Origin: a virus
Strand: one strand, 5' to 3'
IMG/VR virus record: IMGVR_UViG_3300006046_000002
Location: 1-64,000 of that record
DNA length: 64,000 nt
The notes under the pieces are model-generated. The model saw nothing but the letters and a program-made list of their open reading frames with translations. It was not told the DNA's origin and did no database searches. Below, piece by piece: positions 1-64,000 of the stretch. The translations under genes were made by a program, and so were the position numbers. Within the stretch, counting starts at the first letter, position 1. Each line of letters starts with the position of its first letter.

Positions 1-1
1 G

Positions 2-520
2 GAGGAGCGTCAGATCGCATGGGGCACGGGCGTGAACGAACTGCTCGGTCTCTTCGCTCCGGCCAACGCGATCCCCGAGTTCGCGCGCGCCGAGGTGGGC
101 GACACGATCATCGACACGATTCGTCGGATGCGCACGGATCTGCGCAAGAAGAAGGTGCAGCCGAACTTCGTTGGTGTCGACCCGATCGATTGGGAAGAGG
201 TCGAGCTGCAGAAGGGAACGGACATGCACTACCTCTGGGGCCTGATCAGCGACATCCGTGGTCCGCGCATCTGGTCACTGCGAGTGGTCGAGTCCGACGC
301 GATGACGAACCCCGACACGGGCGAGCGTCGTCTGCTGATGGGCGATGGCACGCGCGGCGCAACGATCTACGATCGCAATCAGATCCAGCTGGCGGTTGGC
401 CTGATGGACGATGACTTCGGTCGCAACCTTCGCACGCTTCGGGCGGAAGAGCGTCTGGCCCTCGCGGTCAAGCGCAACTTCGCGTTCGAGTATGCGACGA
501 CGGCCGAGGCGGCATCGTAA
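2..520 (+). CDS. Major capsid protein, HK97 fold, C-terminal part (5' end cut by window start)
   Basis: Frame is open from position 2 with no start codon. Sequence ...IAWGTGVNELLGLF...MHYLWGL...LRAEERLALAVKRNFAFEY resembles C-terminal regions of HK97-type capsid proteins. Head-tail connector genes follow directly. Confidence 0.75.
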   Translation, partial: EERQIAWGTGVNELLGLFAPANAIPEFARAEVGDTIIDTIRRMRTDLRKKKVQPNFVGVDPIDWEEVELQKGTDMHYLWGLISDIRGPRIWSLRVVESDAMTNPDTGERRLLMGDGTRGATIYDRNQIQLAVGLMDDDFGRNLRTLRAEERLALAVKRNFAFEYATTAEAAS

Positions 521-561
521 TCGCGGCTAGAGTTTGAACAGCTCTAGGCTCTACTGGTGTG

Positions 562-590
562 GCTCCCGAGCCAGTCGCGAATTCGGGAGC
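562..590 (+). other. 8-bp stem-loop just downstream of the capsid gene
   Basis: GCTCCCGA (562-569) pairs with TCGGGAGC (583-590), with a 13-nt loop. No T-run follows. Confidence 0.4.
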
Positions 591-633
591 ACCTACTTCA
601 CACATTATCTCCTTTCACTGGAGGACCAGTGAC

Positions 634-942
634 ATGAAGTACCTCGAGGCACTGAAGCAGAACGGGAAGGAGGCGAAGAAGTCGATTCTTCCCGAGGGTG
701 AGAACAAGATGCAGTCCGGCAATCGTCCGGGTCAGCGTGGCAACAATCTCAATCGCAACGATCCGCAGTCGCTCGTGAGTGGGTCGCACCAGAACGAGAA
801 CACGGCGGGCGGAACGTCGAACGAGAAGGGTGCCGTCTCTGCTCTGGCAAAGGAACTCGGCGTCGATCTCGGAAAGGTGAAGGGCACGGGTCCGCGGGGC
901 ACGATCACCGAGCAGGACGTTCGCGACGCGAAGTCCGAGTAA
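634..942 (+). CDS. Head-module protein with C-terminal E3-binding (PSBD)-like motif
   Basis: ATG 634 is preceded by GGAGGA (620-625). C-terminus reads LAKELGVDLGKVKGTGPRGTITEQDVRDA, matching the peripheral-subunit-binding-domain signature. Its position right after the capsid gene suggests a decoration or accessory head protein. Confidence 0.55.
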   Translation: MKYLEALKQNGKEAKKSILPEGENKMQSGNRPGQRGNNLNRNDPQSLVSGSHQNENTAGGTSNEKGAVSALAKELGVDLGKVKGTGPRGTITEQDVRDAKSE

Positions 943-970
943 CTTCACCGAATGCTAAGAGGATCGGCGT

Positions 971-1636
971 ATGATTGTGACGTTGGACGAACTCAAAGCC
1001 GTGCTGGGCATTCCGCTGACAGATGTCTCCCAAGATCCCTATCTCACGAGACTCATCTTGGCGAAGACCGCATGGATCGAAGGCTACACGCAACGGCGCT
1101 TTGATACGCCGATCCCGCATTCGCAGATTGCACAAGGCACGGGCGAGGACGCGATCTATCTAGAGTGGCATGTGGACGACGTCGTTTATGATCCGCCACT
1201 CAGTCCGTTGCCTGGCACATCAGTCGTTGTCTCGCGTCGGCCGATGCTCGAGCGCTTCCGTCCGTGGGAAGTGCTGACGGAAGGAGAAGATTGGGAACGC
1301 ATCGGCGATGTCATCTACTTCCTGCGCTGGTGGGGAATCTGGCCGAGCGAGGATGAAATCAAGGTCGATTATCTCGGCGGCTATGGCCTTGCGCCAGAAG
1401 ACATTCGCGATGCGTTGCTTGAACTCGCGTCGAATCAGTATGTCACCGATTCTACGGTCGCATCGAACGCATCGTCTGGTACCTCGGGCATCACGAGCGA
1501 AAAGATCGGCGACTTCAGTTACTCTGTCGGCACCAGCACCACAGTCTCGAGCAGCTCAACGATTGCTGGAGCTGATGGCAGTGCGCTCGGTTCAACAATG
1601 ATGACCCTTCAGCGGTACAAGCGGAGATTTCAGTAA
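971..1636 (+). CDS. Head-tail connector (gp6-like / QLRG family)
   Basis: N-terminus VTLDELKAVLGIPLTDVSQDPYLTRLILAKTAWIEGYTQRRF matches the gp6-like head-tail connector pattern. AGAGGA lies upstream of the ATG. Longer than typical members, with a Ser/Thr-rich tail. Confidence 0.65.
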   Translation: MIVTLDELKAVLGIPLTDVSQDPYLTRLILAKTAWIEGYTQRRFDTPIPHSQIAQGTGEDAIYLEWHVDDVVYDPPLSPLPGTSVVVSRRPMLERFRPWEVLTEGEDWERIGDVIYFLRWWGIWPSEDEIKVDYLGGYGLAPEDIRDALLELASNQYVTDSTVASNASSGTSGITSEKIGDFSYSVGTSTTVSSSSTIAGADGSALGSTMMTLQRYKRRFQ

Positions 1637-1998
1637 TGCCTCGGCCGACGATCGATCACCTGCTCGATACCACGATTCAGATCTGGCGTCCATCAATCAC
1701 AGATGATTCGGTCGGTATCGAAGAACGCGATTATGCGCCAGTCTTTACGGTCGATGCGGTGTTCAATCGGGCGACACAGCAGGAAGCGAACATCGGTGCC
1801 GGACTTGCGCCCGTCGGTAGTATGCGATGGTATGGCCGACCGGATATCGATGTGCGACCGCGCGATATCTGCGAAATTGTTGACGGACCTGAAGCGGGCA
1901 AGACGTTCGAGATCAACGCACCTCCGGTTCGACCGAAAGGTCATCATACGCAAGTCGATTGCATCGAGTGGAACGGTGTGTTGCCGAGCGTCTCATGA
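1636..1998 (+). CDS. Head-closure / head-tail adaptor protein
   Basis: TAATG overlap with the upstream gene. 120 aa, with an IQIWRP... beta-rich pattern and a position typical of SPP1 gp16 / HK97 gp7-like adaptors. Confidence 0.55.
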   Translation: MPRPTIDHLLDTTIQIWRPSITDDSVGIEERDYAPVFTVDAVFNRATQQEANIGAGLAPVGSMRWYGRPDIDVRPRDICEIVDGPEAGKTFEINAPPVRPKGHHTQVDCIEWNGVLPSVS

Positions 1999-2657
1999 CA
2001 TGGGAAATATTCTACACACCGCACACCGATGATGAAAGCATCGGGATGGCCGGAGCAATTGTCAAAGCGCGCAGCCTGGGACATGATGTCCTGGTCTGTC
2101 TCGTCACCGATAATCTGCCGTCCACTCGCGGACGCAACATGTTCGCTGATCGTGACATCGATCTCGTGCAACAGCGACTGATGGAATGGCATCACGCACT
2201 TGATTTGCTCGATGTGACTGAACGGCAAGTCTGGGGCTTGACTGAACTCGACATGCCGACGCACATTCGTGAGACGCGAGAATCAATTCGTACGCTCATG
2301 CACACGTTGCATCGAACGCATCGCGCAGTGCATCATCACGCGCCATGGGGCATGTGGGATCAGAACGGTGGCGTAGGATGTCTCGCACATGAACTCTGTG
2401 CGAGTGCCGCATTTGAACTATCGTACGAATATCCGGCGCATGTCTCGCTGTATGGAATCTACGAATACTCGAAACCGCCGCTCAAGCGATACGCGCCGAC
2501 GATGCAGTCATTGTCACCGCAACAGCACGAGATCAAGCGAAAGGCACTGAACGCATACTATCCGCAGCCGGGTTCGATCGGGTATGGATACACGAGCGTT
2601 CCCGAGTTGATGGATGCTGCCAAATCAGATCCACGTGAATTCGTGATCGAGCTCTAA
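1995..2657 (+). CDS. PIG-L / LmbE-family deacetylase-like protein
   Basis: ATGA overlap start at 1995. N-terminal FYTPHTDDESIGMAGAI resembles the (A/P)HPDDE..G.GG zinc-deacetylase motif. Confidence 0.6.
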   Translation: MTWEIFYTPHTDDESIGMAGAIVKARSLGHDVLVCLVTDNLPSTRGRNMFADRDIDLVQQRLMEWHHALDLLDVTERQVWGLTELDMPTHIRETRESIRTLMHTLHRTHRAVHHHAPWGMWDQNGGVGCLAHELCASAAFELSYEYPAHVSLYGIYEYSKPPLKRYAPTMQSLSPQQHEIKRKALNAYYPQPGSIGYGYTSVPELMDAAKSDPREFVIEL

Positions 2658-2658
2658 T

Positions 2659-3153
2659 ATGGAACGCATCATCAGTACGCCCGACATCACGATCTATCAG
2701 GGCCTCGCCGCTGAGTGGCCCGGTGATGAACATATCGATCTGGTCTTCACCAATCCGTATGGGTATCTACCGTCGTCGCTCGTCAATCACCCGATGGTCT
2801 TGCATCAGTGGATTCACCGCAAGCGACAATTGGAAGTCTGGGCGGAGAATCTCCTGACACATTGCGTCGGTGTGTGGAATCACGAGCGTGAAGCATTCTG
2901 GTCAGCGCATTATCCACGCCGTACGATTGATATCAGCGAGTTCGTCCCGGAACCTGGCGGATGGTACCCAGAAGATCTGGTGCGACGGTTGCTTCCGCAA
3001 TTCGTCTGTCCTGGACAGACCGTGTGGGATGGATTCATGGGTCGCGGCACTGTGGCAAAAGTATGCAGAGAACTCGGTGTGAAGTATGTCGGTGTTGAAG
3101 AATTGCCCGCGCATGTGGCCTTGGCACGCGATTATCTGGAGATCACGACGTGA
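2659..3153 (+). CDS. Small beta-class N6/N4 methyltransferase-like protein with atypical TNPY motif
   Basis: HIDLVFTNPYGY sits where motif IV (D/S)PPY is expected. A C-terminal VWDGFMGRGTVAKVCRELGVKYVGVEE resembles the AdoMet-binding FxGxG motif I. Order IV then I is as in beta-class enzymes. Only 164 aa. Confidence 0.55.
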   Translation: MERIISTPDITIYQGLAAEWPGDEHIDLVFTNPYGYLPSSLVNHPMVLHQWIHRKRQLEVWAENLLTHCVGVWNHEREAFWSAHYPRRTIDISEFVPEPGGWYPEDLVRRLLPQFVCPGQTVWDGFMGRGTVAKVCRELGVKYVGVEELPAHVALARDYLEITT

Positions 3154-4853
3154 TTGCGCATCTGTGGAATCGCCATGCAGGACGTGAGCTCGATACCATC
3201 GAAGTTGGAGGACGGCTCGCGCCCTATCGGTTGGTCGCGTGCCTGAATGTGTGGAATGATCACGAAGCCCTTCGGCGCAATCTGCCGTCATGGCGTGATG
3301 CCGTCGATCATGTGATTGTCGTTGACGGCAGTTACTCAACGACAAGCGAGCAGTCATTGTCAACCGATGGAACGCGCGAATATCTGCAGTCGCAGTTTTC
3401 ATCGATCGAATTTCTCGACGGTGCGGGATTGACACAGTGCGAAAAACGCACGATGTATCTGCGGCACGGATGTGACGATGACATGTTGTTCGTCATTGAT
3501 GCCGATGAACAGTTGGTCACACCGATCGAGACGCTGCATCGGCTTCCGGTATTCGATATCGGATGGGTACGAATCCAGAGTCCGATCTACACGAAGGAGT
3601 ATGGTCAGCCACGACTGTTCGCATGGCGACCGAATCTCTCGTATCGCGGTCGCCACCACTGGATGTACGAAGAACAGCGATTGTTCTGCACGCATCAGTA
3701 TGGTGGCGTTGGATTTTCGCATCGTCCGGTCGATGTTACACTGGTGAACAATCGCAATACGGGACGATCGATCGAACGACGCAATGTGAAGCGCGTCAAT
3801 ATCGCACAGCAGAATTCGATTGAGTTCTCCCTCGCGGCCATGCCGAGCTCGGTCATGTCCGATCAGGCAACTCAGGCGCGTGAGTGCTTGCATATTTTGA
3901 ACTACGCCTATCGTGATGATGGCCTTGCGCCATCGCGTCTGCACTCAGCGATCAATCGCACAACACCACATTCGTCAACGTTCTTCAAGGTGCGTCCAGG
4001 TCCATTCGGCGTCCCGACACAGTACGATGCCGGAATTGATTTCAAGATTCTCGCGCAAGCAGAACGTGAAGCCGACGTTATTCACATTCACTCTCCTGTC
4101 GCATCGAGTTTTCCGTCACGATACAATGTTCCGATCGTGTACCATCATCACGGCACACGACTGCGGAATAACCCGAAGCAGTGGGCTGACGCAGCAGAAC
4201 GACGAAACGCCTTGGTCATTGTCGCGAATCTCGAGTTGCTGACCTGGATCGATGGCGTGTTCGTACCGAATGCAGTTCCAGTCGCTCGATACCGCGCGTT
4301 GGCGGAGGCACACTGGACGACACTCGAGCATGCGTCGTCGTTCCGCGTGGCACATTCGCCTACGGTTCGCGAAAGAAAAGGAACGAAGGAGTTTCTTGCG
4401 GCGTGTGATCGGCTCCGTCAGCGCGGGTATCCTATCGAGCCAGTCTTGATCGAAGAAGTATCGCATGAACAAGCACTGCGAATCAAGGCGTCATGTCATG
4501 CAGTGTTTGATTCGTTCTGGCTTGGCATTCAGTGTAGTGGAATCGAAGGCGCCGCGATGGGATTGCCCGTTATTGCGGGCGATGAAATTGTCGCGCAGCG
4601 ATATCGCGAACAGTTCAGTGCTGTGCCGTATACGTTCGCTAATTCCGAAGCGGAACTTGAATACACGCTGCATCGTCTGATGGATGATCCACACTTCTAT
4701 CAGGAAGAAGCAGCACGAGTCAGTGACTATGTGACCACGTATCACGATGAGAGCGCCGTCGCGCTCGCGTATCTCGATCATCTCGATCGAGCATTCCAGT
4801 GGCGATCAGTTCGTGTGCGGTCGCCAGTGGCCCGTCCATGTCTCTGCAAATGA
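3150..4853 (+). CDS. Two-domain glycosyltransferase (GT2-like N-terminal, GT1/GT4-like C-terminal)
   Basis: GTGA-overlap GTG start. N-terminal part has VACLNVWND...VIVVDGSY...STDGT...FVIDADEQL (GT-A/GT2 pattern with DxD). C-terminal part has RERKGTKEFL...SGIEGAAMGLPVIAG (GT-B/GT4 pattern). Confidence 0.7.
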   Translation: MIAHLWNRHAGRELDTIEVGGRLAPYRLVACLNVWNDHEALRRNLPSWRDAVDHVIVVDGSYSTTSEQSLSTDGTREYLQSQFSSIEFLDGAGLTQCEKRTMYLRHGCDDDMLFVIDADEQLVTPIETLHRLPVFDIGWVRIQSPIYTKEYGQPRLFAWRPNLSYRGRHHWMYEEQRLFCTHQYGGVGFSHRPVDVTLVNNRNTGRSIERRNVKRVNIAQQNSIEFSLAAMPSSVMSDQATQARECLHILNYAYRDDGLAPSRLHSAINRTTPHSSTFFKVRPGPFGVPTQYDAGIDFKILAQAEREADVIHIHSPVASSFPSRYNVPIVYHHHGTRLRNNPKQWADAAERRNALVIVANLELLTWIDGVFVPNAVPVARYRALAEAHWTTLEHASSFRVAHSPTVRERKGTKEFLAACDRLRQRGYPIEPVLIEEVSHEQALRIKASCHAVFDSFWLGIQCSGIEGAAMGLPVIAGDEIVAQRYREQFSAVPYTFANSEAELEYTLHRLMDDPHFYQEEAARVSDYVTTYHDESAVALAYLDHLDRAFQWRSVRVRSPVARPCLCK

Positions 4854-4861
4854 GGTGACGA

Positions 4862-5047
4862 ATGGAACTCCAGGACATTGTAACTGCTCCGCAAGACCGA
4901 TCGCTGGTCTCGACAACGGTGTGGGCGCTCTTCAATGCGGAGCATGGTCGGTTCAAGGTGAAGGTGTGGATCTTCAACTTTGATGCTGAATCACTTGTCC
5001 GCGCGTGGATCACTGCGAAGTTTGGTCCCGACCCGATGGCCGTGTAA
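4862..5047 (+). CDS. Hypothetical protein (61 aa)
   Basis: GAGGTG lies upstream of the ATG. TAATG coupling to the next gene. No recognisable motif. Confidence 0.4.
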   Translation: MELQDIVTAPQDRSLVSTTVWALFNAEHGRFKVKVWIFNFDAESLVRAWITAKFGPDPMAV

Positions 5048-5601
5048 TGATCAAGTTTCTGACACAGTGGGTCGGACTCGAGACGCTGGCGCAGGAAGAG
5101 TTCGAAGCATTGCGTCGGCCGACTGAGATCGCCATTTCGAAAGCGACGTTGTACTACGAAGGCCGAGTGAAGAAGAAACTCGGTGCGACTCCAGCACGTA
5201 CTGGTCGTATGTATGGCGATCATCAAGCATCAGCGCCAGGCGAGCCACCTGCTCCGTTGTCAAGTGATCTTCGCCGATCGATCACGCATTCACCAGTGAT
5301 CTGGGAAGGAGATGTTGCCAGTGCTGAAGTCGGAACGGATCGACCGTATGGGCGGATTCTTGAATTCGGCGGTGTGACGAGTCATGGCGTTCGCATTCTT
5401 CCGCGTCCATACTTCAGTGCGACATGGCTTGAAGAGGAAGAACGGATTCAACAGATTCTCGACAATGCTGTGCGCAAGTCGCCCGTCATGGGCGATATCG
5501 TGGCTGAAGTAACTGAAGACAGCATCGGTCGAAAGTCTGGACGCGATCGATCAGAAGCTGCACGTCGAGGGTGGGAGACACGGCGCGCAAAGCAATCTTA
5601 A
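5047..5601 (+). CDS. HK97 gp10-family tail-completion protein
   Basis: Start taken at the TAATG overlap. Motifs GEPPAPLSSDLRRSI and YGRILEFGG...RPYF are typical of the HK97 gp10 family. Confidence 0.7.
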   Translation: MIKFLTQWVGLETLAQEEFEALRRPTEIAISKATLYYEGRVKKKLGATPARTGRMYGDHQASAPGEPPAPLSSDLRRSITHSPVIWEGDVASAEVGTDRPYGRILEFGGVTSHGVRILPRPYFSATWLEEEERIQQILDNAVRKSPVMGDIVAEVTEDSIGRKSGRDRSEAARRGWETRRAKQS

Positions 5602-5616
5602 CACCGAGGTGGATAC

Positions 5617-6021
5617 ATGATGTGGGATCACGTGATGGAATCGGTCAAAGCGTTGATCACGGCTGATCCTACGCTGAATGCGATCTTCGGCGACAATTTT
5701 CGGAAGTCCGGTCCGGCAGTCGATTTGGCCGTGCCCATCATTGAGTGGACGTTACTGGCTGACACGGAGACTGAACTCTGGGCGCCGATGCTCATCCAGT
5801 TTGATTGCTGGACGAAAACTGCTGCCGATAGTCGAGTGGCAGAACGGCGACTGCGAAGTCTGTTCATGCGTACCACGAGTATCGTGTTCGATACCTACAC
5901 GATAATCACTGAATACGCAGACGGAGCTGACCTCGCAGTTCCAAACCGATCTGGCTATGTGGGTCGTGGTGTTCGTTTTCGTATGAGTCCGTTGCGTCAG
6001 CAGTATGCACGACCTGTGTAG
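5617..6021 (+). CDS. Tail terminator / tail-completion protein (DUF3168-like)
   Basis: GAGGTGG lies upstream. 134 aa, with size, position before the tube gene and an N-terminal VKALITADPTLNAIFGD pattern like DUF3168 proteins. Confidence 0.5.
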   Translation: MMWDHVMESVKALITADPTLNAIFGDNFRKSGPAVDLAVPIIEWTLLADTETELWAPMLIQFDCWTKTAADSRVAERRLRSLFMRTTSIVFDTYTIITEYADGADLAVPNRSGYVGRGVRFRMSPLRQQYARPV

Positions 6022-6071
6022 TGTTCAAATAGATTCGCGCAAAGTTTATCTTCCACTGAGGAACAGGAGTC

Positions 6072-6755
6072 ATGTCGAATCTCAATCTCAAGGATGTATC
6101 CAGCATTCTCGCCTCCTACGGCCGCGGAGTGGTGTTCTATGCGGACAAGTGGGATCCGACTGCTGGCGCACTGACCATGACGCAACTCGGCGTGACAGAA
6201 GGTGATATCGTCGAGACGCCGAATGCGACGACTGCAGTCATGACCTATCCGGAGTTGACGGGACCAGCGGCGCAGGATGTCGACTATCTCGGTGAGAATC
6301 CGGTCGTCGAGATTCCGTTGTATCTCGCTGATCCGGCACTGCTCGCGGTCGTCTCGCCATCCGGCAGCGCGCACGCGGGTCGGTCACGTCGTGGTCCAGT
6401 CAAGCAGTGGACGCTCGCGATCTTTCCGGAAGCACTGTTCCTGTCGACAGATGTTGACGGTATCGTCACGGATAAGACGGTGGCCTTCGGCGTCGGAGGC
6501 GCGTGGACGTTCAATGGCGCGGCACTCACCGTTGATCAGCAGCGGTATCTGGATGTCTCGTTCTGGCTGTGGCGCTGCGTCTTCAATCGCCCACCGCGTC
6601 GGTTCCGTGGTGGCGCGGGCGAAGAGAAGAAAAACATCGAGACTGTGTCCACGCAGACGATGCATCATCCACAGATGCCGGAAGGCCATCACCTCTTCAC
6701 GACGGGTGATCCATTCGACAGCGGCATCGATCTCAACGGCTTCACGCCGTCCTGA
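6072..6755 (+). CDS. Major tail (tube) protein
   Basis: 227 aa ORF placed between the terminator-like gene and the G/GT chaperone pair. The call is positional only. Confidence 0.55.
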   Translation: MSNLNLKDVSSILASYGRGVVFYADKWDPTAGALTMTQLGVTEGDIVETPNATTAVMTYPELTGPAAQDVDYLGENPVVEIPLYLADPALLAVVSPSGSAHAGRSRRGPVKQWTLAIFPEALFLSTDVDGIVTDKTVAFGVGGAWTFNGAALTVDQQRYLDVSFWLWRCVFNRPPRRFRGGAGEEKKNIETVSTQTMHHPQMPEGHHLFTTGDPFDSGIDLNGFTPS

Positions 6756-6757
6756 TC

Positions 6758-7249
6758 ATGGGACAGTTTCGCTACGTCTCACCTGACGAAGTAGCACAGC
6801 GTCACCGCACCCGGAATGTGGAGACTCTACTTCGTCAGCCGCGTCAGCCAGAACATCGGAACGTTGAACAAGTGTTGTCTCTCGGTGATGTGCGATACGT
6901 GCTGTTTCGTACTCGTACGTATCGCATTCCGCCAGTTCCGTACAAACTCGGCGAGCGTGTGCTTGAGTCGCACGCTCGTCTGGTGCAGTACGGAAGAGAC
7001 GTCGCTACGACGGGCAAGAAAGAACCGACGGATAAGTTCTATCGGCAGTTGACGATTCAAGCGCGACTGCTGTGGTCACACATGCGGCCGACTGGGAAGA
7101 TGAAACGTATGCTCTGGCGTCTTCGACTCATGCGCAATCCGTTCTACGCAGCGTCAGAGAAAGAGATCACGGAGCTCACCAATTTTTTCTTGCTGTGCCG
7201 GATGACGTCAAGCGTCCAACCTATCTTGGGGAAAGTGGAAGCGAACTGA
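6758..7249 (+). CDS. Tail assembly chaperone (G-like, zero-frame product)
   Basis: Lies immediately upstream of the tape measure. Overlapped by a -1 frame ORF (7072-7500), with a slippery T_TTT_TTC 60 nt before its stop. Confidence 0.7.
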   Translation: MGQFRYVSPDEVAQRHRTRNVETLLRQPRQPEHRNVEQVLSLGDVRYVLFRTRTYRIPPVPYKLGERVLESHARLVQYGRDVATTGKKEPTDKFYRQLTIQARLLWSHMRPTGKMKRMLWRLRLMRNPFYAASEKEITELTNFFLLCRMTSSVQPILGKVEAN

Positions 7250-7500
7250 CTGTTCACGATATCGATGATCTCGATGAGCTGATCACGTTCGTAACGTATC
7301 GTCCGGCATGGGTACGACCCGATGGATTTCCGTTGTCGTGGCAGCACTACGTCTACGGAATGCGACACATCGCGCGCGAAAACATACGCCATCAGTTATG
7401 GATGGCACAAGCATTTCGATTGGGACGCCAAGAAAAAGAAAACTGGGAAACGTTCCAGCGTGATACCAATCGTTTGACTGAGGTTCCAACGCATGGCTGA
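6758..7500 (+). CDS. Tail assembly chaperone GT-like fusion made by programmed -1 frameshift at 7183-7189
   Basis: The zero frame reads ...ELTNFF. After a -1 slip the frame continues ...FFLAVPDDVKRP... to the stop at 7498-7500, which overlaps the tape measure start at 7493. Confidence 0.65.
7183..7189 (+). promoter_or_regulatory. -1 ribosomal frameshift slippery heptamer T_TTT_TTC
   Basis: X_XXY_YYZ pattern in the zero frame (AAT TTT TTC). The -1 frame is open from here to 7500. Confidence 0.6.
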
Positions 7501-10237
7501 TAACATCATCCAGCGCATCATCAAGATGGTGCTGGACAAAGAGTCAGCAAAGAAGACGCAGGACGATGCCAATCAAATGGCGTCGAAGATTGATGATACG
7601 TGGAAGTCAGTCGCGCAGAAGATTGGTGGATATCTCGCTGCTGGTTTCTTGATCAGTAAGGTCATCGCCTTTGGGAAAGCCGCTATCGCTGAAGCGACGT
7701 CGTCAGAGAAAGCGTGGAAGCAACTCAAAGGAACGATCGACAATACGGGCGCATCGTACGATGCGATGCAGGATAAGATCGTTGCAGCAGCGAATGCGTT
7801 TCAAGATTCAACGATTCATGATGACGACGCATTCGCTGAGACGATGGGTCGCATGGTAACGTTGACTGGTGATGCTGCCGCATCGCTGAACAACATGGGA
7901 CTTGTCGCCAATGTCGCGGCGCAATTTTTCAATGGAGAATTGGAGCCCGCCGCGAATCTCGTTGCTAAGGCGATGAATGGTAATACGAATGCCCTGAAGA
8001 AGATGGGCATTCAGGCGAAGGATGCGCAGGATGCACTGAACATTCTCGCGCAGCGTTCGATGGGCGCGGCGACGCGCGAAGCGAAGACGTTCGATGGTCA
8101 GATGCATCAGCTGAGCGAAACGTACAAGGACATGCTGAAGGAAGTCGGCAACGCCATCATCATGAACGATGGTGCGACCGATGGTGTCAGTGTCCTTCGC
8201 GCAGCGTTGCAAGCGTTGACGAAGTGGGTCCATGAGAATCGCGATGCGATCTCGCTCTGGGTGACGAAGGGCGTGATGTTCGCGATCGACGCAGCCGATG
8301 TCTTCATTCGTGCGATTGTTGGCATGTCGAATGTCATCGGCGGAGGATTCATGTCGTTCCTCGGCCTGGCGTCAGTTGGATTGGCGAAGCTCGCTCTTGG
8401 ACTGGTCGCGGTACGCAATGGTGTCCACGCCGTACAAGATGTCTTCGGCATGGACAACAAGAAACAGAAAGACGAAACGAAGGCGATCGAAGAACAGGCA
8501 GAAGCATTGGAAGAGTGGGGCAAGCAAGCGCACAACACTGGAGTAGAACGTGTGAAGATCGGCGTCGATGTGCTTGCAACGCCAATGTTTTCGAGCAAGG
8601 ACTTCATGGGCAAGTTGAAGATTCCAGACCTGACGGTCAATCGCCCAATGGTCGGAAAGAATCAGAGTACCGACGCAACGAAAGAAGTCACGAAAGCACT
8701 CGAGGATTTCCAGAAAGAAGCGAAGGCTGCCGCGAATATGCAGAAGGTGCTCGGCGATCAATTCGACGCGACTGGTGCTGAGATTGATCGGACGACGAAA
8801 CTCCTGAATGTGCTCGCGGCCAATGGCCTGACGCCAGCATCTGTTGGCATGGCGGGATTGAGTGAGCACTTGCAGGATCTCGTTAAGAACATGAAGCCAG
8901 TGCACGACGCACTGAAAACATTTCACGAAGAAGAAAAGGTCGCAGAGAATTCGCACAAGATTTTGGGTGATCGATTCGATGCGACGGGCGCAGAAATCGA
9001 TCGCACCACGAAATTGCTGAACGTCCTCGCGGCCAATGGCATTGATCCCACGACCATTGGCCTTGGTGATCTCAGTGGTCGGTTGACACAGCTCGTCACG
9101 AACATCAAGCCAGTGGAAGATGCGACCAAGTCATTGGCGAAGTCGTTGAAATCGAATCTCGCGACAAGCGCGATTGAATCATCAGCAGCAATTCGAGAAT
9201 TGCAGCGGCAGCAGGATGCAACGCTTGAATCGATGAACACATTGATTGCGCAGGGTGTTGATCCGCAGTCTCCGCGCATTCGCGCACTGGTGAAAGAATA
9301 CGATAGTTTGCAGAAACGTATCGGTTCAATCACGGCAGAGACAACGGTCAGTCGCCTCAAGCAACAGCAAGGCGATATTCTCTCGACAATCAAGTCCCTG
9401 CTCGATGAAGGATTGGATCCGACATCACAAGCGATTACGGATCTGACAGAGCGGTACAACAAGCTGACCGATTCGATCTCTGACACCGAGAAGATTCAAG
9501 CAGTTGCTGATGCCTACGCATCGCTTGGTGAAGAGATTCGTATGGCCGCATTCACGGCGGCACTTGAAGGTGCTAACGGCATGGATGCCCTTCAGGCGGA
9601 GCAGCAAGCATTGCTCAAGTCCATTCAAGACCTGATCTCGAAGGGGATCAAGGTGGAAGATAAAGCGTTGCAGGATTTGATTCATCGCTACAAGGAAGTA
9701 TCGAAAGCGATTCAAATGCAGACGGCTGTCATGGAATTGCAGACGGCTGTTGCTGATGTTCTGGCTGAAGCACTCGGCGCCGCATTGCAGGGCGGACTGC
9801 ATGAAGCCGCAGTGGCGAAAGCAAAACAGAATGCGATCGAAGCGGCGGAGATGATCGTTCGTGCTGGCGCATTCGCTCTCATGGGACGATACGACAAAGC
9901 CGGACAAGCCCTCGCATTGGCTGGAGAATTCGCTGCAGTCGCGGCGATGTGGGGAGCATTCGCTGCAGTCACCGGAGGTGGCGGAGGTGGCAGCGACACG
10001 GGAGGTGCAGGAGCAGGAGGTGGTGGATCAAGCTCGAGCATGGGTGATTCACGTGCATCATCGAATGATGCGGCAAATCGCGCGGATCAACCGAAAACAG
10101 AAGTTACTATCAATCTGGTCGGTCCGGGATTCCACGCACTGAATCCGGCTGTGCAAGAAGTTGTGTGGGGCGCGACGCAAGAAGCATCAGAACGATTTGG
10201 TCCGAACACTCGTATTCGCATCAGCTCTCAGCAGTAA
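7493..10237 (+). CDS. Tape measure protein (914 aa)
   Basis: Size and position after the G/GT pair. Alpha-helical Ala/Leu/Lys-rich sequence with hydrophobic central segments, internal 71-aa tandem repeats and a Gly-rich tract near the C-terminus. Confidence 0.85.
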   Translation: MADNIIQRIIKMVLDKESAKKTQDDANQMASKIDDTWKSVAQKIGGYLAAGFLISKVIAFGKAAIAEATSSEKAWKQLKGTIDNTGASYDAMQDKIVAAANAFQDSTIHDDDAFAETMGRMVTLTGDAAASLNNMGLVANVAAQFFNGELEPAANLVAKAMNGNTNALKKMGIQAKDAQDALNILAQRSMGAATREAKTFDGQMHQLSETYKDMLKEVGNAIIMNDGATDGVSVLRAALQALTKWVHENRDAISLWVTKGVMFAIDAADVFIRAIVGMSNVIGGGFMSFLGLASVGLAKLALGLVAVRNGVHAVQDVFGMDNKKQKDETKAIEEQAEALEEWGKQAHNTGVERVKIGVDVLATPMFSSKDFMGKLKIPDLTVNRPMVGKNQSTDATKEVTKALEDFQKEAKAAANMQKVLGDQFDATGAEIDRTTKLLNVLAANGLTPASVGMAGLSEHLQDLVKNMKPVHDALKTFHEEEKVAENSHKILGDRFDATGAEIDRTTKLLNVLAANGIDPTTIGLGDLSGRLTQLVTNIKPVEDATKSLAKSLKSNLATSAIESSAAIRELQRQQDATLESMNTLIAQGVDPQSPRIRALVKEYDSLQKRIGSITAETTVSRLKQQQGDILSTIKSLLDEGLDPTSQAITDLTERYNKLTDSISDTEKIQAVADAYASLGEEIRMAAFTAALEGANGMDALQAEQQALLKSIQDLISKGIKVEDKALQDLIHRYKEVSKAIQMQTAVMELQTAVADVLAEALGAALQGGLHEAAVAKAKQNAIEAAEMIVRAGAFALMGRYDKAGQALALAGEFAAVAAMWGAFAAVTGGGGGGSDTGGAGAGGGGSSSSMGDSRASSNDAANRADQPKTEVTINLVGPGFHALNPAVQEVVWGATQEASERFGPNTRIRISSQQ
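8744..9169 (+). repeat. Tandem 213-nt (71-aa) duplication inside the tape measure gene
   Basis: K(V/I)LGD(Q/R)FDATGAEIDRTTKLLNVLAANG... occurs twice, starting at 8744 and 8957. More degenerate ~35-aa repeats follow (LIAQGVDPQSP, LLDEGLDPTSQ, LISKGIKVEDK). Confidence 0.8.
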
Positions 10238-10258
10238 ACTTTCTCTCTGCGGTGAACA

Positions 10259-11272
10259 ATGCCTGGACTGCCACTGCGGCCGATCATCACGTATGGGTCA
10301 CCGACGAAGACCATCGATCTGTCGATGCCTCAGAAGTGGTGGGGATACAAGACACAACTCGTCGGCGGATCACGGAAAAGTTCTGCTGGCATTCCAGAAT
10401 CTTTCACGATTCGCGAAGACAACTTGTCGATGCTCACACTTCGGGTGCATGAGTGTGAGCTCTTGGATGTGCGCGATTGGATTCTCGATTGTTGGCGGAG
10501 GAGCGCGACATTCAAGTTTCAGTACGATGCACTCGATATTGAAACGGTGTTCACCTGCTACTTGGATGCGCCGACATATGACGATGGATGGGATCCGCAG
10601 CGGATGACCAATCCTAACTTCCCGCAGTTCTGGGAAGTCACGGCGACTATTCGTAACACCCTCGCAGAGATTCCGATCTTCGTATCTGTGACTGGCGATT
10701 GTGCATCGACGAGCGTGTCCGAGCAAGCATGGGTGCTCACTGATTTTGCGAACGGCTCAAGCTTGCGTCTGTCGGTTCCGCCGCCGGGCGCAGGATTCGG
10801 ATCTGGCGCGAACTTCGTCAATCTGCCAGATCCGATGACTGATCCGGCAGTACTCTACATTTCGGATCCACCCGAGAATACGTGGGACACACTGATCTTG
10901 ACGGCGGGTTTGCTGATTCCGTTGAATGTCTATCTGGAAACATCAGGCCCGACACCAGATCTTGGATGGGATCGTGCTGGTGGATTTTTCAAGATCAAAC
11001 AGATGCGCGGATCGAGCGTCATCGCAGAAGCAACATCTCCGCAGATGGGATTCGGCTCACTCGTCTCGAGCTATACGTCATTCGACGTATCATCCATCGG
11101 CTCACTGCGCGTTGAGGTTGATGATTTCATTCGCCTCGAGCTCTATGGATATCAGAGTCTCGCACCGGGTCGTACTGACGAAGGGTACCGATGCTTCTAC
11201 TACTATGGCGCAGTCTTCGGTCCGCGATTGAATCCACGTCTGGTCTGTCTGTCTAACGTGGAGGAACAGTAA
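10259..11272 (+). CDS. Tail tip protein (distal-tail-protein candidate by position)
   Basis: First ORF after the tape measure, 337 aa. The call is positional only. Confidence 0.4.
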   Translation: MPGLPLRPIITYGSPTKTIDLSMPQKWWGYKTQLVGGSRKSSAGIPESFTIREDNLSMLTLRVHECELLDVRDWILDCWRRSATFKFQYDALDIETVFTCYLDAPTYDDGWDPQRMTNPNFPQFWEVTATIRNTLAEIPIFVSVTGDCASTSVSEQAWVLTDFANGSSLRLSVPPPGAGFGSGANFVNLPDPMTDPAVLYISDPPENTWDTLILTAGLLIPLNVYLETSGPTPDLGWDRAGGFFKIKQMRGSSVIAEATSPQMGFGSLVSSYTSFDVSSIGSLRVEVDDFIRLELYGYQSLAPGRTDEGYRCFYYYGAVFGPRLNPRLVCLSNVEEQ

Positions 11273-14200
11273 TGCCTAACTATCTGTTCCAGCGTTTGAC
11301 GTTCTTTGCCGATGATGATGTCACACCGCTGTTGGGTGCAGTCGATGTTGATGGAAAAGTCATTGATCCGACGTTTTCAACTGATCCAGAGCACGTTCGT
11401 CCGTATCTCGAGTTTTCAGAAGATACGGGTCAGCAGGATGTTGATTTCCTGCAGGGATCATCGACCATCGGCACGATTTCGCTGACGATTCTCGACAAGC
11501 GTCGGACAGCGAATGATCAAGCGACGGGAATCTTCACGTGGCTTCAGGTCAGTGGTACGACGGGCGACACTGCCGTTCTTCGCCGACGCGCACTGTGGGA
11601 AGGTCTGCTATCTGACGGAATCACATGGGTCGTGTTGATGAATGGTGTGCTGACGCGAGTCGCACTGAATGACGATCTCGTCAGCTATACCATCGGCCTA
11701 CGCGACATGCGCGAGCGTGAACGACGCGTGCGTCTGTTCGTGAAGAACAACAACGCTGTGATCGATGGCAGCGGAAATATCACCATCTCGCGCGGCACCT
11801 GTTTCTTCCCACTCGTTGGCCCGATGGAAGGATGGGGTCGGCCAACAAAGTACGATGCGACACTCGATCGCGTTGTGCAGTATGGTGCTCCACAGCTGGA
11901 ACCGACACACGGTGTCAAAGGCAAATGGATTCAAGATCTCCTCGGCGGATCATACGTCTACTTCGACATCAATGATCCGACGTCAGGTTTCGTGTACGCC
12001 GAGGGGCGTGAAGATCTCTTCGCAAAGTACGGACAGTCGAGCTACGATGGCCAAGGTCAGATTCTGCTCTCGTCAGGAATCTTCGATACGAGCTATCTGA
12101 CCTTCGATAAATACTCGTACAATAACTCGATCGCGCAGTGGAGTCCGAATCCCACGGGTGGACCGTGGTACACGATGAAGATCATGCCCGCGAATACGGG
12201 CATCATTGCGTTTCGGGATAACATCTTCGAGATAGTCGAGGGACAGTCGACGCTGAACTTCAACCTCACAGGGTTGAATCTCTCGATTCCGAAAGGCCAG
12301 CCGTTCAAGTATGTTCGCTCCGCGAAGTTGATTCCATCGCCTGGCGATACATCACCGACGAATGGACAGACGGTGTATGTTCGCTATATCAGCAACATGC
12401 AGCCGGAGAAAGACGTACCGAAATATCTTGAAGAAGAAACCTTCGGTATTTTTCTGAAGAAGATCTACGACGGTGAATTCAGCGATCCAGAAGTTCCGCC
12501 GCGTGTGGCATACGATCTCACGGCGATGAACAAGATGATCGCTGATACACCGCTGATGATCGGCATCGTTGACGAAGTCGTCACCGACATGCGCGGATGG
12601 GTCGAAGAAAATATCTACAAGCCACTCGGCTATGCGCCCGCGCTCTCGCCTGATGGAACGATCACGCCGATCAAATACGCATTACCAGATGAGACTGTTC
12701 CGCTGTTGATGTTGACAGATGCGAACGTTGAGAAGGCCACCTGGGAACATAGCGATGAGAACGTTATCAACAAGGTGACGTTCACCTATCAGCGCGATAT
12801 GGTTCCGGCAGTGCCCAGTCTCAACGCACTCGCTGGTGTCAAGATCAATACGACAGACATCATCATCGAGAACTGGAACATCGCGTCGATTCCGTTGTTC
12901 GATACGAAGTCACTCGACTACAAGCCTGTCACGACACACTCGGTCTTGGTGACTGGGAGTAAGTTCATCCCGCGTCCCAATGTCTCGAGTGAAGTCGGAT
13001 GGCGTCTCGCGATCGCGCGCACTGCCGATGTGATCATGCGATTTGGCAATGGCGCGCAGGTCTGCACCGTGACCGCGATGGGGAGTGATCCCGATGTCGC
13101 CGCCGCGAAGATTGGCGGATGGTCTGTTCTCGGCGTCTCGTGGCTGCCGGATTACAAGACACGGAAACGTGGCATCGCGCGATTGATGCAGATCACGAGC
13201 ATCAAACGCACGACACCGATTTCGTACGAATTCACACTGCTCGATGCAGGTCCGTACGAAGCGGCCAAGACCTGCCCGACGGTCAACAATATTCAGCAGT
13301 ATGCTGATGGCCGTGTGTCAGTTGATGTCACTGGCATTCCCGCTGATACGATCGCTCGTCTCGAGTTTGCGATCAGTGACACCGAGCCTCCGCCAGAGAG
13401 CGGTGCGTGGATGCTGCTGAAGCGAACACAGACGACCGGAACAGTCTACACCACGGCGCAAGCGCCCGGAGTGAAAGTCTGGATTCGGTGGCGCGGTGAA
13501 GCGCAAGGGGCGAGACCATCAGCGTGGTGCGGTGTCCTGAACATCACCATCGCCAATACGGCACAGATGGTGGATGCCCGATTGATCCTCATCGATGGCG
13601 TGCCGCGTGTGAGTTGGGACGCGACCTCATCGACACTTGGCATTCGTGTTCTGTATCAGCGACATCCAGAAGGATCAGCACAGCCGACATCACTCGGTTC
13701 ATCGATCGATGCTGATGTGAACCTGAATGGGAGTGATGGACGCGGCTATATTGATCTGCCGTTCAAGCTCAATCCGTACGAACAGATCACCGTTCAGGTT
13801 GTTGGTTATCCTGGATTCTCTGGCGGTGCGGTGTCCGGAACAGCGGGCATGGCGTCGCAATACATGACCGCGCAATACACTGTCGACATCGGTCCACCGA
13901 CCGTATTGCCGATCGTCTCGTACAGTGGCGGTGGACTCGTCGGTGCAGCGACGCTGACGGTCAACGAGAATCTGTCAACGGACACGATCGGTGTGCAAGT
14001 GAAGGACGATGCAAACACGATTTGGACGTTAGTCACATCGGGCTCGGATGCGACGCCACTACTCGTTGCTCCGGGAACGGTGATTGCATCGACATCGTGG
14101 TGGCATCAGGGTTCAACATTCGAGCAGTTGCTGATGGGACAAGGTCTGACCGCTGGTGTCACGCGCACATTCTATTCGCAAGTGACCGCGACGAAGACTG

Positions 14201-15603
14201 GGCTCAAGTCCGATTGGATTCCATTCTACTGGCAGGGCGCAGAAGCAACGACCGCCGTTGTTAGCGACGATACCGTGGTCATGGATTCTGTCGCTGACGC
14301 AACGGCATCGACTGATTTTCCGAATGCCGTTGGCCTCGCTGATTCAGCGACCACGCAAATCGATCGTGCCACAGCGGATACGATTAAAGTCGAAGTGAAA
14401 GATAGTTCGCTTGGTATTGTCAAGCTGAATGCGACGGGGACACGCAGTGACGGAACATTCCTACGCGGCGATAATACATTCGCTCCACCGACAATCGCTG
14501 GCGGGAGTGGTGTCGGCGCGGTGCTCGCGTACACCGAAGTGACTGGTGTCTCTCCGTCACTTGCGGACGAAGCGTCGGCGACGATCGTGCTCACGATGGC
14601 CAAGACGGTTGCGATTCAGCGCGTCACGACAAGTGCTGCCGCTTCTGTTCGGCTGTATTCAACACTCGCTGCCTTGAGTGCAGATATTGGACGAGGAAAT
14701 GTTGATCCGGCATTTGGTGGTGCCGGAGAATCACTGTTCGATGTGTCGCCTGGCGTGAGCTCGACATCGCTCATTCAAGAACCTCGGCGCAATGTCGTCT
14801 GTAACAACGGTGATAATCCGCGCTCTGGAAAGTTCTACATGCGTGTGACCAACAAAAGCGGCGGAACGGCGACGATCACGACCGTCATTCGGTATCTTCC
14901 GCTCGAAGGTGCTCCGGCAACGATTCCGCCCGATGTGCTCACGGGCATGCTGTGGGAATTCGATGTGCAGTCGTTGACACCAGTGGCCGACGGAACAGAA
15001 ACACTCATCGTGCCGAACTCTGGATTGCTCGGCGGTAACATCGGTAATGGATCGGGCTTTGGATCTGGTCCGAAGTATCGGACGAATCAGATCAACGGTC
15101 GTCCGGCGATCAAGATCACACAGATCGGTGGCAATACGCGAAGCTACGGATTGCCGACGGCTGGCTTTGTCGAGCCGACAGAGTCACACGTGTTCGCGAT
15201 CATGAAGACGATCGGTGGCGGTGCGGCGTGGATGGTGGGACCAGATCGTACATCGTTCCCCAATGCTCCGGGTAACGTGAGTGACTGGCATCAGACGAGT
15301 GTTGAGCGATTGGTCTCAATCAGCAACAATCCGAGCACGGGAGCATTTCTCTATCACTCGCATAGTTCAGTCGCACTGTTCGAAGCGGATGTCGGTCTTA
15401 CGCAGCGATTTATAGATACGACGAATACCGTGTCCGGAACAAGTCAGAGAACACTCCTCGGACATCTCGCTGGCGGATTCCTTGCCAGTGTATTCGAAGG
15501 ACTCCTCGGTCATTGGCGTTTCTATAGTGGTTCACTGACCGATGATGAAGTGCTCGGAATCAAGACCGCGATGAGTGATTACTGGGGAGGCGGATTCCTA
15601 TGA
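11272..15603 (+). CDS. Large tail hub / host-specificity protein (1443 aa) with C-terminal LamG-like domain
   Basis: TAATG coupling. Size and position are those of Tal/J-like proteins. The C-terminal ...LLGHWRFYSGSLTDDEVLGIKTAM resembles the end of concanavalin/LamG jelly-roll domains. Confidence 0.5.
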   Translation: MPNYLFQRLTFFADDDVTPLLGAVDVDGKVIDPTFSTDPEHVRPYLEFSEDTGQQDVDFLQGSSTIGTISLTILDKRRTANDQATGIFTWLQVSGTTGDTAVLRRRALWEGLLSDGITWVVLMNGVLTRVALNDDLVSYTIGLRDMRERERRVRLFVKNNNAVIDGSGNITISRGTCFFPLVGPMEGWGRPTKYDATLDRVVQYGAPQLEPTHGVKGKWIQDLLGGSYVYFDINDPTSGFVYAEGREDLFAKYGQSSYDGQGQILLSSGIFDTSYLTFDKYSYNNSIAQWSPNPTGGPWYTMKIMPANTGIIAFRDNIFEIVEGQSTLNFNLTGLNLSIPKGQPFKYVRSAKLIPSPGDTSPTNGQTVYVRYISNMQPEKDVPKYLEEETFGIFLKKIYDGEFSDPEVPPRVAYDLTAMNKMIADTPLMIGIVDEVVTDMRGWVEENIYKPLGYAPALSPDGTITPIKYALPDETVPLLMLTDANVEKATWEHSDENVINKVTFTYQRDMVPAVPSLNALAGVKINTTDIIIENWNIASIPLFDTKSLDYKPVTTHSVLVTGSKFIPRPNVSSEVGWRLAIARTADVIMRFGNGAQVCTVTAMGSDPDVAAAKIGGWSVLGVSWLPDYKTRKRGIARLMQITSIKRTTPISYEFTLLDAGPYEAAKTCPTVNNIQQYADGRVSVDVTGIPADTIARLEFAISDTEPPPESGAWMLLKRTQTTGTVYTTAQAPGVKVWIRWRGEAQGARPSAWCGVLNITIANTAQMVDARLILIDGVPRVSWDATSSTLGIRVLYQRHPEGSAQPTSLGSSIDADVNLNGSDGRGYIDLPFKLNPYEQITVQVVGYPGFSGGAVSGTAGMASQYMTAQYTVDIGPPTVLPIVSYSGGGLVGAATLTVNENLSTDTIGVQVKDDANTIWTLVTSGSDATPLLVAPGTVIASTSWWHQGSTFEQLLMGQGLTAGVTRTFYSQVTATKTGLKSDWIPFYWQGAEATTAVVSDDTVVMDSVADATASTDFPNAVGLADSATTQIDRATADTIKVEVKDSSLGIVKLNATGTRSDGTFLRGDNTFAPPTIAGGSGVGAVLAYTEVTGVSPSLADEASATIVLTMAKTVAIQRVTTSAAASVRLYSTLAALSADIGRGNVDPAFGGAGESLFDVSPGVSSTSLIQEPRRNVVCNNGDNPRSGKFYMRVTNKSGGTATITTVIRYLPLEGAPATIPPDVLTGMLWEFDVQSLTPVADGTETLIVPNSGLLGGNIGNGSGFGSGPKYRTNQINGRPAIKITQIGGNTRSYGLPTAGFVEPTESHVFAIMKTIGGGAAWMVGPDRTSFPNAPGNVSDWHQTSVERLVSISNNPSTGAFLYHSHSSVALFEADVGLTQRFIDTTNTVSGTSQRTLLGHLAGGFLASVFEGLLGHWRFYSGSLTDDEVLGIKTAMSDYWGGGFL

Positions 15604-17834
15604 CGCGACCGAACGGAGGATGGCAATATCCTCGGGAAGATTATCCAGGCACGGCAGGAAGTATTCCTCCGGGCGGCACGGCCGATCAGGTGCTGGCAAA
15701 GATCGATGGCGCTGATTTCAATACGTATTGGCGAACGATTGTCGGCGGCGGGGGAGGCGGAGGCGAGACGTTCTCATACTGGGATCCTGATAAACCGCCG
15801 ATCATTCCGAACGCGGCAGATGATGAAGCGGAAGGACTTGCGGGCGCGACTCCTCCGGGATGGACAGCATTCAATCTCGCAGCGAGTTCAACGTTTCTGT
15901 ACGATGGCAAAGGTCGCATCGATCTCTTTGTGCCTGGCGGATCAGGTGATGTTCTGCGATTCTTCTACAAAGGTGGAATCACAGGATCGTACACCGCGAC
16001 TGTGAAGATGGCCTCGCTGATGGCCGGTGCGTTCAACTCCACTGGCCTCTGCATACGCGATCCATCGAGTGGGAAGATGCTGTCACTCGGCCTGCAACAC
16101 CGCGGCGGCTCCGTCGTGTGGATCTTCACGTGGTGGAATAGCAGTACGTCATGGGCGGGAGAAACGCTTGGTCCTGCCGTGGACATGAATGACGACATGT
16201 ACTTTCAGTTGTCATGGGATGGCACGACAGTCACGGCACGTTATGCGCGAAATGGAACTGACTTTCAAGTCTGGACGACGAGTACATGGTTCACAGGCGG
16301 AACGCCAACGCAAGTTGGTCTTCAGGCGAATTCACAGTCTGGCGGTAATGCTCACGGCTACTTCTATTTCTTCCGTCTGAAAGCAGCAACGACGGATCAG
16401 ATCGGCGGTATGCGTCTTGTCGGTGGAACGAGTACGGGATCGTTGGCTGTGTACGATGAAGGTGTCTCTGTTGGAACGGGAGTCACGGGACTGAACTTCA
16501 TCGGCGGCGCAGTCGTGGCCGGAGCGCCCGTCTCTGGCGTTATTCCGATCACGATCTCCGGCGGATCAATCGATGTGAAGGACGAAGGGACGACGGTTGC
16601 GACTGGCGTGTCGGCGCTCAATTTCATTGGCGCGAATGTCACAGTCGGTGCTGCGGTCGCTGGCGTTGTTCCGATCACAGTGAGTGGAAGTTCTGGTGGA
16701 GGAGGTGGAGGCGGTGCACTGCCGTCGATTGACCTGATCAACTTCTGGACGTCCAGTGGCGTCAAGGCGACGGCGTCGTCGAGTTATTCGCAGCTTGGTC
16801 CAGAAGGCGCGTGGCTCCCCGGCGAGGGAAACGGCTGGATCACGAACGCGACGTCAACTGGCTGGGTCAAGATCGAATTTCCCAGCGCGGTCACGATGAA
16901 ATCATATGCGATCAATCCGTGGTACGCTGATACGTTTCCGACGCGCTCGCCGAAGACCTGGACGTTAGAAGGGTCGAATGATGATGTGACGTACACCGTG
17001 CTGGACACGCAGACGAACTTCACCGCATGGACGCGATATCAACGCGTGGCGTTCACCACATCGAACACGACGGCGTACAAGTTCTATAAGCTGAACGTCA
17101 CGTTGAACGGTGGCGACAGTTACATGGGCGTCGGTGGTATCTATCTCTATGGCGATCCTGGCGGAACTGGGAGCGCGCTTCCGGCGTGGGTGACGAATCA
17201 TCCGGACAATCCGCCGACGTCCGCGAACGCGATGGATGACGAGTTCACTGGCGCATCGCTCGATTCCAAGTGGACATTGCGCGACCTCAGTACCATCAAT
17301 GCCTCCGTTACGAAGAGTTACAACAACGGGGGCTGGCTATCGTACTCGTGCCCATCGTCTATCCAAACGCGCATCTACGCGCTCACTCAGCCAGCACCAG
17401 CCGGGAACTGGCGCGTGCAGTCGAAGATGGCGTTCGACTCTGCAACGTGGAATTACTTCGGGCTCTATTTGATCGCCCGACGCGGGTCGGTGAGCAAGTC
17501 ATCGATGGCCGGACCGCTGTACCACTCCAGCTATGGCGCAATCACGACCTATGCGACGCGCGTCAATGAGCCGAGCACGCTCGCGATCGATCAGGACCTG
17601 TACGACATCCGCTCTGATACGTTCTATCTGGAGCTGGAGTACGACGGCACGAATTTGACTTGGCGCATCTCGAAGACTGGCATGAAATACACGCGGTTCT
17701 GGGGCGAGGCTGCTACCACGTTTCTCGGCGGAGCGCCAGAGGAGGTTGGCATTAATTTCCATTTCTACGGCGGCTCCAGTGATACGAACCACATTATGAC
17801 GGGTTCGGTGGATTGGTTCCGTCGAGTCGCCTGA
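15600..17834 (+). CDS. Tail fibre / receptor-binding protein with F5/8 type C (discoidin)-like domain
   Basis: ATGA coupling. Internal duplicated GV(T/S)(G/A)LNFIG..V.VGA.V(S/A)GV(I/V)PIT(I/V)SG units. The segment GWVKIEFPSAVTMKSYAINPW...KTWTLEGSNDDVTYTVLD...YKFYKLNV looks like a discoidin/CBM32 domain. Poly-Gly linkers are present. Confidence 0.6.
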   Translation: MTRPNGGWQYPREDYPGTAGSIPPGGTADQVLAKIDGADFNTYWRTIVGGGGGGGETFSYWDPDKPPIIPNAADDEAEGLAGATPPGWTAFNLAASSTFLYDGKGRIDLFVPGGSGDVLRFFYKGGITGSYTATVKMASLMAGAFNSTGLCIRDPSSGKMLSLGLQHRGGSVVWIFTWWNSSTSWAGETLGPAVDMNDDMYFQLSWDGTTVTARYARNGTDFQVWTTSTWFTGGTPTQVGLQANSQSGGNAHGYFYFFRLKAATTDQIGGMRLVGGTSTGSLAVYDEGVSVGTGVTGLNFIGGAVVAGAPVSGVIPITISGGSIDVKDEGTTVATGVSALNFIGANVTVGAAVAGVVPITVSGSSGGGGGGGALPSIDLINFWTSSGVKATASSSYSQLGPEGAWLPGEGNGWITNATSTGWVKIEFPSAVTMKSYAINPWYADTFPTRSPKTWTLEGSNDDVTYTVLDTQTNFTAWTRYQRVAFTTSNTTAYKFYKLNVTLNGGDSYMGVGGIYLYGDPGGTGSALPAWVTNHPDNPPTSANAMDDEFTGASLDSKWTLRDLSTINASVTKSYNNGGWLSYSCPSSIQTRIYALTQPAPAGNWRVQSKMAFDSATWNYFGLYLIARRGSVSKSSMAGPLYHSSYGAITTYATRVNEPSTLAIDQDLYDIRSDTFYLELEYDGTNLTWRISKTGMKYTRFWGEAATTFLGGAPEEVGINFHFYGGSSDTNHIMTGSVDWFRRVA

Positions 17835-17863
17835 TCACTACGTACGATTACTTCGGAGCTCAT

Positions 17864-18436
17864 GTGACCTACTCTCTTGCGATACTCGCAACTATCTGGC
17901 AACAGACGCTCACCATCCCGAAACCATTTTTCACGGATGATCTGACGGGATGGGTCAAACTCGGCACGATGTATCTCGCAGGGCTCGGAGTACTCGGGAC
18001 AGTTATGGTGCGACTCGCGTATAACGCACACACGAAACGATTAGACGATTCGATCAAACAACTCAATGGGCTCGGAGAACGTGTCACCGTTGTCAAGACA
18101 GAGGTCATCGAATGCGGAGCACGCGTCGGTGAGCTCAAGGGGCGAGTGGATCTGATGGATCATAAGTTGACTGCCGTCGATCGAGAAGTCAGTCGCGTCG
18201 GCGCACATGTCGAGAACATCCAGAAGTCAATCGCTGGAATGCAGTCGGAAATCATGAGCGCGATTCAAGCAAGTGGTCGCGCGCAACTCGATCAGCTGCA
18301 TAATGTGCAGATCGAAGTCGCACGACTTGATGAACGCGAACAGATCGGCGAGAAGATCGACAAGTTGGCTGAAGCCATTCTCATGGCCCGAGGCGTTCCG
18401 ACCACATCACCGCAGCAGCCGAGAGAAAAGCGTTAG
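17864..18436 (+). CDS. Membrane protein with long coiled coil (lysis-cassette associated)
   Basis: GTG start chosen because GGAG lies 5 nt upstream. Two hydrophobic segments (LAILATIW, LGTMYLAGLGVLGTVMV) are followed by heptad-like repeats. Start is uncertain: the ORF is open from 17813. Confidence 0.45.
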   Translation: MTYSLAILATIWQQTLTIPKPFFTDDLTGWVKLGTMYLAGLGVLGTVMVRLAYNAHTKRLDDSIKQLNGLGERVTVVKTEVIECGARVGELKGRVDLMDHKLTAVDREVSRVGAHVENIQKSIAGMQSEIMSAIQASGRAQLDQLHNVQIEVARLDEREQIGEKIDKLAEAILMARGVPTTSPQQPREKR

Positions 18437-18466
18437 CGTACGATTACCCTTCACCTGGAGTTGACG

Positions 18467-18757
18467 ATGCGAATTCGTTGGAAGGCGGTAGTCCCACTGC
18501 TCGGTGTCATCGGTTCATGGATGGCAAGTCCTGATGTGTTGGCGCTTGTCGGTGAAAAGGCGTCGCGCTGGATGCTGATCATTTCCAGCTTGATCGCGGT
18601 CATCACGCCAGCGTTGCTGACCAATCGTCCGCGGACGGACACGGTCAAACTTCGCACTGACAAGCGACTCGAGAAAGCAGGACTCGTGCAATCGCCGAAA
18701 GACACGAAGCCGACGGTAGCACATACGCGCAAATTGCCCGATTCGGATCGTCAGTAA
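18467..18757 (+). CDS. Holin-like small membrane protein
   Basis: ATG with GGAG 6 nt upstream. Two hydrophobic helices (VVPLLGVIGSWM, WMLIISSLIAVITPALL) and a charged C-terminal tail. Lies directly upstream of the endolysin. Confidence 0.45.
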   Translation: MRIRWKAVVPLLGVIGSWMASPDVLALVGEKASRWMLIISSLIAVITPALLTNRPRTDTVKLRTDKRLEKAGLVQSPKDTKPTVAHTRKLPDSDRQ

Positions 18758-18768
18758 TTGGTCTTTGG

Positions 18769-18780
18769 CCTACCTTGCCC
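18769..18780 (+). promoter_or_regulatory. CCTACCTTGCCC 12-mer (second copy on the - strand at 53850-53861)
   Basis: Identical 12-mer, in coding orientation, upstream of the endolysin gene and upstream of the 53.8 kb leftward block. It shares CCTACC with the 19-nt motif. Confidence 0.35.
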
Positions 18781-18850
18781 GCCTCGCCGGGTGATAGGGC
18801 TCCAGCGAGGCGTATAAGAGCACGGCGAGCCCTCACAGGACAGGAGACTT

Positions 18851-19411
18851 ATGGCATTACGCCAGTTTGCGCCGCTCAATCCCCGAATACACGAACTTGG
18901 ATGGCTCGTGCCGGGAGAGAACTGCACGGCTCTCGGCTACGCCGTGTGTGAACGTGCGTTGAAAGATGTTGGAATTTTGGAGGTGCCGCTCGGATCCAAT
19001 CGTGGAGAGCGGATCGATCGCTATGCGAAAGCTGCTGGATCACCACTCGCGTCGTGGTGGTGTGCTATCGCGGCAGGTCGCTGGCTGATCGATGTCGGTT
19101 CGCTCGTACCTGATGGCTATGCGGCGACGAATGCGTGGCTGCCATTCATTCGTCGGCGTGATCAGGGAGCGAAGCCTGAGGTGGGAGATGTCGTGATCTA
19201 CGGAACGTACGATAAAGGTCCAGTCGTTTCGTGGGGATACGCACATCACGCAGGAATCATCGTACGCGTCCCCACGAAAGGACAAGATCTGACGTTGACC
19301 ATCGAAGGCAATCGTGCATTCGCTGGATCAACGAATAACGGTGTAGCGGTTGATCTGGGACCGATGCTTCGCACGGATATTCTCGGATACTACTCACCGA
19401 GAGTGGCTTAG
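18851..19411 (+). CDS. Endolysin, CHAP / NlpC-P60-like peptidase
   Basis: GSNRGERIDRY...SWWCAIAAGRW (catalytic Cys context) and GDVVIY...HHAGIIV...IEGN (His context), as in CHAP-type phage amidases/peptidases. Confidence 0.7.
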   Translation: MALRQFAPLNPRIHELGWLVPGENCTALGYAVCERALKDVGILEVPLGSNRGERIDRYAKAAGSPLASWWCAIAAGRWLIDVGSLVPDGYAATNAWLPFIRRRDQGAKPEVGDVVIYGTYDKGPVVSWGYAHHAGIIVRVPTKGQDLTLTIEGNRAFAGSTNNGVAVDLGPMLRTDILGYYSPRVA

Positions 19412-19992
19412 TAATACGCCCAGATCGCAGCAGGAGCGACACGGTCCAGTTCCTTTGACTTCATGAGAGCCGGGAGCCATCGATCACATCGGTGGCTCTT
19501 TTTCTTTTCATGGAGTTTCAGTAACAGATCACGATTATGATGAAACAGATGCTGACCGAGCACGCGCCATGCGGAGAGGCAATGGCCCCACGCATGATGC
19601 GATTGTTTCGGCCAATCCTTCCGGTAACTCATTAACACTTTGCCGAACAACTCACGTGTCTCGAGCTCACCGTGATCGTTCGGCGGAATTAGATAAAAGT
19701 GCGATTGATGCTGACACGCACTTCCGTACTCAAGTGCCCCCAAGAAGCGGAGTGTATCTCCGCGACTGAAACGCTGATGACCAGATCGCCGAATACGGAA
19801 ATCCTCAACAACCAAGTTCGTGTCTCGATTCCTGGGAACAAGCTCGAGGATGTCTCGCGACATCTTGAGATATCCACCATGCGTCGGAACATGGTACGTT
19901 CGCGCCTCCACGCGCACTTCATTTTTCTGGGTGATCTCGAGCGCCGCAAATCCGCACCACGATTCACCCGGATCAAGTCCGATGTAAAGCAT
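19408..19992 (-). CDS. RuvC-like Holliday junction resolvase
   Basis: N-terminal MLYIGLDPGESWCGFA (RuvC-type DPG motif) with a downstream acidic VVEDF. Its stop overlaps the endolysin stop on the opposite strand. Confidence 0.65.
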   Translation of the reverse strand: MLYIGLDPGESWCGFAALEITQKNEVRVEARTYHVPTHGGYLKMSRDILELVPRNRDTNLVVEDFRIRRSGHQRFSRGDTLRFLGALEYGSACQHQSHFYLIPPNDHGELETRELFGKVLMSYRKDWPKQSHHAWGHCLSAWRVLGQHLFHHNRDLLLKLHEKKKSHRCDRWLPALMKSKELDRVAPAAIWAYY

Positions 19993-20021
19993 GTTAATCC
20001 TTGAACAGTATTGACCTGAAC

Positions 20022-20837
20022 CTACTCATAGTCCCTCAGTACTTTCGCACGAGGAAATCGCGGAATGCCATAGCGTGTGAGATTCTGATACTCGACGGTC
20101 AACATCTTGCCGATCAACTTCTCACGATCACGCCACATCTTTCGACGCTGTGCTGTTGTACCCTTTGGCCGTACGCGAAATCGTGATTCATGCCGAGTTT
20201 CGCAAATGAAGATCGGCGTTCCGGCATCTTTTCCTTTCGCTTCGACGATATCAACGATTTCAAACTCTGCATCCTTCAGTGGCTTCCACTTCAATAGATC
20301 CGCTGTGCGTTTGCCTGATGCATAAGCACCGAACGCACTGCGCACCATCACGCCTTCGTATCCCATCGCGAGACAGGACTTGTAAAAATTTTCGATGCCG
20401 TCCATATCGTTGACTTTCTTGGTGAGCAATCGCTTCCATCGTGTCGACCGATAGCGGAGTAAGTGCCGCTGAAAGATCTCACGCAGGATCACGCACCGTC
20501 GCGCATACGGTTCATCTGCGATAACATCGAATGCGTGGAAGCACAGCCGGAAACTATCGGGATGATTCGCGCGCTTCAGCACTGACACGATCTCTTCAAA
20601 GTCTGAGCGACCTTCCGGCATTGAGATCTCGCCGTCGAGCAGATATGGCAATGGCTCCATCTGCAGATGCTTCATGTTCATTCGTGGAAAGACCTTGCCA
20701 TTCCGTGACCAGAACGTCTGGCCATTGGTAACACACCGAACGCCATCGACTTTCGGCTGAACATACGCGGGAAATTTGATCAGTTGTTCATTTCCCTCGA
20801 AGTCCCTGGCTAACATGGGCGACTGAAATTTTTTCAT
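20022..20837 (-). CDS. ATP-dependent DNA ligase
   Basis: Adenylation motif KxDG in YVQPKVDGVRCV. 271 aa, the size of minimal T7-type ligases. Confidence 0.8.
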   Translation of the reverse strand: MKKFQSPMLARDFEGNEQLIKFPAYVQPKVDGVRCVTNGQTFWSRNGKVFPRMNMKHLQMEPLPYLLDGEISMPEGRSDFEEIVSVLKRANHPDSFRLCFHAFDVIADEPYARRCVILREIFQRHLLRYRSTRWKRLLTKKVNDMDGIENFYKSCLAMGYEGVMVRSAFGAYASGKRTADLLKWKPLKDAEFEIVDIVEAKGKDAGTPIFICETRHESRFRVRPKGTTAQRRKMWRDREKLIGKMLTVEYQNLTRYGIPRFPRAKVLRDYE

Positions 20838-21070
20838 CGAGTCCTCTTCCAGACGACGGTGGCCTCGGTACTGAAGTTATCAGCACTGAGTGAAACGTTC
20901 GTGAGATGATCTCTAACATCCGCGTCCTGAAAGATTTCGTCCGGTGGAAGCATTTCAGTCCGTGTTTGCAGCCACATGAGCTGATCATCAAGCTTTCGTG
21001 CCTGACTTCTCAGGTTGCGAAGCATGGCTGCGATATCGCGATTACGATATTGCAAATCGAGACGAGGCAT
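20834..21070 (-). CDS. Hypothetical protein (78 aa)
   Basis: ORF with TAATG/ATGA coupling at both ends. Confidence 0.45.
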   Translation of the reverse strand: MPRLDLQYRNRDIAAMLRNLRSQARKLDDQLMWLQTRTEMLPPDEIFQDADVRDHLTNVSLSADNFSTEATVVWKRTR

Positions 21071-21249
21071 TAGTGGACAAGTTGAATAGTGATTGCGCCG
21101 AGCAAGAACACAGCTATCGCCAGTAATCGCTCGATACGATTATTGACGGACATGATGCAGAAGGTTGCATAGAACATGTAGAAAACCGCTGCGAGCACAA
21201 CGGATCCGACACGCCAGACTTCGAGAGCATCATGAGTCATGTGAGTCAT
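21070..21249 (-). CDS. Small two-helix membrane protein (59 aa, below ORF-track cutoff)
   Basis: Hand translation gives MTHMTHDALEVWRVGSVVLAAVFYMFYATFCIMSVNNRIERLLAIAVFLLGAITIQLVH. ATGA overlap with the polymerase stop and TAATG overlap with the next start. Confidence 0.45.
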   Translation of the reverse strand: MTHMTHDALEVWRVGSVVLAAVFYMFYATFCIMSVNNRIERLLAIAVFLLGAITIQLVH

Positions 21250-23150
21250 GCGACCTTCCTCCGTGGAAGTTCAATCGATTTCTTGTCCGCCCAATTCTTA
21301 TCACTGCCTTTGAGATCAGCAAGAATCGGCACCGTGAAGTTCTTGTGGTCTTCGAGTAACTCGATCACACGACGATCTGTGCGCGGGCTACCCTCCGACT
21401 CATAGATGATATCATCGTGGACCTGCATCAGAATCGCGAGCTCACCTGTTCCACGCTGGAGCTCACGGTACACCATGACCATTCCTTCTTTCGCTTTGTG
21501 CGCGGCACTGCCCTGCACCTTGCTGTTCATGGCCTTGTATGCTTCGTTCTCATCGAGCCACCGATGATAGCCATACGCATCAGTCACATAACCGAGTGAC
21601 TTCGCGATCAGCTCTTCGTCCTTGGTGAACTGCCACATCTTCGCATACGACGCGCGCACGCGATCACGCAATAACTGCGCGAGTGTACGATACGGCGACT
21701 CCGCACGTGATGGCATGTGCCCGAGTTCAATGCATGACTGCCGTGCTTCTTCTGCGCTGATCTTGTCGATCAACTGCTCAGTCACTGCATCTTCGCCGGC
21801 TCCATACAACATCGCGAAGTTCATGGTCTTGCCACGATCACGCTGTTGATCGGTTGGTTTCTGTTTCTTCCGCAAACCGAAGATCAATCGTGCCAGCGCC
21901 GCGTGCGTGTCAAACTTTGGATCGTGCTTGAATCCGTGAATCAGCGTGGGCTCACCGCTGAAGTGCCCGGCATAGCGCATCTCAACCTGCGAGTAATCCG
22001 CTGATCGCAGAACCAATCCCTTTCGTGGAATCACGGCTGCACGAATACCGGAATCGCGAGCGAACTGATGGAACCCTTTCGTGGCCGACATCCGACCCGT
22101 GTCAACATTCTGATTGTAGTGCGAGTGCAGAAATCCGTGCGGGTCCAAGTTCCGCAATAGCGCACGACCTGATGACACCATCTTCGAGTGCTTGCGCCGC
22201 TTCAACAAGAGTGCCGCGAGTGAATGTGGCAATCGAAGCAAGACTCGCTTGTTCAACTTCTCGCCATCGATCTGCTCGAGCTCGAGTTCTTCCCAGAACA
22301 ACTCGCGGATTTGTGGATTCGAATTCCAGTTCAACTCGTACCCTGCCTTACGGTTCATCTTCGTTGTCAACTTCTCCGTGCGCCGCTGCGCTTTCTCGAG
22401 CCAGCCACGGATGAAGTCCTGATCCAGCAGCACACCACGCTCTTCCATATCGCGGAGTGCAATGGTCAGCCATCGCTCAGTCTGATACAATGACATGAGC
22501 GATGGATAGTCAGGGATCTGCGGCCAATGCTGAATCATCGAGATGAACATGTCGTACATACGCAGCGTATACCACGGATCACGCAATCCGTACTTGCCCG
22601 ACAAATGGATCGGCGCCACGAGCCAGTCGGCCATCGCGTTCTTGTGCCGACCGATGCGTTCCCGTATGGCGTCAAGCAGATCAGTCTCTGCTTCAGCCGC
22701 ACGTGGATCGACATAGAACGACGCCAGTGTCTTCAAGTCATGACTGTATGAGAACCACGGATACCGATTGATCGGCACGCCACGATTATCAATCAGTCGG
22801 CTCATGACGAGCGTGTCGTGCACGGGATAGTCGATATGAATACCGAACGTTTCCCGAATGACATGCATGTCGTACTTGGCATTGTGAAAGACCAACTTGC
22901 GTTTCTTCTTGACCTGATCTGCGTACCATCGTGCAGCGCGACCAAGTGCGTCACCGACGAAAAATGCAGCAGTATCGCCAGCAGCAAATCCAAGTCCGCC
23001 GACTCGATCGACCGTCCAATCAAGGCCAGTCGTCTCGGTGTCGGTAGCGAGAATGCCGTGACGAAGTTTGTCGAATACATCTTGAATTCCGTCGAGACCG
23101 CGCACGATGTACTGATACCGAGGTAGCGGTGATGCATAGACGTATTTCAT
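21246..23150 (-). CDS. Family A DNA polymerase with 3'-5' exonuclease domain
   Basis: Exo motifs ATDTETTGLDW and HNAKYDMHVI. Polymerase motif A SADYSQVEMRY, motif B RDRGKTMNFAMLYG, motif C MQVHDDIIYE. Confidence 0.9.
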   Translation of the reverse strand: MKYVYASPLPRYQYIVRGLDGIQDVFDKLRHGILATDTETTGLDWTVDRVGGLGFAAGDTAAFFVGDALGRAARWYADQVKKKRKLVFHNAKYDMHVIRETFGIHIDYPVHDTLVMSRLIDNRGVPINRYPWFSYSHDLKTLASFYVDPRAAEAETDLLDAIRERIGRHKNAMADWLVAPIHLSGKYGLRDPWYTLRMYDMFISMIQHWPQIPDYPSLMSLYQTERWLTIALRDMEERGVLLDQDFIRGWLEKAQRRTEKLTTKMNRKAGYELNWNSNPQIRELFWEELELEQIDGEKLNKRVLLRLPHSLAALLLKRRKHSKMVSSGRALLRNLDPHGFLHSHYNQNVDTGRMSATKGFHQFARDSGIRAAVIPRKGLVLRSADYSQVEMRYAGHFSGEPTLIHGFKHDPKFDTHAALARLIFGLRKKQKPTDQQRDRGKTMNFAMLYGAGEDAVTEQLIDKISAEEARQSCIELGHMPSRAESPYRTLAQLLRDRVRASYAKMWQFTKDEELIAKSLGYVTDAYGYHRWLDENEAYKAMNSKVQGSAAHKAKEGMVMVYRELQRGTGELAILMQVHDDIIYESEGSPRTDRRVIELLEDHKNFTVPILADLKGSDKNWADKKSIELPRRKVA

Positions 23151-25276
23151 GCTGAGTACCGCCGATGATTGCGAACATCCTTGATACCGACGCCCGACCA
23201 GCCACGCACACCTTCACGCTTGCGCGGTCGAATGTCGGTCCGCTCGCTGAGCAATCGGTTGAACGCGGTGTGAGACAACGGATTGCGACCGCGAGTTTCC
23301 TGCCACCAGTCCGCGAATGATTGGTACAACGCTGAACGCGTCGTCCATTCTGCCGGCTCCATACGACACCGTTCCTTGAAGAACTCGCTCAGAACATCGT
23401 ACTCTTCCTTGTAATCACTGATGGCCTTGCGCACTGTGTCCGGCGCCATCAGTCCGTTGCGTCGCCATTCTTCACACCCTTCCAACGCCCAATTCAGAAT
23501 GCCCGGCAATTCCTTGATCAGTTGCTTTCCGAGATTCTTCTTTCGCTTGTGCGCCGGAATGACGACCGTGAATGGAATCATCAAGATGCGCGACCAGAAC
23601 GCTTCGGTCTGTTCACGCACCAGTGGCAAGTGATTGGCCGCGAGCCAGAGCTTGAACTGTGGCCGAAATTCGAACGACGACTCGTACAGATTGCGTGCGG
23701 TGACGGTGTCACCTCCGGTCATCTGCTTCAGCACTGTCCCATCGAATGACCGATCACCGTGTGCTTCGATGGCCGCGACCATACGCGCACCTCGCATTCG
23801 CGCAAGATCATGTCGTGGTCCTTCGTTGCGCGTGCTTTGGAACGTGGAGAAATCAGCTTGCACGGAGTAGTCCGCCATCAATTCGCGCAGTGCTTCCATC
23901 AGGGTTGACTTTCCATTGCGACCTTGCCCGTAACAGAAGAACAAGACATGCTCGCGTGTGTCACCCGTGAGGGTGTACCCGATCGCACGCTTCATGAATC
24001 CAATCAGTGCTTTGTCGCCGGCGAAGATCTCATCCAGAAATCCTTCCCATCGCGGCGCTGTTGCGCCACGCACGAACGTGACTGGTGACAGCTTCGTGAT
24101 GTAATCAGTCTTCTTGTGCTTCAGCAACTTTCCGGTCGACAGATCGATCGTGCCGTTTTGCACATTGAACAACCATGTGTCCCGATCCAACTGATCCTCA
24201 CGAATCGAGATCTCTGGCTCAGTCTTCGCCAGATCCAGTACCGCACGAATACGCTCTGCTCCTTCCGACTTGTACGCATGTTGCTGCACAGCCGCACGCT
24301 TTTCTTCATCGGCTGTTCGTTCAGCTTCAAGATGAATTGATCGGACGGTCTGTTTGGCCAGACGCATTGACTCTCCAGTCCGATCTGGTTCCCATCGTGC
24401 CTCTTGCCAGACGAACCATGGATTCGTGCGCTTTGATAAGACACTGCGCAGTCGCTCATGATGTTGGGTCACGAACCGTCGTGCGTTCCCGAGGTCAGTC
24501 AGATTCTCTTCTTCACCTGCCGGATTTTTCGCGCCAATGCTTTTCGCAATCTTGCGAAGTTGCTCGTCGCTGAGCGGCGGGCGGACGCGCGACGCATTCT
24601 CAATGCGGAGTGCCTCAAGGATTGCTCGAGGTGACGCACCTCGTCTGCGCATCGTTCCAGCAAGGGAGGTAAGAAGTTGATCACGTTCACCTTCATGTAT
24701 GATGTCAGGGAGTGGCGGGGCAATTTTCTTAATGCTCTTCTTTTCCAGAAATCGGAATAGCCGCTTCGGAAACGGAACCATATCAATCTTCTGTTCCCAC
24801 CGATAGGGCTCACCCGTATCGGGGTGAACACTTGGCGGTGCGACGACATAGCCACCGTCACCCAAGATATCGATCGCGACTTTCTTGTCGTTGAATGTGA
24901 AGGGACGGATCATGCGCTTGACTTGTGTTCCATCCCGCATCGGCAGAAAGTACAGATGCAGCCGACCCTCACGACTGATGGCCGACCGTGTGACTAATCC
25001 CTCCCGTGGAAGTTCAAGGCGCTTGAGAAACTTCTCGCCACTCGTTTCTTTCTCGTTCGGTTCATCCAGATCGATCACGATCGGACCGTGTTCACTATCA
25101 CACGCAATACCAACATTGGCATCAGGCCATTCTTTCCACCACGCCTTGATGGTCTTGACATCTGTGGTGGCGCTCCTGAATCCTCCTTTGATTCTCGGTT
25201 CTTTTCCTTTGAGTGGAAAGACCCTCCACCCGTACCGATTGGCATAGCGCAGTGCCGCTTTGAGTAACGGATTCAT
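23147..25276 (-). CDS. Bifunctional prim-pol / D5-P4-type primase-helicase
   Basis: N-terminal YGWRVFPLKGKEPRIKGGFRSATTD...WWKEWPDANVGIA (prim-pol domain). C-terminal Walker A FFCYGQGRNGKSTL, as in P4/D5 SF3 helicases. Confidence 0.85.
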   Translation of the reverse strand: MNPLLKAALRYANRYGWRVFPLKGKEPRIKGGFRSATTDVKTIKAWWKEWPDANVGIACDSEHGPIVIDLDEPNEKETSGEKFLKRLELPREGLVTRSAISREGRLHLYFLPMRDGTQVKRMIRPFTFNDKKVAIDILGDGGYVVAPPSVHPDTGEPYRWEQKIDMVPFPKRLFRFLEKKSIKKIAPPLPDIIHEGERDQLLTSLAGTMRRRGASPRAILEALRIENASRVRPPLSDEQLRKIAKSIGAKNPAGEEENLTDLGNARRFVTQHHERLRSVLSKRTNPWFVWQEARWEPDRTGESMRLAKQTVRSIHLEAERTADEEKRAAVQQHAYKSEGAERIRAVLDLAKTEPEISIREDQLDRDTWLFNVQNGTIDLSTGKLLKHKKTDYITKLSPVTFVRGATAPRWEGFLDEIFAGDKALIGFMKRAIGYTLTGDTREHVLFFCYGQGRNGKSTLMEALRELMADYSVQADFSTFQSTRNEGPRHDLARMRGARMVAAIEAHGDRSFDGTVLKQMTGGDTVTARNLYESSFEFRPQFKLWLAANHLPLVREQTEAFWSRILMIPFTVVIPAHKRKKNLGKQLIKELPGILNWALEGCEEWRRNGLMAPDTVRKAISDYKEEYDVLSEFFKERCRMEPAEWTTRSALYQSFADWWQETRGRNPLSHTAFNRLLSERTDIRPRKREGVRGWSGVGIKDVRNHRRYSA

Positions 25277-25288
25277 GAGGAGAGGGTT

Positions 25289-25321
25289 GTGTGAGCGCGT
25301 CAGTCGCGCACGCGCTCACAC
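25289..25321. other. Perfect 11-bp inverted repeat (GTGTGAGCGCG N11 CGCGCTCACAC)
   Basis: Arms at 25289-25299 and 25311-25321, in the gap between the stop at 25350 and the primase start at 25276. The core GAGCGCG/CGCGCTC and the flanking CATTAG are shared with the hairpin at 38493-38515, but in opposite orientation. Confidence 0.7.
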
Positions 25322-25349
25322 TAATGAAAGAGGAGACTACGAGATGGCG

Positions 25350-26024
25350 CTAGCGACGCTTGCCCTTGCCCTTCTTCTTGGGCTTGGGCTCGTCATCATC
25401 GTCGTCATCATCGTCGTCATCTTCATCATCGTCCTCATCGTCATCGTCATCGTCATCCGAATCATCGTCGTCATCGGAGTCATCATCATCCGAGTCGTCG
25501 TCATCATCGGAATCGTCATCGTCATCCTGATCCTCGTCATCGTCGACATCATCCTCATCATCCTCGATGTCGTCGTCCTCCTCGTCCTTGTCTGCCTTGA
25601 GCGGGAGGTACTGCAGGACCGGATTCTGTGGCTTGCCGTTGTACATCTTCTTGCCGATGACGGCACGAATCTCCTTGTCGTACTTCTTGATCAGCTTGAG
25701 GAGTTCCTGCAGCGTCATGTTCTTGGGCGGCTTCGTGATCCCGATCGCCTTCAGCACCTGAGCGATCTTCCAGCCGACATGCGGCGCGATGTTGTCAAAG
25801 ACGTTGACACCGTTGTGCTCCGTCTTCTTGCCGTTGTGCGCGCCACTCAGCGTCAGGATCAGGTTCAGGATGTTGCCGTTGCGTCCCGGCTTGATGGACG
25901 ACTTCGGGTTGAACTTGAAACGGTACTTCCCACCGGGCGCCGTCTTGAATTTCTTGCTACCCTTCCAGTCGTCCTTGTTCAAGACGATGACGTCGCCCTT
26001 TCCGCCCTTGTTCTTCTTGGCCAT
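25350..26024 (-). CDS. DUF669-like (putative ssDNA-binding) protein with ~67-residue poly-Asp/Glu tract and basic C-terminal tip
   Basis: Start taken at MAKKNKGG with GGAG upstream. The N-terminal ~140 aa resembles DUF669 proteins that accompany AAA_24 ATPases. The C-terminus is DKDEEDDDIEDDEDDVDDDEDQDDDDDSDDDDD...DDDDE followed by PKPKKKGKGKRR. Confidence 0.6.
   Translation of the reverse strand: MAKKNKGGKGDVIVLNKDDWKGSKKFKTAPGGKYRFKFNPKSSIKPGRNGNILNLILTLSGAHNGKKTEHNGVNVFDNIAPHVGWKIAQVLKAIGITKPPKNMTLQELLKLIKKYDKEIRAVIGKKMYNGKPQNPVLQYLPLKADKDEEDDDIEDDEDDVDDDEDQDDDDDSDDDDDSDDDDSDDDDDSDDDDDDDEDDDEDDDDDDDDDDEPKPKKKGKGKRR
25389..25595 (-). repeat. Low-complexity GAY/GAR codon tract encoding poly-Asp/Glu
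   Basis: The + strand shows runs of gtcatc/gtcgtc/atcatc. This creates spurious long ORFs in other frames and on the opposite strand. Confidence 0.85.
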
Positions 26025-26049
26025 TGTAATCGATCTCCGAAGATGAAGA

Positions 26050-26796
26050 CTACTTGGACTTGCGCTTCGTGGACTTCTCACCCGGACCGCTGCGAATCTT
26101 CTCGATCAGATCCGTCAAGACAGTGTAGTTGTCCAGGTCATAGCGGATCTTCCGCTCTTCGGGCGTGAACCACTTGGCCCGAGTCTTTGCATAGAACTCT
26201 CCTGCTTTCTGTTGAAGGTGCAAGTAACGAACACCCTTGTCATTCACACGCAGATAGATGCAGTGATCAAGGAAGTACGGCAGCTGATCGCGCATCTGCC
26301 CGATGAGTGACGGATACATCCACCCTTCATGTTCATTCAGTCGTTCGCCCATGATCAGCACCTTGACCGTGGGAATGGCCTTCATCTTCCGCAGATAGCG
26401 CCGAAGTTTGTTGGCCATGATACCGTACTCGCGCTGCTCAATCTGATCAGGCTCTTCGCGTGTTTCGCTCGCACGCTCAGCCAGCTTGTCCAGAATGATC
26501 GACTGAATATCATCAAAGTGATCGAGCACGACTGAATCAAATTTCTTGGACCAATCCTTTGCACCAGTGCCCGTCATGTTGTCATAGATGGCATCGAGAT
26601 CAGCCATGCTCTTGACGCGCACGCGCTTGACATGTGCCAACTCTGGCGTGTGATCGAGCGACATGGTGCCTTCGTTCGAATCAGCAAACAGTGGCCGTGG
26701 CCCTGTCGCCGCGAGCGAAGTTTTTCCTGCACCCGACATACCGAAGATACCGATCGTCGGATAGAGTCGGCGACCGCCGACGTCAAGCAGTTTCAT
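26050..26796 (-). CDS. AAA_24 / Sak4-like RecA-superfamily ATPase
   Basis: Start at MKLLDVGG with GGAG 6 nt upstream. Walker A IGIFGMSGAGKTSLA. Size and neighbours (DUF669-like, Cas4-like nuclease, SNF2) are typical of this phage recombination/replication module. Confidence 0.7.
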   Translation of the reverse strand: MKLLDVGGRRLYPTIGIFGMSGAGKTSLAATGPRPLFADSNEGTMSLDHTPELAHVKRVRVKSMADLDAIYDNMTGTGAKDWSKKFDSVVLDHFDDIQSIILDKLAERASETREEPDQIEQREYGIMANKLRRYLRKMKAIPTVKVLIMGERLNEHEGWMYPSLIGQMRDQLPYFLDHCIYLRVNDKGVRYLHLQQKAGEFYAKTRAKWFTPEERKIRYDLDNYTVLTDLIEKIRSGPGEKSTKRKSK

Positions 26797-26856
26797 GTCA
26801 GTCTCCAAAGTGAGTTGCGCGTTGAACAGATGCGCGCCCCCTGTCATACTCAGCGA

Positions 26857-27390
26857 CTACTTCCGCTTTGCAGCCTTCTTCGCGACCTTCTTGCCGCCGC
26901 GCTTGGCCGGAGTCTTCTTGGCCGCGCGCTTCGCACCCTTCTTGGCCGCGCCCTTGCGCCCACGCTTCGGCGCATCGTCCTCGTCCTCATCTTCATCCTC
27001 ATCCTCATCGTCGTCCGAATCCTCGTCCTCGTCTTCATCGTCCGAGTCTTCGTCGTCGTCTTCATCCTCGTCTTCGTCTTCGTCTTCGTCGTCCTCGGAG
27101 TCCTCGTCGTCCGAGTCTTCCTCCTCGTCGTCGTCCTCGTCGGAGTCATCCTCGTCCGCGTCCTCCTCCTCTTCCTCATCATCCTCATCCTCGTCCTTGC
27201 CCTTGGCCTTGCTCTTCTTTCCGCCCTTCACATCCGGGACATCGAGCTCGAACTCGAGCGACTCTGGCGCTTTCTTGAACATCCCCTTCGGAACCCAGAC
27301 CTTGATGAGGATGCCATCCTCGGTCCGAATGCCGAACGCGTGAGACTTGGGCGCCGTCTTCTCGAAGTCGAGCGTTTCCTGGATCTTCAT
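26857..27390 (-). CDS. Tripartite protein: 65-aa N-domain, 74-residue poly-Glu/Asp tract, 38-residue histone-H1-like Lys/Ala tail
   Basis: GGAGAAG lies upstream of the ATG. The sequence ...KGGKKSKAKGK + DEDEDDEEEEEDADEDD...EDEDEDD + APKRGRKGAAKKGAKRAAKKTPAKRGGKKVAKKAAKRK was read directly from the translation. Confidence 0.6.
   Translation of the reverse strand: MKIQETLDFEKTAPKSHAFGIRTEDGILIKVWVPKGMFKKAPESLEFELDVPDVKGGKKSKAKGKDEDEDDEEEEEDADEDDSDEDDDEEEDSDDEDSEDDEDEDEDEDEDDDEDSDDEDEDEDSDDDEDEDEDEDEDDAPKRGRKGAAKKGAKRAAKKTPAKRGGKKVAKKAAKRK
26974..27195 (-). repeat. Low-complexity GAR/GAY codon tract encoding poly-Glu/Asp
   Basis: The + strand shows ctcgtc/ttcatc/gtcctc runs. It generates antisense poly-Ser and Leu/Val-rich pseudo-ORFs. 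Confidence 0.85.
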
Positions 27391-27393
27391 GAT

Positions 27394-28395
27394 TTACTTC
27401 TCCGTGGATGGAATGGTGAACTGCTCTGCAATGATTGACTTGAGGTCGTGCTTGTTGCCGCGGTTGAGACACAACTCGTAGAAGTCACAATCGTACCGAC
27501 ACGACTCGCGTCGCGTGGGATAGATCGCGGCATCCAACATGTCACGCACCACGCGCAACGTGTCCCGCTCCCACATGATGAGGTCCTCGGGCGAACGCTC
27601 GATGGACTCACGTGCGAAGAGTGGGGCCTTCACGCGCGGACCCGGCATCTGTCTGCGCAGGACCGTGCGCCATGCAATGAACCGATCGTACCTCCTGTGG
27701 CGAAAAGGTTCCGGGAGAAGCCACGCATCCGTCGTCGATGATTTCCACATCGCCCACAGATACGTTGTGAGCTGAGCATCCAGATCCATCATGTCGAACG
27801 AGATGGCATTCTTCGTTTTGGTTTCGTCCAGTGCCAGCACCTTCTTGTAGATGCGAGGCTCGAACATCTCGTCGATCTTTCCACGGATCAGGATGCTCCG
27901 ATCTTTGACCAGTGGCAGTACGAACGCCCACTCAGGTACAACGTCCTTCTTGCCGATGTTGCGATCGCTGTGCTCATTGCTGTCGTCATCACGAACCCAT
28001 GCGATGTACCCTTGCAACATGGCCGTCGCGAGTTCACGATCTTTCGACGTGACGGGAACTTCAGTGACTTTCTTGAACGCAGCCTTCGCCGCAGTGTCCA
28101 TCGCTTTCGGCGTGCGCTCTCTGCGTTCAAGCTTGTAGAACTCTTCCTTTGTCGCGTGCACCAGAATCCCATTCACACGCGGCATCGACACTTTCTTTGA
28201 GCGGAGTCCCACGCGCTTATCCCAGTTCCACTGCAACCGACATCGCAAGAACTGACTGATCTCCGATGTACTGATGATCAGTGGTGTCTCTGGTGTCGGA
28301 ACGAATGGTTCCTTCATGCGTGGTCCGCCCTGCAATGGCCCAGTCATCTCAGTGCGATGAATCGACCGCTGAAAGAACAGACCTTTCCCTTTCAC
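27394..28395 (-). CDS. PD-(D/E)XK nuclease, Cas4/RecB-like with Fe-S cysteines
   Basis: GTG start proposed (AAGGAGG upstream, GTGA overlap with the SNF2 stop). Motifs GKIDEMF and LALDETKTK. One N-terminal Cys (FLRCRLQW) plus C-terminal CRYDCDFYELC, as in Cas4-type 4Fe-4S nucleases. Confidence 0.7.
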   Translation of the reverse strand: MKGKGLFFQRSIHRTEMTGPLQGGPRMKEPFVPTPETPLIISTSEISQFLRCRLQWNWDKRVGLRSKKVSMPRVNGILVHATKEEFYKLERRERTPKAMDTAAKAAFKKVTEVPVTSKDRELATAMLQGYIAWVRDDDSNEHSDRNIGKKDVVPEWAFVLPLVKDRSILIRGKIDEMFEPRIYKKVLALDETKTKNAISFDMMDLDAQLTTYLWAMWKSSTTDAWLLPEPFRHRRYDRFIAWRTVLRRQMPGPRVKAPLFARESIERSPEDLIMWERDTLRVVRDMLDAAIYPTRRESCRYDCDFYELCLNRGNKHDLKSIIAEQFTIPSTEK

Positions 28396-30035
28396 GCTGC
28401 CTCCTTCCATTCTCGCTTGAGTGCTTTTGCTACGGGGAACACCTTCGCAAAATCCTTGCGCTTGCCAGTGCGTGTCTCGAGCATGTGCTCCTCGTACGAA
28501 TCAGCCACGATGATATGGTAGCTCGTGCACGGTACGAGTTTTCCGGTGCCCTCCTCAGGACGACGCACGCGTCCCTCGGTCTGTTCAATATCGCGATGGT
28601 TCCATGGATGATCAAGGTAGATGATGGTGCCATACTTCCCGAAGTTCAGTGATGTACCACCGACCTTGATCATGATGATCACGGCATCGTACATCCCGCG
28701 CAGAAATTTCTTCTTTACCCGATTGACCTTGCGGCCCATGCCACCGACAACCAGACCGATCTTCAGTTTCTTATGCTCGAGAAACTTCTTCAGGCGCTTG
28801 GCTGTTTCACGCCACATCGTGAAGATTACTGGTGGCCGCCCTTCCAACTCCTTGATCAGTTCGTAGACGATCGGATACTTGACACTACGTTCGCTCGCTC
28901 CAAGTACTTCAGGATCGACGAGGTATTGCCGCATTCGTGTAATGCGCGCCAGCACGGAAGGAATGGCGAGTATCTTCTTCTCACCATGATGCGCCTCCAT
29001 CTCAGCAAAGAATTTCGTACGGAGTTTCTGATACTCCTTCTGTCCCTTCGCGGTGAGATGTGCCGTACACTGGACACGGGTGATGGGCGGAAGATTTGGC
29101 CAGACATCTTTCCACAGACGTCGAATGGTGAACGGCTCGATCTCCCACTTCAGCAACTTCGATCGCTTTGGTGAGCTGAGATCAAGTCCTCCGAACGCAC
29201 CCTCCTCAATGTCGATGTGCATGTTGGCCCATCGCCAGAACGAAGGATAGAGTTCAGGGTACAGAAACTTCAGTGAACTGAACAACTCAGCGACACTGTT
29301 CGCGTACGGATGAGCACCGCACGCTACTCGCCATTCAGCCTTCAGCTTGTGAATCGTCTTCGTGCGCTGCGCATTCCGGTTCTGAATGAACTGGAGTTCA
29401 TCGAGTGCCGCGAGGTCCCACGGTTTCGCGAGCCATCCTTCTCGTGCATGAACCAACGACTCCCAGTGCCCAATGACCCATCCGCGTTTCGTTCCCTTGA
29501 TCTGCGCGATCTGGTTCTTGGTCGTGCCTTCCAGTATCTCGATCGGTAACTTCCGTGTCGACCATCGCTCAATCTCGCCGGCCCACTGCTCCTTCGCCGT
29601 GTTCGGCACGATGATCATGTTGCGCACAGCTTCGAGATACTCAGCCCACCGGATGATGACTGGTGTCTTGCCCACACCAGCTTCCGACGTCAGCATCACG
29701 CCCGGAAGTTTCAGCTCATGGAGAATCGACATGTCTGCCCGCTGATGGCGGAACATGCGCGACGCGAGTGGATCATCCAACTGTTTGAAATCTTCACGTT
29801 GCTTCAGCTTGCGCACATACTCGACGTGTTCTTTCGCACGCTCGAGCACACGTTCAGCTTTCGGCGACATGATCATGCCTTGCTTGTGCGCCAGCTTGAG
29901 GATGGACATCACGCGAGGCGCCCAACCGTAGTCGCGCTTGATCGGAATAACGGCGAACTCTGAGCCAAGAATCTTGGCCATCATCCGCACATCTTCACGT
30001 TCCCACGTGATGCCACCCTCTTGCAGTCGGAGCAT
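28392..30035 (-). CDS. SNF2-family helicase
   Basis: Motif I TSEAGVGKTPV, motif II ALDELQFIQN, and a C-terminal helicase domain with ...LNFGKYGTIIYLDHPWNHRDIEQTEGRVRR. Confidence 0.85.
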   Translation of the reverse strand: MLRLQEGGITWEREDVRMMAKILGSEFAVIPIKRDYGWAPRVMSILKLAHKQGMIMSPKAERVLERAKEHVEYVRKLKQREDFKQLDDPLASRMFRHQRADMSILHELKLPGVMLTSEAGVGKTPVIIRWAEYLEAVRNMIIVPNTAKEQWAGEIERWSTRKLPIEILEGTTKNQIAQIKGTKRGWVIGHWESLVHAREGWLAKPWDLAALDELQFIQNRNAQRTKTIHKLKAEWRVACGAHPYANSVAELFSSLKFLYPELYPSFWRWANMHIDIEEGAFGGLDLSSPKRSKLLKWEIEPFTIRRLWKDVWPNLPPITRVQCTAHLTAKGQKEYQKLRTKFFAEMEAHHGEKKILAIPSVLARITRMRQYLVDPEVLGASERSVKYPIVYELIKELEGRPPVIFTMWRETAKRLKKFLEHKKLKIGLVVGGMGRKVNRVKKKFLRGMYDAVIIMIKVGGTSLNFGKYGTIIYLDHPWNHRDIEQTEGRVRRPEEGTGKLVPCTSYHIIVADSYEEHMLETRTGKRKDFAKVFPVAKALKREWKEAA

Positions 30036-30037
30036 CG

Positions 30038-30241
30038 TTACCTCAGCCGTTCAAGTTTGCGCTTGACGCGCACGAGTGAAATGCGTTTCAGCACATACAC
30101 ACCGACAATGGTATCACCGCTGATGTGATCGATACCATCCTTGTGCAGCGTGAGGTACGGACTTGCCGGAGGGCCACCGATCGACACGATGACTTGCTCG
30201 GGGAATTTATGCTTCACCCGTTTCGGCTTGTCCTTCGGCAT
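30038..30241 (-). CDS. Small protein, paralog of 30241-30534
   Basis: 67 aa. Shares FPEQVIV...VGVYVLKRISLVRVKRK with the neighbour. Confidence 0.5.
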   Translation of the reverse strand: MPKDKPKRVKHKFPEQVIVSIGGPPASPYLTLHKDGIDHISGDTIVGVYVLKRISLVRVKRKLERLR

Positions 30242-30534
30242 CAGCGCACGACCTTCCGCTTGATCTCGACCGTGCTGACCTTGCGAAGTTTGTAGACACC
30301 GACGGCCACACCACTCTTGTAGATCGTCTCGAGTTCCTCACTGTGGCCGAGGAACCACGACTTCCCACCCTCCTTGTCCTTCTCCTTCGTTACCACGAGG
30401 ATATCCGGGAACGAGCCGTCGCCCTTGCGTGCGGCGCGCTTGGCTTCGCGCTCAGCATTCCGCTTCTGCTTCTTGCTCAGCTTCGCGCTCTTGTCCTTCT
30501 TGCCGCTCTTGGCCTTCTTGCTCTTGGTCGCCAT
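30241..30534 (-). CDS. Small Lys-rich protein, paralog of 30038-30241
   Basis: Start at MATKSKKAKSGKK with GAGGAA upstream. C-terminal FPDILVV...VGVYKLRKVSTVEIKRK. Confidence 0.5.
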   Translation of the reverse strand: MATKSKKAKSGKKDKSAKLSKKQKRNAEREAKRAARKGDGSFPDILVVTKEKDKEGGKSWFLGHSEELETIYKSGVAVGVYKLRKVSTVEIKRKVVR

Positions 30535-30545
30535 GATGTTGTTCC

Positions 30546-30743
30546 TCAGGGTGTGAAGATTTCGTGACACCGTTCTGCGATCGCGTGTTCCAGTCGACGA
30601 AGTGCGCGCCGCGCTCGCTGTCTACGCGCATACCGTTTCGGTTGCTTCTTCTTGTTCGTGACCTTGATCGATTGCAATTCACGCATCAGCCCGATCCGAT
30701 AGAGGACCAGCCGACTGAGCTCAGTATCAGGGCACAGTATCAT
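30546..30743 (-). CDS. Hypothetical basic protein (65 aa)
   Basis: ORF with an Arg/Lys-rich centre. Overlaps the upstream gene by 17 nt, so the start is uncertain. Confidence 0.35.
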   Translation of the reverse strand: MILCPDTELSRLVLYRIGLMRELQSIKVTNKKKQPKRYARRQRARRALRRLEHAIAERCHEIFTP

Positions 30744-30948
30744 GAACGATCACGTAGAACATTTCCAAGTCGTACTCCCAGACGAGGACCAAGTCTTTGT
30801 CTCGATTATCGGGGAGCAGCAGACCATCAGCAGCAATGCGGGCCAGATCATCGATCCGCGTGCGAGGCTCTTGCAGACTTTCATCACTCAGGATGAAGGG
30901 AGCATTGGGCATTCGCTTCTTGCTGAACGTACCATAGATATGGAGCAT
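30727..30948 (-). CDS. Hypothetical protein (73 aa)
   Basis: The ATG lies 10 nt downstream of promoter-like motif copy 1. Confidence 0.5.
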   Translation of the reverse strand: MLHIYGTFSKKRMPNAPFILSDESLQEPRTRIDDLARIAADGLLLPDNRDKDLVLVWEYDLEMFYVIVHDTVP

Positions 30949-30958
30949 GCCATCTGGT

Positions 30959-30975
30959 CTCCTGTAGTAGGGTAG
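30959..30975 (-). promoter_or_regulatory. Promoter-like motif copy 1
   Basis: The - strand reads CTACCCTACTACAGGAG. It abuts the stop of 30976-31113 and lies 10 nt before ATG 30948. Confidence 0.55.
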
Positions 30976-31113
30976 TCACTTCTTTTTCCGTGGCTTGCGT
31001 TTCTTGTACGATGCAACGCGCTTCTTCACGATCTCTTCCGCGCGTTCGCCTCGCCAGAACGGAGCGTCCTTGTTGAACAACCCATTCTGGCGAAGCGGAT
31101 GCACGCGCTTCAT
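30976..31113 (-). CDS. Small basic protein (45 aa, below ORF-track cutoff)
   Basis: Hand translation gives MKRVHPLRQNGLFNKDAPFWRGERAEEIVKKRVASYKKRKPRKKK. ATGA overlap with the upstream stop. Confidence 0.4.
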   Translation of the reverse strand: MKRVHPLRQNGLFNKDAPFWRGERAEEIVKKRVASYKKRKPRKKK

Positions 31114-31460
31114 GCGGTCCTCGTCCGCTTCCGTCGGGCGTCCTTCCACATCTGCGTCGCCTTCCGGTACTCCGCTTGCAGAAGTTCCAAGGAGTAGTTG
31201 GCCGAGACTTCCTCGATCGACATCGGTCGTGCATCTGGTCCCTTGATCCGGTAGAACGTGCGCTTCCGTGTCAGCACCAGATCTTCAGCAATCTTGAACC
31301 CACGGAGTGGACGCGCACGATCAGACTGCGTGATGTGCGGAAACGCTGTCTCAATGTTGCGCACTCCGTTGTAGTTGATCTGGCTCAGCCACCGCGCCAA
31401 CGCGACGCGCGGTGGCGTTGGCAGTGGCCGTCCCGGTGGCCGTGCTTTGCTGGCAGTCAT
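31110..31460 (-). CDS. Hypothetical protein (116 aa)
   Basis: ORF taken from MTASKARPPGR. No obvious SD, so the start is uncertain. Confidence 0.5.
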   Translation of the reverse strand: MTASKARPPGRPLPTPPRVALARWLSQINYNGVRNIETAFPHITQSDRARPLRGFKIAEDLVLTRKRTFYRIKGPDARPMSIEEVSANYSLELLQAEYRKATQMWKDARRKRTRTA

Positions 31461-31598
31461 ATATAAGGTAGTGAGTGGTGGCGGGGCGGGTTTGGCGGGT
31501 ACCCTAGCCCCAAAAACCGTCCTCCAGTGCCTCCAGGATGGCTCGTGGAGCACCAAAAGGCACCTAGGGCGGCAAGTACCCGCCCAAAGGCCCGTTTT

Positions 31599-31632
31599 GG
31601 CTCCTACGGGCCTTTTAGGAGCCCTTTTTGTG
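31599..31632 (+). terminator. Rho-independent-terminator-like hairpin oriented for + strand transcripts
   Basis: GGCTCCTA (31599-31606) pairs with TAGGAGCC (31616-31623), with a 9-nt loop, followed by CTTTTTG. On the - strand the hairpin is followed by AAAAC, so the T-run is + specific even though all neighbouring genes are on the - strand. Confidence 0.45.
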
Positions 31633-31699
31633 CTACCCTACCCGCTACCCTGCCTAGGCGCTGTTTGGGGCACTGGCGGGCACCTAGGGACAGGGCGCA

Positions 31700-31716
31700 C
31701 CTACCCGTAGGGTAGG
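31700..31716. other. Palindrome CCTACCC GTA GGGTAGG built from the promoter-motif 5' half
   Basis: Perfect 7+3+7 inverted repeat. The - strand reads CCCTACCCTACGGGTAGG, so the first 10 nt match the promoter-like consensus CCTACCCTAC. Confidence 0.7.
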
Positions 31717-31733
31717 GCGGGCTCCGGCGTGCC

Positions 31734-32783
31734 CTACTCGGCGCCGCCGGACTTGGGCCTGAGCAGCTTGACCCACTCGTTCTGCACGTACAGACGGACG
31801 GCACCCCGCGATCCGCCTTTCGCGATGAACTCGTCGACCGTCATGCCTTTCTTCAGCTTGTCCCAGACCTTGGCCTTGGCCGATCCGGCACGACGCGGGT
31901 TCTCCTGGATCAGGCGCTTGATGATGTAGTCGTTGTGTTCCTTGGTGATCCGGTCCGTGTTCGCGCTGGACTTCTTCTGCTTCTTGCTGGACTTCTCCTG
32001 CTTCTTCTGCTTCTGCTGCTTCTTGTTCTTCTTGGTCGGCTTCTCGTCCTGCTCTGCCTTCTGCTGCTTGTTCTTCTTGCCAGACTTCTTGGTCTTGGTA
32101 GCCACATCAGCCTCCGTGAGTTCAACCTTCAGGATGAGTGAGAACAACCGAGCGACCCGTTCCTCGAACGGTTCGTCCTTGATCGGCTTCCCGCCGAAGT
32201 ACCGTGTCACCTCCCTGAGTAGTTTCGGATCCTTGCGTCCGTGCTGCACAAGCCATGGAGCAATCCAGTTGTGGACATCATCAGGATGTGCCTTGCGTGC
32301 CCGAGCGATCTTCAGTCGAATGCGTTCCCAACCGATCAGGCCGTCCTCAGCGCGTGATGTCACCAAGAACGTTGGACCTTTGGATGGCTTCAGCTTGTCG
32401 GGCTCACGCTGCGACATCCATCCCATCTTCAACTTCTCTGGCTTGCCATACTGCACCAGTAGCTCATCAGCACGATGCGTGATCGGACTGACCCAGTCCC
32501 GATAGATCGTTGCCTGATTGAGTAGCCGCACAATGCTGCCAGCATCAGCGATCACCGGCTTCTCATCCGCCTTGTCCGGCACGATGACCATCGGTTGCAT
32601 GAGCGCTGTGTACGGATTCTTCGGCGGCTCAGGCATCCTCATTGCTTTCCGAATGTGCTTGTCCAACATCTTCGGGTTGCCGATTCTCAGCTTCGGCGTA
32701 GCTTTCCCTTTACGGTGCGCAGACTTGTCAGCCTTCCGTGCACTCTTGTCACGCTTGGCAGTAGTGCTTTCACGTTTACCCAT
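31734..32783 (-). CDS. Hypothetical protein with internal Lys/Gln-rich tract
   Basis: Start at MGKRESTT with GGAG 6 nt upstream. Contains KTKKSGKKNKQQKAEQDEKPTKKNKKQQKQKKQEKSSKKQKK. Overlaps the upstream gene by 97 nt. Confidence 0.55.
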   Translation of the reverse strand: MGKRESTTAKRDKSARKADKSAHRKGKATPKLRIGNPKMLDKHIRKAMRMPEPPKNPYTALMQPMVIVPDKADEKPVIADAGSIVRLLNQATIYRDWVSPITHRADELLVQYGKPEKLKMGWMSQREPDKLKPSKGPTFLVTSRAEDGLIGWERIRLKIARARKAHPDDVHNWIAPWLVQHGRKDPKLLREVTRYFGGKPIKDEPFEERVARLFSLILKVELTEADVATKTKKSGKKNKQQKAEQDEKPTKKNKKQQKQKKQEKSSKKQKKSSANTDRITKEHNDYIIKRLIQENPRRAGSAKAKVWDKLKKGMTVDEFIAKGGSRGAVRLYVQNEWVKLLRPKSGGAE

Positions 32784-33691
32784 TGTCCGCTCCATTGGTT
32801 GATCTGCTGTTGGAACCACTTGAGTGTGAGCCACGGACTGCCTTGCTCCTGCCACATCGTGCGGAGTTCATCCCGCGTGTCCAGCATGCCTGGATCATCG
32901 ACTGGGATAGCGCCATGGAATTCATCACGTACCAGACGCTTCGCAAACTTGTCCCACATCTTGTCGAACGATGGTGGCACTTCAGGCCACAGAATCCGTG
33001 TGGCTCCGGCACGCACACGCCGATTGCGCACCAGTGCTGCGCGCAACGACTTGGACAACTCGGGCGTACCGATAATCAGCAGATCGCTCCATGCGCCACG
33101 GAACAGACGCTTGGCTTCAAACTGCGCTTGCCGTTTCTTGTCGCTCTGCAGCGGACCGAGATAGAGATATCCCGGCTTCCGCTTATCCAGAATGTTCCGT
33201 CCCAGAGCGATGTACTTCGTGGTCTTCGGGTTGAACACGAACGCCTTCTGTCGGGCCTTGGTCTTCCGCTTTTTGCGATCGATCACTGGTGTGTACCGCT
33301 TGAGCTCAGCCTTGAAGCTGGACTTCCGATGCTGAAACTGTGGCGCGTGAAATCGCCACGCCTGATCAGCACTCTTCGTGCGCTTCAGTGCTTCGCCTAG
33401 ATCGACCACCATGACCTGAGCCTTCTTGTCGATCCCGAGCTTGCGTCGGATCTTGGCAAAGAACCGACCCATCGTTTGCACGCGCCGCAAATTTCGCCGA
33501 CGCCGGAATCCTCCCAGCTTCCACTCGCCGACTGACGGATCATCCTTCCGGTGGACCCAAACGTACGCGACCCAGACCCTCTCGAGATCAACGTCGCGGT
33601 CGGAGTCGGCGAACTTTCGCCTCTCCTGTTCAAGTTTCTGCGCCTCGAGCCTCCGATAGTATTCGGACTCGAGTTCTTCTGCGCTCAGCAT
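32687..33691 (-). CDS. Hypothetical protein (334 aa)
   Basis: The ATG lies 7 nt downstream of promoter-like motif copy 2. Basic, with no recognised motif. Confidence 0.55.
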   Translation of the reverse strand: MLSAEELESEYYRRLEAQKLEQERRKFADSDRDVDLERVWVAYVWVHRKDDPSVGEWKLGGFRRRRNLRRVQTMGRFFAKIRRKLGIDKKAQVMVVDLGEALKRTKSADQAWRFHAPQFQHRKSSFKAELKRYTPVIDRKKRKTKARQKAFVFNPKTTKYIALGRNILDKRKPGYLYLGPLQSDKKRQAQFEAKRLFRGAWSDLLIIGTPELSKSLRAALVRNRRVRAGATRILWPEVPPSFDKMWDKFAKRLVRDEFHGAIPVDDPGMLDTRDELRTMWQEQGSPWLTLKWFQQQINQWSGQWVNVKALLPSVTRVHGRLTSLRTVKGKLRRS

Positions 33692-33698
33692 TGAGCGA

Positions 33699-33717
33699 CT
33701 CCTATAATAGGGTAGGT
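33699..33717 (-). promoter_or_regulatory. Promoter-like motif copy 2
   Basis: The - strand reads ACCTACCCTATTATAGGAG, 7 nt before ATG 33691. Confidence 0.55.
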
Positions 33718-33721
33718 CGTG

Positions 33722-34342
33722 CTACTTCCGTTTCTTTGCTCGGTGTGCCTTCTTGCTCTTCTTGCGCTTGACTTGCGTGGCGTCAGCTTTCTTCTGTCGC
33801 TTCAGCCATGTGGCATGTGCTGATGATTCATACTTCTCAAGCCGCACCTCTGGTGTCGTCCGACGAACGCGCTTCTTCGCCGGAACAATACGGAGATCGC
33901 ACTTGCGGTCGCGCTCAGCCAGAACGTACCGATGTTTCGGGCTGACGAACACGACGACCATCCCCGTGCGGCCGGGCTCGAGCTCCGTGGTCCACCCTTT
34001 CTTCCCTGATGGCACATGCTTGCGCTCGAGATGCTGCTTCGTGACCCTGATCTCACTGCGCAACGTGTTCCGATCCCGCGGAGTCTTGGCCTTGTCGAAC
34101 AGTTTGCGCAACTCGACCAACTTCGCTTCGTGCATCCGCAGCGACACGGCGCTCGGTATCCAGTGGATCTGCTTGCCCTGAATGAGCGGCACCTTTGCAT
34201 CACGCTGTGCCCACTCTTTTGCTTTCTGCTCCTTCGTCGGTTTGGTCACAACGATGGACTCTGCACGTTTGCCGCACCGAGGACACGCAGTCAGGTGTGG
34301 CGCAACGTAGCATCGACACTTCTTGCATCGGCGTGGGAACAT
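33722..34342 (-). CDS. Zinc-ribbon protein with basic C-terminal tail
   Basis: N-terminal CKKCRCYVAPHLTACPRCG. C-terminal KRQKKADATQVKRKKSKKAHRAKKRK. Confidence 0.55.
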   Translation of the reverse strand: MFPRRCKKCRCYVAPHLTACPRCGKRAESIVVTKPTKEQKAKEWAQRDAKVPLIQGKQIHWIPSAVSLRMHEAKLVELRKLFDKAKTPRDRNTLRSEIRVTKQHLERKHVPSGKKGWTTELEPGRTGMVVVFVSPKHRYVLAERDRKCDLRIVPAKKRVRRTTPEVRLEKYESSAHATWLKRQKKADATQVKRKKSKKAHRAKKRK

Positions 34343-34527
34343 TAGAGAGCTGACTCAGTGCGCCGATCCCGATTCTGCCACGGATCCTGCTTGATCAAAC
34401 TCCGTGGCTTCAGCTCCTCACGATGCTTGAGCACAGCGCACGCATCGGTATGGATGTGCCGCCGCTTGCAGTCTGGGCACGCACCATCAGTGCCACGCTC
34501 TGCCGGAAGAATGCGCTTGTCTCTCAT
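34342..34527 (-). CDS. Small Cys/His-containing protein (61 aa)
   Basis: Start at MRDKR via ATGA overlap with the 34524-34670 stop. Contains CPDCKRRHIHTDAC. Confidence 0.4.
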   Translation of the reverse strand: MRDKRILPAERGTDGACPDCKRRHIHTDACAVLKHREELKPRSLIKQDPWQNRDRRTESAL

Positions 34528-34670
34528 GGCTTCTTCTCCTTCTTGCCGTGACAGCCACACCCGATCTCCGTGCACGGCCCTGACTTCGCGACATGGAGAT
34601 GCTTGCACTTGCCGGACGGACACGGACGGGTCTGTCCCTTGAGCCACTTCACCGGAGTGATGGTCTTCAT
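34524..34670 (-). CDS. Small Cys-rich protein (48 aa, below ORF-track cutoff)
   Basis: Hand translation gives MKTITPVKWLKGQTRPCPSGKCKHLHVAKSGPCTEIGCGCHGKKEKKP. Confidence 0.4.
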   Translation of the reverse strand: MKTITPVKWLKGQTRPCPSGKCKHLHVAKSGPCTEIGCGCHGKKEKKP

Positions 34671-34673
34671 GGC

Positions 34674-34946
34674 TCAGGCCTCCTGCTGATCAGGCGTCCA
34701 GTGGAACTGCGGCACCTGATCGTACTGAAACTGCCGCTGAATGCGACCGAGCGTGCGGCGCTCACGGCGCGTCACGCCGAGCTGAGCGAGAATCTTGTTG
34801 GCGCGCTTGGCGGCATTGTGTGCCTTGACGTTCTTGATGCGACGGACGATTGCGATGTCAGGCCACGACTCTGCCGCAATTTCACGTGACAGCTTGACAT
34901 CTTCCAGCTTGACGACATCGGAGGGAGTGATCGTCTGCTTTTCCAT
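34674..34946 (-). CDS. Hypothetical protein (90 aa)
   Basis: The ATG lies 8 nt downstream of promoter-like motif copy 3. Confidence 0.5.
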   Translation of the reverse strand: MEKQTITPSDVVKLEDVKLSREIAAESWPDIAIVRRIKNVKAHNAAKRANKILAQLGVTRRERRTLGRIQRQFQYDQVPQFHWTPDQQEA

Positions 34947-34954
34947 GAGAGGAT

Positions 34955-34973
34955 CTCCTGTAGTAGGGTAGGT
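34955..34973 (-). promoter_or_regulatory. Promoter-like motif copy 3
   Basis: The - strand reads ACCTACCCTACTACAGGAG. It overlaps the TAA stop of the upstream gene and lies 8 nt before ATG 34946. Confidence 0.55.
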
Positions 34974-35230
34974 TAGTCGTTCAGGAATCGCTTGATCTTC
35001 TTGTGCTTCTTGGCTTTCTTGGTCTGCACCTTCACCTTCTCACGCCGAAGTCTGCTGTGCTTCTCTTCAATCAGGTAGGCCAGTGCCTCACCGATCGCGT
35101 CCAACTTATCCGCCATGATCCGGAGTCCGAGATTGTTGATGTCGTTGTCCATGTGGATGACGGACCGCGACGGATCGATCGGCATCCGCAACCGATTGAC
35201 CAACGTCTCCTGCCGATTGACTTGATCCAT
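34973..35230 (-). CDS. Hypothetical protein with Lys-rich tail (85 aa)
   Basis: ORF ending ...KVKVQTKKAKKHKKIKRFLND. Confidence 0.5.
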   Translation of the reverse strand: MDQVNRQETLVNRLRMPIDPSRSVIHMDNDINNLGLRIMADKLDAIGEALAYLIEEKHSRLRREKVKVQTKKAKKHKKIKRFLND

Positions 35231-35233
35231 TGC

Positions 35234-35542
35234 TCAGCCCTCCGACGGCAGACCGTAGGCGTGCTTGCTACCAACCTTGCGAACGATCACGATCCGGTGC
35301 TGACGGAGCAACAGATCCATAACAGCCTTGATGTCCTGAGGAATCCGGCCGAACAGCGCATCCAGCTGGAAGTCGGTGACCAGCTCACCCTTCCGGTAGG
35401 CGCGCTCCATCATCATGAGCACTTCATTGTAGATCAGGGTGCGACTGACGCAGCCGCGTCCGTGGCAGAAGTTGCACTCCACATTGTCCTGAGGACCTGA
35501 TCCGGTACCACGGCACCACGGGCACTCGATGCGTGCGTTCAT
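35234..35542 (-). CDS. DnaJ-type zinc-finger protein (CxxCxGxG x2) with C-terminal winged-helix-like part
   Basis: Start at MNARIECPWCRGTGSG...CNFCHGRGCV, 10 nt downstream of motif copy 4. Confidence 0.55.
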   Translation of the reverse strand: MNARIECPWCRGTGSGPQDNVECNFCHGRGCVSRTLIYNEVLMMMERAYRKGELVTDFQLDALFGRIPQDIKAVMDLLLRQHRIVIVRKVGSKHAYGLPSEG

Positions 35543-35552
35543 TGTTCTCTCT

Positions 35553-35570
35553 CTCCTGTAGTAGGGTAGG
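35553..35570 (-). promoter_or_regulatory. Promoter-like motif copy 4
   Basis: The - strand reads CCTACCCTACTACAGGAG. It abuts the TAG stop at 35571 and lies 10 nt before ATG 35542. Confidence 0.55.
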
Positions 35571-35786
35571 CTAGGCGCGCTGACCGAGCAGCGCACGCTG
35601 ATACTTGCGCAATGCGATGACACTCTTGGCGATGACGCGCGTCGAAATGCCGAGCGTTTCCGACAACGTGATGACCGATATGCTTTCGGAAATCGTCTTC
35701 AGCGTCATGACTTCTGGGTCATCGTTGAACGCGATGAACTGGATGCCCCGATTCAGCGCTTGCTCAACCGTCTTGACCTTGTCCAT
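35571..35786 (-). CDS. Small helix-turn-helix protein (71 aa), sigma-region-4-like
   Basis: Start at MDKVKTVEQ, 8 nt after motif copy 5. The segment TLSETLGISTRVIAKSVIALRKYQ looks like an HTH. Confidence 0.5.
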   Translation of the reverse strand: MDKVKTVEQALNRGIQFIAFNDDPEVMTLKTISESISVITLSETLGISTRVIAKSVIALRKYQRALLGQRA

Positions 35787-35794
35787 GGTTCTGT

Positions 35795-35813
35795 CTCCTG
35801 TAGTAGGGTAGGT
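35795..35813 (-). promoter_or_regulatory. Promoter-like motif copy 5
   Basis: The - strand reads ACCTACCCTACTACAGGAG. It overlaps the upstream TAA stop and lies 8 nt before ATG 35786. Confidence 0.55.
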
Positions 35814-36031
35814 TAGGAAAAACGGAGATTCACGTACGGAGCCATGCCTTCCTTGTACCACTCCGGGAACTGAACCGCGTACACCCCGAAGCCGCGAACA
35901 TCGCGCCACCCGATTACGTAGAAGTATCCGAGTTTGGCGAGACGCTGAGCAGTTTTGTCCATCTGGTTGTACGTGTCCAACATGAACTCACGACGGCGCG
36001 GTGCGGCCGTATGGATTCGGCAAGCGGACAT
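35813..36031 (-). CDS. Hypothetical protein (72 aa)
   Basis: The ATG lies 8 nt downstream of motif copy 6. Confidence 0.5.
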   Translation of the reverse strand: MSACRIHTAAPRRREFMLDTYNQMDKTAQRLAKLGYFYVIGWRDVRGFGVYAVQFPEWYKEGMAPYVNLRFS

Positions 36032-36039
36032 TGTGGTGC

Positions 36040-36058
36040 CTCCTATAGTAGGGTAAGG
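36040..36058 (-). promoter_or_regulatory. Promoter-like motif copy 6
   Basis: The - strand reads CCTTACCCTACTATAGGAG(G), 8 nt before ATG 36031. Confidence 0.55.
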
Positions 36059-36067
36059 TGGAACGGC

Positions 36068-36169
36068 TTAGATCAGGTGGGACAGCACGAAGGTCAACGC
36101 GCCCAACGCCATGCCGACGATGACGGCAACACTGGCGGGCCGCTGCTGACCGAGCGGATCCTTGTACAC
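36068..36169 (-). CDS. Possible 33-aa single-pass membrane peptide
   Basis: GTG with GGAG 7 nt upstream. Translation is (M)YKDPLGQQRPASVAVIVGMALGALTFVLSHLI. Very tentative. Confidence 0.25.
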   Translation of the reverse strand: MYKDPLGQQRPASVAVIVGMALGALTFVLSHLI

Positions 36170-36230
36170 GAGACGTCTCCAGAAAGAGTGGTGCGGGGCC
36201 GACCGAAGTGCCGACCCCGCGCTCCGTTGC

Positions 36231-37796
36231 TTAGGACTTCTTGTTGGTCCAGCTGAAGTCGATGTCGAGGTCCTCGTCGCCCACGACCTTCGGCTCCTCC
36301 GGCATCCGGATCGTGTTGATCGGCTGCTCCCGCTTGCGCAGCTCCTCGATCCGCTTGCGCTCGGCCTCGAGCCGCACCTTCTCCTCCGCCTCGCGCCGCT
36401 CTGCCTCGATCTTCCGGAGCCGATCGGCGATGACCTTGACGTCCGTGAGCGGCACCCACGGCGCGTGAATGCGGATCGTGCTGGCGCGGCTCGGCGACAG
36501 ATACAACATGTCGCCCCGACCGAGCAGTCCCTCAGCACCCTTCATGTGGAGGATGACACGCGAGTCCTGCATCGACGTCACCTTGAACGCCATGCGTGCC
36601 GGGAAGTTCACCTTGATCCGGCCTGACAGGACGTCGACCGACGGACGCTGAGTTGCCGCCACCATGTGGATGCCAGTGGCGCGGGCGATCTGGCTGATTT
36701 CCGCGATGAGCCGAGTGAACTCCTTGCGGTCCTGCATCATCAGGTCACCCAACTCGTCGATCACGCAGACAATGCGCGGAAGCTTGGCCTCTGACTTCGA
36801 GCCCTCGACCACTCCGTTGTACTCCTTGATATCCCGGACTCCCTTGTACGACAGGAGGTTCAGGCGGCGCCGCATTTCACGCACCAGCTTTTCCAACATC
36901 TCCTTGGCGCGGTGCGGCGACGTGACCATCGCTTCCTTCATGTGCGGGATGCCGTTGTAGTGCATCAGCTCCACACCCTTCGGGTCAATCATGTAGAACT
37001 CCAACTCCTCCGGCGTGCACACCGTCAGCAGCGAGCTGATGATGCAGTTCAGGCTGACCGACTTGCCCGCGCCAGTGCTGCCAGCGATCAGCAGATGCGG
37101 CATCGTTGCGAGGTCGTCGATGATCGGCTCACCGAACGGATCCGTGCCCAGATTCAGCGGGAGCTCCATACCTTTGGCCTTGGCCGACCGCACCGACTGA
37201 AGCGACGCACGGAACCCAACGTTCTGGCGCTCGCTGCTTTCGTTGGAGATCTCGATACCCATGACGTCCTTGCCAGCGATGCGCCGCACCATCACGGCAT
37301 CAGCGCTGAGCGCCAGTGCCAAGTCCTCCTGCAGATTGATGAGCCGCCGGATGCGCGTGCTCTTGGCGGGCTGAAACTCGTACAACGTGATGACGGGTCC
37401 CTTGCGCACGGCCATCACCTTTCCGGGGCACCCGAAGAACGAGGCGCGCTCCTCGATGGTCTCCTTGGCCTCGCGCTGATCGGGCGTCATTTTCGTCGTG
37501 ACATCCTCTCCGGTCTCGAGATCGCGGGACACGACCGTCAGGCCTTTCGGCGCCACGAACTTCGGCATGCGCTCGGCCTTGCTCGACTTCTTGAGCTGAC
37601 CCTTGACCTTGACCTTGCTCGCCTTGCGGACTTCTGCCTTTGTCTTTTTCACTGGCTTCTTCTCCGTGGACTTGGTGGACTTCGCCTTCCCCGAACCGCC
37701 ACACTTCAGGCACTTCTTCATCGACACGCGGCCAGCCTTCTTGATGAGCGTGACGCCCATGCCAGCGCAGAACGTGCAATCGGTGGTCTTCTTCAT
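36231..37796 (-). CDS. Soluble FtsK/SpoIIIE-family ATPase with N-terminal zinc finger and Lys-rich linker
   Basis: Walker A LLIAGSTGAGKSVSLN, Walker B VCVIDELGDLMM, then ATQRPSVDVL. No N-terminal membrane helices. The N-terminus is CTFCAGMG...CLKCGGSG followed by KAKSTKSTEKKPVKKTK. Confidence 0.85.
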   Translation of the reverse strand: MKKTTDCTFCAGMGVTLIKKAGRVSMKKCLKCGGSGKAKSTKSTEKKPVKKTKAEVRKASKVKVKGQLKKSSKAERMPKFVAPKGLTVVSRDLETGEDVTTKMTPDQREAKETIEERASFFGCPGKVMAVRKGPVITLYEFQPAKSTRIRRLINLQEDLALALSADAVMVRRIAGKDVMGIEISNESSERQNVGFRASLQSVRSAKAKGMELPLNLGTDPFGEPIIDDLATMPHLLIAGSTGAGKSVSLNCIISSLLTVCTPEELEFYMIDPKGVELMHYNGIPHMKEAMVTSPHRAKEMLEKLVREMRRRLNLLSYKGVRDIKEYNGVVEGSKSEAKLPRIVCVIDELGDLMMQDRKEFTRLIAEISQIARATGIHMVAATQRPSVDVLSGRIKVNFPARMAFKVTSMQDSRVILHMKGAEGLLGRGDMLYLSPSRASTIRIHAPWVPLTDVKVIADRLRKIEAERREAEEKVRLEAERKRIEELRKREQPINTIRMPEEPKVVGDEDLDIDFSWTNKKS

Positions 37797-37806
37797 TGTT
37801 GTCGAG

Positions 37807-37825
37807 CTCCTATAGTAGGGTAGGT
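37807..37825 (-). promoter_or_regulatory. Promoter-like motif copy 7
   Basis: The - strand reads ACCTACCCTACTATAGGAG, 10 nt before the FtsK-like ATG 37796 and 1 nt after the upstream stop. Confidence 0.55.
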
Positions 37826-37826
37826 G

Positions 37827-38231
37827 TTACTTGACGTTGGGGAACAGCGAGAACATATCGACTGCCTTGATCGTCTTGCACTTGACCAGATGACCGAACG
37901 CTTTGTTCTGGACCACATCGAGCGAGTCCACGTAGAACTCGCGGCCCGTCGGAGAATTCAGCCTGAACAACCTGACGCCCATCTTGTATGACCTGAACGC
38001 ATGCTTGGCTCTGCGCTGCTGATCCGTCGGGTGATCGTAGTACGGTTTCAGCGACGTGAGCGCCACCAGCCGCATGCCATCGTCGTCCAACTTGTCCGGA
38101 TCATCAACCCAAACGATCACGCGGGTCCGGCTCTGCATTGCCTGGAACACCGCGACCAACCACTTCTCTTTCCGACCCTTGCGCACCTTGAGCAGCACGC
38201 GGTCGCCTGATTTGAAGAGTTGCCGTGTCAT
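37827..38231 (-). CDS. Hypothetical protein (134 aa)
   Basis: Start at MTRQLFKSGDRV via ATGA overlap with the upstream stop. Confidence 0.5.
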   Translation of the reverse strand: MTRQLFKSGDRVLLKVRKGRKEKWLVAVFQAMQSRTRVIVWVDDPDKLDDDGMRLVALTSLKPYYDHPTDQQRRAKHAFRSYKMGVRLFRLNSPTGREFYVDSLDVVQNKAFGHLVKCKTIKAVDMFSLFPNVK

Positions 38232-38437
38232 GACCACACCACAACCTTGCCCTGACCAACGACGTTGCGCACGATGCGGAACGCCTTGACTACTCCGTCC
38301 CACGCGCCGAGCCACACAAGGTTCTCGGCGTGCGCTGCATCCTGCGACGAGCGGATCGTACCAAAGTCGACCCAGGAACCGTCCGGACGCTGCGACTGCA
38401 GAATGTCGTACGCTTGGAACTCATACGTTGCGGCCAT
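38228..38437 (-). CDS. Hypothetical protein (69 aa)
   Basis: The ATG lies 6 nt downstream of motif copy 8. Confidence 0.5.
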   Translation of the reverse strand: MAATYEFQAYDILQSQRPDGSWVDFGTIRSSQDAAHAENLVWLGAWDGVVKAFRIVRNVVGQGKVVVWS

Positions 38438-38443
38438 TGTTGC

Positions 38444-38462
38444 CTCCTATAGTAGGGTAGGT
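38444..38462 (-). promoter_or_regulatory. Promoter-like motif copy 8
   Basis: The - strand reads ACCTACCCTACTATAGGAG(G), 6 nt before ATG 38437. Confidence 0.55.
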
Positions 38463-38523
38463 GCCGGGACTTGGGACCCGGCGTGTGCATTAGAGCGCGG
38501 TGCCGTCACGCGCTCCCCTCTGC
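38463..38523. repeat. Double-hairpin element, copy A
   Basis: Hairpin 1: GCCGGG (38463-38468), loop ACTTGGGA, CCCGGC (38477-38482). Spacer GTGTGCATTA. Hairpin 2: GAGCGCG (38493-38499), N9, CGCGCTC (38509-38515). Then CCCCTCTGC. The element fills the whole gap between the stop at 38525 and motif copy 8. Confidence 0.7.
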
Positions 38524-38524
38524 A

Positions 38525-38869
38525 TCAGCGCTTGCGGGATTTCGGTGGCAGGACCTGACCGCACTCAGCACAGTGCGGCTTCTTGGCCTCATGATCCTGC
38601 TCCATTCGCTGGATCACCTTGGAGCCCTCGATCTCGAGACGCGCCAACGTGTCTTCCATATCCTGCTCCAGCTTGCGGCGCTGAGCCGAGAGCGCCGCGA
38701 GTTGCTTGCGTAGCGCCGCCGGAATGGCGACGGGCAGGTCCTCGTACCGGAAGTTGTCCTCGACGCTGAAGTCCTGAATGTCCATCAGGGTCTGCTCTGC
38801 TTCGTCATAACCTTGCCGTCCGAGGTTCTCAGTGAAGGTGAGCAGAAACTGCGCGGTGATTTTCGACAT
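38525..38869 (-). CDS. Hypothetical coiled-coil protein with C-terminal CxxC (114 aa)
   Basis: Start taken at MSKITAQF, 7 nt after motif copy 9. The upstream in-frame extension crosses the repeat element and is rejected as coding. Confidence 0.5.
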   Translation of the reverse strand: MSKITAQFLLTFTENLGRQGYDEAEQTLMDIQDFSVEDNFRYEDLPVAIPAALRKQLAALSAQRRKLEQDMEDTLARLEIEGSKVIQRMEQDHEAKKPHCAECGQVLPPKSRKR

Positions 38870-38876
38870 GTTGCTT

Positions 38877-38894
38877 CTCCTGTAATAGGGTATG
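38877..38894 (-). promoter_or_regulatory. Promoter-like motif copy 9 (most divergent)
   Basis: The - strand reads CATACCCTATTACAGGAG, 7 nt before ATG 38869. Confidence 0.45.
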
Positions 38895-38963
38895 CGTTCG
38901 GACTTGGGACCGAACGTGTGCATTAGCGGCGCGCCACAATGGTTCAGCGCGTCGCCCCTCTGC
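38895..38963. repeat. Double-hairpin element, copy B
   Basis: Hairpin 1: CGTTCGG (38895-38901), identical loop ACTTGGGA, CCGAACG (38910-38916). Same spacer GTGTGCATTA. Hairpin 2: GCGGCGCGC (38926-38934) pairs with GCGCGTCGC (38947-38955) with one G-T pair. Then CCCCTCTGC. Confidence 0.7.
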
Positions 38964-39382
38964 TTTGCCAATTTCAATTGGTCTTGCCAACGTTTGCATT
39001 CCCGTTTCATGTTCACCAGCATCGGGCTCTCCGACTCTCTGGCCTTTTCCGGCAGCGCCACTCGCCATGCACTCTTGCCGCGCTTCGAGGTTCAGCGGCT
39101 TGTGCAACCTTGCTTGCACCTTTGCCAGTGTCCGCCTGTCACGCGGTCTTGGGTCTCGGTGTGGCACATGCATCCGTTGGTATCAGCGGTTTCAGGTTTC
39201 CGCCGTGAGAGATTTCTGTGGTAGCTTTGCGTTGGCGCTCACCGGATCCGCGCAAGCGGGACGGTTCAGCGCCGAAGGCCAATCTCTATTTGTCAAGTAG
39301 CGTTGGGCACTTCCGCCATTTTCCGCCCAACCCTTGCGGCCGCAGGGCTTCAGCCCAGCCGTCCAAGCCGCTATGTCCCGAG

Positions 39383-39412
39383 CAACCAACCAACCAAACC
39401 AACCATCCAACC
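39383..39412. repeat. CCAAC-type short direct repeats (- strand GGTTGG runs)
   Basis: The + strand reads caaccaaccaaccaaaccaaccatccaacc. The - strand reads GGTTGGATGGTTGGTTTGGTTGGTTGGTTG. Confidence 0.75.
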
Positions 39413-39445
39413 TGCCTACAATATGGTATAGGTGACAACCCCCTA

Positions 39446-39484
39446 GCAAGGGGGGCTAAGTTGTTCAATTTGAAGCACTTACGG
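39446..39484. repeat. Conserved ~40-nt element, copy X (partner at 53811-53850)
   Basis: The - strand reads CCGTAAGTGC N9 AACAACTTAGCC N4 TTGC. It lies at the upstream end of the long leader preceding the 30-39 kb gene block. Confidence 0.65.
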
Positions 39485-39560
39485 CCCCTAGCTAGGGCAA
39501 AATGGGGCTTTCGGACCGTTTCGGAGATCAACAGCACATTTGTGTGGTGAGGGGCGCACG

Positions 39561-39779
39561 CTAGATAGCACGTCTGCGCGATTTTCTGCCGCGCTTTGAT
39601 CGTGCTGTGCGGACACGTTCAGCTGACACAGTCAGTCGACGCTTCTCCGCATCATAGTGCGATTCGCCGTAGTCTCCGGCAAGCATGTTATTCCGCGCGA
39701 CCTGATACGAGAGCTTCAGGTATGACGCGACTTGCACTGGAGTCCAGCGCTCTTCGGTGGGAGGCGTTTCATCCGCCAT
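39561..39779 (-). CDS. Small HTH DNA-binding protein (excisionase/MerR-like fold)
   Basis: Start at MADETPPTEERWTPVQVASYLKLSYQVARNNML. Basic tail RSKRGRKSRRRAI. Last gene of the 39.5-53.8 kb leftward block. Confidence 0.45.
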   Translation of the reverse strand: MADETPPTEERWTPVQVASYLKLSYQVARNNMLAGDYGESHYDAEKRRLTVSAERVRTARSKRGRKSRRRAI

Positions 39780-41034
39780 GTTTTTGCTCCATCTTTTCGA
39801 TGTAGCGATCGCGCGCATCTCGGATCTCACGGGTGAGACGTCCAGTCGCCCGATCGTTGTAGATTCCGCATGGTCTATCCTCCATCAAATCAATGAACCA
39901 TTGACAGACACGGTCTGCATCGTGGTACTTCTCGAGCATCTCCCGACCATTCATGTTGATCCGTCGTGCTTTCTTCGCGGGAAGATTGATCGCGTGATTG
40001 ATCAGTCTGGCCAACTCCTTTGGCGAGACATCAACCGGGAACTCGAGATGGGTCTCTCCGGCTTCGAACATCGTAAGATCATTCTGCTCGGCCATACTTT
40101 CAGCAACCGCGAGCGGAATGCATCCGTTGTTGATGGCCTCCAGGATCGAGTAGTTGAAATGATTGCCGAGTGCCGCGTGCACTTTCGACCACGAGGTGTC
40201 CACCATGACCCGACTGGATTGGTACAATCCGCGCAATAATCGTGGTGAAACGAACCCACGATAGTCCATGCCACTCTTCTCAGCACGACGCCAGATACCC
40301 TGATAGCGTGGCTTGCACTTATCGATGCTCCGCATGTATCGACCTTCAATGCCATCGCCAGCGATTACGTTGCGAACACCATAGGGAAGATTCGGAATAG
40401 CCCGCACGACAAGATCCATGCGCTTCCATGCTTTCCACACATGTGCGCTCACGAATCGTCGTTGACGATCAGCCCACTGCGGTTGACGACGGCGATTCAG
40501 GGGCACGATCGGGCATCCCATGAACGCAATGCGCGATGGGAACATCTTGAGCGCGTTGTATCCTGCTTCCTGCGCGGCCGTGATGCCGACAATCTTATCA
40601 GCCACGGTGACCATATACGGATAGAGATCACGGAAGTGCGCGTCGTGCGTCGCGATGATTTGCGGCGGATCAATGTCGTAGAGCTTCTTCCAGTTTCCAT
40701 CCGCATCCCACTTCGGATTGGGGATCTGGTGAATGACGAGATCAAATTGCCGGGCGTAGCGACGCCACTTCTTCCGCTGCGCGTGATCGCCGTAGCTGAA
40801 GACCTGAACGCCGTACCATCCTTGTGTGACGTGAGCCTTCGCACCGATCGTGCTGTCGTACGCTCCCTGGACCGGAGTCTCTGACTTGATGAAGTACGGA
40901 TCACGCGTCGTATTGCGTAGCACGACGAACTCACATTCATGCCCGAGTCGCCTGAAGGCGCGATGCATGATCTCAACATAGTTGACGATGCCACCATAGT
41001 CCATCAAGTCAAACACCGTCTGCAGAATTCTCAT
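39769..41034 (-). CDS. GT4-family (GT-B) glycosyltransferase
   Basis: ATGA overlap start at MRILQTVFDL. The C-terminal domain has ...GNHFNYSILEAINNGCIPLAV, resembling the E..G..P motif of glycos_transf_1 enzymes. Confidence 0.7.
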   Translation of the reverse strand: MRILQTVFDLMDYGGIVNYVEIMHRAFRRLGHECEFVVLRNTTRDPYFIKSETPVQGAYDSTIGAKAHVTQGWYGVQVFSYGDHAQRKKWRRYARQFDLVIHQIPNPKWDADGNWKKLYDIDPPQIIATHDAHFRDLYPYMVTVADKIVGITAAQEAGYNALKMFPSRIAFMGCPIVPLNRRRQPQWADRQRRFVSAHVWKAWKRMDLVVRAIPNLPYGVRNVIAGDGIEGRYMRSIDKCKPRYQGIWRRAEKSGMDYRGFVSPRLLRGLYQSSRVMVDTSWSKVHAALGNHFNYSILEAINNGCIPLAVAESMAEQNDLTMFEAGETHLEFPVDVSPKELARLINHAINLPAKKARRINMNGREMLEKYHDADRVCQWFIDLMEDRPCGIYNDRATGRLTREIRDARDRYIEKMEQKHGG

Positions 41035-42188
41035 GACTTGACCCATTTCGATGTGCAACGAATCTTGTCGTGGTTGACACGGTGCTCATTCGTTCTGACC
41101 GTTCTGAGAATCTCGTGAATCAATCCGGACTCAAGCGTGATCGGCTTGAGACCGAGTGACAGGAACTGCTTGTTCTCCACGATCAGTTCATTCTCTCCTG
41201 CCTCGTTTCGTGGATTCTCGTACGCCGTGATCTGTGCTCCCGTCAGTGCAGCGACCATCACGGCGAGATCAAGCACACGATGTGTCTCGGTCATCTGATT
41301 GAAGATCTTCACTCGCTCACCGCGCTTCGGAGGATTCTCAATCGCGAGCCGGATGCATTCGACAGAATTCTGGATATGAATGAACGCGCGTGTCTGTCCT
41401 CCGGTGCCGTGCACTGTCAGCGGATGACCAATCGCCCCCTCAACGAGGAATCGATTGAGGACCGTGCCATAGTCGCCATCGTAATCGAACCGATTTACGA
41501 GTGCCGGATGCAGATTCGTCTCCGTCGTGTTCGTTCCCCAGATGATGCCCTGGTGCAGATCAGTGATGCGAAGTCGATCGTTCTTCGCATAGTACGCGAA
41601 CATCTCTGCATCGAGCACCTTCGTCATGTGATACACACTGCCCGGATTCGGCGGATACCTGAATGTCATCGGTGTATCATCGTGCAATCCGCGCATCGTC
41701 GTGTATCCTTCCGGCAATGCTTCACCCGCTGTTCCGTATCCATACACGCCCATCGTCCCTAGATGGACGAGATGAATATCGAGACCCGACTCGACGATGA
41801 CCGCGAGCAGATTATGCGTGGCATTGACATTGTTGCTCACGGTCTGCATCTTGTGCATCCATGACTTCATTGAGTATGGAGCCGCACGAATCTCAGCAAA
41901 ATGAATAATGACGTCAGGTCGCATGTACTTGATCAACGCGAGCAACTCCATCGCCTGACACGCAACATCGAGCTGATAGAAGTACATGAACTTCTTCGTC
42001 AGCGCTTGCCATGTCGCGATGCGTTCTTTGAGAGGCGAAATTGGCGTGAGCGACTGAATGTCGAGTCGTTCATCAATCCGGCGGCGCTCGAAGTTATCGA
42101 CAATCGTGACGTCATGTCCGTGTGCGGAGAGATGCAGTGCCGTTGGCCATCCGCAGAATCCGTCGCCACCGAGAATGAGAATCTTCAT
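41031..42188 (-). CDS. SQD1/Agl3-family SDR, UDP-sulfoquinovose synthase-like
   Basis: From memory of plant SQD1, colinear similarity along the whole length: ILGGDGFCGWPTALHLS, RRRIDERLDIQSLTPISPLKERIATWQ, HFAEIRAAPYSM, LGTMGVYGY (catalytic Thr context), SVYHMTK (Tyr-His...Lys), DYDGDYGTVLNRFLVEGAIGHPLTVHGTGGQTRAFIHI. Confidence 0.8.
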   Translation of the reverse strand: MKILILGGDGFCGWPTALHLSAHGHDVTIVDNFERRRIDERLDIQSLTPISPLKERIATWQALTKKFMYFYQLDVACQAMELLALIKYMRPDVIIHFAEIRAAPYSMKSWMHKMQTVSNNVNATHNLLAVIVESGLDIHLVHLGTMGVYGYGTAGEALPEGYTTMRGLHDDTPMTFRYPPNPGSVYHMTKVLDAEMFAYYAKNDRLRITDLHQGIIWGTNTTETNLHPALVNRFDYDGDYGTVLNRFLVEGAIGHPLTVHGTGGQTRAFIHIQNSVECIRLAIENPPKRGERVKIFNQMTETHRVLDLAVMVAALTGAQITAYENPRNEAGENELIVENKQFLSLGLKPITLESGLIHEILRTVRTNEHRVNHDKIRCTSKWVKS

Positions 42189-42195
42189 TGAGTGA

Positions 42196-42990
42196 TCAAG
42201 TAGATGGGTGAGACTGATACCCGTCATGGCGGCGATGACGGAAGCGGGGAATCCCTTTCTCATTCGCTTCTCCGTGAAATGTTCCGTATCCCGGAAACTC
42301 AGCGAGGAGTTGCTGCATTCCTAATTTCCATCGTTTCTTCCCCTCACGATTGACGGTATTCTTCATCCCGTCGATCTTGTTCATGCCGATGGCATTGACT
42401 CGACCAACTGCACCATCCAATCGCCGATGCGCGCATGACCGATAGATGTCTTCATAGCAGACGATCTGCTTCGGCAACACGAGACCAGATTTGAGGGTAC
42501 GAAACATCTGCGCCGCGCCATGAATCAATCCGTATGATCGACTGTATCCGCCGCCGCGCAACCAATCGAGACGCGAGGTGTTCGAAAATCCAACGAGCGA
42601 AACTTTCTGTTGATGCATGCATGCACGCGCCATCTCCATGACTTTCTCGAGCGATGGCTTTCCGGCGCGTGAGACGAAAAAGTCCGGCCGACAATCATCG
42701 TCAAGGCGGAAGGCATACTTGAATCCTTGCTTTCGCGCATAGTCATAGCAGAACCGGACCTGATGCACGAGACCAGACTTTCCCTTGACGATGTGAATCG
42801 CCGTGTCGCCGAACCGATGGACATTCTTCTTCAGCCATCGCTTGTGCTCGAGATACAGACTGGGATCAGCGATGACGAACACCGGAACTGCGAGGGGGAA
42901 TTGCTTTCGGAACGACATCAGCGTATCGAGCGGTGGAGAACGCTTCGTTGGAATGACGATGCACACATTGTGCAGAGACATGCGCATCAT
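42196..42990 (-). CDS. Putative GT-A-fold glycosyltransferase-like protein
   Basis: N-terminal VCIVIPTKR...VFVIAD and FRLDDDCRP (DxD-like) suggest a nucleotide-diphospho-sugar transferase fold. Weak call. Confidence 0.4.
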   Translation of the reverse strand: MMRMSLHNVCIVIPTKRSPPLDTLMSFRKQFPLAVPVFVIADPSLYLEHKRWLKKNVHRFGDTAIHIVKGKSGLVHQVRFCYDYARKQGFKYAFRLDDDCRPDFFVSRAGKPSLEKVMEMARACMHQQKVSLVGFSNTSRLDWLRGGGYSRSYGLIHGAAQMFRTLKSGLVLPKQIVCYEDIYRSCAHRRLDGAVGRVNAIGMNKIDGMKNTVNREGKKRWKLGMQQLLAEFPGYGTFHGEANEKGIPRFRHRRHDGYQSHPST

Positions 42991-43577
42991 GATTCTTTCT
43001 CAGGCATGCGTCCAGCCTTGATCTCCTCGATCAATTTCTGGAGAAAGTGCTGTGCCTTCTCGAGATCTTGCAGTCCGTTCTTCTTCAAGTAGCGCATCAC
43101 GTATTTTGTGATTTGATACTGTGCCCAATTCCACTTGAACATAACCGCGAGATCCCAATGCTGAATTGCTCCGCCACCATAGTGATCGCCACCGACCTGA
43201 CGCGAGTTGGCTCGTTCTTCGGCTGTCGGTAAATCATTGACAGATCGCAGTGCTCTCTCGACGATGTTCTGACTCGTGATCTCACCATCAGCAAGTTCCT
43301 GCTCGAGCTGACCGACAGTCTGATCGCGATGAACCGCGTTGATGACTTGTGGATCATCGAGCGGATCGCCATCGATCGGATCATCACTACCGATGTGACG
43401 CATGAAATGAAACGTCGCTTCTGGATTTGTCGGATCCATTGGCGTACGATCACGTCGCAGTACGATTCCACCACCAGCGGTGTCGATCGTGTTATCACTC
43501 ATGAAGGGATACTGCTGACGCTTGAGCAATGCTCTGATCTCATTGAATGCGCGCTCAGAAATAGTCAGTTCGGACAT
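42987..43577 (-). CDS. DUF3310-like protein
   Basis: TAATG overlap start at MSELTISE. The C-terminal QVGGDHYGGGAIQHWDLAVMFKWNWAQYQITKYVMRYLKKNGLQDLEKAQHFLQKL matches the DUF3310 pattern. Confidence 0.55.
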   Translation of the reverse strand: MSELTISERAFNEIRALLKRQQYPFMSDNTIDTAGGGIVLRRDRTPMDPTNPEATFHFMRHIGSDDPIDGDPLDDPQVINAVHRDQTVGQLEQELADGEITSQNIVERALRSVNDLPTAEERANSRQVGGDHYGGGAIQHWDLAVMFKWNWAQYQITKYVMRYLKKNGLQDLEKAQHFLQKLIEEIKAGRMPEKES

Positions 43578-44464
43578 TACCGATTCTCCATTTCGTACGG
43601 GGTAAATTTCTGTTTCGGTCGACCCGTGCCGAGCATCGTGCGTCGATACTTGCTGAATTCGCAGAGACAGTTCTGCAGATCCTGATTGTGAATACGTGGA
43701 AGATTCGCTTCTTCGAAGATCGGACACGTGACGATCGAGAGTTCCGTGAGTGCGTCTTTCCACTCGTGTTCTCTCCATGGTGTTCGCGGGTCAAGACCGA
43801 GCAGATACGACATACCACGCCGACTGCCCGGACCTGATGCAGCGAATGTCCACCAATCAGGTGCGCTGTTCATCAATGGCGGAACGTACTTCACATCAGC
43901 AACGACCTGCGCGGCAATGAATGATCCCATGCCCTGATAGAACATCAGCCGATTGAAGAAGTTCTTGAGTCGTTCACCTTCTTTCGGTCGAATCGTGTCT
44001 CGATTATCCCAGAGCGGCTGAATCACCATATCGGCGAGATACTCGGCCTTCTCTTGTGCGATTCCGTTTGTCGAGACGATGTATGCCGCGCCGTATATTT
44101 TCTCGCCGAATGTCTTCAGCTTCTCGATGGTCGAGAGGAACTTTTCGCGATCCCAGACATGCGGTGTCTTGAATTTCTCGAGCGTCGGCGGATGATTGAT
44201 GAGGCGTGCGATTACCATCGCGAACCAGACATTCTTCTCTCTCACTAACGGACCACGCCAGCGTCGAGCAATCCACTGCGTCGTTCGATCAAGTTCACGA
44301 TATACATTGCAGAACCGATAGGTCGCCAGAATTTCATCCGTCGTCCACGGAGCTGATTGGCCCTTACTCCGTCGTTCCCAGATGCGATGGCGTTCGATCA
44401 CGAAGTGCGTGAACAGATCCAACTTCCGGAACGGATACGATTTGATATCCGACATGATTCTCAC
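43577..44464 (-). CDS. Possible alpha-glutamyl/putrescinyl-thymine pyrophosphorylase-like (aGPT-Pplase) protein
   Basis: The N-terminal ERHRIWERRSKGQSAPWTTDEILATYRFCNVYRELDRTTQW resembles, from memory only, the conserved N-terminal block of aGPT-Pplase families. Needs an HMM check. Confidence 0.4.
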   Translation of the reverse strand: MRIMSDIKSYPFRKLDLFTHFVIERHRIWERRSKGQSAPWTTDEILATYRFCNVYRELDRTTQWIARRWRGPLVREKNVWFAMVIARLINHPPTLEKFKTPHVWDREKFLSTIEKLKTFGEKIYGAAYIVSTNGIAQEKAEYLADMVIQPLWDNRDTIRPKEGERLKNFFNRLMFYQGMGSFIAAQVVADVKYVPPLMNSAPDWWTFAASGPGSRRGMSYLLGLDPRTPWREHEWKDALTELSIVTCPIFEEANLPRIHNQDLQNCLCEFSKYRRTMLGTGRPKQKFTPYEMENR

Positions 44465-44994
44465 TTGAGGGTGTACGACACGCGAATCAGTTCACCATCT
44501 TCATGCAACGTCAACTTCATCGAGTTCGGCCAGATGATCAGGATCGGCGTAAATCGCTTGATCGATTCGCGGATCGTTTGCCATGTGCCTGATCGCAGTT
44601 CTTCAATTTCCTTGTGCGGCGTGGCGAGCATGAACCCCGATACTTCGATGATCTGGATGTTCCGCATCAACGGAGGCAGTACATCAGCTACCGTCGTGCG
44701 TGGTTCGGCGCGGAAAAATTCTGCGCGCTTGTGATCACACGGCCACACTTGCGCTTTGGACTTGACGTTCTTGCAGGTCCATGACCAGATGCGATGCGCC
44801 TGAGTATCCGCTCCCCATGCGCCACCGTGTCGAAAGATTGACGGCTTGCCGCGTGCGAGAATCCGCTGGATCATCTGACTTTGAAACTCTGTCATCCCAG
44901 CTCGGGTTCCTGTGAATCCCCACTCACCGAAATCGTGCTCATCGATCAGTGCGGCCAGTGGAATCGGAGCGGATTTCACCGCGGCATGTTTCAT
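44461..44994 (-). CDS. SLOG/DUF2493-like protein
   Basis: Start at MKHAAVK via ATGA overlap. FRHGGAWGADTQAH resembles the GGAxGxD motif of SLOG-superfamily nucleotide-binding proteins. Weak call. Confidence 0.35.
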   Translation of the reverse strand: MKHAAVKSAPIPLAALIDEHDFGEWGFTGTRAGMTEFQSQMIQRILARGKPSIFRHGGAWGADTQAHRIWSWTCKNVKSKAQVWPCDHKRAEFFRAEPRTTVADVLPPLMRNIQIIEVSGFMLATPHKEIEELRSGTWQTIRESIKRFTPILIIWPNSMKLTLHEDGELIRVSYTLK

Positions 44995-45131
44995 CGCTCG
45001 ATCTTCTTCATTTCGCCCTGCAGACACTGTCGACACATCGCGTCCTTTTCGATCTTCGCGAGCATCACGTGTCCAGCTTCGTACGTACGAGTCTGTCCGC
45101 AATGTGTGCAGAAATATTGCGTGATCTCCAT
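44991..45131 (-). CDS. Zinc-ribbon mini-protein (46 aa, below ORF-track cutoff)
   Basis: Hand translation gives MEITQYFCTHCGQTRTYEAGHVMLAKIEKDAMCRQCLQGEMKKIER (CxxC...CxxC). ATGA coupling to the next gene. Confidence 0.4.
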   Translation of the reverse strand: MEITQYFCTHCGQTRTYEAGHVMLAKIEKDAMCRQCLQGEMKKIER

Positions 45132-45138
45132 GATCGAC

Positions 45139-45732
45139 CTACAGAAAAAGGTTGTCCTGCTCAGGAAAGAGTTCTTGGAACCGGATACCGAACATGGTCT
45201 TGCTCGCGTTCGGAGTCATCGCGCCAAACAGTGCACGCGGAATGCGATTCTTCTGATGCGGCAACAATGATTGAATCTGTACTTCATCCTTTCCTCGTCC
45301 GGCGAAAATTCCGCTGTGCTGTCGCATGACCGTTTCCGCTTCGAACCGAATCGCCTGATCATCATACTCGCACAGTTGTGGCGGCTCAGGCCATGCGAGC
45401 TGATACTTGTTCGCGATCACACGCATGATTCGTGCTTCGATCGGTCGCACTTCAGGAATGAGATTCTTCAGCGGACGCGTGATATCACCGATGTACGCTT
45501 CCGCTGCATCGTGCATCAGCGCCCATTGCTGCAGATATTCCGGAACGATGAACGAGACGAACACGGAATGTTGTGCGACCGAGTAGAACTGATTCGTTGC
45601 GCCCGCCCATCGGCAGACTTGCGACAGATGATGTGCGATGTCAACGATATTGATAGCGTCCTCTTGAGGATTCATCAGATCGATCACACGACCCGTAAAT
45701 GTCGTGATGTTCGCGCGAGTGATCGTATTCAT
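45139..45732 (-). CDS. HD-domain phosphohydrolase (YfbR-like 5'-deoxynucleotidase type)
   Basis: IAHHLSQVCRW...AQHSVFV...LMHDAAEAYIGD gives the H...HD...D metal-binding pattern. Confidence 0.7.
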   Translation of the reverse strand: MNTITRANITTFTGRVIDLMNPQEDAINIVDIAHHLSQVCRWAGATNQFYSVAQHSVFVSFIVPEYLQQWALMHDAAEAYIGDITRPLKNLIPEVRPIEARIMRVIANKYQLAWPEPPQLCEYDDQAIRFEAETVMRQHSGIFAGRGKDEVQIQSLLPHQKNRIPRALFGAMTPNASKTMFGIRFQELFPEQDNLFL

Positions 45733-45956
45733 TGGCCCTCGATCTTGCCGTCGGCATAGATGGTGACGGAGTTCATCTGATGATCTCGGTGTGTTCGATT
45801 ATGATGATCCATGAACAGTGTCAGTGTGACTGCTGCATCGGTAAATTCTTTTCCACTGGGACCGCGTAAGTGCAAACGGCATTCGCGGAACAAGAGACGA
45901 ATCACTGTGAACCCTGCGTAGATGGCGGCGATCGTCAGCCACTCCCAGATCGTCAT
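45729..45956 (-). CDS. Small membrane protein (75 aa)
   Basis: N-terminal hydrophobic helix WEWLTIAAIYAGFTVIRLLF. ATGA coupling at both ends. Confidence 0.4.
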   Translation of the reverse strand: MTIWEWLTIAAIYAGFTVIRLLFRECRLHLRGPSGKEFTDAAVTLTLFMDHHNRTHRDHQMNSVTIYADGKIEGQ

Positions 45957-47035
45957 ACGGCGAACGCAATCGGCTTTCTCTGCCGACGCTTCTCTCGTTC
46001 ATCGATCCAGTCCAGTCCTGCCTGACGCCACTCGTTGAGACAATTCGTCACGGTGTTGCACTCGTGCAGGATAGCGGCTGCTTCAGCGTGTTCCTTCTGT
46101 CGAATACGATCCCACGCAAACCACATCGGGAAGACGACATTCCGAATGAAGTCATTGTGATACCATTTCGGATCGAGATGCCAGATGTGTCCGACATTCT
46201 TCAGGCCATCGGTGATAGACCGAAGTTCTGCATCGAACGTTGCCGGATTCGTGATCAGCGGTTCGCTGACGATCAGGCCACTGTCATAGGGATTGTCTGC
46301 GTCATCAACGAACCAGAGATCTGGCGGAACGAATGTGTTTACATCGTACGGTTTTTCGAGATACGCGTGAAAGTCGCACGACACTTGCGTGAGTTTTCCT
46401 TGCCGACAATTGCCGATCATCGTGCAGATGTACTCATGCAAGATTGACATCTGTACGGCGTTCGCCCCATAGCATCCCCAGACGACATCGTTCGATCGGT
46501 TGAAGACGATCATCTCCAGTCGTCCGTCGACGATGGCCAACTTGATGAGATCGTTGCAGGGAATGTCCTTGCTGTCCACTGCAAGATCACGTGCCGGATC
46601 CCACATCGCGATCACGACGCGCCGACTCGTCGGATCTTTCTTCAGTATGTCAATCGCTCGGGCGATCTGGTCGATCTCCCTGATGTACGTCGGTGTGTAG
46701 GTCGGCCAGTGTCGCCACCGATGACCATACGCCCCGTGGAATGTGACTCCGTCATCACTGAAATCACGGAAGCGCTGAATGAACAAATCCAACGTCGCGA
46801 GATCATTGCCACCGTTCAACATCCAGAGCGCTTCGAAGAGATGGAAGAATGGATTGGCGAACCGCGTGCGATCATACAGCACACGTTGCCACGGCAGACT
46901 GTAGACAGTCGTGACTGGCTCCGGAACACGGAGCACGGGACCATTGCGTGATTCTGTCCGACGTCCTTCGGTCAGAACGAGTCGCATCCCTGCGCGAAAT
47001 GCATCGTTCACGTTTGTTGCGCGGATAACGTGCAT
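45953..47035 (-). CDS. Thymidylate-synthase-family (ThyA-like) pyrimidine C5 transferase, 360 aa
   Basis: Colinear ThyA motifs: EALWMLNGGND, YGHRWRHW, DQIARAIDILKKDPTSRRVVIAMWDP, IPCND (catalytic Cys context), FNRSNDVVWGCYGANAV (Asn retained, implying a dUMP-type substrate), CDFHAYL. Longer than canonical ThyA. Confidence 0.75.
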   Translation of the reverse strand: MHVIRATNVNDAFRAGMRLVLTEGRRTESRNGPVLRVPEPVTTVYSLPWQRVLYDRTRFANPFFHLFEALWMLNGGNDLATLDLFIQRFRDFSDDGVTFHGAYGHRWRHWPTYTPTYIREIDQIARAIDILKKDPTSRRVVIAMWDPARDLAVDSKDIPCNDLIKLAIVDGRLEMIVFNRSNDVVWGCYGANAVQMSILHEYICTMIGNCRQGKLTQVSCDFHAYLEKPYDVNTFVPPDLWFVDDADNPYDSGLIVSEPLITNPATFDAELRSITDGLKNVGHIWHLDPKWYHNDFIRNVVFPMWFAWDRIRQKEHAEAAAILHECNTVTNCLNEWRQAGLDWIDEREKRRQRKPIAFAV

Positions 47036-47041
47036 GAGTCC

Positions 47042-47245
47042 TCAGATCTTGTAAGCGATTGCGAAATCGAACGCGGCCATCGCGACCACGATGATGAGTG
47101 CTTCCACGACGAACACGATGATGGCGACTACGATCAGCTGAATGACGCGCTTGAATTTTCCAACGTAGATGTTCCACAGGTGATTCGCTTCCCATGTTTC
47201 ACGAACCCACTGATCTTCGTCGTCTGGATCCCAGTCGCCAAACAT
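47042..47245 (-). CDS. Small membrane protein (67 aa)
   Basis: Acidic N-terminus followed by VIQLIVVAIIVFVVEALIIVVAMAAF. Confidence 0.4.
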   Translation of the reverse strand: MFGDWDPDDEDQWVRETWEANHLWNIYVGKFKRVIQLIVVAIIVFVVEALIIVVAMAAFDFAIAYKI

Positions 47246-47276
47246 CGTGTCGTCAGGTGAAGGTGAACCTACGTGA

Positions 47277-47666
47277 TCAAACGACCGGACCCGAATCCGG
47301 CGGAGTCACCAGCGAATCGGCGATCGCCTGAAGCTCGTCGATCTGCGGCTGGAAATCGATGTCCGGATGGGCGTCCTTGTACGACTGGAGCTCGGTGATC
47401 TGCGCAGTGAGTCGATCGGCGAGTGCCTGATCCGCCGTCTCATCCGCCTGAACCCGCTCCTTGAGATCCGCGATCCTGTCCTGCAGTTCCTTGAAATCTG
47501 CCATGATCGTCTCCGCGAAGAAAGTGATGGTGCGATCCAACCCGTCCGCTCGACGGATGAGTCGTGCGAACGCCTTGCTGACTGCTCGTTCAGTATCACC
47601 TTTCATGTCATCCACCGCGATAAAGTGAAGGAAGAATTTCCGAATCCTGCCGAGCAGCCGATTCAT
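47277..47666 (-). CDS. Coiled-coil protein (129 aa)
   Basis: Start at MNRLLGRIRK, just after the upstream stop. Heptad-like ...FKELQDRIADLKERVQADE...ITELQSYKD. Confidence 0.45.
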   Translation of the reverse strand: MNRLLGRIRKFFLHFIAVDDMKGDTERAVSKAFARLIRRADGLDRTITFFAETIMADFKELQDRIADLKERVQADETADQALADRLTAQITELQSYKDAHPDIDFQPQIDELQAIADSLVTPPDSGPVV

Positions 47667-47667
47667 C

Positions 47668-49797
47668 TTAGTGCACCGACGGACCTGAGCCTCTCGTATT
47701 CTTCTGTCGATCTTCTGGCGATGTCGGCCGATAGCCAGTCTGTGCAGCCGTTGGCGGACGACGGAGTTGCGGACGCGTGTCAGTGACCACGACATTCGCT
47801 GTCATCGAATAGATCTTCGCGGCATCAGCACCGAGGGGCTTGCCATCCGCGCACTTCATCGCTCCGGTGTAGAATCCGCGTGCATCGAATCCAGCGGCGA
47901 CATATCCCCCGGCAGGATACGCGAGATTGTCGGTCCATGTCGATGTGTTCGCGTCAACCCAGAGTCTCCAATCCGATCCACCACTGCCGCCATGAATTCC
48001 ATACTGTCCATTGTCGTACGCATTGCAGACGAAATTCATCGACGTGACCATCGGTGGCTGTCCATCAAACGAGATCGCAGTTGCGACGCCAGCTGCATTC
48101 ACGGTCGTGTTGTGCACGACTGAGATCTTCGAAAGTCCGCCGAGGAATTGCCATTCACGTGCTTCGCCAGTAAACTGACCGACATTGAGACCCGTCACGA
48201 TGTTGTCATGTGCCGATGCACGGGCCATCGGAATGATGACACCCTGACATGATGCGCAGAGATTGATTCCAGCGCCCGTGTTCCGCGCGAGATTATACCG
48301 GAAGACGATGTCCTGACTCGTACTCCATGGTGCGGTCCCATCCTGATTCACGCTCTTGCAGAGAAAGAAGTACCCGACTTGTCCGTCGCCCCAATTGTTC
48401 TCGAAGACATTACCTTCTGCCGCGAGTCGCTTGACATTCTTGCACTCGAGCAGATTCTTCACCGTCCAGACGCCCTTCCAATTCGCGGGGCGTGTGATAT
48501 GATTCCCGATGATCCACACATCGGACGGCGTGAGATTCGGAATCGTTGGATCGCCACCGCCGAACATGATGACTTCATGCGATGCTTCCATATAGTTGTT
48601 CTTGATCAGATACGGACCGGGTCCGTTGAGACCGAGGAAGCATTGTGAATCACTGTTGTTATCGTGCCCCTCGAGACATGATCCGTCAACGATCGCGGTG
48701 TTCGATGAGTTGATGTAGTAGTTTCGCCTGAGTCGCAACGTCGGTGTGCCCGAGTTGAGCACGTGAGAAAAGACGAAGTCGCCAGGTACTTCGGCGAGTG
48801 TCGTCTGATTGATGCCGAGTTTCACCACCGCGTTGAGATCGGATGTTCCCGCACCGAGAATCGCGATGTCTTCGAAATAGTACCCGTGCACATTGCGATC
48901 AGCACTGACGGCGGGTGAATTCGCAGCATCACGACTCACGATCTTCGCACACTGTCGTTGCGCACATGATGTCACCGTCTGTCGCACACCGCGAGCGAGT
49001 AGCGGTAACCCATTTCCGGTACGAATGATCGTGTGATACTTTTCGTTGCATGGCTTCTGCGGCAGAACGACGATTCCGTATTCGAAATTTGGCGCTCCAC
49101 GTAATTCCGTTCGACATCCTGCCGCATTGATCGCGTCTTGCATCGCGGTCTTCACGGCACCGACATTCACGACGTTGTATCCGATCGGCATCGTCACATC
49201 GACCGTCGCACGCGGCAATTCTGCTGGACCATCGAATCCTCCCGCGACTGGCGGAGTCGTCGTATCGACCGGAGGCTTGGTCGTCGTATCCGGTGGTGTC
49301 GTTCCGATCACGGCGAACGATCGAATGCCTTGCGCTGATCCAGACTTCGCCGTGACGGCCGTTGTTCCGGCGCTCTTTCCGGTGAGCATGCCCGTGCCAC
49401 TGATGTCAGCGACCGCGAGTGGTCCCGCGCTCCACGTGACGACTGCACCCTGCATGATCGTTCCGGTCGAATCCTTCACATCAGCATAGAGCTGCATCGT
49501 CTTGCCGACATCGACTGATCCACCATTGCCGTGAATCTCGATCGTCTTCGCGACTGGTGTCGGTGGACTCGGTGGTGTGACTGCCTTGTTCGCGTGCGTT
49601 GAATCGCGAACCCAGATGCGACGCTGTGCATCCTTCGAATACTTCGGTGCGGTCTTGTCGCGCTGCTGAATGACGAGATCTGCACTGTCCGCTTTCCACA
49701 GGGCAGAATCTTCTTGTGCCGTGCTCTGCGCGGAGAGCAGCGGAGGTCCGATCAGCGAAATGACCAGAATGGTGTTGAGCCAGCGATGAACGTTCAT
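47668..49797 (-). CDS. Secreted Big_2 + right-handed beta-helix protein (polysaccharide lyase/depolymerase-like)
   Basis: Start at MNVHRWLNTILVISLIGPPLLSAQS (signal-peptide-like) with GAGG upstream. Ig-like segment VGKTMQLYADVKD...GMLTGKSAGTTAVTAKS. Multiple PbH1-like turns (GNHITR, EGNVFENNWGDG, RYNLARNTGAGINL, HDNIVTG, VVHNTTV). Confidence 0.65.
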   Translation of the reverse strand: MNVHRWLNTILVISLIGPPLLSAQSTAQEDSALWKADSADLVIQQRDKTAPKYSKDAQRRIWVRDSTHANKAVTPPSPPTPVAKTIEIHGNGGSVDVGKTMQLYADVKDSTGTIMQGAVVTWSAGPLAVADISGTGMLTGKSAGTTAVTAKSGSAQGIRSFAVIGTTPPDTTTKPPVDTTTPPVAGGFDGPAELPRATVDVTMPIGYNVVNVGAVKTAMQDAINAAGCRTELRGAPNFEYGIVVLPQKPCNEKYHTIIRTGNGLPLLARGVRQTVTSCAQRQCAKIVSRDAANSPAVSADRNVHGYYFEDIAILGAGTSDLNAVVKLGINQTTLAEVPGDFVFSHVLNSGTPTLRLRRNYYINSSNTAIVDGSCLEGHDNNSDSQCFLGLNGPGPYLIKNNYMEASHEVIMFGGGDPTIPNLTPSDVWIIGNHITRPANWKGVWTVKNLLECKNVKRLAAEGNVFENNWGDGQVGYFFLCKSVNQDGTAPWSTSQDIVFRYNLARNTGAGINLCASCQGVIIPMARASAHDNIVTGLNVGQFTGEAREWQFLGGLSKISVVHNTTVNAAGVATAISFDGQPPMVTSMNFVCNAYDNGQYGIHGGSGGSDWRLWVDANTSTWTDNLAYPAGGYVAAGFDARGFYTGAMKCADGKPLGADAAKIYSMTANVVVTDTRPQLRRPPTAAQTGYRPTSPEDRQKNTRGSGPSVH

Positions 49798-49842
49798 GTA
49801 TCCCTCGATGTGCATGGCGATGAGTCGTCATCAAGCATTTCT

Positions 49843-50295
49843 TCAGTCAGCTGAAGTATGCTCTGTGAATGAAGGTGGAACGCGCGACCCGAGTCCTCGC
49901 CAATCACGAGAGATTGCTCGCTGCAGTGATCGGACATTGACACCGGACGTACAGGCTTGTCGCTTAGCCCACGCCTCCACGCGGTCCTTTTGACGCGCGG
50001 AAGCAGAATCCTGTGGGAAGAGATTCGTGATCCGATTCGATCCGCCCAACTCCAGAGGAATGAGATGATCGATGACATATGCCTTCCGCGATTCGCGTGG
50101 AATATGATATCGTACGAACACTGAATCTTTCCGCTTGCCACTGACTGACCGAACACGCGCGGCGTAGCCTGATGCGCAGAAAATTGCACGACGCGATGTC
50201 AGGATCGTCCCGGGTGTCAGCTTGTGAATGGGCAGACCGGAATCGGTCCGCGTGTCTTGGAGCGTGAGCATGAACAGCAAGATCGCGATCTGCAT
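49843..50295 (-). CDS. Secreted HNH-motif nuclease-like protein
   Basis: N-terminal MQIAILLFMLTLQ looks like a signal peptide. The HNH-like core is YVIDHLIPLELGGSNRITNLFPQ. Confidence 0.55.
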   Translation of the reverse strand: MQIAILLFMLTLQDTRTDSGLPIHKLTPGTILTSRRAIFCASGYAARVRSVSGKRKDSVFVRYHIPRESRKAYVIDHLIPLELGGSNRITNLFPQDSASARQKDRVEAWAKRQACTSGVNVRSLQRAISRDWRGLGSRVPPSFTEHTSAD

Positions 50296-50296
50296 C

Positions 50297-51142
50297 TTAC
50301 GCCTCCGTCTCGGTGATGACCCAGAAGTCGTCCGCGTTAGTGAGATTGCACGACCATGACATCTTCATGTACACGAATCCGTTGTCGCCGAACGTCGGAT
50401 CCCACCAGTTGGCCATGATCCCATAGTCGGAGTAGAACGATTCCCACGGCGCACGCATCCGCTTGTATCCGACGAAATCCATGCAATGTCCACCCTCGAC
50501 GCGTTCCTTCTTCGGATCCGGTGTCCGCATGAATCCGTTCGACCCGATATCGAAGAACGAGGTGTAGACGGTGAATCCCATGATGACGAAATGATCAGCC
50601 GCAACAGCGAGCTTCACATCGGGCGATGAGACTGGAACGGACTCATACCCGATGGCCTGATGTTTCAGTCCGTCGTTGTACGCCTCTTGCGGTGGCTTGT
50701 CGGTGAAATTGCCGATGGTGTACGGCCAGAGATTCTCGTGTGGTGCACCGAGCTGATTGACCGTCTTCAGTCCATCACGAATGAACAGACCCGAGTCGTA
50801 TCCGATCGATCCTTCCATCTTGCGCCCTTCATAGTAGATGAAGAGACGTGAGGGATCCATGTCAGGACGACCGAGCATCCGTTGCTGCCACTTGAATCCG
50901 AAACCGACGCCATGCGGAACACACGATCCAAGATTGCCTTGTTCCGGGAGTGGGGGAAACAACGCATTCTCGCGATGATCGATATGCGACGGAATGTTGC
51001 GACGGACTTTCCGCAGTGCGCGCTTCGTGTTGAACGGCCGATCGCGCATGTCAGGGAGCTCAGGTTTCCACCCGAGTCGTTGCCGCAATAATGCATTGAC
51101 CTCGCTGTCGTGCATCTGTCCGAGCATTTCAGTGGTCGTCAT
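50297..51142 (-). CDS. Papain-like cysteine peptidase (C1 family)
   Basis: Catalytic contexts QGNLGSCVPHG (Cys), GGHCMDFVGY (His) and NWWDPTFGDNGF (Asn-Trp). No obvious signal peptide. Confidence 0.75.
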   Translation of the reverse strand: MTTTEMLGQMHDSEVNALLRQRLGWKPELPDMRDRPFNTKRALRKVRRNIPSHIDHRENALFPPLPEQGNLGSCVPHGVGFGFKWQQRMLGRPDMDPSRLFIYYEGRKMEGSIGYDSGLFIRDGLKTVNQLGAPHENLWPYTIGNFTDKPPQEAYNDGLKHQAIGYESVPVSSPDVKLAVAADHFVIMGFTVYTSFFDIGSNGFMRTPDPKKERVEGGHCMDFVGYKRMRAPWESFYSDYGIMANWWDPTFGDNGFVYMKMSWSCNLTNADDFWVITETEA

Positions 51143-51375
51143 GGACCTTTCGATTGAGGTGGAATGAATCCGGGCGGCGGTTGAATGATGGTCGACTTCG
51201 GTTTGTTGAAGGCTTCGCGTACGGCGATCTTCGTCAGCTCGAGCAATCCGAAGATGAAGACCTGATCAGACACGGTGCCTTCAACACTGACGTTGCCATC
51301 GGTGTCGAGTGTGATCAAGAGTTGTGCTCTGATCGCCTTCGGTGCAGACGGCGGAACTCCGGGATGCGTACTCAC
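51139..51375 (-). CDS. Hypothetical protein (78 aa)
   Basis: ORF with ATGA coupling to the peptidase gene. Confidence 0.4.
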   Translation of the reverse strand: MSTHPGVPPSAPKAIRAQLLITLDTDGNVSVEGTVSDQVFIFGLLELTKIAVREAFNKPKSTIIQPPPGFIPPQSKGP

Positions 51376-51393
51376 AGATAGCGGAGTGAAATG

Positions 51394-51609
51394 TTAGACG
51401 CCGTCAGGGATCGGTCGCGGCGTGACATAGGGCAGGATGCGACTGATGCGATCTTCCAACTCTTTCGCTTCTTCGATATTCGGTGCGATGCCCTGCTGAA
51501 AGAGCCGCAAGACTCCGGCGACTGAGATCAACGTCTGTGAAACGAATGCCTGATCAACAGGTGGATCGTCGAGTGGTGCTTCCATGAATTCCTCCGTGGT
51601 GAGTGTCAA
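51394..51609 (-). CDS. Hypothetical acidic protein (71 aa)
   Basis: ORF only. Confidence 0.4.
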   Translation of the reverse strand: MTLTTEEFMEAPLDDPPVDQAFVSQTLISVAGVLRLFQQGIAPNIEEAKELEDRISRILPYVTPRPIPDGV

Positions 51610-51737
51610 TCATCGTTGTGTCCGGGCTCCGGTCCTTTGATGTAGTCAAGTGCGCACGACTTGTGAACCCATCGCACTTCACCCTCGTGCAGCAATCGAT
51701 GGCTCGCGCCTTCTTCTCCGCAAAGGAAACAGATCAT
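51606..51737 (-). CDS. Small Cys/His protein (43 aa)
   Basis: Internal start MICFLCGEEGASHRLLHEGEVRWVHKSCALDY, overlapping the upstream stop by 1 nt (TGATG). Confidence 0.35.
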   Translation of the reverse strand: MICFLCGEEGASHRLLHEGEVRWVHKSCALDYIKGPEPGHNDD

Positions 51738-51937
51738 CAGTCGTAGTTGTGATGCGGTGATGGCTGAAACTGCGTGCGGGAGAGTGGCGCATACCGCATG
51801 AAATACTCGCGCAGATTCGCTTGCTCGGCATCCGTGAGTTGACGCGAGTAGAACAAGACCTGCACGGTTTGATTCTCTGATGTGACGACCGTGACCCATG
51901 TTCCTTCGCCGAGGAGACGATCGAGTGCATCATACAT
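51737..51937 (-). CDS. Hypothetical protein (66 aa)
   Basis: ORF only, tightly coupled at both ends. Confidence 0.4.
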   Translation of the reverse strand: MYDALDRLLGEGTWVTVVTSENQTVQVLFYSRQLTDAEQANLREYFMRYAPLSRTQFQPSPHHNYD

Positions 51938-52485
51938 CAGGCGACCTCGCTCAGTAATTCTTTCGATGCGCGTGCCAACTTTCGTGGGAGCAACTCTCGC
52001 GGATGCAGCGGCAATGGTTTCGGAATCCGCAATGACGGATCAACGGCGTCGATGTACGCGAGCATCCACTTCCGATGAATCGCGCGGATCGACGAAATGA
52101 TCTGTGTCCGTTCTTTCAATCCCTTGACGCGCTTCTTGCCGATCGCGCCATGGGTTCGTTGCCGATTCAGGTAGTATGCGCCTTCCAACGTTTTCAGCAC
52201 GGAGAAATCCGCCCCTTCCTTCTTCGACATCCAGATCTCCGGATGATGCGTGTATTTCGCAGCCCATCGAATCAGCGTCCGCTCAATCTCGAGAATGCGT
52301 GCGACACACTGCCACTTCTCACGCCGTCGCTTCTTCTCGATGATGGTCGCTCGCTCATTCTTCCAGTTCACGCGTCGCGTGCAGACATGATAGCGCGCGT
52401 GCGCATGAACCCACGCCGTGATGAGACGCTTGACTGCACGATCGTCGATCAGTTCGTCCGGAATCTCAATCGGTTTGGTTTTCAT
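51937..52485 (-). CDS. Hypothetical basic protein (182 aa)
   Basis: ORF only. Confidence 0.45.
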   Translation of the reverse strand: MKTKPIEIPDELIDDRAVKRLITAWVHAHARYHVCTRRVNWKNERATIIEKKRRREKWQCVARILEIERTLIRWAAKYTHHPEIWMSKKEGADFSVLKTLEGAYYLNRQRTHGAIGKKRVKGLKERTQIISSIRAIHRKWMLAYIDAVDPSLRIPKPLPLHPRELLPRKLARASKELLSEVA

Positions 52486-52778
52486 ATCATGTAGTCCGGC
52501 GGAGGCTTGTCGTGAGATGTGTCGTCATGTACGGGCCATGGGACATCGACGCTGATCCAGTGCGGTTGGAGTCGTTGGAGTCCCGGCGTGCCGAAGATGA
52601 GATCGGCGCCCTCGGCGATTTTCTTGCGCTCTGCATCGTTCAGGCGATACCGGATGATCCGCGTGATGTTGCCTTGCAGATCTTCCACGAGACACGCGCG
52701 GACCGAGACGAAATCGAGTTGATCTTCCGCGATGTCGAATTCATCTGCGCCTGGGATGTTCGGTGAGACTGATCTCAT
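52482..52778 (-). CDS. Hypothetical protein (98 aa)
   Basis: Start at MRSVSPNIPG via ATGA overlap with the upstream stop. Confidence 0.4.
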   Translation of the reverse strand: MRSVSPNIPGADEFDIAEDQLDFVSVRACLVEDLQGNITRIIRYRLNDAERKKIAEGADLIFGTPGLQRLQPHWISVDVPWPVHDDTSHDKPPPDYMI

Positions 52779-53035
52779 GGATGCCGCTCCTTCCAGATCT
52801 TCATGATCACATCGCCGTGACACTTCCGCGGTTTGCAATGACAGCCGAGGATATCGTCTTTCTTCAGCTGATCAATCGCGTGGAGCATGCCCTCGTTTGA
52901 CCGGGCGAATTTCTCGAATTTCTTGATGACCTGAATCCGTGTACCATCTTCGCCGATGATGAACGGATTGCCGTAGATGGTGGGACGGCCGATGTAGACC
53001 GTATGAATGCGATGCTTGACATGCGTCACCTTCAT
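52775..53035 (-). CDS. DUF4326-like protein
   Basis: VYIGRPTIYGNPF...ILGCHCKPRKCHGDVI matches the DUF4326 pattern. Confidence 0.6.
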   Translation of the reverse strand: MKVTHVKHRIHTVYIGRPTIYGNPFIIGEDGTRIQVIKKFEKFARSNEGMLHAIDQLKKDDILGCHCKPRKCHGDVIMKIWKERHP

Positions 53036-53038
53036 GAC

Positions 53039-53194
53039 TCACCATCCTCGCACGAAATTCAGGTGATAGTAGAACAGTTCCATCAATCGGGCATCGTGCT
53101 CCGGTGTGGCCGTATGGGTGAAGATCGTGCAAATCGCCCCGAAGATGACATCGTTCACCAGGAGCAGGGCGGTGAGATGCGTCTTGCTCGTCAT
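53039..53194 (-). CDS. Small membrane protein (51 aa)
   Basis: Start at MTSKTHLTALLLVNDVIFGAICTIF via ATGA overlap. Confidence 0.35.
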   Translation of the reverse strand: MTSKTHLTALLLVNDVIFGAICTIFTHTATPEHDARLMELFYYHLNFVRGW

Positions 53195-53790
53195 ACGAGT
53201 TCGCGTCGCGTGTTCTTTATCTCCATTCCACACTTCTCCCACCAATTCTCAACGGAACGATGCAGCGCGCATGGTCCGTCTGGTCCACATCCGCACTCGG
53301 CGGTCTTGATGAACTGACGTTCGGTCGGTGGCGGAGAGGAGACGAAGATCGGCTCGTAGAGACAGAGCATCTGCCCCGTGGCGCGGACATGGACGGACAG
53401 CGCGTAGATCTTGTTGAGTGACAGACCATCGCGGGTGAACGTGAATTGCCCGAGATCAGTGGCGACGACGACGAGTCGTGTGCTGCAATCCCGATGATTA
53501 TCATCGCCCATGATTGCGACGACTTTTCCTGGCATGAAATGCTGATCGCGTGGATACATCGTCTTGAAATCGGGCTGAATGGTGACCCAGACCGTGTCGC
53601 TGATCTGAATCGCGTTGAACTCGCCGTGCAGGATTTTCGTGCGAAACGATCGTGGATTATCAGTGGCGCCGACCATATCGTGTACTCTCCTTCGTGTGTC
53701 TTCAGGTGATGTGTCGCGGAGATCGACGATCACATGGATTCCTCCGATTGATGATTTGAGGGGGGGGCAATCTGGCGCGTGACACAACAT
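53191..53790 (-). CDS. Hypothetical protein, first gene of the 39.5-53.8 kb leftward block
   Basis: Coordinates use the first ATG (MLCHAPDCPP). The ORF is open to a TTG at 53814, so the start is uncertain. Confidence 0.45.
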   Translation of the reverse strand: MLCHAPDCPPLKSSIGGIHVIVDLRDTSPEDTRRRVHDMVGATDNPRSFRTKILHGEFNAIQISDTVWVTIQPDFKTMYPRDQHFMPGKVVAIMGDDNHRDCSTRLVVVATDLGQFTFTRDGLSLNKIYALSVHVRATGQMLCLYEPIFVSSPPPTERQFIKTAECGCGPDGPCALHRSVENWWEKCGMEIKNTRRELV

Positions 53791-53810
53791 ACACTGACCC
53801 GTCCGCGTTG

Positions 53811-53850
53811 GCAACAGAGGCTAAGTTGTTGGTATTGCATGCACTTACGG
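53811..53850. repeat. Conserved ~40-nt element, copy Y (partner at 39446-39484)
   Basis: The - strand reads CCGTAAGTGC N10 AACAACTTAGCC N3 TTGC, directly upstream of the first leftward gene. Confidence 0.65.
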
Positions 53851-53870
53851 GGCAAGGTAGGGGCACGACC

Positions 53871-53908
53871 GTAGCAGACAGCCGGAAATGTCACCGTTTG
53901 TCTGCTAC
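53871..53908. other. Perfect 10-bp inverted repeat GTAGCAGACA N18 TGTCTGCTAC
   Basis: Arms at 53871-53880 and 53899-53908, inside the divergent control region. Confidence 0.7.
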
Positions 53909-54112
53909 CGGATTGCTGATGAATCGCTGAATCATGTGCGATCGTCTCATGTACGATGTAGCAGAAAGATCATGCGTTCTAAATGAAGGTGTGCGTTGAG
54001 CGGAAATCACTGATCTGGATTGAGAGGAGTGGAAAATCGGCCCCGTGATCACGTGATTCCCCATATGGGAGATGGAGGACGGGGCGTGAAGTTGAGGGTG
54101 TGCGAAAGATGT

Positions 54113-54124
54113 CCCTATAGGGGG
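54113..54124 (+). promoter_or_regulatory. CCCTATAGGGGG, a shortened + oriented relative of the promoter-like motif
   Basis: Contains the palindrome CCCTATAGGG. Lies exactly 100 nt upstream of the second copy at 54213. Confidence 0.3.
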
Positions 54125-54212
54125 AATTTGTGCTACCTGAAGTGGAGTTATATGCGTGAAAAGGCCCGGTATTACTATATATTATCTTTGATCTATATCA
54201 CTCAAAAATACG

Positions 54213-54225
54213 CCCTATAGGAGAA
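54213..54225 (+). promoter_or_regulatory. CCCTATAGGAGAA, a shortened + oriented relative of the promoter-like motif
   Basis: Matches the consensus CCCTA(CTA)TAGGAG minus 3 nt. Preceded by an AT-rich stretch and located 228 nt upstream of the small terminase start. Confidence 0.3.
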
Positions 54226-54452
54226 ACTTTACGGCGGGGCCAAATACCGGGGTATTCGTGCGTTTTTTGTATGATTCGGATCCGAAATCTCGATAACGGG
54301 TCCCTTGCGGAGGTCATTATATTACATCAGTCTGCAGAATGCCGTCCGCGGGAGGAGAGTGGGAGGGACACACCACTCCGAGTCTGCGTTGACGGGGCCG
54401 ATTTACGGGGCAGGTTTCGGGCGATAACATGCTACATTGAAGAGGATGTATA

Positions 54453-55136
54453 ATGCCGAGCGACGAGACAATTGAAGCACCGATGGATGAGAAGTCTGCG
54501 TCGGGTCTCGCTCGCTCGATCTACGCTGACTTCAGCATCTGGCGAAAGAAGAAGTCTGCACCGAAGTGGCATCCCGTGAAGAAGATGCGATATGTCTTCT
54601 TCCGCATGATTGATGGTTGCACCATTCAGGATGCGATCAAGGAGATTCAGTGGAGTGCGAGTGAGTTCTGGCATCTGCTCGATCTCAAGCGGAATGCACC
54701 ATTCGAGATGGAATACAAGCGTGCGAAGAAACTCCATGCGCGCGCGGTAGCAGATACGGTGCAAGCGATTGCTGAAGGACGAGACAAGACGACGAAACGT
54801 CAACTCATCAAGCAGCAGAAGTTGATCAAGAAAGCACTGCGTCGGGCGAGCAAGCAGAAAACGAGCCTCGGCGCGAAGGCGATCATCGAAGATCTCATGA
54901 ATCGCCTGAATGAGAATGACACGAAGATCATCGCGCGAAACAAACTGCAGATCGATGCGGCGAAGTGGATTGCCAAGGCATCGAATCCTGCAGAGTTCGG
55001 CGAGAAACAGAGCGTCTTGCTCGGCGGTGCCGATCCTACCCTTGACGGGGCCGTTCGTCCAATCACGATTCAGTTCGTTGCACCCGATGGTTCAGTCGTT
55101 CATCCAATCGACGCAATCAAGGAGACGAATCCATGA
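54453..55136 (+). CDS. Terminase small subunit
   Basis: Lies just upstream of the large terminase. The segment ARNKLQIDAAKWIAKASNPAEFGEK resembles conserved small-terminase cores. AGAGGA lies upstream of the ATG. Confidence 0.6.
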   Translation: MPSDETIEAPMDEKSASGLARSIYADFSIWRKKKSAPKWHPVKKMRYVFFRMIDGCTIQDAIKEIQWSASEFWHLLDLKRNAPFEMEYKRAKKLHARAVADTVQAIAEGRDKTTKRQLIKQQKLIKKALRRASKQKTSLGAKAIIEDLMNRLNENDTKIIARNKLQIDAAKWIAKASNPAEFGEKQSVLLGGADPTLDGAVRPITIQFVAPDGSVVHPIDAIKETNP

Positions 55137-55393
55137 AGATCGGCGAAAAGCTGCTCGGCATTCGTCTGTACTTGATGCGAGACGATTGGTCCGATCTCGA
55201 GGAGGGATGCTACTGTCAATTGCCGAATGGCGACTGGGCGATTCATCCGCCCGGCAGTCCGTACGGCACACTCTCGAAAGATGTGCATCGCATCGAAGAA
55301 CACGAGGATGGCGCGATCACGGTGTCGCCCTCGATTCTCAGTCATGGATGGCATGGCTATCTCACACATGGAGTCTGGGAGCGAGTCCAGTGA
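55133..55393 (+). CDS. Hypothetical protein (86 aa)
   Basis: ATGA coupling with GGAG upstream. Confidence 0.45.
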   Translation: MKIGEKLLGIRLYLMRDDWSDLEEGCYCQLPNGDWAIHPPGSPYGTLSKDVHRIEEHEDGAITVSPSILSHGWHGYLTHGVWERVQ

Positions 55394-55572
55394 AACCCGT
55401 GAAATCACTTGAGCAGCGTCGCGTTGAATTGATCGAGATGCTCGGCGAAGCGACGGTCATCCAGATGGAGAAAGAATTCGACGAGTACATGATCTATGGG
55501 ACGCGACGATCACAAGAGAATCCGGCACCGCTCACGGGAATCTTTGATTCACCGAAGGAATCCAAGACATGA
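55390..55572 (+). CDS. Hypothetical protein (60 aa, GTG start)
   Basis: GTGA overlap with the upstream stop and ATGA overlap with the terminase start. Confidence 0.35.
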   Translation: MKPVKSLEQRRVELIEMLGEATVIQMEKEFDEYMIYGTRRSQENPAPLTGIFDSPKESKT

Positions 55573-57155
55573 CAGTCTCGCAGCGAAAGAAGCGGAAACG
55601 CACTGATCTGCGCATCGCTGCGAAAGTGATGCCGACTGAAGGAGCAACATTGCTCCCGATGTACGGCGCGAATCTGTGGATTCCGCATCGGTACAAGATC
55701 ATTTACGGTGGACGAGGCGGCGCTCGGTCATGGACCGTTGCTCGTGCACTTCTGTTGATGGCAGCACAGAGTAAGATTCGTGTACTGTGTACGCGCGAGA
55801 TGCAGTCGTCCATCAAGGACTCAGTCCATCAGTTGCTGACTGATCAGATTGAGTTGATGCATCTTGATGGATTCACGGTGACTGATCGTGAGATTCGACA
55901 CACGAACGGATCACTGTTCATCTTCAAGGGACTGCGTCACAACACGACGGCGATCAAGTCACTTGAAGCAGTCGACATCTGTTGGGTCGAAGAAGCGGAA
56001 CGCATCACGAAAGAATCGTGGTCCATTCTCATTCCAACGATTCGAAAGAAAGGCTCCGAGATCTGGGTCACGTTCAACCCTGATCAGGAGACTGATGCCA
56101 CATACACGCGATTCATTCTCAATTCGCCGAAGGATACGTGGAAGTACAAAGCCGGATGGCAAGAGAATCCGTGGTTGAGTGAAGAGCTGCGCAATGAGAA
56201 GGACTACATGTATTCGACCGACCCAGAAGGAGCAGAATGGGTCTGGGGCGGAAACATCCGTCGTATCTCAGCCGCGCAGATTCTGAAGAACAAGTGGGTG
56301 ATCGAAGAGTTCAAGGTGCCGCACATCATGGACGCGACAGGACAGCGCGTTCCGTTGTGGGACGGTCCGTATCAGGGACAAGATTTCGGTTTCGGGACTG
56401 ATCCAGCAGCCGGAGTCCGCCTGTGGATTCACAATCGCACCCTCTATGTGGAGTACGAAGCATGGAAGCTGCAACTCGAGATCGACGAAACCGCACGATT
56501 CTTCAACGAACAGATTCCGGGATTCAGCAAGTACACGACACGAGCGGACTCCTCTCGGCCCGACAGTATCTCGTTCTTGCGACGACATGGCGTCCCGAAC
56601 ATTCGTCCCGCGAAGAAACACGCTGGCTCGGTTGCGGATGGTATTGCGCACCTTCGGTCGTATGAGAAGATCGTCATCCATCCGCGATGCATTCACACCG
56701 CGACTGAAGCGAAACTCTACTCGTACAAAGTTGATCCGCGCTCAGGTGATGTGCTCCCGATCATTGTCGACAAGCACAATCACTTGATTGACTCGATGCG
56801 CTATGCACTCGATCCGTTGATCAAGCCACGACGCGGCATGTCGTTCGACTTTCTGGACGACACCGACACACAACTCGTCTGTCCAGAATGCGAGTCGCTC
56901 TTACCCGATGATGGTGAGTGTCCGCACTGCGGATGGATGCGTGATCTCAGTGAGGACCCGCCGATCGAGACTGATCTGGTGCCCGTGACGGGTGAGCGTG
57001 ACGAGGTGATTGAGGAGATCATCGAAGATCTGCCGATGATTGACACGCGACCGACGAAACAGAACGGGAATGGGAACGGGAATGGCCATCATCATGGGAA
57101 CGGGAACGGCGATCGCTTCGCTCGGTTGAGAGGACTCAACGATGCCGACGTTTGA
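55569..57155 (+). CDS. Terminase large subunit (PBSX/Terminase_3-like) with C-terminal zinc-ribbon and Asn-Gly/His tail
   Basis: Walker A-like [10 protein letters not shown]. Nuclease-domain pattern [15 protein letters not shown]-terminal extension [19 protein letters not shown] ... [16 protein letters not shown]. Confidence 0.85.
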
Positions 57156-59766
57156 TTATGCGAACAAGTACATCAAGCGATGTAATGTCTGGCAGGGAGA
57201 AGAACAGCACTGGCGCGACACGAATCCGGTGCTCGACCCGATGGACGTCGCAATCTGTTCGGACACACACGATGTGAAAGTCGGCAACGGTCTCGATCCA
57301 TGGACGGCGCTTCCGTATCTCAATATCACAGAAGGCGAGAACATCTTTGAAGGATCGACATGGCGCACTGCGAATGGTGTCCCATCGAATGGCATTGGTC
57401 AGGATGGTGACTTCTATCTCGACGCGACGAACGGCGATGTTTATCACCGAGTGAACGGAAGCTATGTCATCGAAGCGAACATCCGCGGAGCGAAAGGTAA
57501 TCGCGGAGATCAAGGCGACGTTGGACCACGAGGACCCGAAGGACCGCTCGGATCAGAAGGTCCGCGCGGTGCAGTTGGACCAAGTGGCCCGCAAGGACCA
57601 CAAGGTATTCAGGGTCCATCACTCGCCGGACCGAAAGGTGACAAGGGCGATCGCGGACCGACGGGCGTGCAAGGATACACCGGACCACAAGGACCTCGCG
57701 GACTCGTCGGCGCAGACGGACCTCCCGGTTCGCCGGGCATTCAAGGAGTGCAAGGCAATGTCGGTGCTCCAGGACCTCAAGGCAATCCGGGACCGCAGGG
57801 ACCGAAGGGCGATCCGGGTGATCAGGGAACGCCCGGCACGCCCGGCGGACCAGAAGGACCGACCGGACCGCAAGGGCCTCAGGGTCCTCAAGGACTCATC
57901 GGGCTCACCGGACCGAGAGGACTCCAAGGTCCGCAGGGTGATCCGGGAGTTGATGGCAGTGATGGAGCGCAAGGTCCGCAAGGGATTCCGGGTGCTCAGG
58001 GACCGATTGGTCTCACTGGCGCGAAAGGTGATCAAGGCGATCAAGGACTTCAGGGCCCGAAAGGCAATACTGGAAACACCGGATTGCAAGGCATTCAGGG
58101 CGATCCAGGACCTCGCGGATTTCAGGGAATCACGGGCGATGCAGGACCTCTCGGTCCCCAAGGTCCGCAAGGTCCGAAAGGTGATCAGGGTGCGTCGGGA
58201 TCGCAGGGACTGACTGGTGCTCAGGGATTGCAGGGCAACGTCGGTCCTCAGGGGCCGAAAGGAGATCAAGGTGATCCGGGTCTCGACGGAACTGACGGAG
58301 CTGATGGTGCACCGGGCGCTCAGGGAATCCAGGGAATTCCTGGAACAGCGGGAGCCACAGGACCGCAAGGCATTCAAGGTCCGCAAGGAATCAAAGGCGA
58401 TACCGGAGACGTTGGGCCTCAAGGACTTCAGGGACCGAAAGGTGATACCGGATTGCAAGGAGTCCAAGGTGTCAAAGGCGACACTGGCGATATCGGCCCG
58501 CAGGGACCGCAAGGTGTGCAAGGCAATCCCGGAACGACCTCATGGACCGGAATCACTGACAAGCCCGCGACATTCGCGCCATCAGCACACACGCATGCCC
58601 CGACCGACATCACGGGCACCGCAGTCGTGGATGCTGATGCTCGACTCACCAACGCACGAGCTCCGACTGCTCACACACATGCTCCATCCGAGATCACTGG
58701 CACAGCGGTCATCACATCTGACGCTCGGCTGAGCGATGCTCGTACCCCTCTCGCGCATACCCATCCCGCTTCACAAATATCCGATGCGTCAGCCGTGGGC
58801 AAGACTCTGCTCATCGCTGCCGATCTTGCGGCCCAGAAGACTGCTCTGGCGTACACGAAATCAGATGTGGGACTCGCGAATGTTGACAATACATCGGATG
58901 CGAACAAACCAATATCGTCCGCGACACAGACCGCGCTGAATGGAAAGGCCGCATCATCGCACACGCATGCTCCGGCGGATGTCATCGGAACAGCCGTCAT
59001 CACGAGCGATGCACGACTCAGTGATGCGAGAGCGCCGACGGCGCACACGCACGCACCGAGTGAGATCACCGGAACGGCCGTCATTACATCGGATGCGAGA
59101 CTCTCGGATGCCCGAACTCCCACTGCCCATACTCATCCAGCATCGCAGATCTCTGATGCAACGACAGTCGGCAAGACTCTTCTTACTGCGGCAGATCTTG
59201 CAGCACAGAAAACAGCACTCGCCTATGTCAAAGGTGATGTTGGTCTCGGCAACGTTGACAACACGAGTGACGCGAATAAACCCGTCAGCACCGCGCAACA
59301 GACTGCTCTCAATCTGAAAGCGGATGCGACATCTGTTCCGAAGCATGTCACGAAACAATCGACGGCAGTCGCACTCGCGGCGAGTACGACGATCAATCTG
59401 CCGTTGCTGGATATCACGGTCCTCGCAGGTGAAGTGTGGACGTTGGACTACATGATTCCGTTCACTGTCAGTGGTGGCACGGTCGGATTGAAGCCGATCT
59501 TCACGCTGCCATCCGGTGCGACGGGACAGAAGCAAGTGTCCGGCACAGTCGCCTCAGTGACCGCGTACTCGTTCGCGTATGACGCGACTCCGGGCACCGC
59601 ATCAGCACTCGCTCTCGGCACAGCGTCATTCACCGGATATATCTACGTTCGTGCAACAATCACCATTGGAGCAACACCAGGAACCATTCGGATCGGTGTC
59701 ACGACTGGTGCATCCGCTGCAGGAAATCTCCTTCTTGGTGCCAGTGTCCTCGCCACGAAACAATAG
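57142..59766 (+). CDS. Collagen-like fibre protein with Mtd_N-like N-terminus and HTH(A/P) fibre repeats
   Basis: The N-terminal [23 protein letters not shown]...[16 protein letters not shown] resembles the Mtd_N / tail-fibre N-domain. About 349 aa of Gly-X-Y follow, then two ~124-aa repeats and a C-terminal beta-rich domain. Confidence 0.8.
57487..58533 (+). repeat. Gly-X-Y collagen-like triplet repeat region (~349 codons)
   Basis: [22 protein letters not shown] ... [10 protein letters not shown], with one visible interruption (GPSLAGPKG). Confidence 0.9.
58589..59330 (+). repeat. Tandem 372-nt (124-aa) duplication in the fibre gene
   Basis: Unit starts are at 58589 and 58961 (HTHAP(T/A)D(I/V)(T/I)GTAV...). 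Each unit holds three HTH(A/P) motifs and ...GL(A/G)[11 protein letters not shown](I/V)S...TALN. Confidence 0.85.
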
Positions 59767-59789
59767 CTCCCACAATCGCCGAGACTCGC

Positions 59790-62015
59790 ATGGCCTCACT
59801 TATTGACCGACTGTTTGGTCGGACAGACGAGCAGCAACTTCCGGCAGTCGTCGAGCCGAAGCGATTGCTTCCGGTTGAAGAAGTCAAGACGCTGAATAGC
59901 ACGGAAGTGAAATCGTCACTGGGTCTACTTCCGCAGGGTGTGTACGGACCGAACTATCAGTTCTTCAGTCCTGATGGCGGACGCACGATGATCGACTTCG
60001 ACACACCGACCGCGATGGCGTTCATCGCGTATTGGTATGTCGCCTCACGCTGGCGTGCGCAGAAGATTGCCGAAGCACCGCTCATGGTGATTGCCGAAGA
60101 CCAAGAGACGGGGAATGACGACTGGATTCCGGATCATGAGCTCGTGCCGATTCTCGATACACCCTCGCCTGACTATGACATGGGCGAGTTGCTCGAATGT
60201 ACGAGCTACTATCTCGACAATACGGGCGGATGTCTCTGGGTCAAGGACTACGACAACGTCGGTCGTGTCGCGCGACTCACGCCGTACAGTCGGTTGCAAT
60301 TCGAACCGAAGCGATCCGATGTCCGCTTGTATGAATCGTTCGAGATTCAAACGAAGGACGGACCGGACACGATTCTTGCTGAGGATGCAGTCTTCTTCCG
60401 CGATGCGCACAGCGGTGGAACATGGGGACGGGGACGCTCTCGTCTCGATGTCGCCATGTCATGGCTGAAGCTCGGCGCGAAAGCACAGCAAACGATCTAC
60501 GATCTGCTGACGAATTCCATCTGGCCATCAGGCGTCGTCACGACGCATCCTGATTGGGACCCAAACCCGGATACGTACAAGGCCTTTCGTCAGGATGTTG
60601 AGAAGTATGCGAAAAGCGGAAACAAGGGACGTCCGTTCATCGCGCTTGGTGGTGGAGGATTCGAAGTATTGCAAGCATCGATCAAGGATCTCGTGCCGGA
60701 TGAAGTCCTCGGTCGGGTTGAGTCAGTCGTCGCCGCGGTGTCAGGTGTTCCGGCGATCGTGTTGCAATTCCAGATCGGCATGGAAAATTCGCCGTGGTCG
60801 CAGATGGGACAGGCCCGCGACATGGCGTACGACGATACGATTCAGCCCGCATGGAGCAAGATCGAACGGATCACGACACGACAGTTGCTGCGTCAGGTTG
60901 ATGATGATCCGACGCACTTCATGCGATTCGATCGGTCGAAGATCATCGCGTTGCAAGCGAATCAGGCCGAGCAGGTCGCCATCGCGGTGCAGATGGGACG
61001 CGCCGCATCAGTCAACGAACGTCGCGCGATCATGGGACTCGAGCCCGCGACACCGGAACAAGATCCGAACAAGAAAGCGGACGACATCCCAGAGTTGGCA
61101 CAGCCGTCCATGGCCGAACTCCTCGCGGGCGCGACACTCAAGCCCGGAACGGATAACACTGGTCAGGCGGGAGCGGATCCGAATGCTGACCCGAACGCTG
61201 ATCCTTCGAAAAATTCAACTGATAGCACGAAGAAAGTTGATCCGCGTCGTCTGCAGCGCAAGATTGCTATCGCCGGACTGCAAGATCAGTTTCGTCAGGA
61301 CGCGATTCCAGCCTACACCGTTGCCTCACAACATCAACTGAAGGTCGATGCGAATCGAATCACTGAGATTGTGATGCATTCGCTGCTTGATCCGGCTGAA
61401 GCGAAGAGTCTCGCAACGAAATCGCGCGGCAAGGATCAGGCGATGAAAGCAGTCAATCGCTATCTGGCTGATGATAGTCGCAAAGCATGGACGCGCATCA
61501 TGGAACCGCTGAACAAACAGTCTGCATTGCGGAGTGGTGCGGTTACGGCCGCCGATATGAATCTCAATTTCGGTCTGTTGCATGGTAATCTGTTGACGTA
61601 CGCGAAGAAGCAGACGGCAACGATGGTCACGGGAGTCAACAAGACCACCGCCTCATTGGTCTCCGACATTATTCAAGGAGGAATCGACGCCAACGCGAGT
61701 ACGCGAGAGATCGGACGGCTCATCTCCGAAGCAACCGGATTTGCGCGCAGTCGCGCAGATCTGATCGCCCGGACCGAAACGACGAAGGCATTCAATGGCG
61801 CACCGACGGAAGCACTGTCTGTCGTCGCGCAGTCGAGTGACCGAACCTTCACGAAGGAATGGTCGACGGTCGGCGATGATCGAGTGCGCGATGAGCATGT
61901 CGAGATGGAAGGCGAGATCGTTGGCATTGATGATGAATTCTCCAACGGTCTGCAATATCCATCGGAACCGAATTGTCGGTGTTCCCTGCTGTATGAAGAA
62001 ACCACGGAGGACTAA
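59790..62015 (+). CDS. Portal protein fused to a MuF / SPP1 gp7-like minor head domain
   Basis: The N-terminal ~450 aa is portal-like by size and position. The C-terminal RTETTKAFNGA...GDDRVRDEHVEMEGEIV...PSEPNCRCSLLY carries the Phage_Mu_F signature. Confidence 0.75.
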   Translation: MASLIDRLFGRTDEQQLPAVVEPKRLLPVEEVKTLNSTEVKSSLGLLPQGVYGPNYQFFSPDGGRTMIDFDTPTAMAFIAYWYVASRWRAQKIAEAPLMVIAEDQETGNDDWIPDHELVPILDTPSPDYDMGELLECTSYYLDNTGGCLWVKDYDNVGRVARLTPYSRLQFEPKRSDVRLYESFEIQTKDGPDTILAEDAVFFRDAHSGGTWGRGRSRLDVAMSWLKLGAKAQQTIYDLLTNSIWPSGVVTTHPDWDPNPDTYKAFRQDVEKYAKSGNKGRPFIALGGGGFEVLQASIKDLVPDEVLGRVESVVAAVSGVPAIVLQFQIGMENSPWSQMGQARDMAYDDTIQPAWSKIERITTRQLLRQVDDDPTHFMRFDRSKIIALQANQAEQVAIAVQMGRAASVNERRAIMGLEPATPEQDPNKKADDIPELAQPSMAELLAGATLKPGTDNTGQAGADPNADPNADPSKNSTDSTKKVDPRRLQRKIAIAGLQDQFRQDAIPAYTVASQHQLKVDANRITEIVMHSLLDPAEAKSLATKSRGKDQAMKAVNRYLADDSRKAWTRIMEPLNKQSALRSGAVTAADMNLNFGLLHGNLLTYAKKQTATMVTGVNKTTASLVSDIIQGGIDANASTREIGRLISEATGFARSRADLIARTETTKAFNGAPTEALSVVAQSSDRTFTKEWSTVGDDRVRDEHVEMEGEIVGIDDEFSNGLQYPSEPNCRCSLLYEETTED

Positions 62016-62020
62016 TTCAC

Positions 62021-63091
62021 ATGAAGAAGACACAACGCAATCGCACTCAGCCGGCGATCCGTGCGAAGTTTGACCGTCGCAGCGGAATCGTACGCCTGAA
62101 CGTTCCGTTGTCAGTCAAGGCTGATTCAATCAGCAAGGACGCACGGACATTCACTGGTCTCGCGGCGACATGGCAGGAAGATCTCGGACAGGACGTCATC
62201 CAGAAGGGCGCGTTCAAGCAGTCGATCAAAGATTGGAAGGCATCGTCGGAAGCATTGCCGTTGCTCAACTCACACGATCACTTCGACATTTTCTCGGCGC
62301 TTGGTCAGGCATTGTCCATGAAGGAGACGGATCAAGGCCTCGAGATCGATTGGGAAGTGATCAAGGGCGATGATGGTGATCGCGTGCTCGAGCGTCTGCG
62401 GCCGAGTGATCGCACGGGCCGTGCACTCATTGGCAAGATGTCGATCGGGTTCATTCCGACGAAGTTCAGCTATGAACAGCCAGCCGGAACGGAATCGTTC
62501 TTCGATCGCATTCGTCACATCACGGAAGCAGAGCTCAAGGAAGTTTCGCTCGTGTTGTTCCCGATGAATCCGGGTGCGTCAATCGACGCGACCTCGGTGA
62601 AGTCGTTCATGCAGTTGGCCCGCGATACCGATCCAACGAAGTTGGACAGTATCACGCGCATGGAATTGCGTCGCCTCAACACACGCATCGGTCTCCTGTT
62701 GAAGAAGCAGAAGCCGGAAGATGAGGCAGAACACGAGGAGTCGGAAGACACGCAGGAACAGCCGTCGACTCAGCCGCCGTCCACGCCGAAAGCGCGCACT
62801 GGCACTGCTGACTCAGACGACACGACTGATGACACCGATGAACTCGATGCGTTGGCCGAGGATCTCGTCGATGACGATGATCTGGGTGTTGACGGTGATG
62901 AGGGCGACGACGCTGACGACTCCGAGGATACGGAGCAGTCGGACGAGAAGTCCACGAGCACCGACACGACGAAGGAAAAGAAAGACGAACCGCAGCAGTA
63001 TCTCTACACAGAAGCGCTGAAGCAGCGACTGGCGAAGGTCACGTTGCAACGCAAAGTCGGCGAAGCGTTCGCTGTTCGAGATGATGACTGA
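62021..63091 (+). CDS. Prohead protease (HK97 / S78 family) with long acidic C-terminal extension
   Basis: GGAGGA lies upstream. LNSHDH (His) and GKMSIGF (Ser) contexts. The C-terminal ~130 aa is rich in D/E/T (DSDDTTDDTDELDALAEDLVDDDDLGVDGDEGDDADDSED). Confidence 0.8.
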   Translation: MKKTQRNRTQPAIRAKFDRRSGIVRLNVPLSVKADSISKDARTFTGLAATWQEDLGQDVIQKGAFKQSIKDWKASSEALPLLNSHDHFDIFSALGQALSMKETDQGLEIDWEVIKGDDGDRVLERLRPSDRTGRALIGKMSIGFIPTKFSYEQPAGTESFFDRIRHITEAELKEVSLVLFPMNPGASIDATSVKSFMQLARDTDPTKLDSITRMELRRLNTRIGLLLKKQKPEDEAEHEESEDTQEQPSTQPPSTPKARTGTADSDDTTDDTDELDALAEDLVDDDDLGVDGDEGDDADDSEDTEQSDEKSTSTDTTKEKKDEPQQYLYTEALKQRLAKVTLQRKVGEAFAVRDDD

Positions 63092-63124
63092 TCCCATCAA
63101 CACATTTCACTTGAGGACGTTCAC

Positions 63125-64000
63125 ATGCATTTCAAGACCTCCGGCAGCATCGTGCTGCGGAAGTGGCACGGGCGCCTGGAAGCGTTCATTCACAATTCGT
63201 CGGTTCCGGTGCTCGGTCCGTCGAGTGTGACATCGCTCGACGTTGCTGGTGCAGGATTCATGGCGCTGATGCCCGTCGTACTCATGGCCCTCGCGATCAT
63301 CATGATCGTGATGTTCCTGGCCGTGAGCGGGAATCATCACGCGTTCGGCTCGTTGTCGCTGCTCGGCTTCGCGGGTCCGGTCGCCAACAAGAGCGGTACC
63401 GAGGAGAAGAAGCCCGCCAACGTTCGGGTGATGGAGCAGGACCTGAAGAAACTCGCCCGTGAGCTGGAGCTGGCACAGGACGAGCTGGCTGAAGGTCCCG
63501 TCTCGCAGGAGCGCGGCGAAGAGATCGAAGAGAAGGCGCAGGAGATGGAGAAGCTTCAGGCACATCTCGATCGGTACAACAAGATCGCTGGTGTGAACAA
63601 GAGCGCGCGTCAGGTTGGAAAGGTTCGCCTTCCGGGTGAGGACGAGGATGGTCTGGATCGCAAGACGATCTACACCACGCCGGGTCATCTCTTCGTGATG
63701 TCGCGTGAGCTGAAGCACTATCAGGAGACGGGCAAGCAGGGTTGGTCCGGGAAGCTGGACATCGGTCGGCGCTTCGGGAAGAAGATCGCGCTGCACGGTG
63801 AAGCGGCGCGTGAATTCGAGAAGAAGGCATACGATCCGGCCACGCTGCCCGTGCTCGGAACGGATGCGGTGATTCCGATCGATCGCGATCCCGAGCTCGT
63901 TCGATATCAGGAGCCGGAGATCCTGACGATTCGCGATATGCTGAACAACACGCCGACGCAGTCCGACACGATCAAGTACGTGAAGCACATCGCGACGACG
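63125..64000 (+). CDS. Major capsid protein, N-terminal part (3' end cut by window end)
   Basis: Not in the ORF track because there is no stop before 64000. Hand translation from ATG 63125 (GAGGA 7 nt upstream) gives 292 codons: a hydrophobic stretch FMALMPVVLMALAIIMIVMFLAV, then a coiled coil MEQDLKKLARELELAQDELAEG..., then ...ILTIRDMLNNTPTQSDTIKYVKH, typical of HK97-family capsids. An alternative start is ATG 63431. Confidence 0.7.
   Translation, partial: MHFKTSGSIVLRKWHGRLEAFIHNSSVPVLGPSSVTSLDVAGAGFMALMPVVLMALAIIMIVMFLAVSGNHHAFGSLSLLGFAGPVANKSGTEEKKPANVRVMEQDLKKLARELELAQDELAEGPVSQERGEEIEEKAQEMEKLQAHLDRYNKIAGVNKSARQVGKVRLPGEDEDGLDRKTIYTTPGHLFVMSRELKHYQETGKQGWSGKLDIGRRFGKKIALHGEAAREFEKKAYDPATLPVLGTDAVIPIDRDPELVRYQEPEILTIRDMLNNTPTQSDTIKYVKHIATT

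What the first reader, a model, noticed from the sequence alone, without database searches (positions are those of the whole stretch)
30959..38894. Nine-copy 19-nt T7/T3-promoter-like motif fused to Shine-Dalgarno sites, with no phage RNA polymerase gene in sight
Nine copies of ACCTACCCTACTAYAGGAG, all on the - strand, sit in the tiny gaps of the 30-39 kb gene block at 30959, 33699, 34955, 35553, 35795, 36040, 37807, 38444 and 38877. Each abuts or overlaps the stop codon of the upstream gene. Each ends 6-10 nt before the next ATG, so its GGAG also serves as the ribosome-binding site. The architecture is a ~10-nt conserved block followed by TAYAGGAG. That resembles single-subunit RNAP promoters (T3 AACCCTCACTAAAGGGAGA, T7 ACTCACTATAGGGAGA). 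Yet the window appears to hold nearly the whole genome, and no ORF looks like a T7-type, N4-type or multisubunit RNAP. Possible explanations are host RNAP redirected by a small phage factor (for example the 71-aa HTH protein at 35571-35786), an unrecognised RNAP fold among the hypothetical proteins, or an RNA-level signal such as a processing site at GGAG like T4 RegB.
Basis: partly seen in the sequence, partly recalled or inferred. Interest (0 to 1): 0.85.

Follow-up and report, generated by a model that had tools for sequence, protein, structure and literature searches.

The report
Repeated start-of-gene signal beside twister ribozymes
A soil phage puts the same 18-base signal, which includes the ribosome-binding site, in front of nine genes; it looks like a T7 promoter only by accident, most likely acts in the messenger RNA, and sits right after self-cleaving twister ribozymes, which makes the role of both testable.

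Summary
Nine copies of (CC)TACCCTAYTAYAGGAG lie on the - strand, with none expected by chance, and each ends 5-10 nt before an ATG.

The window is the whole ~64.1-kb genome of an uncultured siphovirus. No RNA polymerase or sigma factor was found.

The T7/T3 resemblance is not a conserved property. About 25 related soil-phage contigs carry the identical 18-mer in more than 60 contexts. In more distant relatives it resolves into an ACCCT box, a free spacer of 4-10 nt and AGGAG. That geometry does not fit a single-subunit RNAP promoter or a -10/start-site arrangement.

Other evidence places the motif inside polycistronic RNA:
- Twister-P5 ribozymes end 2-3 nt upstream of two copies here. Eight more lie just upstream of copies in relatives.
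- A ~300-nt leader RNA with covarying structure precedes copy 1.

Best reading (confidence about 0.5): an mRNA-level start-associated cassette, meaning an extended ribosome-binding site recognised by an unknown trans factor. The closest known analogue is the Cluster K mycobacteriophage SAS, whose function is also unknown.

Main rival (about 0.2): a -10-only promoter for host RNAP redirected by a phage factor.

Verdict: a new variant of a known kind. Its interest comes mainly from the ribozyme coupling.

The parts
38877..38895 (-). Motif copy 1 (GCATACCCTATTACAGGAG), 7 nt before the ATG at 38869 (114-aa ORF). Follows twister 1.
38444..38462 (-). Motif copy 2, 6 nt before the ATG at 38437 (69-aa ORF). 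Follows twister 2.
37807..37825 (-). Motif copy 3, 10 nt before the ATG of the FtsK/SpoIIIE-like gene (36231-37796). The motif precedes the FtsK homologue in 10 of the 12 relative loci that hold one.
36040..36058 (-). Motif copy 4, 8 nt before the ATG at 36031 (72-aa ORF).
35795..35813 (-). Motif copy 5. Overlaps the upstream TAA; 8 nt before the ATG at 35786 (71-aa ORF).
35553..35571 (-). Motif copy 6. Overlaps the upstream TAG; 10 nt before the ATG at 35542 (102-aa zinc-ribbon ORF).
34955..34973 (-). Motif copy 7. Overlaps the upstream TAA; 8 nt before the ATG at 34946 (90-aa ORF).
33699..33717 (-). Motif copy 8, 7 nt before the ATG at 33691 (334-aa basic core protein).
30959..30977 (-). Motif copy 9. 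Overlaps the upstream TGA; 5 or 10 nt before an ATG (73-aa ORF). Lies in the next operon.
38898..38964 (-). Twister-P5 self-cleaving ribozyme 1 (49.8 bits, gathering score 37.6). It ends 2 nt before the 19-mer of copy 1. Predicted cleavage is at U38925^A38924; the site is recalled from the twister literature, not tested here.
38465..38524 (-). Twister-P5 ribozyme 2 (48.9 bits). It starts right after the stop of the 114-aa ORF and ends 2 nt before copy 2. Predicted cleavage is at U38492^A38491.
38987..39296 (-). Conserved structured leader RNA, running from UUGACAAAUA to GUGAAACGGGAAUGC, upstream of twister 1 and copy 1. 26 of 50 predicted pairs show compensatory changes across 5 phages. No Rfam family matches.
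39420..39449 (-). Candidate sigma-70-like promoter of the leader and motif operon (TTGCTA-N18-CATATT). The -35 hexamer lies in the loop of a C6/G5 hairpin. Inferred by eye.
   Evidence: sequence reading; not flagged by the strict scan
36193..36220 (-). 11-bp GC-rich hairpin after the FtsK-like gene. An RNA-end or stability hairpin, or a weak terminator, inside the operon.
31461..31733 (-). 273-nt structured intergenic region closing the motif operon. It holds the only other TACCCTAC octamers (31707-31714 on -, 31634-31641 on +), as an inverted pair.
54213..54223 (+). Partial motif CCCTATAGGAG in the divergent control region, 47 nt before the first + strand gene and not coupled to a ribosome-binding site. 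Its significance is uncertain.

Best explanation
The 19-mer is a clade-specific, frozen form of a two-part mRNA element. One part is an 'ACCCU box'. The other, 4-10 nt downstream, is a strong Shine-Dalgarno sequence, AGGAG(A). Together they form a portable translation-start cassette, a 'start-associated sequence'.

Proposed mechanism:
1. The middle operon (about 39.4 to 31.7 kb, - strand) is transcribed from one upstream promoter, through a ~300-nt structured leader, as polycistronic RNA. The structured leader is shown; the promoter is inferred.
2. Twister ribozymes, or plain GC hairpins, lying directly 5' of some copies cut or cap the RNA there. The downstream cistron then begins with a 5'-OH and a hairpin (inferred).
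3. At each copy the SD recruits the 30S subunit. The upstream box is read by a trans factor: a ribosome component, a host protein or a conserved phage RNA-binding protein. This gives the selected genes, many of them clade-specific small ORFs, autonomous and co-ordinately controllable initiation (inferred).

The identity of the factor is unknown, and so is the sign of control (boost or repression).
For: (1) Fixed coupling to starts. In 57 distinct contexts from the window and relatives, 56 have a start codon 4-11 nt after GGAG, and 50 of them are ATG. All copies are co-oriented with the gene.

(2) Only 18 contiguous nt are conserved (-2 to +16). No information lies further upstream.

(3) The family core is bipartite with a flexible linker. 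L074 has 10 copies of TACCCT-N4-6-AGGAG. L160 has 7 copies of ACCCT-N4-10-AGGAG(AA) in which the first T is not kept. Both are far above chance.

(4) The motif must be transcribed from upstream. Twister-P5 ribozymes scoring above the Rfam gathering score sit directly or closely 5' of copies in the window (2), L004, L010, L044, L061 (2), L074 and L159. Seven pairs show compensatory changes. A leader RNA with 26 covarying pairs precedes copy 1.

(5) Other copies have GC hairpins without a U-tract 2-5 nt upstream.

(6) Genes in the block that lack the motif overlap or directly abut the upstream gene and use internal SDs.

(7) SD-like sequences precede 46 of 78 phage genes, so SD use is real for this phage.

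(8) There is precedent: the Cluster K SAS has the same anatomy and is read as translation-related (PMC3203893; PMC11373665).
Against: There are no expression data, and the host is unknown.

No complementarity to a 16S 3' tail can explain the box, and no trans factor was identified. The conserved 302-aa core protein gave no informative fold match.

In the main clade the box is a legal TANNNT hexamer (TACCCT). The A/G of AGGAG then falls where a start site would be, so a -10-only promoter is geometrically possible in that clade.

One perfect copy, L033:8659, has no start codon. Its GGAG forms the 5' arm of an intrinsic terminator. A partial copy at 54213 is also not SD-coupled.

Dense small ORFs, each with its own repeat, also resemble the promoter cassettes of T4-type phages (from my own knowledge).
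Confidence: 0.5

Rival explanations
1. A phage-specific promoter with only a -10-type element (CC-TACCCT as an extended -10). It would be used by host RNAP carrying an unrecognised small phage sigma-like or appropriator protein, as at T4 late promoters. Transcription would start in AGGAG and give very short leaders that begin with the SD.
For: TACCCT satisfies TANNNT. In the main clade, L159 and L074 the 4-6-nt spacer puts a purine of AGGAG about 7 nt after the hexamer. No sigma-70-like promoter scores in 30-40 kb. The L033 copy followed at once by a terminator, and the partial copy at 54213 before the late operon, look like promoter-plus-attenuator units. Small clade-specific ORFs each carry a copy.
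Against: In L160 the box is AAACCCT, TCACCCT or GCACCCT, so T-12 is missing. The spacer there is 4-10 nt, which does not fit a fixed distance from -10 to the start site. A start inside AGGAG would truncate the SD that is so strictly conserved and so strictly spaced from the ATG. Ribozymes and a structured leader immediately upstream show that read-through RNA is the functional transcript. No sigma-like protein was found. The structural and replication operons have no copy at their heads.
Confidence: 0.2
2. A recognition site for a sequence-specific endoribonuclease, phage-encoded (RegB-like) or host. Cutting at or next to the SD would process or inactivate the mRNAs, doing in trans what the twister ribozymes do in cis.
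For: The element lies in the RNA, at cistron junctions and next to ribozymes and hairpins. An invariant single-stranded 18-mer is a plausible nuclease or binding site (one search shows it largely unpaired).
Against: No RegB or other RNase homologue was found in the phage. The site would be redundant where a twister is directly adjacent. The flexible spacer in L074 and L160 argues that the SD itself is the selected feature.
Confidence: 0.12
3. A DNA-level operator for a phage repressor that blocks elongation, like the 'stoperators' of Cluster A mycobacteriophages. Alternatively, merely a recombination 'linker' that shuffles gene cassettes.
For: The sites are asymmetric, one-orientation and intergenic, and they flank variable small ORFs. 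TACCCTAC octamers also occur as an inverted pair in the 31.6-31.7 kb non-coding region.
Against: Coupling to the SD and the fixed distance to the ATG are not explained. No integrase or repressor was detected. A linker role alone would not hold 18 nt invariant across phages whose FtsK-like proteins are only 60-67% identical.
Confidence: 0.06
4. A genuine T7/T3/SP6-type promoter read by a cryptic single-subunit RNAP.
For: ACTATAGG(A)G is shared with the T7 consensus, and ACCCT..ACTA.AGG.AG resembles T3. This is a sequence comparison from memory.
Against: The genome is complete and every ORF of 500 aa or more, except the 567-aa structural-block ORF, has a non-RNAP identity: TerL, portal, collagen-like protein, tape measure, gpJ-like tip, fibre, PolA, primase-helicase, SNF2, FtsK-like, beta-helix. 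The TATA-like part is C-substituted in 25% of copies and is lost in L074 and L160. The late genes have no copy.
Confidence: 0.02

Closest known systems
Start-associated sequences (SAS, GGGATAGGAGCCC) and extended SAS of Cluster K mycobacteriophages (Pope et al. 2011, PMC3203893; PMC11373665; PMC12699233)
   Same: Both are short, asymmetric, near-invariant repeats that contain AGGAG. Both lie a few nt before start codons, mostly ATG. Both occur about 10-19 times per genome, in one orientation, only in the non-structural part, in front of genes of unrelated families. The upstream stop codon often lies inside or beside the repeat. A subset carries an extra structured element just upstream. Function is unknown in both cases.
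   Different: The sequence is unrelated: the conserved extension is 5' of the SD (an ACCCU box) rather than on both sides. The phage lineage is different and uncultured, and the host is probably not an actinobacterium. The upstream add-on here is a twister ribozyme or a plain hairpin, not an inverted repeat holding a SigA-like promoter. Distant relatives show a flexible box-to-SD spacer.
T7/T3/SP6 single-subunit RNAP promoters
   Same: A contiguous conserved block of about 18 nt that ends in ...CTATAGGAG, repeated in one orientation in front of genes.
   Different: No RNAP gene is present. There is no conservation at -17 to -13. There are no copies before the late genes. The TATA part is not conserved in relatives. 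GGAG is held at SD distance from the ATG.
RNase III processing sites between cistrons of T7 early mRNA, and proposed polycistron processing by bacterial hammerhead and twister ribozymes (review PMC6765202)
   Same: A structured RNA element at cistron junctions that would cut a polycistronic phage transcript and leave hairpin-capped ends next to the next gene's ribosome-binding site.
   Different: Here the cutting element is a self-cleaving twister present at only some junctions. The repeated 18-mer itself is single-stranded and is not an RNase III substrate.
Repeated early-promoter/stem-loop cassettes (PeSL) of T4-type phages, and stoperators of Cluster A mycobacteriophages (both recalled from my own knowledge, not checked here)
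   Same: Repeated regulatory cassettes that flank small variable ORFs (PeSL). Asymmetric sites tied to orientation in tiny intergenic gaps (stoperators).
   Different: Those act on DNA, as a promoter or a repressor site, and do not include the SD at a fixed distance from the start codon.

Membership tests
T7-type (single-subunit RNAP) promoter | A cognate single-subunit RNAP is encoded by the phage | tested here: not met
   The genome is complete. No RNA_pol hit appeared in Pfam or PHROGs over about 65 ORFs. The large unknown ORFs resolved as a beta-helix protein and a gpJ-like tail tip.
T7-type (single-subunit RNAP) promoter | A rigid, contiguous consensus of about 23 bp (-17 to +6), including TATA at -4 to -1, conserved among related phages | tested here: not met
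   Only 18 nt are conserved. The T/C variation falls inside 'TATA'. In L074 and L160 the segment between the box and AGGAG is free in both sequence and length.
T7-type (single-subunit RNAP) promoter | Promoters head the middle and late (structural) transcription units | tested here: not met
   All nine copies lie within 30.9-38.9 kb. None lies on the + strand structural block or before the replication genes.
Start-associated sequence (SAS-like element) | A short asymmetric repeat that contains the SD core and lies a few nt upstream of start codons | tested here: met
   AGGAG lies 4-11 nt before a start in 56 of 57 contexts, and 50 of these starts are ATG.
Start-associated sequence (SAS-like element) | One orientation, restricted to non-structural genes, in front of unrelated gene families | tested here: met
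   All copies are on the - strand, in the block of small genes. Most of the downstream ORFs have no homologue in relatives, while the motif is retained.
Start-associated sequence (SAS-like element) | The Cluster K consensus GGGATAGGAGCCC, in actinobacteriophages | tested here: not met
   The sequence is different. No cultured relative exists: the portal is at most 34% identical to anything in INPHARED and megablast finds nothing. This is therefore an analogue, not a member of the Cluster K family.
Sigma-70-family -10 / extended -10 promoter | A TANNNT hexamer at a fixed distance of about 6-8 nt from a purine start site | tested here: inconclusive
   Met in the main clade, L159 and L074 (TACCCT, spacer 4-6). 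Not met in L160, where the box is AACCCT or CACCCT and the spacer is 4-10.
Twister-P5 ribozyme (the adjacent element, not the motif) | A match to the RF02684 covariance model above its gathering score, with the core nucleotides and helices supported by covariation | tested here: met
   Scores are 49.8 and 48.9 bits against a gathering score of 37.6. Eight further hits occur in relatives. Seven pairs show compensatory changes. Self-cleavage itself cannot be tested here.
T4 RegB-type cleavage site | A RegB-like endoribonuclease is encoded, and cleavage occurs within the GGAG of early SDs | not testable with these tools
   No RegB or RNase hit was found among the scanned ORFs. Cleavage needs RNA-end mapping.

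The most novel reading that the evidence does not exclude
The ACCCU-box/SD cassette is the operator of a dedicated trans-acting RNA-binding factor, either phage-encoded or a specialised ribosome component. This factor co-ordinately switches translation of a set of exchangeable small genes, and in L033 it also controls a terminator. Twister ribozymes serve as interchangeable 5' modules of the same cassette. The two tandem twisters in this phage would excise a 433-nt mini-mRNA (38924 to 38492) with 5'-OH and 2',3'-cyclic-phosphate ends. Such an RNA could be unusually stable, or even be circularised by RtcB. If so, this would be a natural system that assigns a biological role to bacterial and phage twister ribozymes and to SAS-type elements.
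Probability: 0.2. Interest if true: 0.8.

Novelty: new variant of a known kind. Interest (0 to 1): 0.6.

Why it matters
Two long-standing loose ends meet in one compact locus. The first is what start-associated sequences in phage genomes do, which has been unknown since 2011. The second is what genomic twister ribozymes are for; reviews still call their function elusive and note their unexplained linkage to phage genes (PMC6765202).

Here an invariant translation-start cassette is fused within 2-3 nt to twister ribozymes at cistron junctions. It lies behind a previously undescribed structured leader RNA of about 300 nt, in a family of uncultured soil phages. That yields simple, falsifiable experiments: ribozyme cleavage, reporter fusions and end mapping.

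The case is also a warning for genome scans. A repeat that looks like a T7 promoter does not imply a missing polymerase.

Tried and rejected
**Cryptic RNAP.**
- Pfam and PHROGs on about 65 ORFs gave no RNAP or sigma hit.
- PDB sequence searches of the 715-aa and 1443-aa ORFs gave nothing relevant.
- A homologue search placed the 715-aa ORF in a beta-helix/Big_2 family with Gemmatimonadaceae homologues.
- AF2 and Foldseek identified the 1443-aa ORF as a lambda gpJ-like tail tip.

**Trans factor.**
- AF2 of the conserved 302-aa core protein was confident (pLDDT 81), but no Foldseek hit scored below E = 0.02. This is uninformative.
- The 71-aa 'HTH' ORF has no family hit and no homologues in relatives, so it was rejected.

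**Host or prophage.** The genome-contig scan gave only single chance hits in unrelated MAGs. A Gemmatimonadaceae MAG segment has GC 0.63 and few SDs, so the host assignment stays weak.

**Antisense or trans RNA partner.** No complementary copy exists in the genome. The leader holds no anti-box.

**Hairpin that sequesters the SD.** Only a 3-4-bp CCUA/UAGG stem is possible, and the C variant breaks it. Rejected.

**FtsK KOPS-like reading of the reverse complement (GGGTAGG).** The phage FtsK-like protein has no gamma domain hit, and the copies are not distributed genome-wide. Rejected.

**CCCTA depletion.** This is explained by dinucleotide composition.

**TerL-based relatives** do not carry the motif.

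**Literature.** A search for the motif string returned 0 papers.

**Complementarity to 16S** (h18 'GUAGGGUG', identity with the 790 loop) was considered only from memory. It was judged to be chance or geometrically implausible and was not tested.

Full report
**1. Observation.**
The pattern ACCTACCCTACTAYAGGAG matches nine times, all on the - strand, at the coordinates given. Shuffles give 0.00 expected matches. The 16-nt core TACCCTAYTAYAGGAG is exact in all nine copies. Nothing else in the 64 kb comes within three mismatches. In context, GGAG ends 5-10 nt before an ATG in every case. Seven copies overlap the upstream stop codon or lie within 9 nt of it. The two most upstream copies (38877 and 38444) do not abut a gene. 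They share a 50-nt extended repeat, which Rfam identifies as two Twister-P5 self-cleaving ribozymes. These lie at 38898-38964 (49.8 bits) and 38465-38524 (48.9 bits), against a gathering score of 37.6, and each ends 2-3 nt before the motif.

**2. What the window is.**
It is a siphovirus-like phage genome. The + strand carries:
- TerS, TerL and a portal-MuF fusion;
- a collagen-like protein;
- the tape measure and tail genes.

The - strand carries:
- a family A DNA polymerase;
- a primase-helicase;
- an SNF2 helicase, a ligase, Sak4 and an exonuclease;
- a thymidine-hypermodification cluster.

The N-terminal part of the capsid gene runs off the end of the window, and its C-terminal part opens the window. 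The window's TerL sits on a 64,189-bp ENA contig. So at most about 190 bp are missing, and a polymerase gene cannot be hiding there. INPHARED holds no close relative.

Non-coding DNA makes up only about 5% of the genome. It is concentrated in three control regions on the - strand side: 53.7-54.3 kb, 38.9-39.6 kb and 31.46-31.73 kb. Eight of the nine copies lie in the operon between the last two regions. The ninth lies three genes into the next operon.

**3. No polymerase.**
Pfam and PHROGs scans of about 65 ORFs found no RNAP subunit and no sigma factor. Two large unknown ORFs were followed up. The 715-aa 'early' ORF belongs to a beta-helix/Big_2 family. Its many cellular homologues are mostly from Gemmatimonadaceae, which gives only a weak host hint. 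The first 1150 residues of the 1443-aa ORF were modelled with AF2 (pLDDT 72). The model is almost entirely beta-strand and best matches the lambda, T1 and Chi tail-tip protein (E = 2e-14) plus FN3 repeats.

**4. Relatives.**
Exact-pattern scans found the motif in multiple copies in about 25 IMG/VR and soil-metagenome contigs with GC 0.52-0.61. Single hits in AT-rich contigs and in unrelated MAGs are chance matches.

Across 57 distinct contexts:
- the conserved block is -2 to +16 (CC-TACCCTAYTAYAGGAG), with an A preferred next;
- there is no information further upstream, so no -35 and no AT-rich -17 to -13 region;
- 56 contexts have a start codon 4-11 nt downstream, and 50 of these are ATG.

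The flanks are fully diverged. The FtsK-like proteins of these phages are only 60-67% identical. Most of the small ORFs behind the motif in the window have no homologue in relatives, whereas a core set of genes does. That core comprises the FtsK-like protein and the 61-, 206-, 334-, 302/366-, 116- and 45-aa proteins. The motif therefore behaves as a portable cassette placed in front of exchangeable genes.

**5. Distant relatives break the T7 look.**
More distant phages were reached in two ways: through the FtsK-like protein (L074), and through the 302-aa core protein (L159, L160 and L161).
- L161 has the same 18-mer.
- L159 keeps TACCCT-A..AY-AGGAG.
- L074 has ten copies of TACCCT-N4-6-AGGAG-N5-9-ATG. 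The spacers are unrelated to one another (atca, gatc, tgac, gagac, accatt and others).
- L160 has seven copies of ACCCT-N4-10-(T)AGGAGAA-N5-6-ATG. The base before ACCCT is A or C.

Both arrays are far above chance, with 0.03-0.06 copies expected.

The property shared across the family is thus an ACCCU box, a flexible linker and a strong SD. The 'CTATAGGAG' that evokes T7 or T3 is one clade's frozen spacer. A spacer that varies in both length and sequence does not fit a single-subunit RNAP promoter. The 4-10-nt range, and the loss of the first T in L160, do not fit a fixed distance from a -10 hexamer to a start site either.

**6. The motif is inside RNA.**
Twister-P5 hits above the gathering score lie just 5' of motif copies in the window (2), L004, L010, L044, L061 (2), L074 and L159. 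An alignment of eight of them shows seven pairs with compensatory changes in P1 and P4. A ribozyme functions only when transcribed, so transcripts must enter these copies from upstream.

Upstream of copy 1 lies a stretch of 265-310 nt that runs from UUGACAAAUA to GUGAAACGGGAAUGC (39296 to 38987). It is conserved in five phages. In its predicted structure, 26 of 50 pairs carry compensatory double changes. No Rfam family matches it. One helix begins immediately after UUGACAAAU, so that box belongs to the RNA and is not its -35 element. A plausible sigma-70-like promoter lies further upstream: TTGCTA-N18-CATATT at 39449 to 39420, with TTGCGC-N18-TATACT in L060. This promoter was read by eye. The strict scan found no sigma-70-type promoter in 30-40 kb.

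Several ribozyme-less copies in relatives have GC hairpins without a U-tract ending 2-5 nt upstream. Genes in the block that lack the motif overlap or abut the preceding gene. The predicted cut in a type-P5 twister lies after P1, at CU^AAUGC (recalled from the original twister description, not tested here). After such a cut, the downstream mRNA would start with a 5'-OH, the P4 hairpin, 3 nt, and then the motif.

**7. Mechanism.**
The most economical reading is an mRNA-level start cassette, in which the SD recruits the ribosome and an upstream box is read in trans. The cassette sits inside a polycistronic middle operon that is processed by ribozymes and hairpins. That the element lies in RNA and is tied to initiation is well supported. 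What binds the box, and whether binding activates or represses, is inference only.

I could not identify the partner:
- there is no anti-box in the genome or in the leader;
- no RNA-binding family was hit;
- the AF2 model of the conserved 302-aa protein (pLDDT 81) has no informative structural neighbour.

The invariance of the 18-mer across diverged phages, against its relaxation in L074 and L160, could reflect either a host factor or a co-evolving phage factor.

**8. What does not fit.**
One perfect copy in relative L033 (8657-8674) has no start codon. Its GGAG is the 5' arm of a canonical terminator, GGAGCC...GCUCC-U6, just before the primase gene. This can be read in two ways:
- as a factor-binding site that overlaps a terminator, giving antitermination of the RAT type, which is compatible with an RNA-binding factor;
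- as a promoter followed by an attenuator.

A partial copy, CCCTATAGGAG, lies 47 nt before the first late gene (54213).

In the main clade TACCCT is a legal TANNNT hexamer with a purine about 7 nt downstream. I therefore keep a -10-only promoter, used by a redirected host RNAP, as the main rival at about 0.2.

**9. Comparison with known systems.**
The closest precedent is the start-associated sequence of Cluster K mycobacteriophages. That element:
- is a 13-bp asymmetric repeat containing AGGAG;
- lies 3-9 bp before start codons;
- occurs in 11-19 copies, in one orientation and only in the non-structural arm;
- sits in front of unrelated gene families;
- has an extra upstream element in about half of the cases.

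Its function is still unknown and is presumed to be translational (PMC3203893; PMC11373665; PMC12699233).

The present element shares all of that anatomy but differs in sequence, lineage and upstream add-on. It is therefore an analogue and a new variant, not a member of that family. The Adephagia paper speculates that a DUF3310 protein might act on SAS genes. This phage also has a DUF3310 protein (42987-43778), but it sits in the DNA-modification cluster, so I treat this only as a lead. Reviews state that the role of bacterial twister ribozymes is unresolved, that polycistron processing has been proposed, and that their linkage to phage genes is unexplained (PMC6765202).

**10. Verdict.**
The T7-promoter reading is not supported. 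The element is a start-associated mRNA cassette coupled to twister ribozymes in a new family of soil phages. It is a new variant of a known but unexplained kind. Interest is moderate to high, because the arrangement makes two open questions experimentally accessible.

Noticed in passing
window 38898-38964 (-) and 38465-38524 (-): Two Twister-P5 self-cleaving ribozymes sit immediately upstream of motif copies 1 and 2. The same juxtaposition occurs in relatives L004, L010, L044, L061 (twice), L074 and L159.
   Followed up: yes
window 38492-38924 (-): The tandem twisters flank motif 1 and the 114-aa ORF. Cleavage at both would release a 433-nt mini-mRNA with 5'-OH and 2',3'-cyclic-phosphate ends. 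Such ends suit RtcB ligation or circularisation. L061 also has a twister pair flanking two small genes.
   Followed up: no
window 38987-39296 (-): A ~310-nt conserved structured leader or non-coding RNA lies here. 26 of 50 predicted pairs show compensatory changes across 5 phages, and no Rfam family matches. It may be a new phage RNA class, and the twister would cut it off the mRNA.
   Followed up: partly
window 39370-39560 (-): This is the control region upstream of the leader. It holds the palindrome CCCTAGCTAGGG and an operator-like inverted repeat GTAAGTGC..N..CACTTA(C) conserved in relatives. It also holds a C6/G5 hairpin with TTGCTA in its loop, and five GGTTGG repeats just downstream of the candidate promoter.
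   Followed up: partly
window 31461-31733 (-): A 273-nt highly structured intergenic region (MFE z-score -3.5) lies between the motif operon and the replication operon. It contains the only other TACCCTAC octamers, as an inverted pair. Relatives have a structured but sequence-divergent region at the same place.
   Followed up: partly
window 31460-31472 (-); L073 about 5915; L074 about 10600; L161 11423: A conserved CTACCTTATAT(AT)G sequence runs straight into the ATG of the 116-aa gene, with no SD. In L058 the same position carries CTACCATATAGGAG-N6-ATG. It is related to the motif box, and its meaning is unknown.
   Followed up: partly
window 54112-54125 (+) and 54213-54223 (+): The divergent control region before the late genes holds the palindrome TCCCTATAGGGGGA and a partial motif CCCTATAGGAG. 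The partial motif is followed about 40 nt later by a T-run (GCGTTTTTTGT) just before the first + strand ATG.
   Followed up: partly
L033 8500-8725: In a relative, a perfect 18-mer with no ORF has its GGAG as the 5' arm of an intrinsic terminator just upstream of the primase gene. A second, degenerate copy lies 147 nt upstream.
   Followed up: partly
window 39769-47035 (-): A thymidine-hypermodification gene set lies here: 5-hmdU DNA kinase, a thymidylate-synthase-like enzyme, an HD phosphohydrolase, glycosyltransferases, an NAD-dependent epimerase and a DUF3310 protein. The virion DNA is probably hypermodified.
   Followed up: no
window 47668-49815 (-): A 715-aa beta-helix/Big_2 protein lies in the early block. 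It has hundreds of cellular homologues at 34-38% identity, mostly in Gemmatimonadaceae MAGs. This is a weak hint to a Gemmatimonadota host. The one MAG segment examined has GC 0.63 and few SDs.
   Followed up: partly
window 57142-59766 (+): An 874-aa collagen-triple-helix-repeat protein is encoded between TerL and the portal. In some sibling contigs the gene callers split it.
   Followed up: no
window 25357-25616 and 26942-27210: Long GAY/GAR-type codon repeats, giving acidic Asp/Glu-rich tracts, occur in two - strand replication-block genes.
   Followed up: no
window 1-520 and 63200-64000 (+): The major capsid gene is split across the window ends: the N-terminal part is at the end and the C-terminal part at the start. 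The source contig is therefore a circularly permuted complete genome of about 64.1 kb.
   Followed up: yes
window 18445-18460 (+): A lone bipartite look-alike, TACCCT-N6-GGAG-N6-ATG, lies before a 96-aa gene in the lysis region. It is compatible with chance (about 0.16 expected).
   Followed up: no

What the first reader, a model, noticed from the sequence alone, without database searches (positions are those of the whole stretch)
42196..47035. Candidate DNA hypermodification island: ThyA-family enzyme, aGPT-Pplase-like protein, HD hydrolase, SLOG-like, DUF3310 and GT-A-like proteins
A 360-aa thymidylate-synthase-family protein retains the catalytic Cys and the dUMP-specifying Asn but is longer than canonical ThyA. 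It is co-operonic, through ATGA/TAATG coupling, with several other genes. These are an HD phosphohydrolase, a SLOG-like protein, a DUF3310 protein, a GT-A-like protein, and a 295-aa protein whose N-terminal block (PWTTDEILATYRFCNVYRELDRTTQW) recalls the pyrophosphorylases used by phages that hypermodify 5-hydroxymethyl-dU in DNA. In characterised thymidine-hypermodifying phages, a ThyA paralog makes 5-hmdUMP and DNA-level enzymes then decorate it. Here the partners are different and sit next to sugar-nucleotide genes. This suggests a hypermodification, possibly a glycosyl one, that has not been described.
Basis: partly seen in the sequence, partly recalled or inferred. Interest (0 to 1): 0.8.

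Follow-up and report, generated by a model that had tools for sequence, protein, structure and literature searches.

The report
Sulfo-sugar thymine DNA modification gene island
A soil phage carries a tightly coupled ten-gene operon that most likely replaces thymine with 5-hydroxymethyluracil and then decorates it in DNA with sugars, one probably the sulfonated sugar sulfoquinovose. That DNA modification has not been described.

Summary

**What the genes are**
- The 360-aa ThyA-like protein is a dUMP hydroxymethylase of the M6/YuA/PaMx11 type.
- The 295-aa protein is Pfam PF18723 (HMUDK_hel), the former aGPT-Pplase clade 1.
- The 264-aa protein is a divergent TET-associated (TAGT-type) GT-A glycosyltransferase.
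- The two genes just outside the reported interval belong to the operon. One is a UDP-sulfoquinovose synthase (SQD1/SqdB). The other is a phage-specific GT4 glycosyltransferase.

**What is missing**
The canonical P-loop 5-hmdU DNA kinase and the amino-acid:DNA transferase are absent from the window, which is almost the whole genome.

**Comparative evidence**
- Among the 80 nearest HMUDK_hel loci, 25 have a kinase and 22 have a glycosyltransferase. None has both.
- GT4 homologues sit next to a ThyA-like gene in 14 of 14 viral loci found through GT4 alone.
- In every locus sampled where GT4 and a TAGT-type GT occur together, a sulfur-adding function is also present. It is either APS kinase plus sulfotransferase, or SQD1 as here.

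**Best reading**
This is a kinase-independent, glycosyl-type thymidine hypermodification that carries a sulfo-sugar. It is computationally well supported but not chemically proven. The role of HMUDK_hel is unresolved, and "SLOG-like" could not be confirmed.

The parts
45953..47035 (-). dUMP hydroxymethylase (thymidylate-synthase family, 360 aa), first gene of the operon
   Evidence: Pfam Thymidylat_synt 4e-22 and PHROG 5131 5e-102. The best deposited-phage hits are all 5-hmdU phages: FP1 43%, YuA gp17 41% over 98% of the length, PaMx11 38%, then SPO1-like and ViI-like. The protein is 25% identical to E. coli ThyA. Catalytic residues are kept, but W80F, W83F, H147N and Q165N are shared with the SPO1/YuA/PaMx11 enzymes.
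45729..45956 (-). 75-aa protein with a hydrophobic N-terminus, function unknown
   Evidence: ATGA overlaps on both sides. Homologues of 33-44% identity sit in L008 and L009. No family hit.
45139..45732 (-). HD-domain phosphohydrolase (197 aa), candidate dNMP (dTMP) phosphatase
   Evidence: PHROG 318 'deoxyribonucleoside 5' monophosphate phosphatase' 2e-56. Pfam YfbR-like 7e-5, below its cutoff. An HD gene lies in 45 of the 80 nearest HMUDK_hel loci. PaMx11 gp52 next to its hydroxymethylase is also an HD protein, but shares only the HD motif with this one.
44991..45131 (-). 46-aa CxxC...CxxC (zinc-ribbon-like) small protein
   Evidence: Read from the sequence. It was also called as a gene in the source contigs. 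An ATGA overlap joins it to the next gene.
44461..44994 (-).
   Evidence: Conserved motifs FTGTRxGM, RHGGAxGAD and RSGTW across 5 homologues. There is no Pfam, NCBIfam or PDB hit for any member. Only a weak PHROG 289 match, 4e-4.
43577..44464 (-). HMUDK_hel / former aGPT-Pplase clade 1 protein (295 aa; 292 aa from the ATG at 44455)
   Evidence: PF18723 2.6e-44. It is 31-34% identical to Sonora gp42, YuA gp14, RSL1 ORF231 and PaMx11 gp50. The AF2 model has pLDDT 92.7 and is all-helical. The best PDB fold match is PaMx11 gp46, the 5-PmdU glycinyltransferase (prob 0.91, TM 0.4), followed by HhH glycosylases. Cys268-Glu269 is invariant.
42987..43577 (-). DUF3310 protein (196 aa), candidate nucleotide (5-hmdUMP) kinase
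   Evidence: Pfam DUF3310 1.3e-5, above its cutoff. PHROG 236 'nucleotide kinase' 1.6e-16. Only the C-terminal motif is shared with T7 gp1.7 (E 0.038). A DUF3310 gene is present in 47 of 80 HMUDK_hel loci, including loci that have the P-loop kinase.
42196..42990 (-). Divergent TAGT-type GT-A glycosyltransferase (264 aa)
   Evidence: Invariant RLDDD (DXD) motif and N-terminal VCIVIPTKR. The N-terminal half of the AF2 model matches GT-A enzymes in PDB and a TAGT-domain phage protein in BFVD. Pfam TAGT scores only 0.06 and PHROG 842 scores 5e-6. A family-profile search of 1.84 billion representatives gives 50 hits. The weakest of these (E from 1.5e-6 to 6e-4) include proteins that Pfam recognises as TAGT, some fused to TET/2OG oxygenases. 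hhalign against the TAGT set gives E 5.5e-4.
41031..42188 (-). UDP-sulfoquinovose synthase (SQD1/SqdB family, 385 aa)
   Evidence: PDB 1qrr (Arabidopsis SQD1) 5e-91 over the full length. The Thr145 equivalent (GTMG) and the Tyr-His-x-x-Lys motif are kept. NCBIfam UDPsulfquin_syn scores 2e-95. The protein is 60-65% identical to cellular SqdB, including cyanobacterial ones.
39769..41034 (-). Phage-specific GT4 (GT-B) glycosyltransferase (421 aa), last enzyme gene of the operon
   Evidence: Pfam Glycos_transf_1 2e-7, 31 bits, above its cutoff. About 100 homologues, almost all on phage-size contigs. In 14 of 14 IMG/VR loci found through GT4 alone a ThyA-like gene lies nearby, and in 13 of 14 an HMUDK_hel gene does too. 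No similarity to the sqdX-type GT4 genes next to cellular sqdB.

Best explanation
The operon encodes a kinase-independent, glycosyl-type thymidine hypermodification pathway. Each step is marked below as shown or inferred.

1. **Hydroxymethylation (strong homology inference).** The TS-family enzyme converts dUMP to 5-hydroxymethyl-dUMP.
2. **Nucleotide-pool steering (moderate to weak inference).** The HD phosphohydrolase probably removes competing dTMP. The DUF3310 protein probably phosphorylates 5-hmdUMP. Together they would steer the pool so that the phage family-A polymerase writes 5-hmdU in place of T. The 177-aa, 75-aa and 46-aa proteins have no assignable role.
3. **DNA-level recognition (role inferred, mechanism unknown).** After replication, the HMUDK_hel protein engages 5-hmdU in DNA. 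It has an HhH-glycosylase-like fold and an invariant Cys-Glu pair. It is universal in 5-hmdU hypermodifying phages whether or not they have a kinase. It may flip the base or activate it.
4. **Glycosylation (inferred from family membership and conserved neighbourhoods).** The TAGT-type GT-A enzyme and the GT4 enzyme transfer sugars to the 5-hydroxymethyl group. They may act in sequence to build a disaccharide, or in parallel.
5. **Sulfo-sugar donor (enzyme identity well supported; its link to DNA inferred).** The phage SQD1 makes UDP-sulfoquinovose from host UDP-glucose and sulfite. It thereby supplies the donor for one of the two transferases.

The predicted product is an anionic sulfoquinovose-containing glycosyl-5-hydroxymethyluracil. 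The monosaccharide nucleoside would have a monoisotopic mass of 484.100 Da, by my own arithmetic. By analogy with other phage hypermodifications, it would shield the DNA from restriction enzymes and other nucleases. That function was not tested.
For: **One operon.** ATGA/TAATG overlaps run from 47035 to 39769.

**Hydroxymethylase identity.** The nearest deposited-phage homologues are all from 5-hmdU phages. The protein shares the W80, W83 and H147 replacements with the SPO1, YuA and PaMx11 enzymes. It is only 25% identical to E. coli ThyA.

**HMUDK_hel.** PF18723 2.6e-44. Homologous to PaMx11 gp50 and YuA gp14.

**No canonical route.** There is no P-loop 5-HMUDK or ADDT in 64,000 of about 64,200-65,300 bases.

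**Swappable cassette.**
- Relatives keep ThyA, HMUDK_hel and DUF3310 but exchange the downstream genes. L007 has rSAM, a methyltransferase and a kinase. L008 has a HAD hydrolase. L010 has ADDT-like, GT-A-like and kinase genes.
- The trio GT-A-like, SQD1, GT4 is kept intact in L012/L013, L014 and L015.

**Kinase or GT, not both.** Among the 80 nearest HMUDK_hel loci, 25 have a kinase, 22 have a GT and none has both. The hypergeometric P is 4.8e-5, uncorrected for relatedness.

**GT4 travels with the 5-hmdU genes.** Of 14 IMG/VR loci found through GT4 alone, 14 have a ThyA-like gene and 13 have HMUDK_hel within a few kb.

**GT-A-like belongs near TAGT.** The family profile reaches bona fide TAGT proteins, some fused to TET/2OG oxygenases. 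TAGT-type enzymes glycosylate 5hmC in DNA and resemble the base-J glucosyltransferase (bioRxiv 10.1101/2023.12.21.572611).

**SQD1 identity.**

**Convergent sulfur theme.**
- Five distant GT4 loci carry APS kinase, UDP-Galp mutase, sulfotransferase, GT4 and TAGT next to HMUDK_hel and ThyA.
- Cultured phage RSL1 has APS kinase, sulfotransferase, three TAGT genes, HMUDK_hel and a hydroxymethylase.
- In every sampled locus where a TAGT-type GT and GT4 occur together, a sulfur-adding function is present.
Against: - There is no chemical evidence. No isolate exists, and no deposited phage has a homologue of GT4, SQD1 or the GT-A-like protein.
- The acceptors of both transferases are inferred from context only.
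- The GT-A-like protein is below Pfam's TAGT threshold (13.7 against 27.5 bits). Its C-terminal half modelled poorly (pLDDT below 50).
- HMUDK_hel has no demonstrated activity. Its M6 homologue gp55 was dispensable in vitro (PMC8989533). Its similarity to the catalytic clade 2 is weak: TM 0.4, hhalign not significant, BLAST not significant.
- SQD1 could supply sulfoquinovose to a non-DNA acceptor.
- An added negative charge on DNA would be unusual. Most known T hypermodifications are cationic, although SP-15-type modifications are anionic (PMC12686479).
- The counts of loci are not phylogenetically independent.
Confidence: 0.55

Rival explanations
1. The 5-hmdU genes and the sugar genes are functionally separate. 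SQD1, GT4 and perhaps the GT-A-like protein act as an auxiliary metabolic or surface-modifying cassette. They would make the sulfolipid SQDG, a sulfoquinovose-bearing host envelope glycan, or a virion glycoprotein. The DNA itself would carry 5-hmdU or some non-sugar derivative.
For: In cells, sqdB is often followed directly by a GT4-type sqdX, the same gene order as here. SQD1 is 60-65% identical to cellular SqdB. Phage glycosyltransferases that act on non-DNA targets are common: about 65% of GT-containing viral contigs have no nearby base-modification gene (bioRxiv 10.1101/2023.12.21.572611).
Against: - The phage GT4 has no detectable similarity (E below 0.01) to any gene within 6 kb of 80 cellular sqdB loci. 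At least two of those loci carry a canonical GT4.
- GT4 homologues sit next to HMUDK_hel and ThyA in distant phages that lack SQD1.
- The GT-A-like family is nearest to the DNA-glycosyltransferase family TAGT. Its L010 homologue lies between ADDT-like and kinase genes.
- All the genes are translationally coupled.
Confidence: 0.17
2. The pathway uses activated-leaving-group chemistry, as in M6, ViI and PhiW-14, but with non-orthologous parts. The DUF3310 protein, distantly like T7 gp1.7, would phosphorylate 5-hmdU in DNA. HMUDK_hel would use its invariant Cys to attack C6 and then transfer a nucleophile, possibly a sugar or a sulfur compound. The GTs would extend that group.
For: - HMUDK_hel and DUF3310 are adjacent and coupled by TAATG. 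They are also adjacent in L007-L009.
- T7 gp1.7 is a kinase without a P-loop and carries DUF3310.
- HMUDK_hel has an invariant Cys268-Glu269 in the motif QDLQNCLCEF. By eye this resembles the clade-2 catalytic motif QEVETxLCKW, whose Cys247 is the nucleophile (PMC11472151).
- The top fold match of HMUDK_hel is that clade-2 enzyme.
Against: - DUF3310 co-occurs with the P-loop kinase in many loci, so it is not a substitute for it.
- Similarity to gp1.7 is confined to about 35 C-terminal residues (E 0.038).
- The similarity between clade 1 and clade 2 is statistically insignificant.
- TAGT-type enzymes glycosylate hydroxymethylpyrimidines directly, without phosphorylation.
Confidence: 0.13
3. The DNA simply contains 5-hmdU, or ordinary thymine. 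On this reading the ThyA-like protein is a normal or SPO1-like enzyme, and the other genes are unrelated nucleotide-metabolism or moron genes.
For: All TS catalytic and dUMP-binding residues are present. NCBIfam lists only thymidylate-synthase models, all far below their cutoffs.
Against: - The protein clusters with hydroxymethylases of hypermodifying phages and shares their replacements of the folate-contacting Trp residues.
- According to PMC5889632, aGPT-Pplase-family genes were found in the hypermodifying phages but not in SPO1, lambda or T4 among the genomes compared there.
- The conserved gene neighbourhoods argue against unrelated genes.
Confidence: 0.05

Closest known systems
5-hmdU-derived thymidine hypermodification of phages M6/YuA, PaMx11, ViI, PhiW-14, SP10 and SH-Ab 15599 (dUMP hydroxymethylase + P-loop 5-HMUDK + amino-acid/diamine:DNA transferase, formerly aGPT-Pplase2)
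   Same: - A dUMP hydroxymethylase of the same subfamily (38-42% identical).
- A homologue of the clade-1 aGPT-Pplase/HMUDK_hel protein (31-34% identical to YuA gp14 and PaMx11 gp50).
- An HD hydrolase near the hydroxymethylase.
- A location in the replication/nucleotide module.
- The same logic of pre-replicative 5-hmdU followed by post-replicative decoration.
   Different: - No P-loop kinase (PF18748), no ADDT (PF18724), no PLP, radical-SAM or FAD tailoring enzymes.
- Instead it has two glycosyltransferases and a sulfo-sugar nucleotide synthase.
- The predicted product is an O-glycoside rather than an amine or amino-acid adduct.
TET/5mYOX-associated glycosyltransferase (TAGT) pathways of phages, and base J synthesis (JBP + JGT) in kinetoplastids
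   Same: A GT-A enzyme related to TAGT, and O-glycosylation of a 5-hydroxymethylpyrimidine in DNA (bioRxiv 10.1101/2023.12.21.572611).
   Different: - The hydroxymethyl base comes from a nucleotide-level hydroxymethylase, not from oxidation of 5mC or T in DNA.
- The GT-A protein is below Pfam's TAGT threshold.
- A second GT of family GT4, an HMUDK_hel protein and SQD1 are present.
Uncharacterised clusters in Ralstonia jumbo phage RSL1 (ORF230-238) and in IMG/VR contigs L021, L022, L026, L027 and L030
   Same: A dUMP hydroxymethylase, HMUDK_hel, TAGT-type GT(s), GT4 (in the IMG/VR loci only) and a sulfur-adding function, with no 5-HMUDK or ADDT detected.
   Different: Sulfur enters through PAPS (APS kinase plus sulfotransferase, giving a sulfate ester) and the sugar chemistry includes UDP-galactopyranose mutase. 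In the window, sulfur enters as a ready-made C-S sulfonate sugar from SQD1.
Sulfolipid (SQDG) biosynthesis genes sqdB-sqdX / SQD1-SQD2
   Same: SQD1/SqdB is 60-65% identical to bacterial enzymes and its catalytic residues are kept. It is followed by a GT4-family gene.
   Different: The phage GT4 shows no BLAST similarity to the sqdX-type neighbours of cellular sqdB. It belongs to a phage-only clade linked to the 5-hmdU genes.
Glucosyl-5-hydroxymethylcytosine of T-even phages (gp42 hydroxymethylase + alpha/beta-glucosyltransferases)
   Same: The same two-stage logic: a TS-family hydroxymethylase, then DNA glycosyltransferases using a UDP-sugar. There is also a weak PHROG 842 match (5e-6) to beta-glucosyl-HMC alpha-glucosyltransferase.
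   Different: The base is uracil (Asn177 is kept). The glycosyltransferase families differ, the donor is a sulfo-sugar, and an HMUDK_hel protein is present.
SP-15 / YerA41 / Carin-5 oligosaccharide-hypermodified thymidine
   Same: Sugar-bearing, anionic decoration of thymine positions (PMC12686479).
   Different: Those phages use a (di)hydroxypentyl linker with phosphate and a distinct polymerase lineage. I did not test gene homology to this operon.

Membership tests
Canonical 5-hmdU thymidine hypermodification system (Lee et al. 2018, 2021) | TS-family dUMP hydroxymethylase | tested here: met
   The protein is 41% identical to YuA gp17 over 98% of its length. It shares the replacements W80F, W83F and H147N with the SPO1, YuA and PaMx11 enzymes. 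Asn177 and Cys146 are kept.
Canonical 5-hmdU thymidine hypermodification system (Lee et al. 2018, 2021) | P-loop 5-hmdU DNA kinase (PF18748 HMUDK_HMUD1) | tested here: not met
   tblastn with the Sonora and YuA kinases finds nothing below E 0.07. A Walker-A scan of all six frames finds real genes only in the primase-helicase, AAA_24 and FtsK-like ORFs. None of the operon proteins has a Pfam kinase hit.
Canonical 5-hmdU thymidine hypermodification system (Lee et al. 2018, 2021) | Amino-acid/diamine:DNA transferase (PF18724 ADDT, formerly aGPT-Pplase2) | tested here: not met
   No PF18724 hit among the operon proteins. tblastn with Sonora gp39 finds nothing.
Canonical 5-hmdU thymidine hypermodification system (Lee et al. 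2018, 2021) | Clade-1 aGPT-Pplase / HMUDK_hel (PF18723) | tested here: met
   2.6e-44, 152 bits against a cutoff of 25. 34% identical to PaMx11 gp50.
Canonical 5-hmdU thymidine hypermodification system (Lee et al. 2018, 2021) | Hypermodified thymidine present in virion DNA | not testable with these tools
   This is a metagenomic contig only and no isolate exists.
TAGT / JGT-type DNA glycosyltransferases | GT-A fold with a DXD motif | tested here: met
   Invariant RLDDD. Residues 1-110 of the AF2 model (pLDDT 70-96) match GT-A enzymes with rmsd about 3 A and a TAGT-domain phage protein. The C-terminal half is not modelled reliably.
TAGT / JGT-type DNA glycosyltransferases | Sequence membership in Pfam TAGT (PF20691) | tested here: inconclusive
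   The direct score is 13.7 bits, below the 27.5 cutoff. However, the family profile reaches Pfam-verified TAGT proteins at library-wide E values of 1.5e-6 to 6e-4, and hhalign gives E 5.5e-4. It is a sister family rather than a member.
TAGT / JGT-type DNA glycosyltransferases | Glycosylates a 5-hydroxymethylpyrimidine in DNA | not testable with these tools
   Supported by context only. It lies in the same operon as the hydroxymethylase.
SQD1/SqdB UDP-sulfoquinovose synthase | Full-length similarity to characterised SQD1, with the catalytic Thr, Tyr-His-x-x-Lys and the N-terminal NAD-binding glycine motif | tested here: met
   E 5e-91 to PDB 1qrr over residues 2-384. GGDGFCGW, GTMG and YHMTK are aligned. 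60-65% identical to bacterial SqdB.
SQD1/SqdB UDP-sulfoquinovose synthase | Score above the NCBIfam equivalog cutoff (NF041015) | tested here: not met
   320 bits against a cutoff of 575. This is the best of all models by far. The next is GalE at 44 bits.
SQDG sulfolipid operon (sqdB + sqdX) | The partner glycosyltransferase is an sqdX/SQD2 orthologue | tested here: not met
   No tblastn hit (E below 0.01) of the phage GT4 in 80 cellular sqdB neighbourhoods. These include loci with a canonical GT4 next to sqdB.
GT4 (GT-B fold) glycosyltransferases | Pfam Glycos_transf_1 C-terminal domain above the gathering score | tested here: met
   31.0 bits against 26.4. Glyco_transf_4 is below its cutoff. 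No structure was predicted.
T7 gp1.7 nucleotide kinase | Full-length homology to gp1.7 | tested here: not met
   Only the C-terminal DUF3310 motif aligns (35 residues, E 0.038). The Pfam DUF3310 domain itself is met.
SLOG superfamily | HMM or fold match to a SLOG family | tested here: inconclusive
   No Pfam hit for 5 homologues at E up to 1. The PDB profile hits are spurious. Only glycine-rich motifs reminiscent of SLOG/DprA were seen by eye.

The most novel reading that the evidence does not exclude
This phage lineage attaches sulfoquinovose, a C-S sulfonate sugar, to thymine positions of its DNA. That would be the first sulfonated nucleic-acid modification. It would also be the first use of the sulfolipid head-group donor UDP-sulfoquinovose outside lipid and protein glycan synthesis. 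More broadly, it would belong to a widespread, uncultured, kinase-independent 'glyco' branch of thymidine hypermodification. In that branch the so-called kinase helical domain (HMUDK_hel) would work with glycosyltransferases, and sulfur would be added either as a sulfate ester (APS kinase plus sulfotransferase, as also predicted for cultured phage RSL1) or as a sulfonate (SQD1).
Probability: 0.4. Interest if true: 0.85.

Novelty: new variant of a known kind. Interest (0 to 1): 0.75.

Why it matters
Phage DNA hypermodifications decide which restriction, CRISPR and other nuclease defences a phage escapes. They have also supplied useful enzymes, such as T4 beta-glucosyltransferase, the 5-hmdU DNA kinase and phage TET enzymes.

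- **New chemistry.** A sulfo-sugar on thymine would add an anionic, sulfur-containing modification to DNA. It would link the sulfur cycle and sulfoquinovose metabolism to virus genomes.
- **New enzymes.** It would provide DNA glycosyltransferases for 5-hydroxymethyluracil with an unusual donor. These could be useful for tagging 5hmU.
- **A reframed family.** Kinase and glycosyltransferase genes never co-occurred among the HMUDK_hel loci sampled. This changes how Pfam PF18723, currently named as a kinase domain, should be viewed.
- **A testable case.** Cultured phage RSL1 carries a related, uncharacterised cluster and could be used to test the glyco-sulfo branch experimentally.

Tried and rejected
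**Searches for close relatives that found nothing**
1. Megablast of the region against 50,697 deposited phages: no match.
2. A viral-contig scan with the single 295-aa protein: no relative. The exact 295-aa GTG-start product is not on record; the 292-aa ATG form is.
3. Homologues of SQD1, the GT-A-like protein or GT4 in deposited phages: none. No cultured model exists for the cassette.

**Ideas tested and rejected**
4. A hidden P-loop 5-HMUDK or ADDT in the window: rejected.
5. DUF3310 as a substitute for the missing DNA kinase: rejected, because it co-occurs with the P-loop kinase elsewhere and resembles T7 gp1.7 only in a short motif.
6. GT4 as a captured sqdX: rejected.
7. PaMx11 gp52 HD as an orthologue of the window's HD protein: only the HD motif is shared.

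**Tests that were inconclusive**
8. Homology of HMUDK_hel to the catalytic clade 2 was not significant by hhalign, BLAST or PDB phmmer. Only a weak fold match and a motif seen by eye remain.
9. SLOG identity of the 177-aa protein: no HMM support.
10. Host inference from the nearest cellular SqdB: hits are spread over many phyla, so no signal. The window has no tRNA genes.
11. The promoter/terminator scan of the operon found fewer sites than in shuffled sequence and was uninformative.
12. Iyer et al. 2013, the original aGPT-Pplase paper, is not in the held library. Its content is cited only through later papers.

Full report
**The observation**

The minus strand between 47035 and 39769 carries ten consecutive genes. 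I read the junctions base by base.
- ATGA overlaps join ThyA-like/75-aa, 75-aa/HD, 46-aa/177-aa, DUF3310/GT-A-like and SQD1/GT4.
- TAATG joins the 295-aa protein and DUF3310.
- GTGA, or an ATG six bases downstream, joins the 177-aa and 295-aa genes.
- Seven bases separate GT-A-like from SQD1.

The 263-aa 'DUF3310' ORF is really a 196-aa gene that starts at 43577.

The window is nearly a whole phage genome. The same sequence occurs on contigs of 64,189 bp and up to 65,293 bp from several metagenomes. The genome encodes a family-A polymerase, a primase-helicase, SNF2 and PD-(D/E)XK proteins, a ligase and an FtsK-like ATPase. It has no nucleotide-level relative among 50,697 deposited phages.

**The ThyA-like protein**

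It matches Pfam Thymidylat_synt (4e-22) and PHROG 5131 (5e-102).
- Its best matches among deposited phages are Bordetella FP1 (43%), YuA gp17 and other M6-like phages (41% over 98% of the length, including the C-terminal extension) and PaMx11 (38%).
- SPO1-like and ViI-like phages follow. These are phages that contain, or are inferred to contain, 5-hmdU-derived bases (PMC5889632, PMC8989533).
- In an alignment anchored on E. coli ThyA (25% identity), all nucleotide-binding and catalytic residues are kept: R21, E58, Y94, R126, R127, C146, R166, S167, D169, N177, H207 and Y209.
- W80, W83, H147 and Q165 are replaced by F, F, N and N. The SPO1-like, YuA, Sonora, RSL1 and PaMx11 proteins show similar replacements.
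- From my own knowledge, the W80 equivalent in thymidylate synthase shields the exocyclic methylene intermediate and supports hydride transfer. Its loss fits hydration rather than reduction.

I conclude that this is a dUMP hydroxymethylase.

**The 295-aa protein**

It matches PF18723, now called HMUDK_hel, at 2.6e-44. One homologue carries the source name 'alpha-glutamyl/putrescinyl thymine pyrophosphorylase clade 1' together with PF18723.
- The present Pfam name reflects fusions such as SP10 gp186, which has an N-terminal kinase and a C-terminal aGPT-Pplase domain (PMC5889632).
- In Sonora, YuA and PaMx11 the homologue lies directly after the P-loop 5-hmdU DNA kinase and before the hydroxymethylase.
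- The demonstrated group-transfer enzyme is a different clade (PF18724, ADDT). In vitro, M6 needed only the kinase gp54 and the transferase gp51, not the clade-1 protein gp55 (PMC8989533).
- The AF2 model is confident (pLDDT 92.7) and all-helical. Its best PDB match is the PaMx11 5-PmdU glycinyltransferase, but weakly (prob 0.91, TM 0.4). QNG1, OGG and AlkA follow.
- Across 30-32 homologues, Cys268-Glu269 in QDLQNCLCEF is invariant. By eye this resembles the clade-2 motif QEVETxLCKW, whose Cys is the C6 nucleophile (PMC11472151).
- hhalign and BLAST do not support that alignment statistically.

The protein's activity remains unknown.

**What is missing**

No P-loop 5-hmdU DNA kinase and no ADDT are detectable anywhere in the window.
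- tblastn with the Sonora and YuA proteins finds nothing.
- A six-frame Walker-A scan finds real genes only in the primase-helicase, AAA_24 and FtsK-like ORFs.

The canonical phosphorylate-then-substitute chemistry is therefore not encoded.

**The other genes**

- *HD protein.* It matches PHROG 318, 'deoxyribonucleoside 5'-monophosphate phosphatase' (2e-56).
- *DUF3310 protein.* It passes the Pfam threshold and matches 'nucleotide kinase' PHROGs. It shares only about 35 C-terminal residues with T7 gp1.7.
- *177-aa protein.* It has conserved glycine-rich motifs but no HMM or PDB match. 'SLOG-like' stays unverified.
- *264-aa protein.*
  - It has an invariant RLDDD motif.
  - Its well-modelled N-terminal half matches GT-A enzymes in PDB and a TAGT-domain phage protein in BFVD.
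  - The family is tiny: 9 clusters by word-indexed search, and 50 representatives among 1.84 billion by exhaustive profile search.
  - The weakest significant hits of that search (E from 1.5e-6 to 6e-4) include proteins that Pfam recognises as TET-associated glycosyltransferases. Some of them are fused to TET/2OG oxygenase domains.
  - It is thus a sister family of TAGT, the phage GT-A enzymes shown to glycosylate 5hmC in DNA and structurally related to the base-J glucosyltransferase (bioRxiv 10.1101/2023.12.21.572611).
- *385-aa protein.*
  - It is an SQD1/SqdB UDP-sulfoquinovose synthase: E 5e-91 to Arabidopsis SQD1 over the full length, with the GTMG Thr and the Tyr-His-x-x-Lys motif aligned.
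  - NCBIfam UDPsulfquin_syn scores 2e-95, below the equivalog cutoff.
  - It is 60-65% identical to SqdB of many bacteria, including cyanobacteria.
- *421-aa protein.* It is a GT4-family enzyme from a clade of about 100 proteins found almost only on phage-size contigs.

**Comparative genomics: the operon as one pathway**

*Close relatives.* Relatives at 50-68% HMUDK_hel identity keep ThyA-like, HMUDK_hel and DUF3310 (and often the HD and 177-aa genes), but exchange the genes downstream.
- L007 has radical-SAM/SPASM, a methyltransferase, a P-loop kinase and a 313-aa protein.
- L008 has a HAD hydrolase and a 281-aa protein.
- L009 has DUF4406, a methyltransferase and others.
- L010 has HAD, an ADDT-like protein, a 38%-identical GT-A-like homologue and a P-loop kinase.

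A conserved core with a swappable cassette is the expected signature of tailoring modules. The trio GT-A-like, SQD1, GT4 occupies that cassette position intact in at least three further distinct relatives: L012/L013, L014 and L015. Identities are 58-72% for the GT-A-like protein, 62-78% for SQD1 and 68-86% for GT4.

*Loci found through GT4 alone.* A scan of IMG/VR with a GT4 alignment returned 14 loci, with 25-69% identity on contigs of 12-238 kb.
- A ThyA-like gene lies within a few kb in 14 of 14.
- HMUDK_hel lies within a few kb in 13 of 14.
- No kinase or ADDT hit was found in any of them.
- L017, from a GenBank metagenome assembly, has GT4 directly between the HMUDK_hel region and ThyA-like, with no SQD1.

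*Loci found through HMUDK_hel.* I classified the 80 nearest HMUDK_hel loci in IMG/VR by tblastn.

| Gene class | Loci of 80 |
|---|---|
| ThyA-like | 62 |
| DUF3310 | 47 |
| HD | 45 |
| P-loop kinase | 25 |
| TAGT | 20 |
| ADDT | 12 |
| GT4 | 2 |
| SQD1 | 1 |
| GT-A-like | 1 |

- A kinase and any GT never co-occur: 25 loci against 22, with no overlap.
- The hypergeometric P is 4.8e-5. It is not corrected for shared ancestry.
- DUF3310 occurs in both groups, so it belongs to the core and does not replace the kinase.
- HMUDK_hel is thus not kinase-specific.
- There appears to be a glycosyltransferase branch of thymidine hypermodification, distinct from the kinase branch.

**The sulfur theme**

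Five distant GT4 loci (L021, L022, L026, L027, L030) carry APS kinase, UDP-galactopyranose mutase, a sulfotransferase, GT4 and TAGT beside HMUDK_hel and the ThyA-like gene.

The cultured jumbo phage RSL1 has a comparable set:
- APS kinase (ORF238);
- three TAGT proteins (ORF237, 234, 233);
- sugar-nucleotide enzymes;
- a sulfotransferase (ORF232);
- HMUDK_hel (ORF231);
- a dUMP hydroxymethylase (ORF230).

In every sampled locus where a TAGT-type GT and GT4 occur together, a sulfur-adding function is present. It is PAPS-dependent sulfation in those lineages and SQD1 in the window's lineage. This convergence is the strongest argument that SQD1 serves the DNA pathway.

The alternative is that sqdB and sqdX were captured together as a sulfolipid cassette. 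That idea fails a direct test. The phage GT4 has no detectable similarity to any gene within 6 kb of 80 cellular sqdB genes, although canonical GT4 genes do sit next to sqdB in, for example, L038 and L044.

**Mechanism**

My best reading is as follows.
1. dUMP is hydroxymethylated.
2. Pool-shaping enzymes (HD, perhaps DUF3310) favour 5-hmdUTP.
3. The phage polymerase writes 5-hmdU.
4. The TAGT-like GT-A and the GT4 then glycosylate the 5-hydroxymethyl group in DNA. At least one sugar is sulfoquinovose, supplied by SQD1.
5. HMUDK_hel assists at the DNA level in a way not yet known.

The order of the two transferases is open, because each occurs alone with 5-hmdU genes in other phages.

Approximate confidence:

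| Claim | Confidence |
|---|---|
| The island is a 5-hmdU hypermodification island | 0.9 |
| The decoration is glycosylation of DNA | 0.65 |
| Sulfoquinovose ends up on DNA | 0.4-0.45 |

**Comparison with the known, and novelty**

The system shares its first stage and the clade-1 protein with the M6, PaMx11, ViI and PhiW-14 systems. It fails two of their defining features, the kinase and ADDT. In logic it works like T-even glucosyl-hmC, TAGT pathways or base J, but with a pre-replicative uracil hydroxymethylase and different transferases.
- Metavirome mining has already noted that many GT-A and GT-B phage contigs neighbour thymidylate-synthase genes.
- T-dioxygenase clades associated with glycosyltransferases have been reported (PMC13229309).
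- Sugar-bearing thymidines are known in SP-15-like phages.
- In the held library I found no paper combining 'dUMP hydroxymethylase', 'glycosyltransferase' and 'phage'. I also found none linking sulfoquinovose to phage DNA.

I therefore rate it a new variant of a known kind, with an unusually interesting predicted chemistry. The main caveat is that everything rests on homology and gene neighbourhood.

Noticed in passing
L034 (Ralstonia phage RSL1, AB366653.2 record 162402-171498; ORF229-238): A cultured jumbo phage carries APS kinase, three TAGT glycosyltransferases, an APH-fused sugar-nucleotide enzyme, a nucleotidyltransferase, a sulfotransferase, HMUDK_hel and a dUMP hydroxymethylase in one block. 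No 5-HMUDK-type kinase or ADDT was detected. This predicts a sulfated glycosyl-5-hmdU in RSL1 DNA. I found no report of this in the held library.
   Followed up: partly
L021, L022, L026, L027, L030 (IMG/VR contigs), around locus positions 7000-17000: A recurring cassette of APS kinase, UDP-galactopyranose mutase, sulfotransferase, GT4 and TAGT lies next to HMUDK_hel and a ThyA-like gene. It looks like a second, PAPS-based route to a sulfur-bearing glycan on thymine.
   Followed up: partly
L118-L197 (80 nearest HMUDK_hel loci in IMG/VR): The P-loop kinase (25 loci) and any glycosyltransferase (22 loci) never co-occur. A further 33 loci have neither. 19 of the 80 carry a homologue of the uncharacterised 313-aa protein of L007. 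The Pfam name 'kinase helical domain' therefore describes only part of this family's contexts.
   Followed up: partly
L010:12817-15066: In one relative, a 38%-identical homologue of the GT-A-like protein sits between a weak ADDT-like protein and a P-loop (Zeta-toxin-like) kinase similar to the YuA 5-HMUDK. In one search kinase and GT genes did not co-occur in any of the 80 IMG/VR loci.
   Followed up: no
window 44991-45131 (-) and 45729-45956 (-): Two small coupled genes lie inside the operon. One is a 46-aa CxxC...CxxC zinc-ribbon-like protein. The other is a 75-aa protein with a hydrophobic N-terminal segment. The 75-aa gene is conserved in L008 and L009.
   Followed up: partly
window 39561-39779 (-): A 72-aa, very basic protein (C-terminus ...RSKRGRKSRRRAI) overlaps the end of GT4. 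A gene of similar size and position follows GT4 in L013, L014, L015 and L019. It may be a DNA-binding protein that belongs to the module.
   Followed up: no
window 50297-51142 (-), 47668-49815 (-), 36231-37796 (-): The phage encodes a papain-family (Peptidase_C1) protein, a 715-aa protein with a hydrophobic N-terminus and a Big_2 domain just upstream of the island, and an FtsK/SpoIIIE-type ATPase. The FtsK-like gene is conserved downstream of the island in relatives (L007, L009, L014, L015).
   Followed up: no
P0269, P0270: These are single polypeptides fusing a TAGT glycosyltransferase to a TET/JBP-like or 2OG-Fe(II) oxygenase domain, so oxidation and glycosylation of a methylpyrimidine would sit in one protein.
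   Followed up: no
L047, L070 (cyanobacterial sqdB loci): Downstream of sqdB in two cyanobacterial MAGs lie a rhodanese-domain protein (Pfam-checked only in L047) and a Sulf_transp sulfur transporter rather than an adjacent sqdX. This may be a dedicated sulfur supply for sulfoquinovose synthesis.
   Followed up: no
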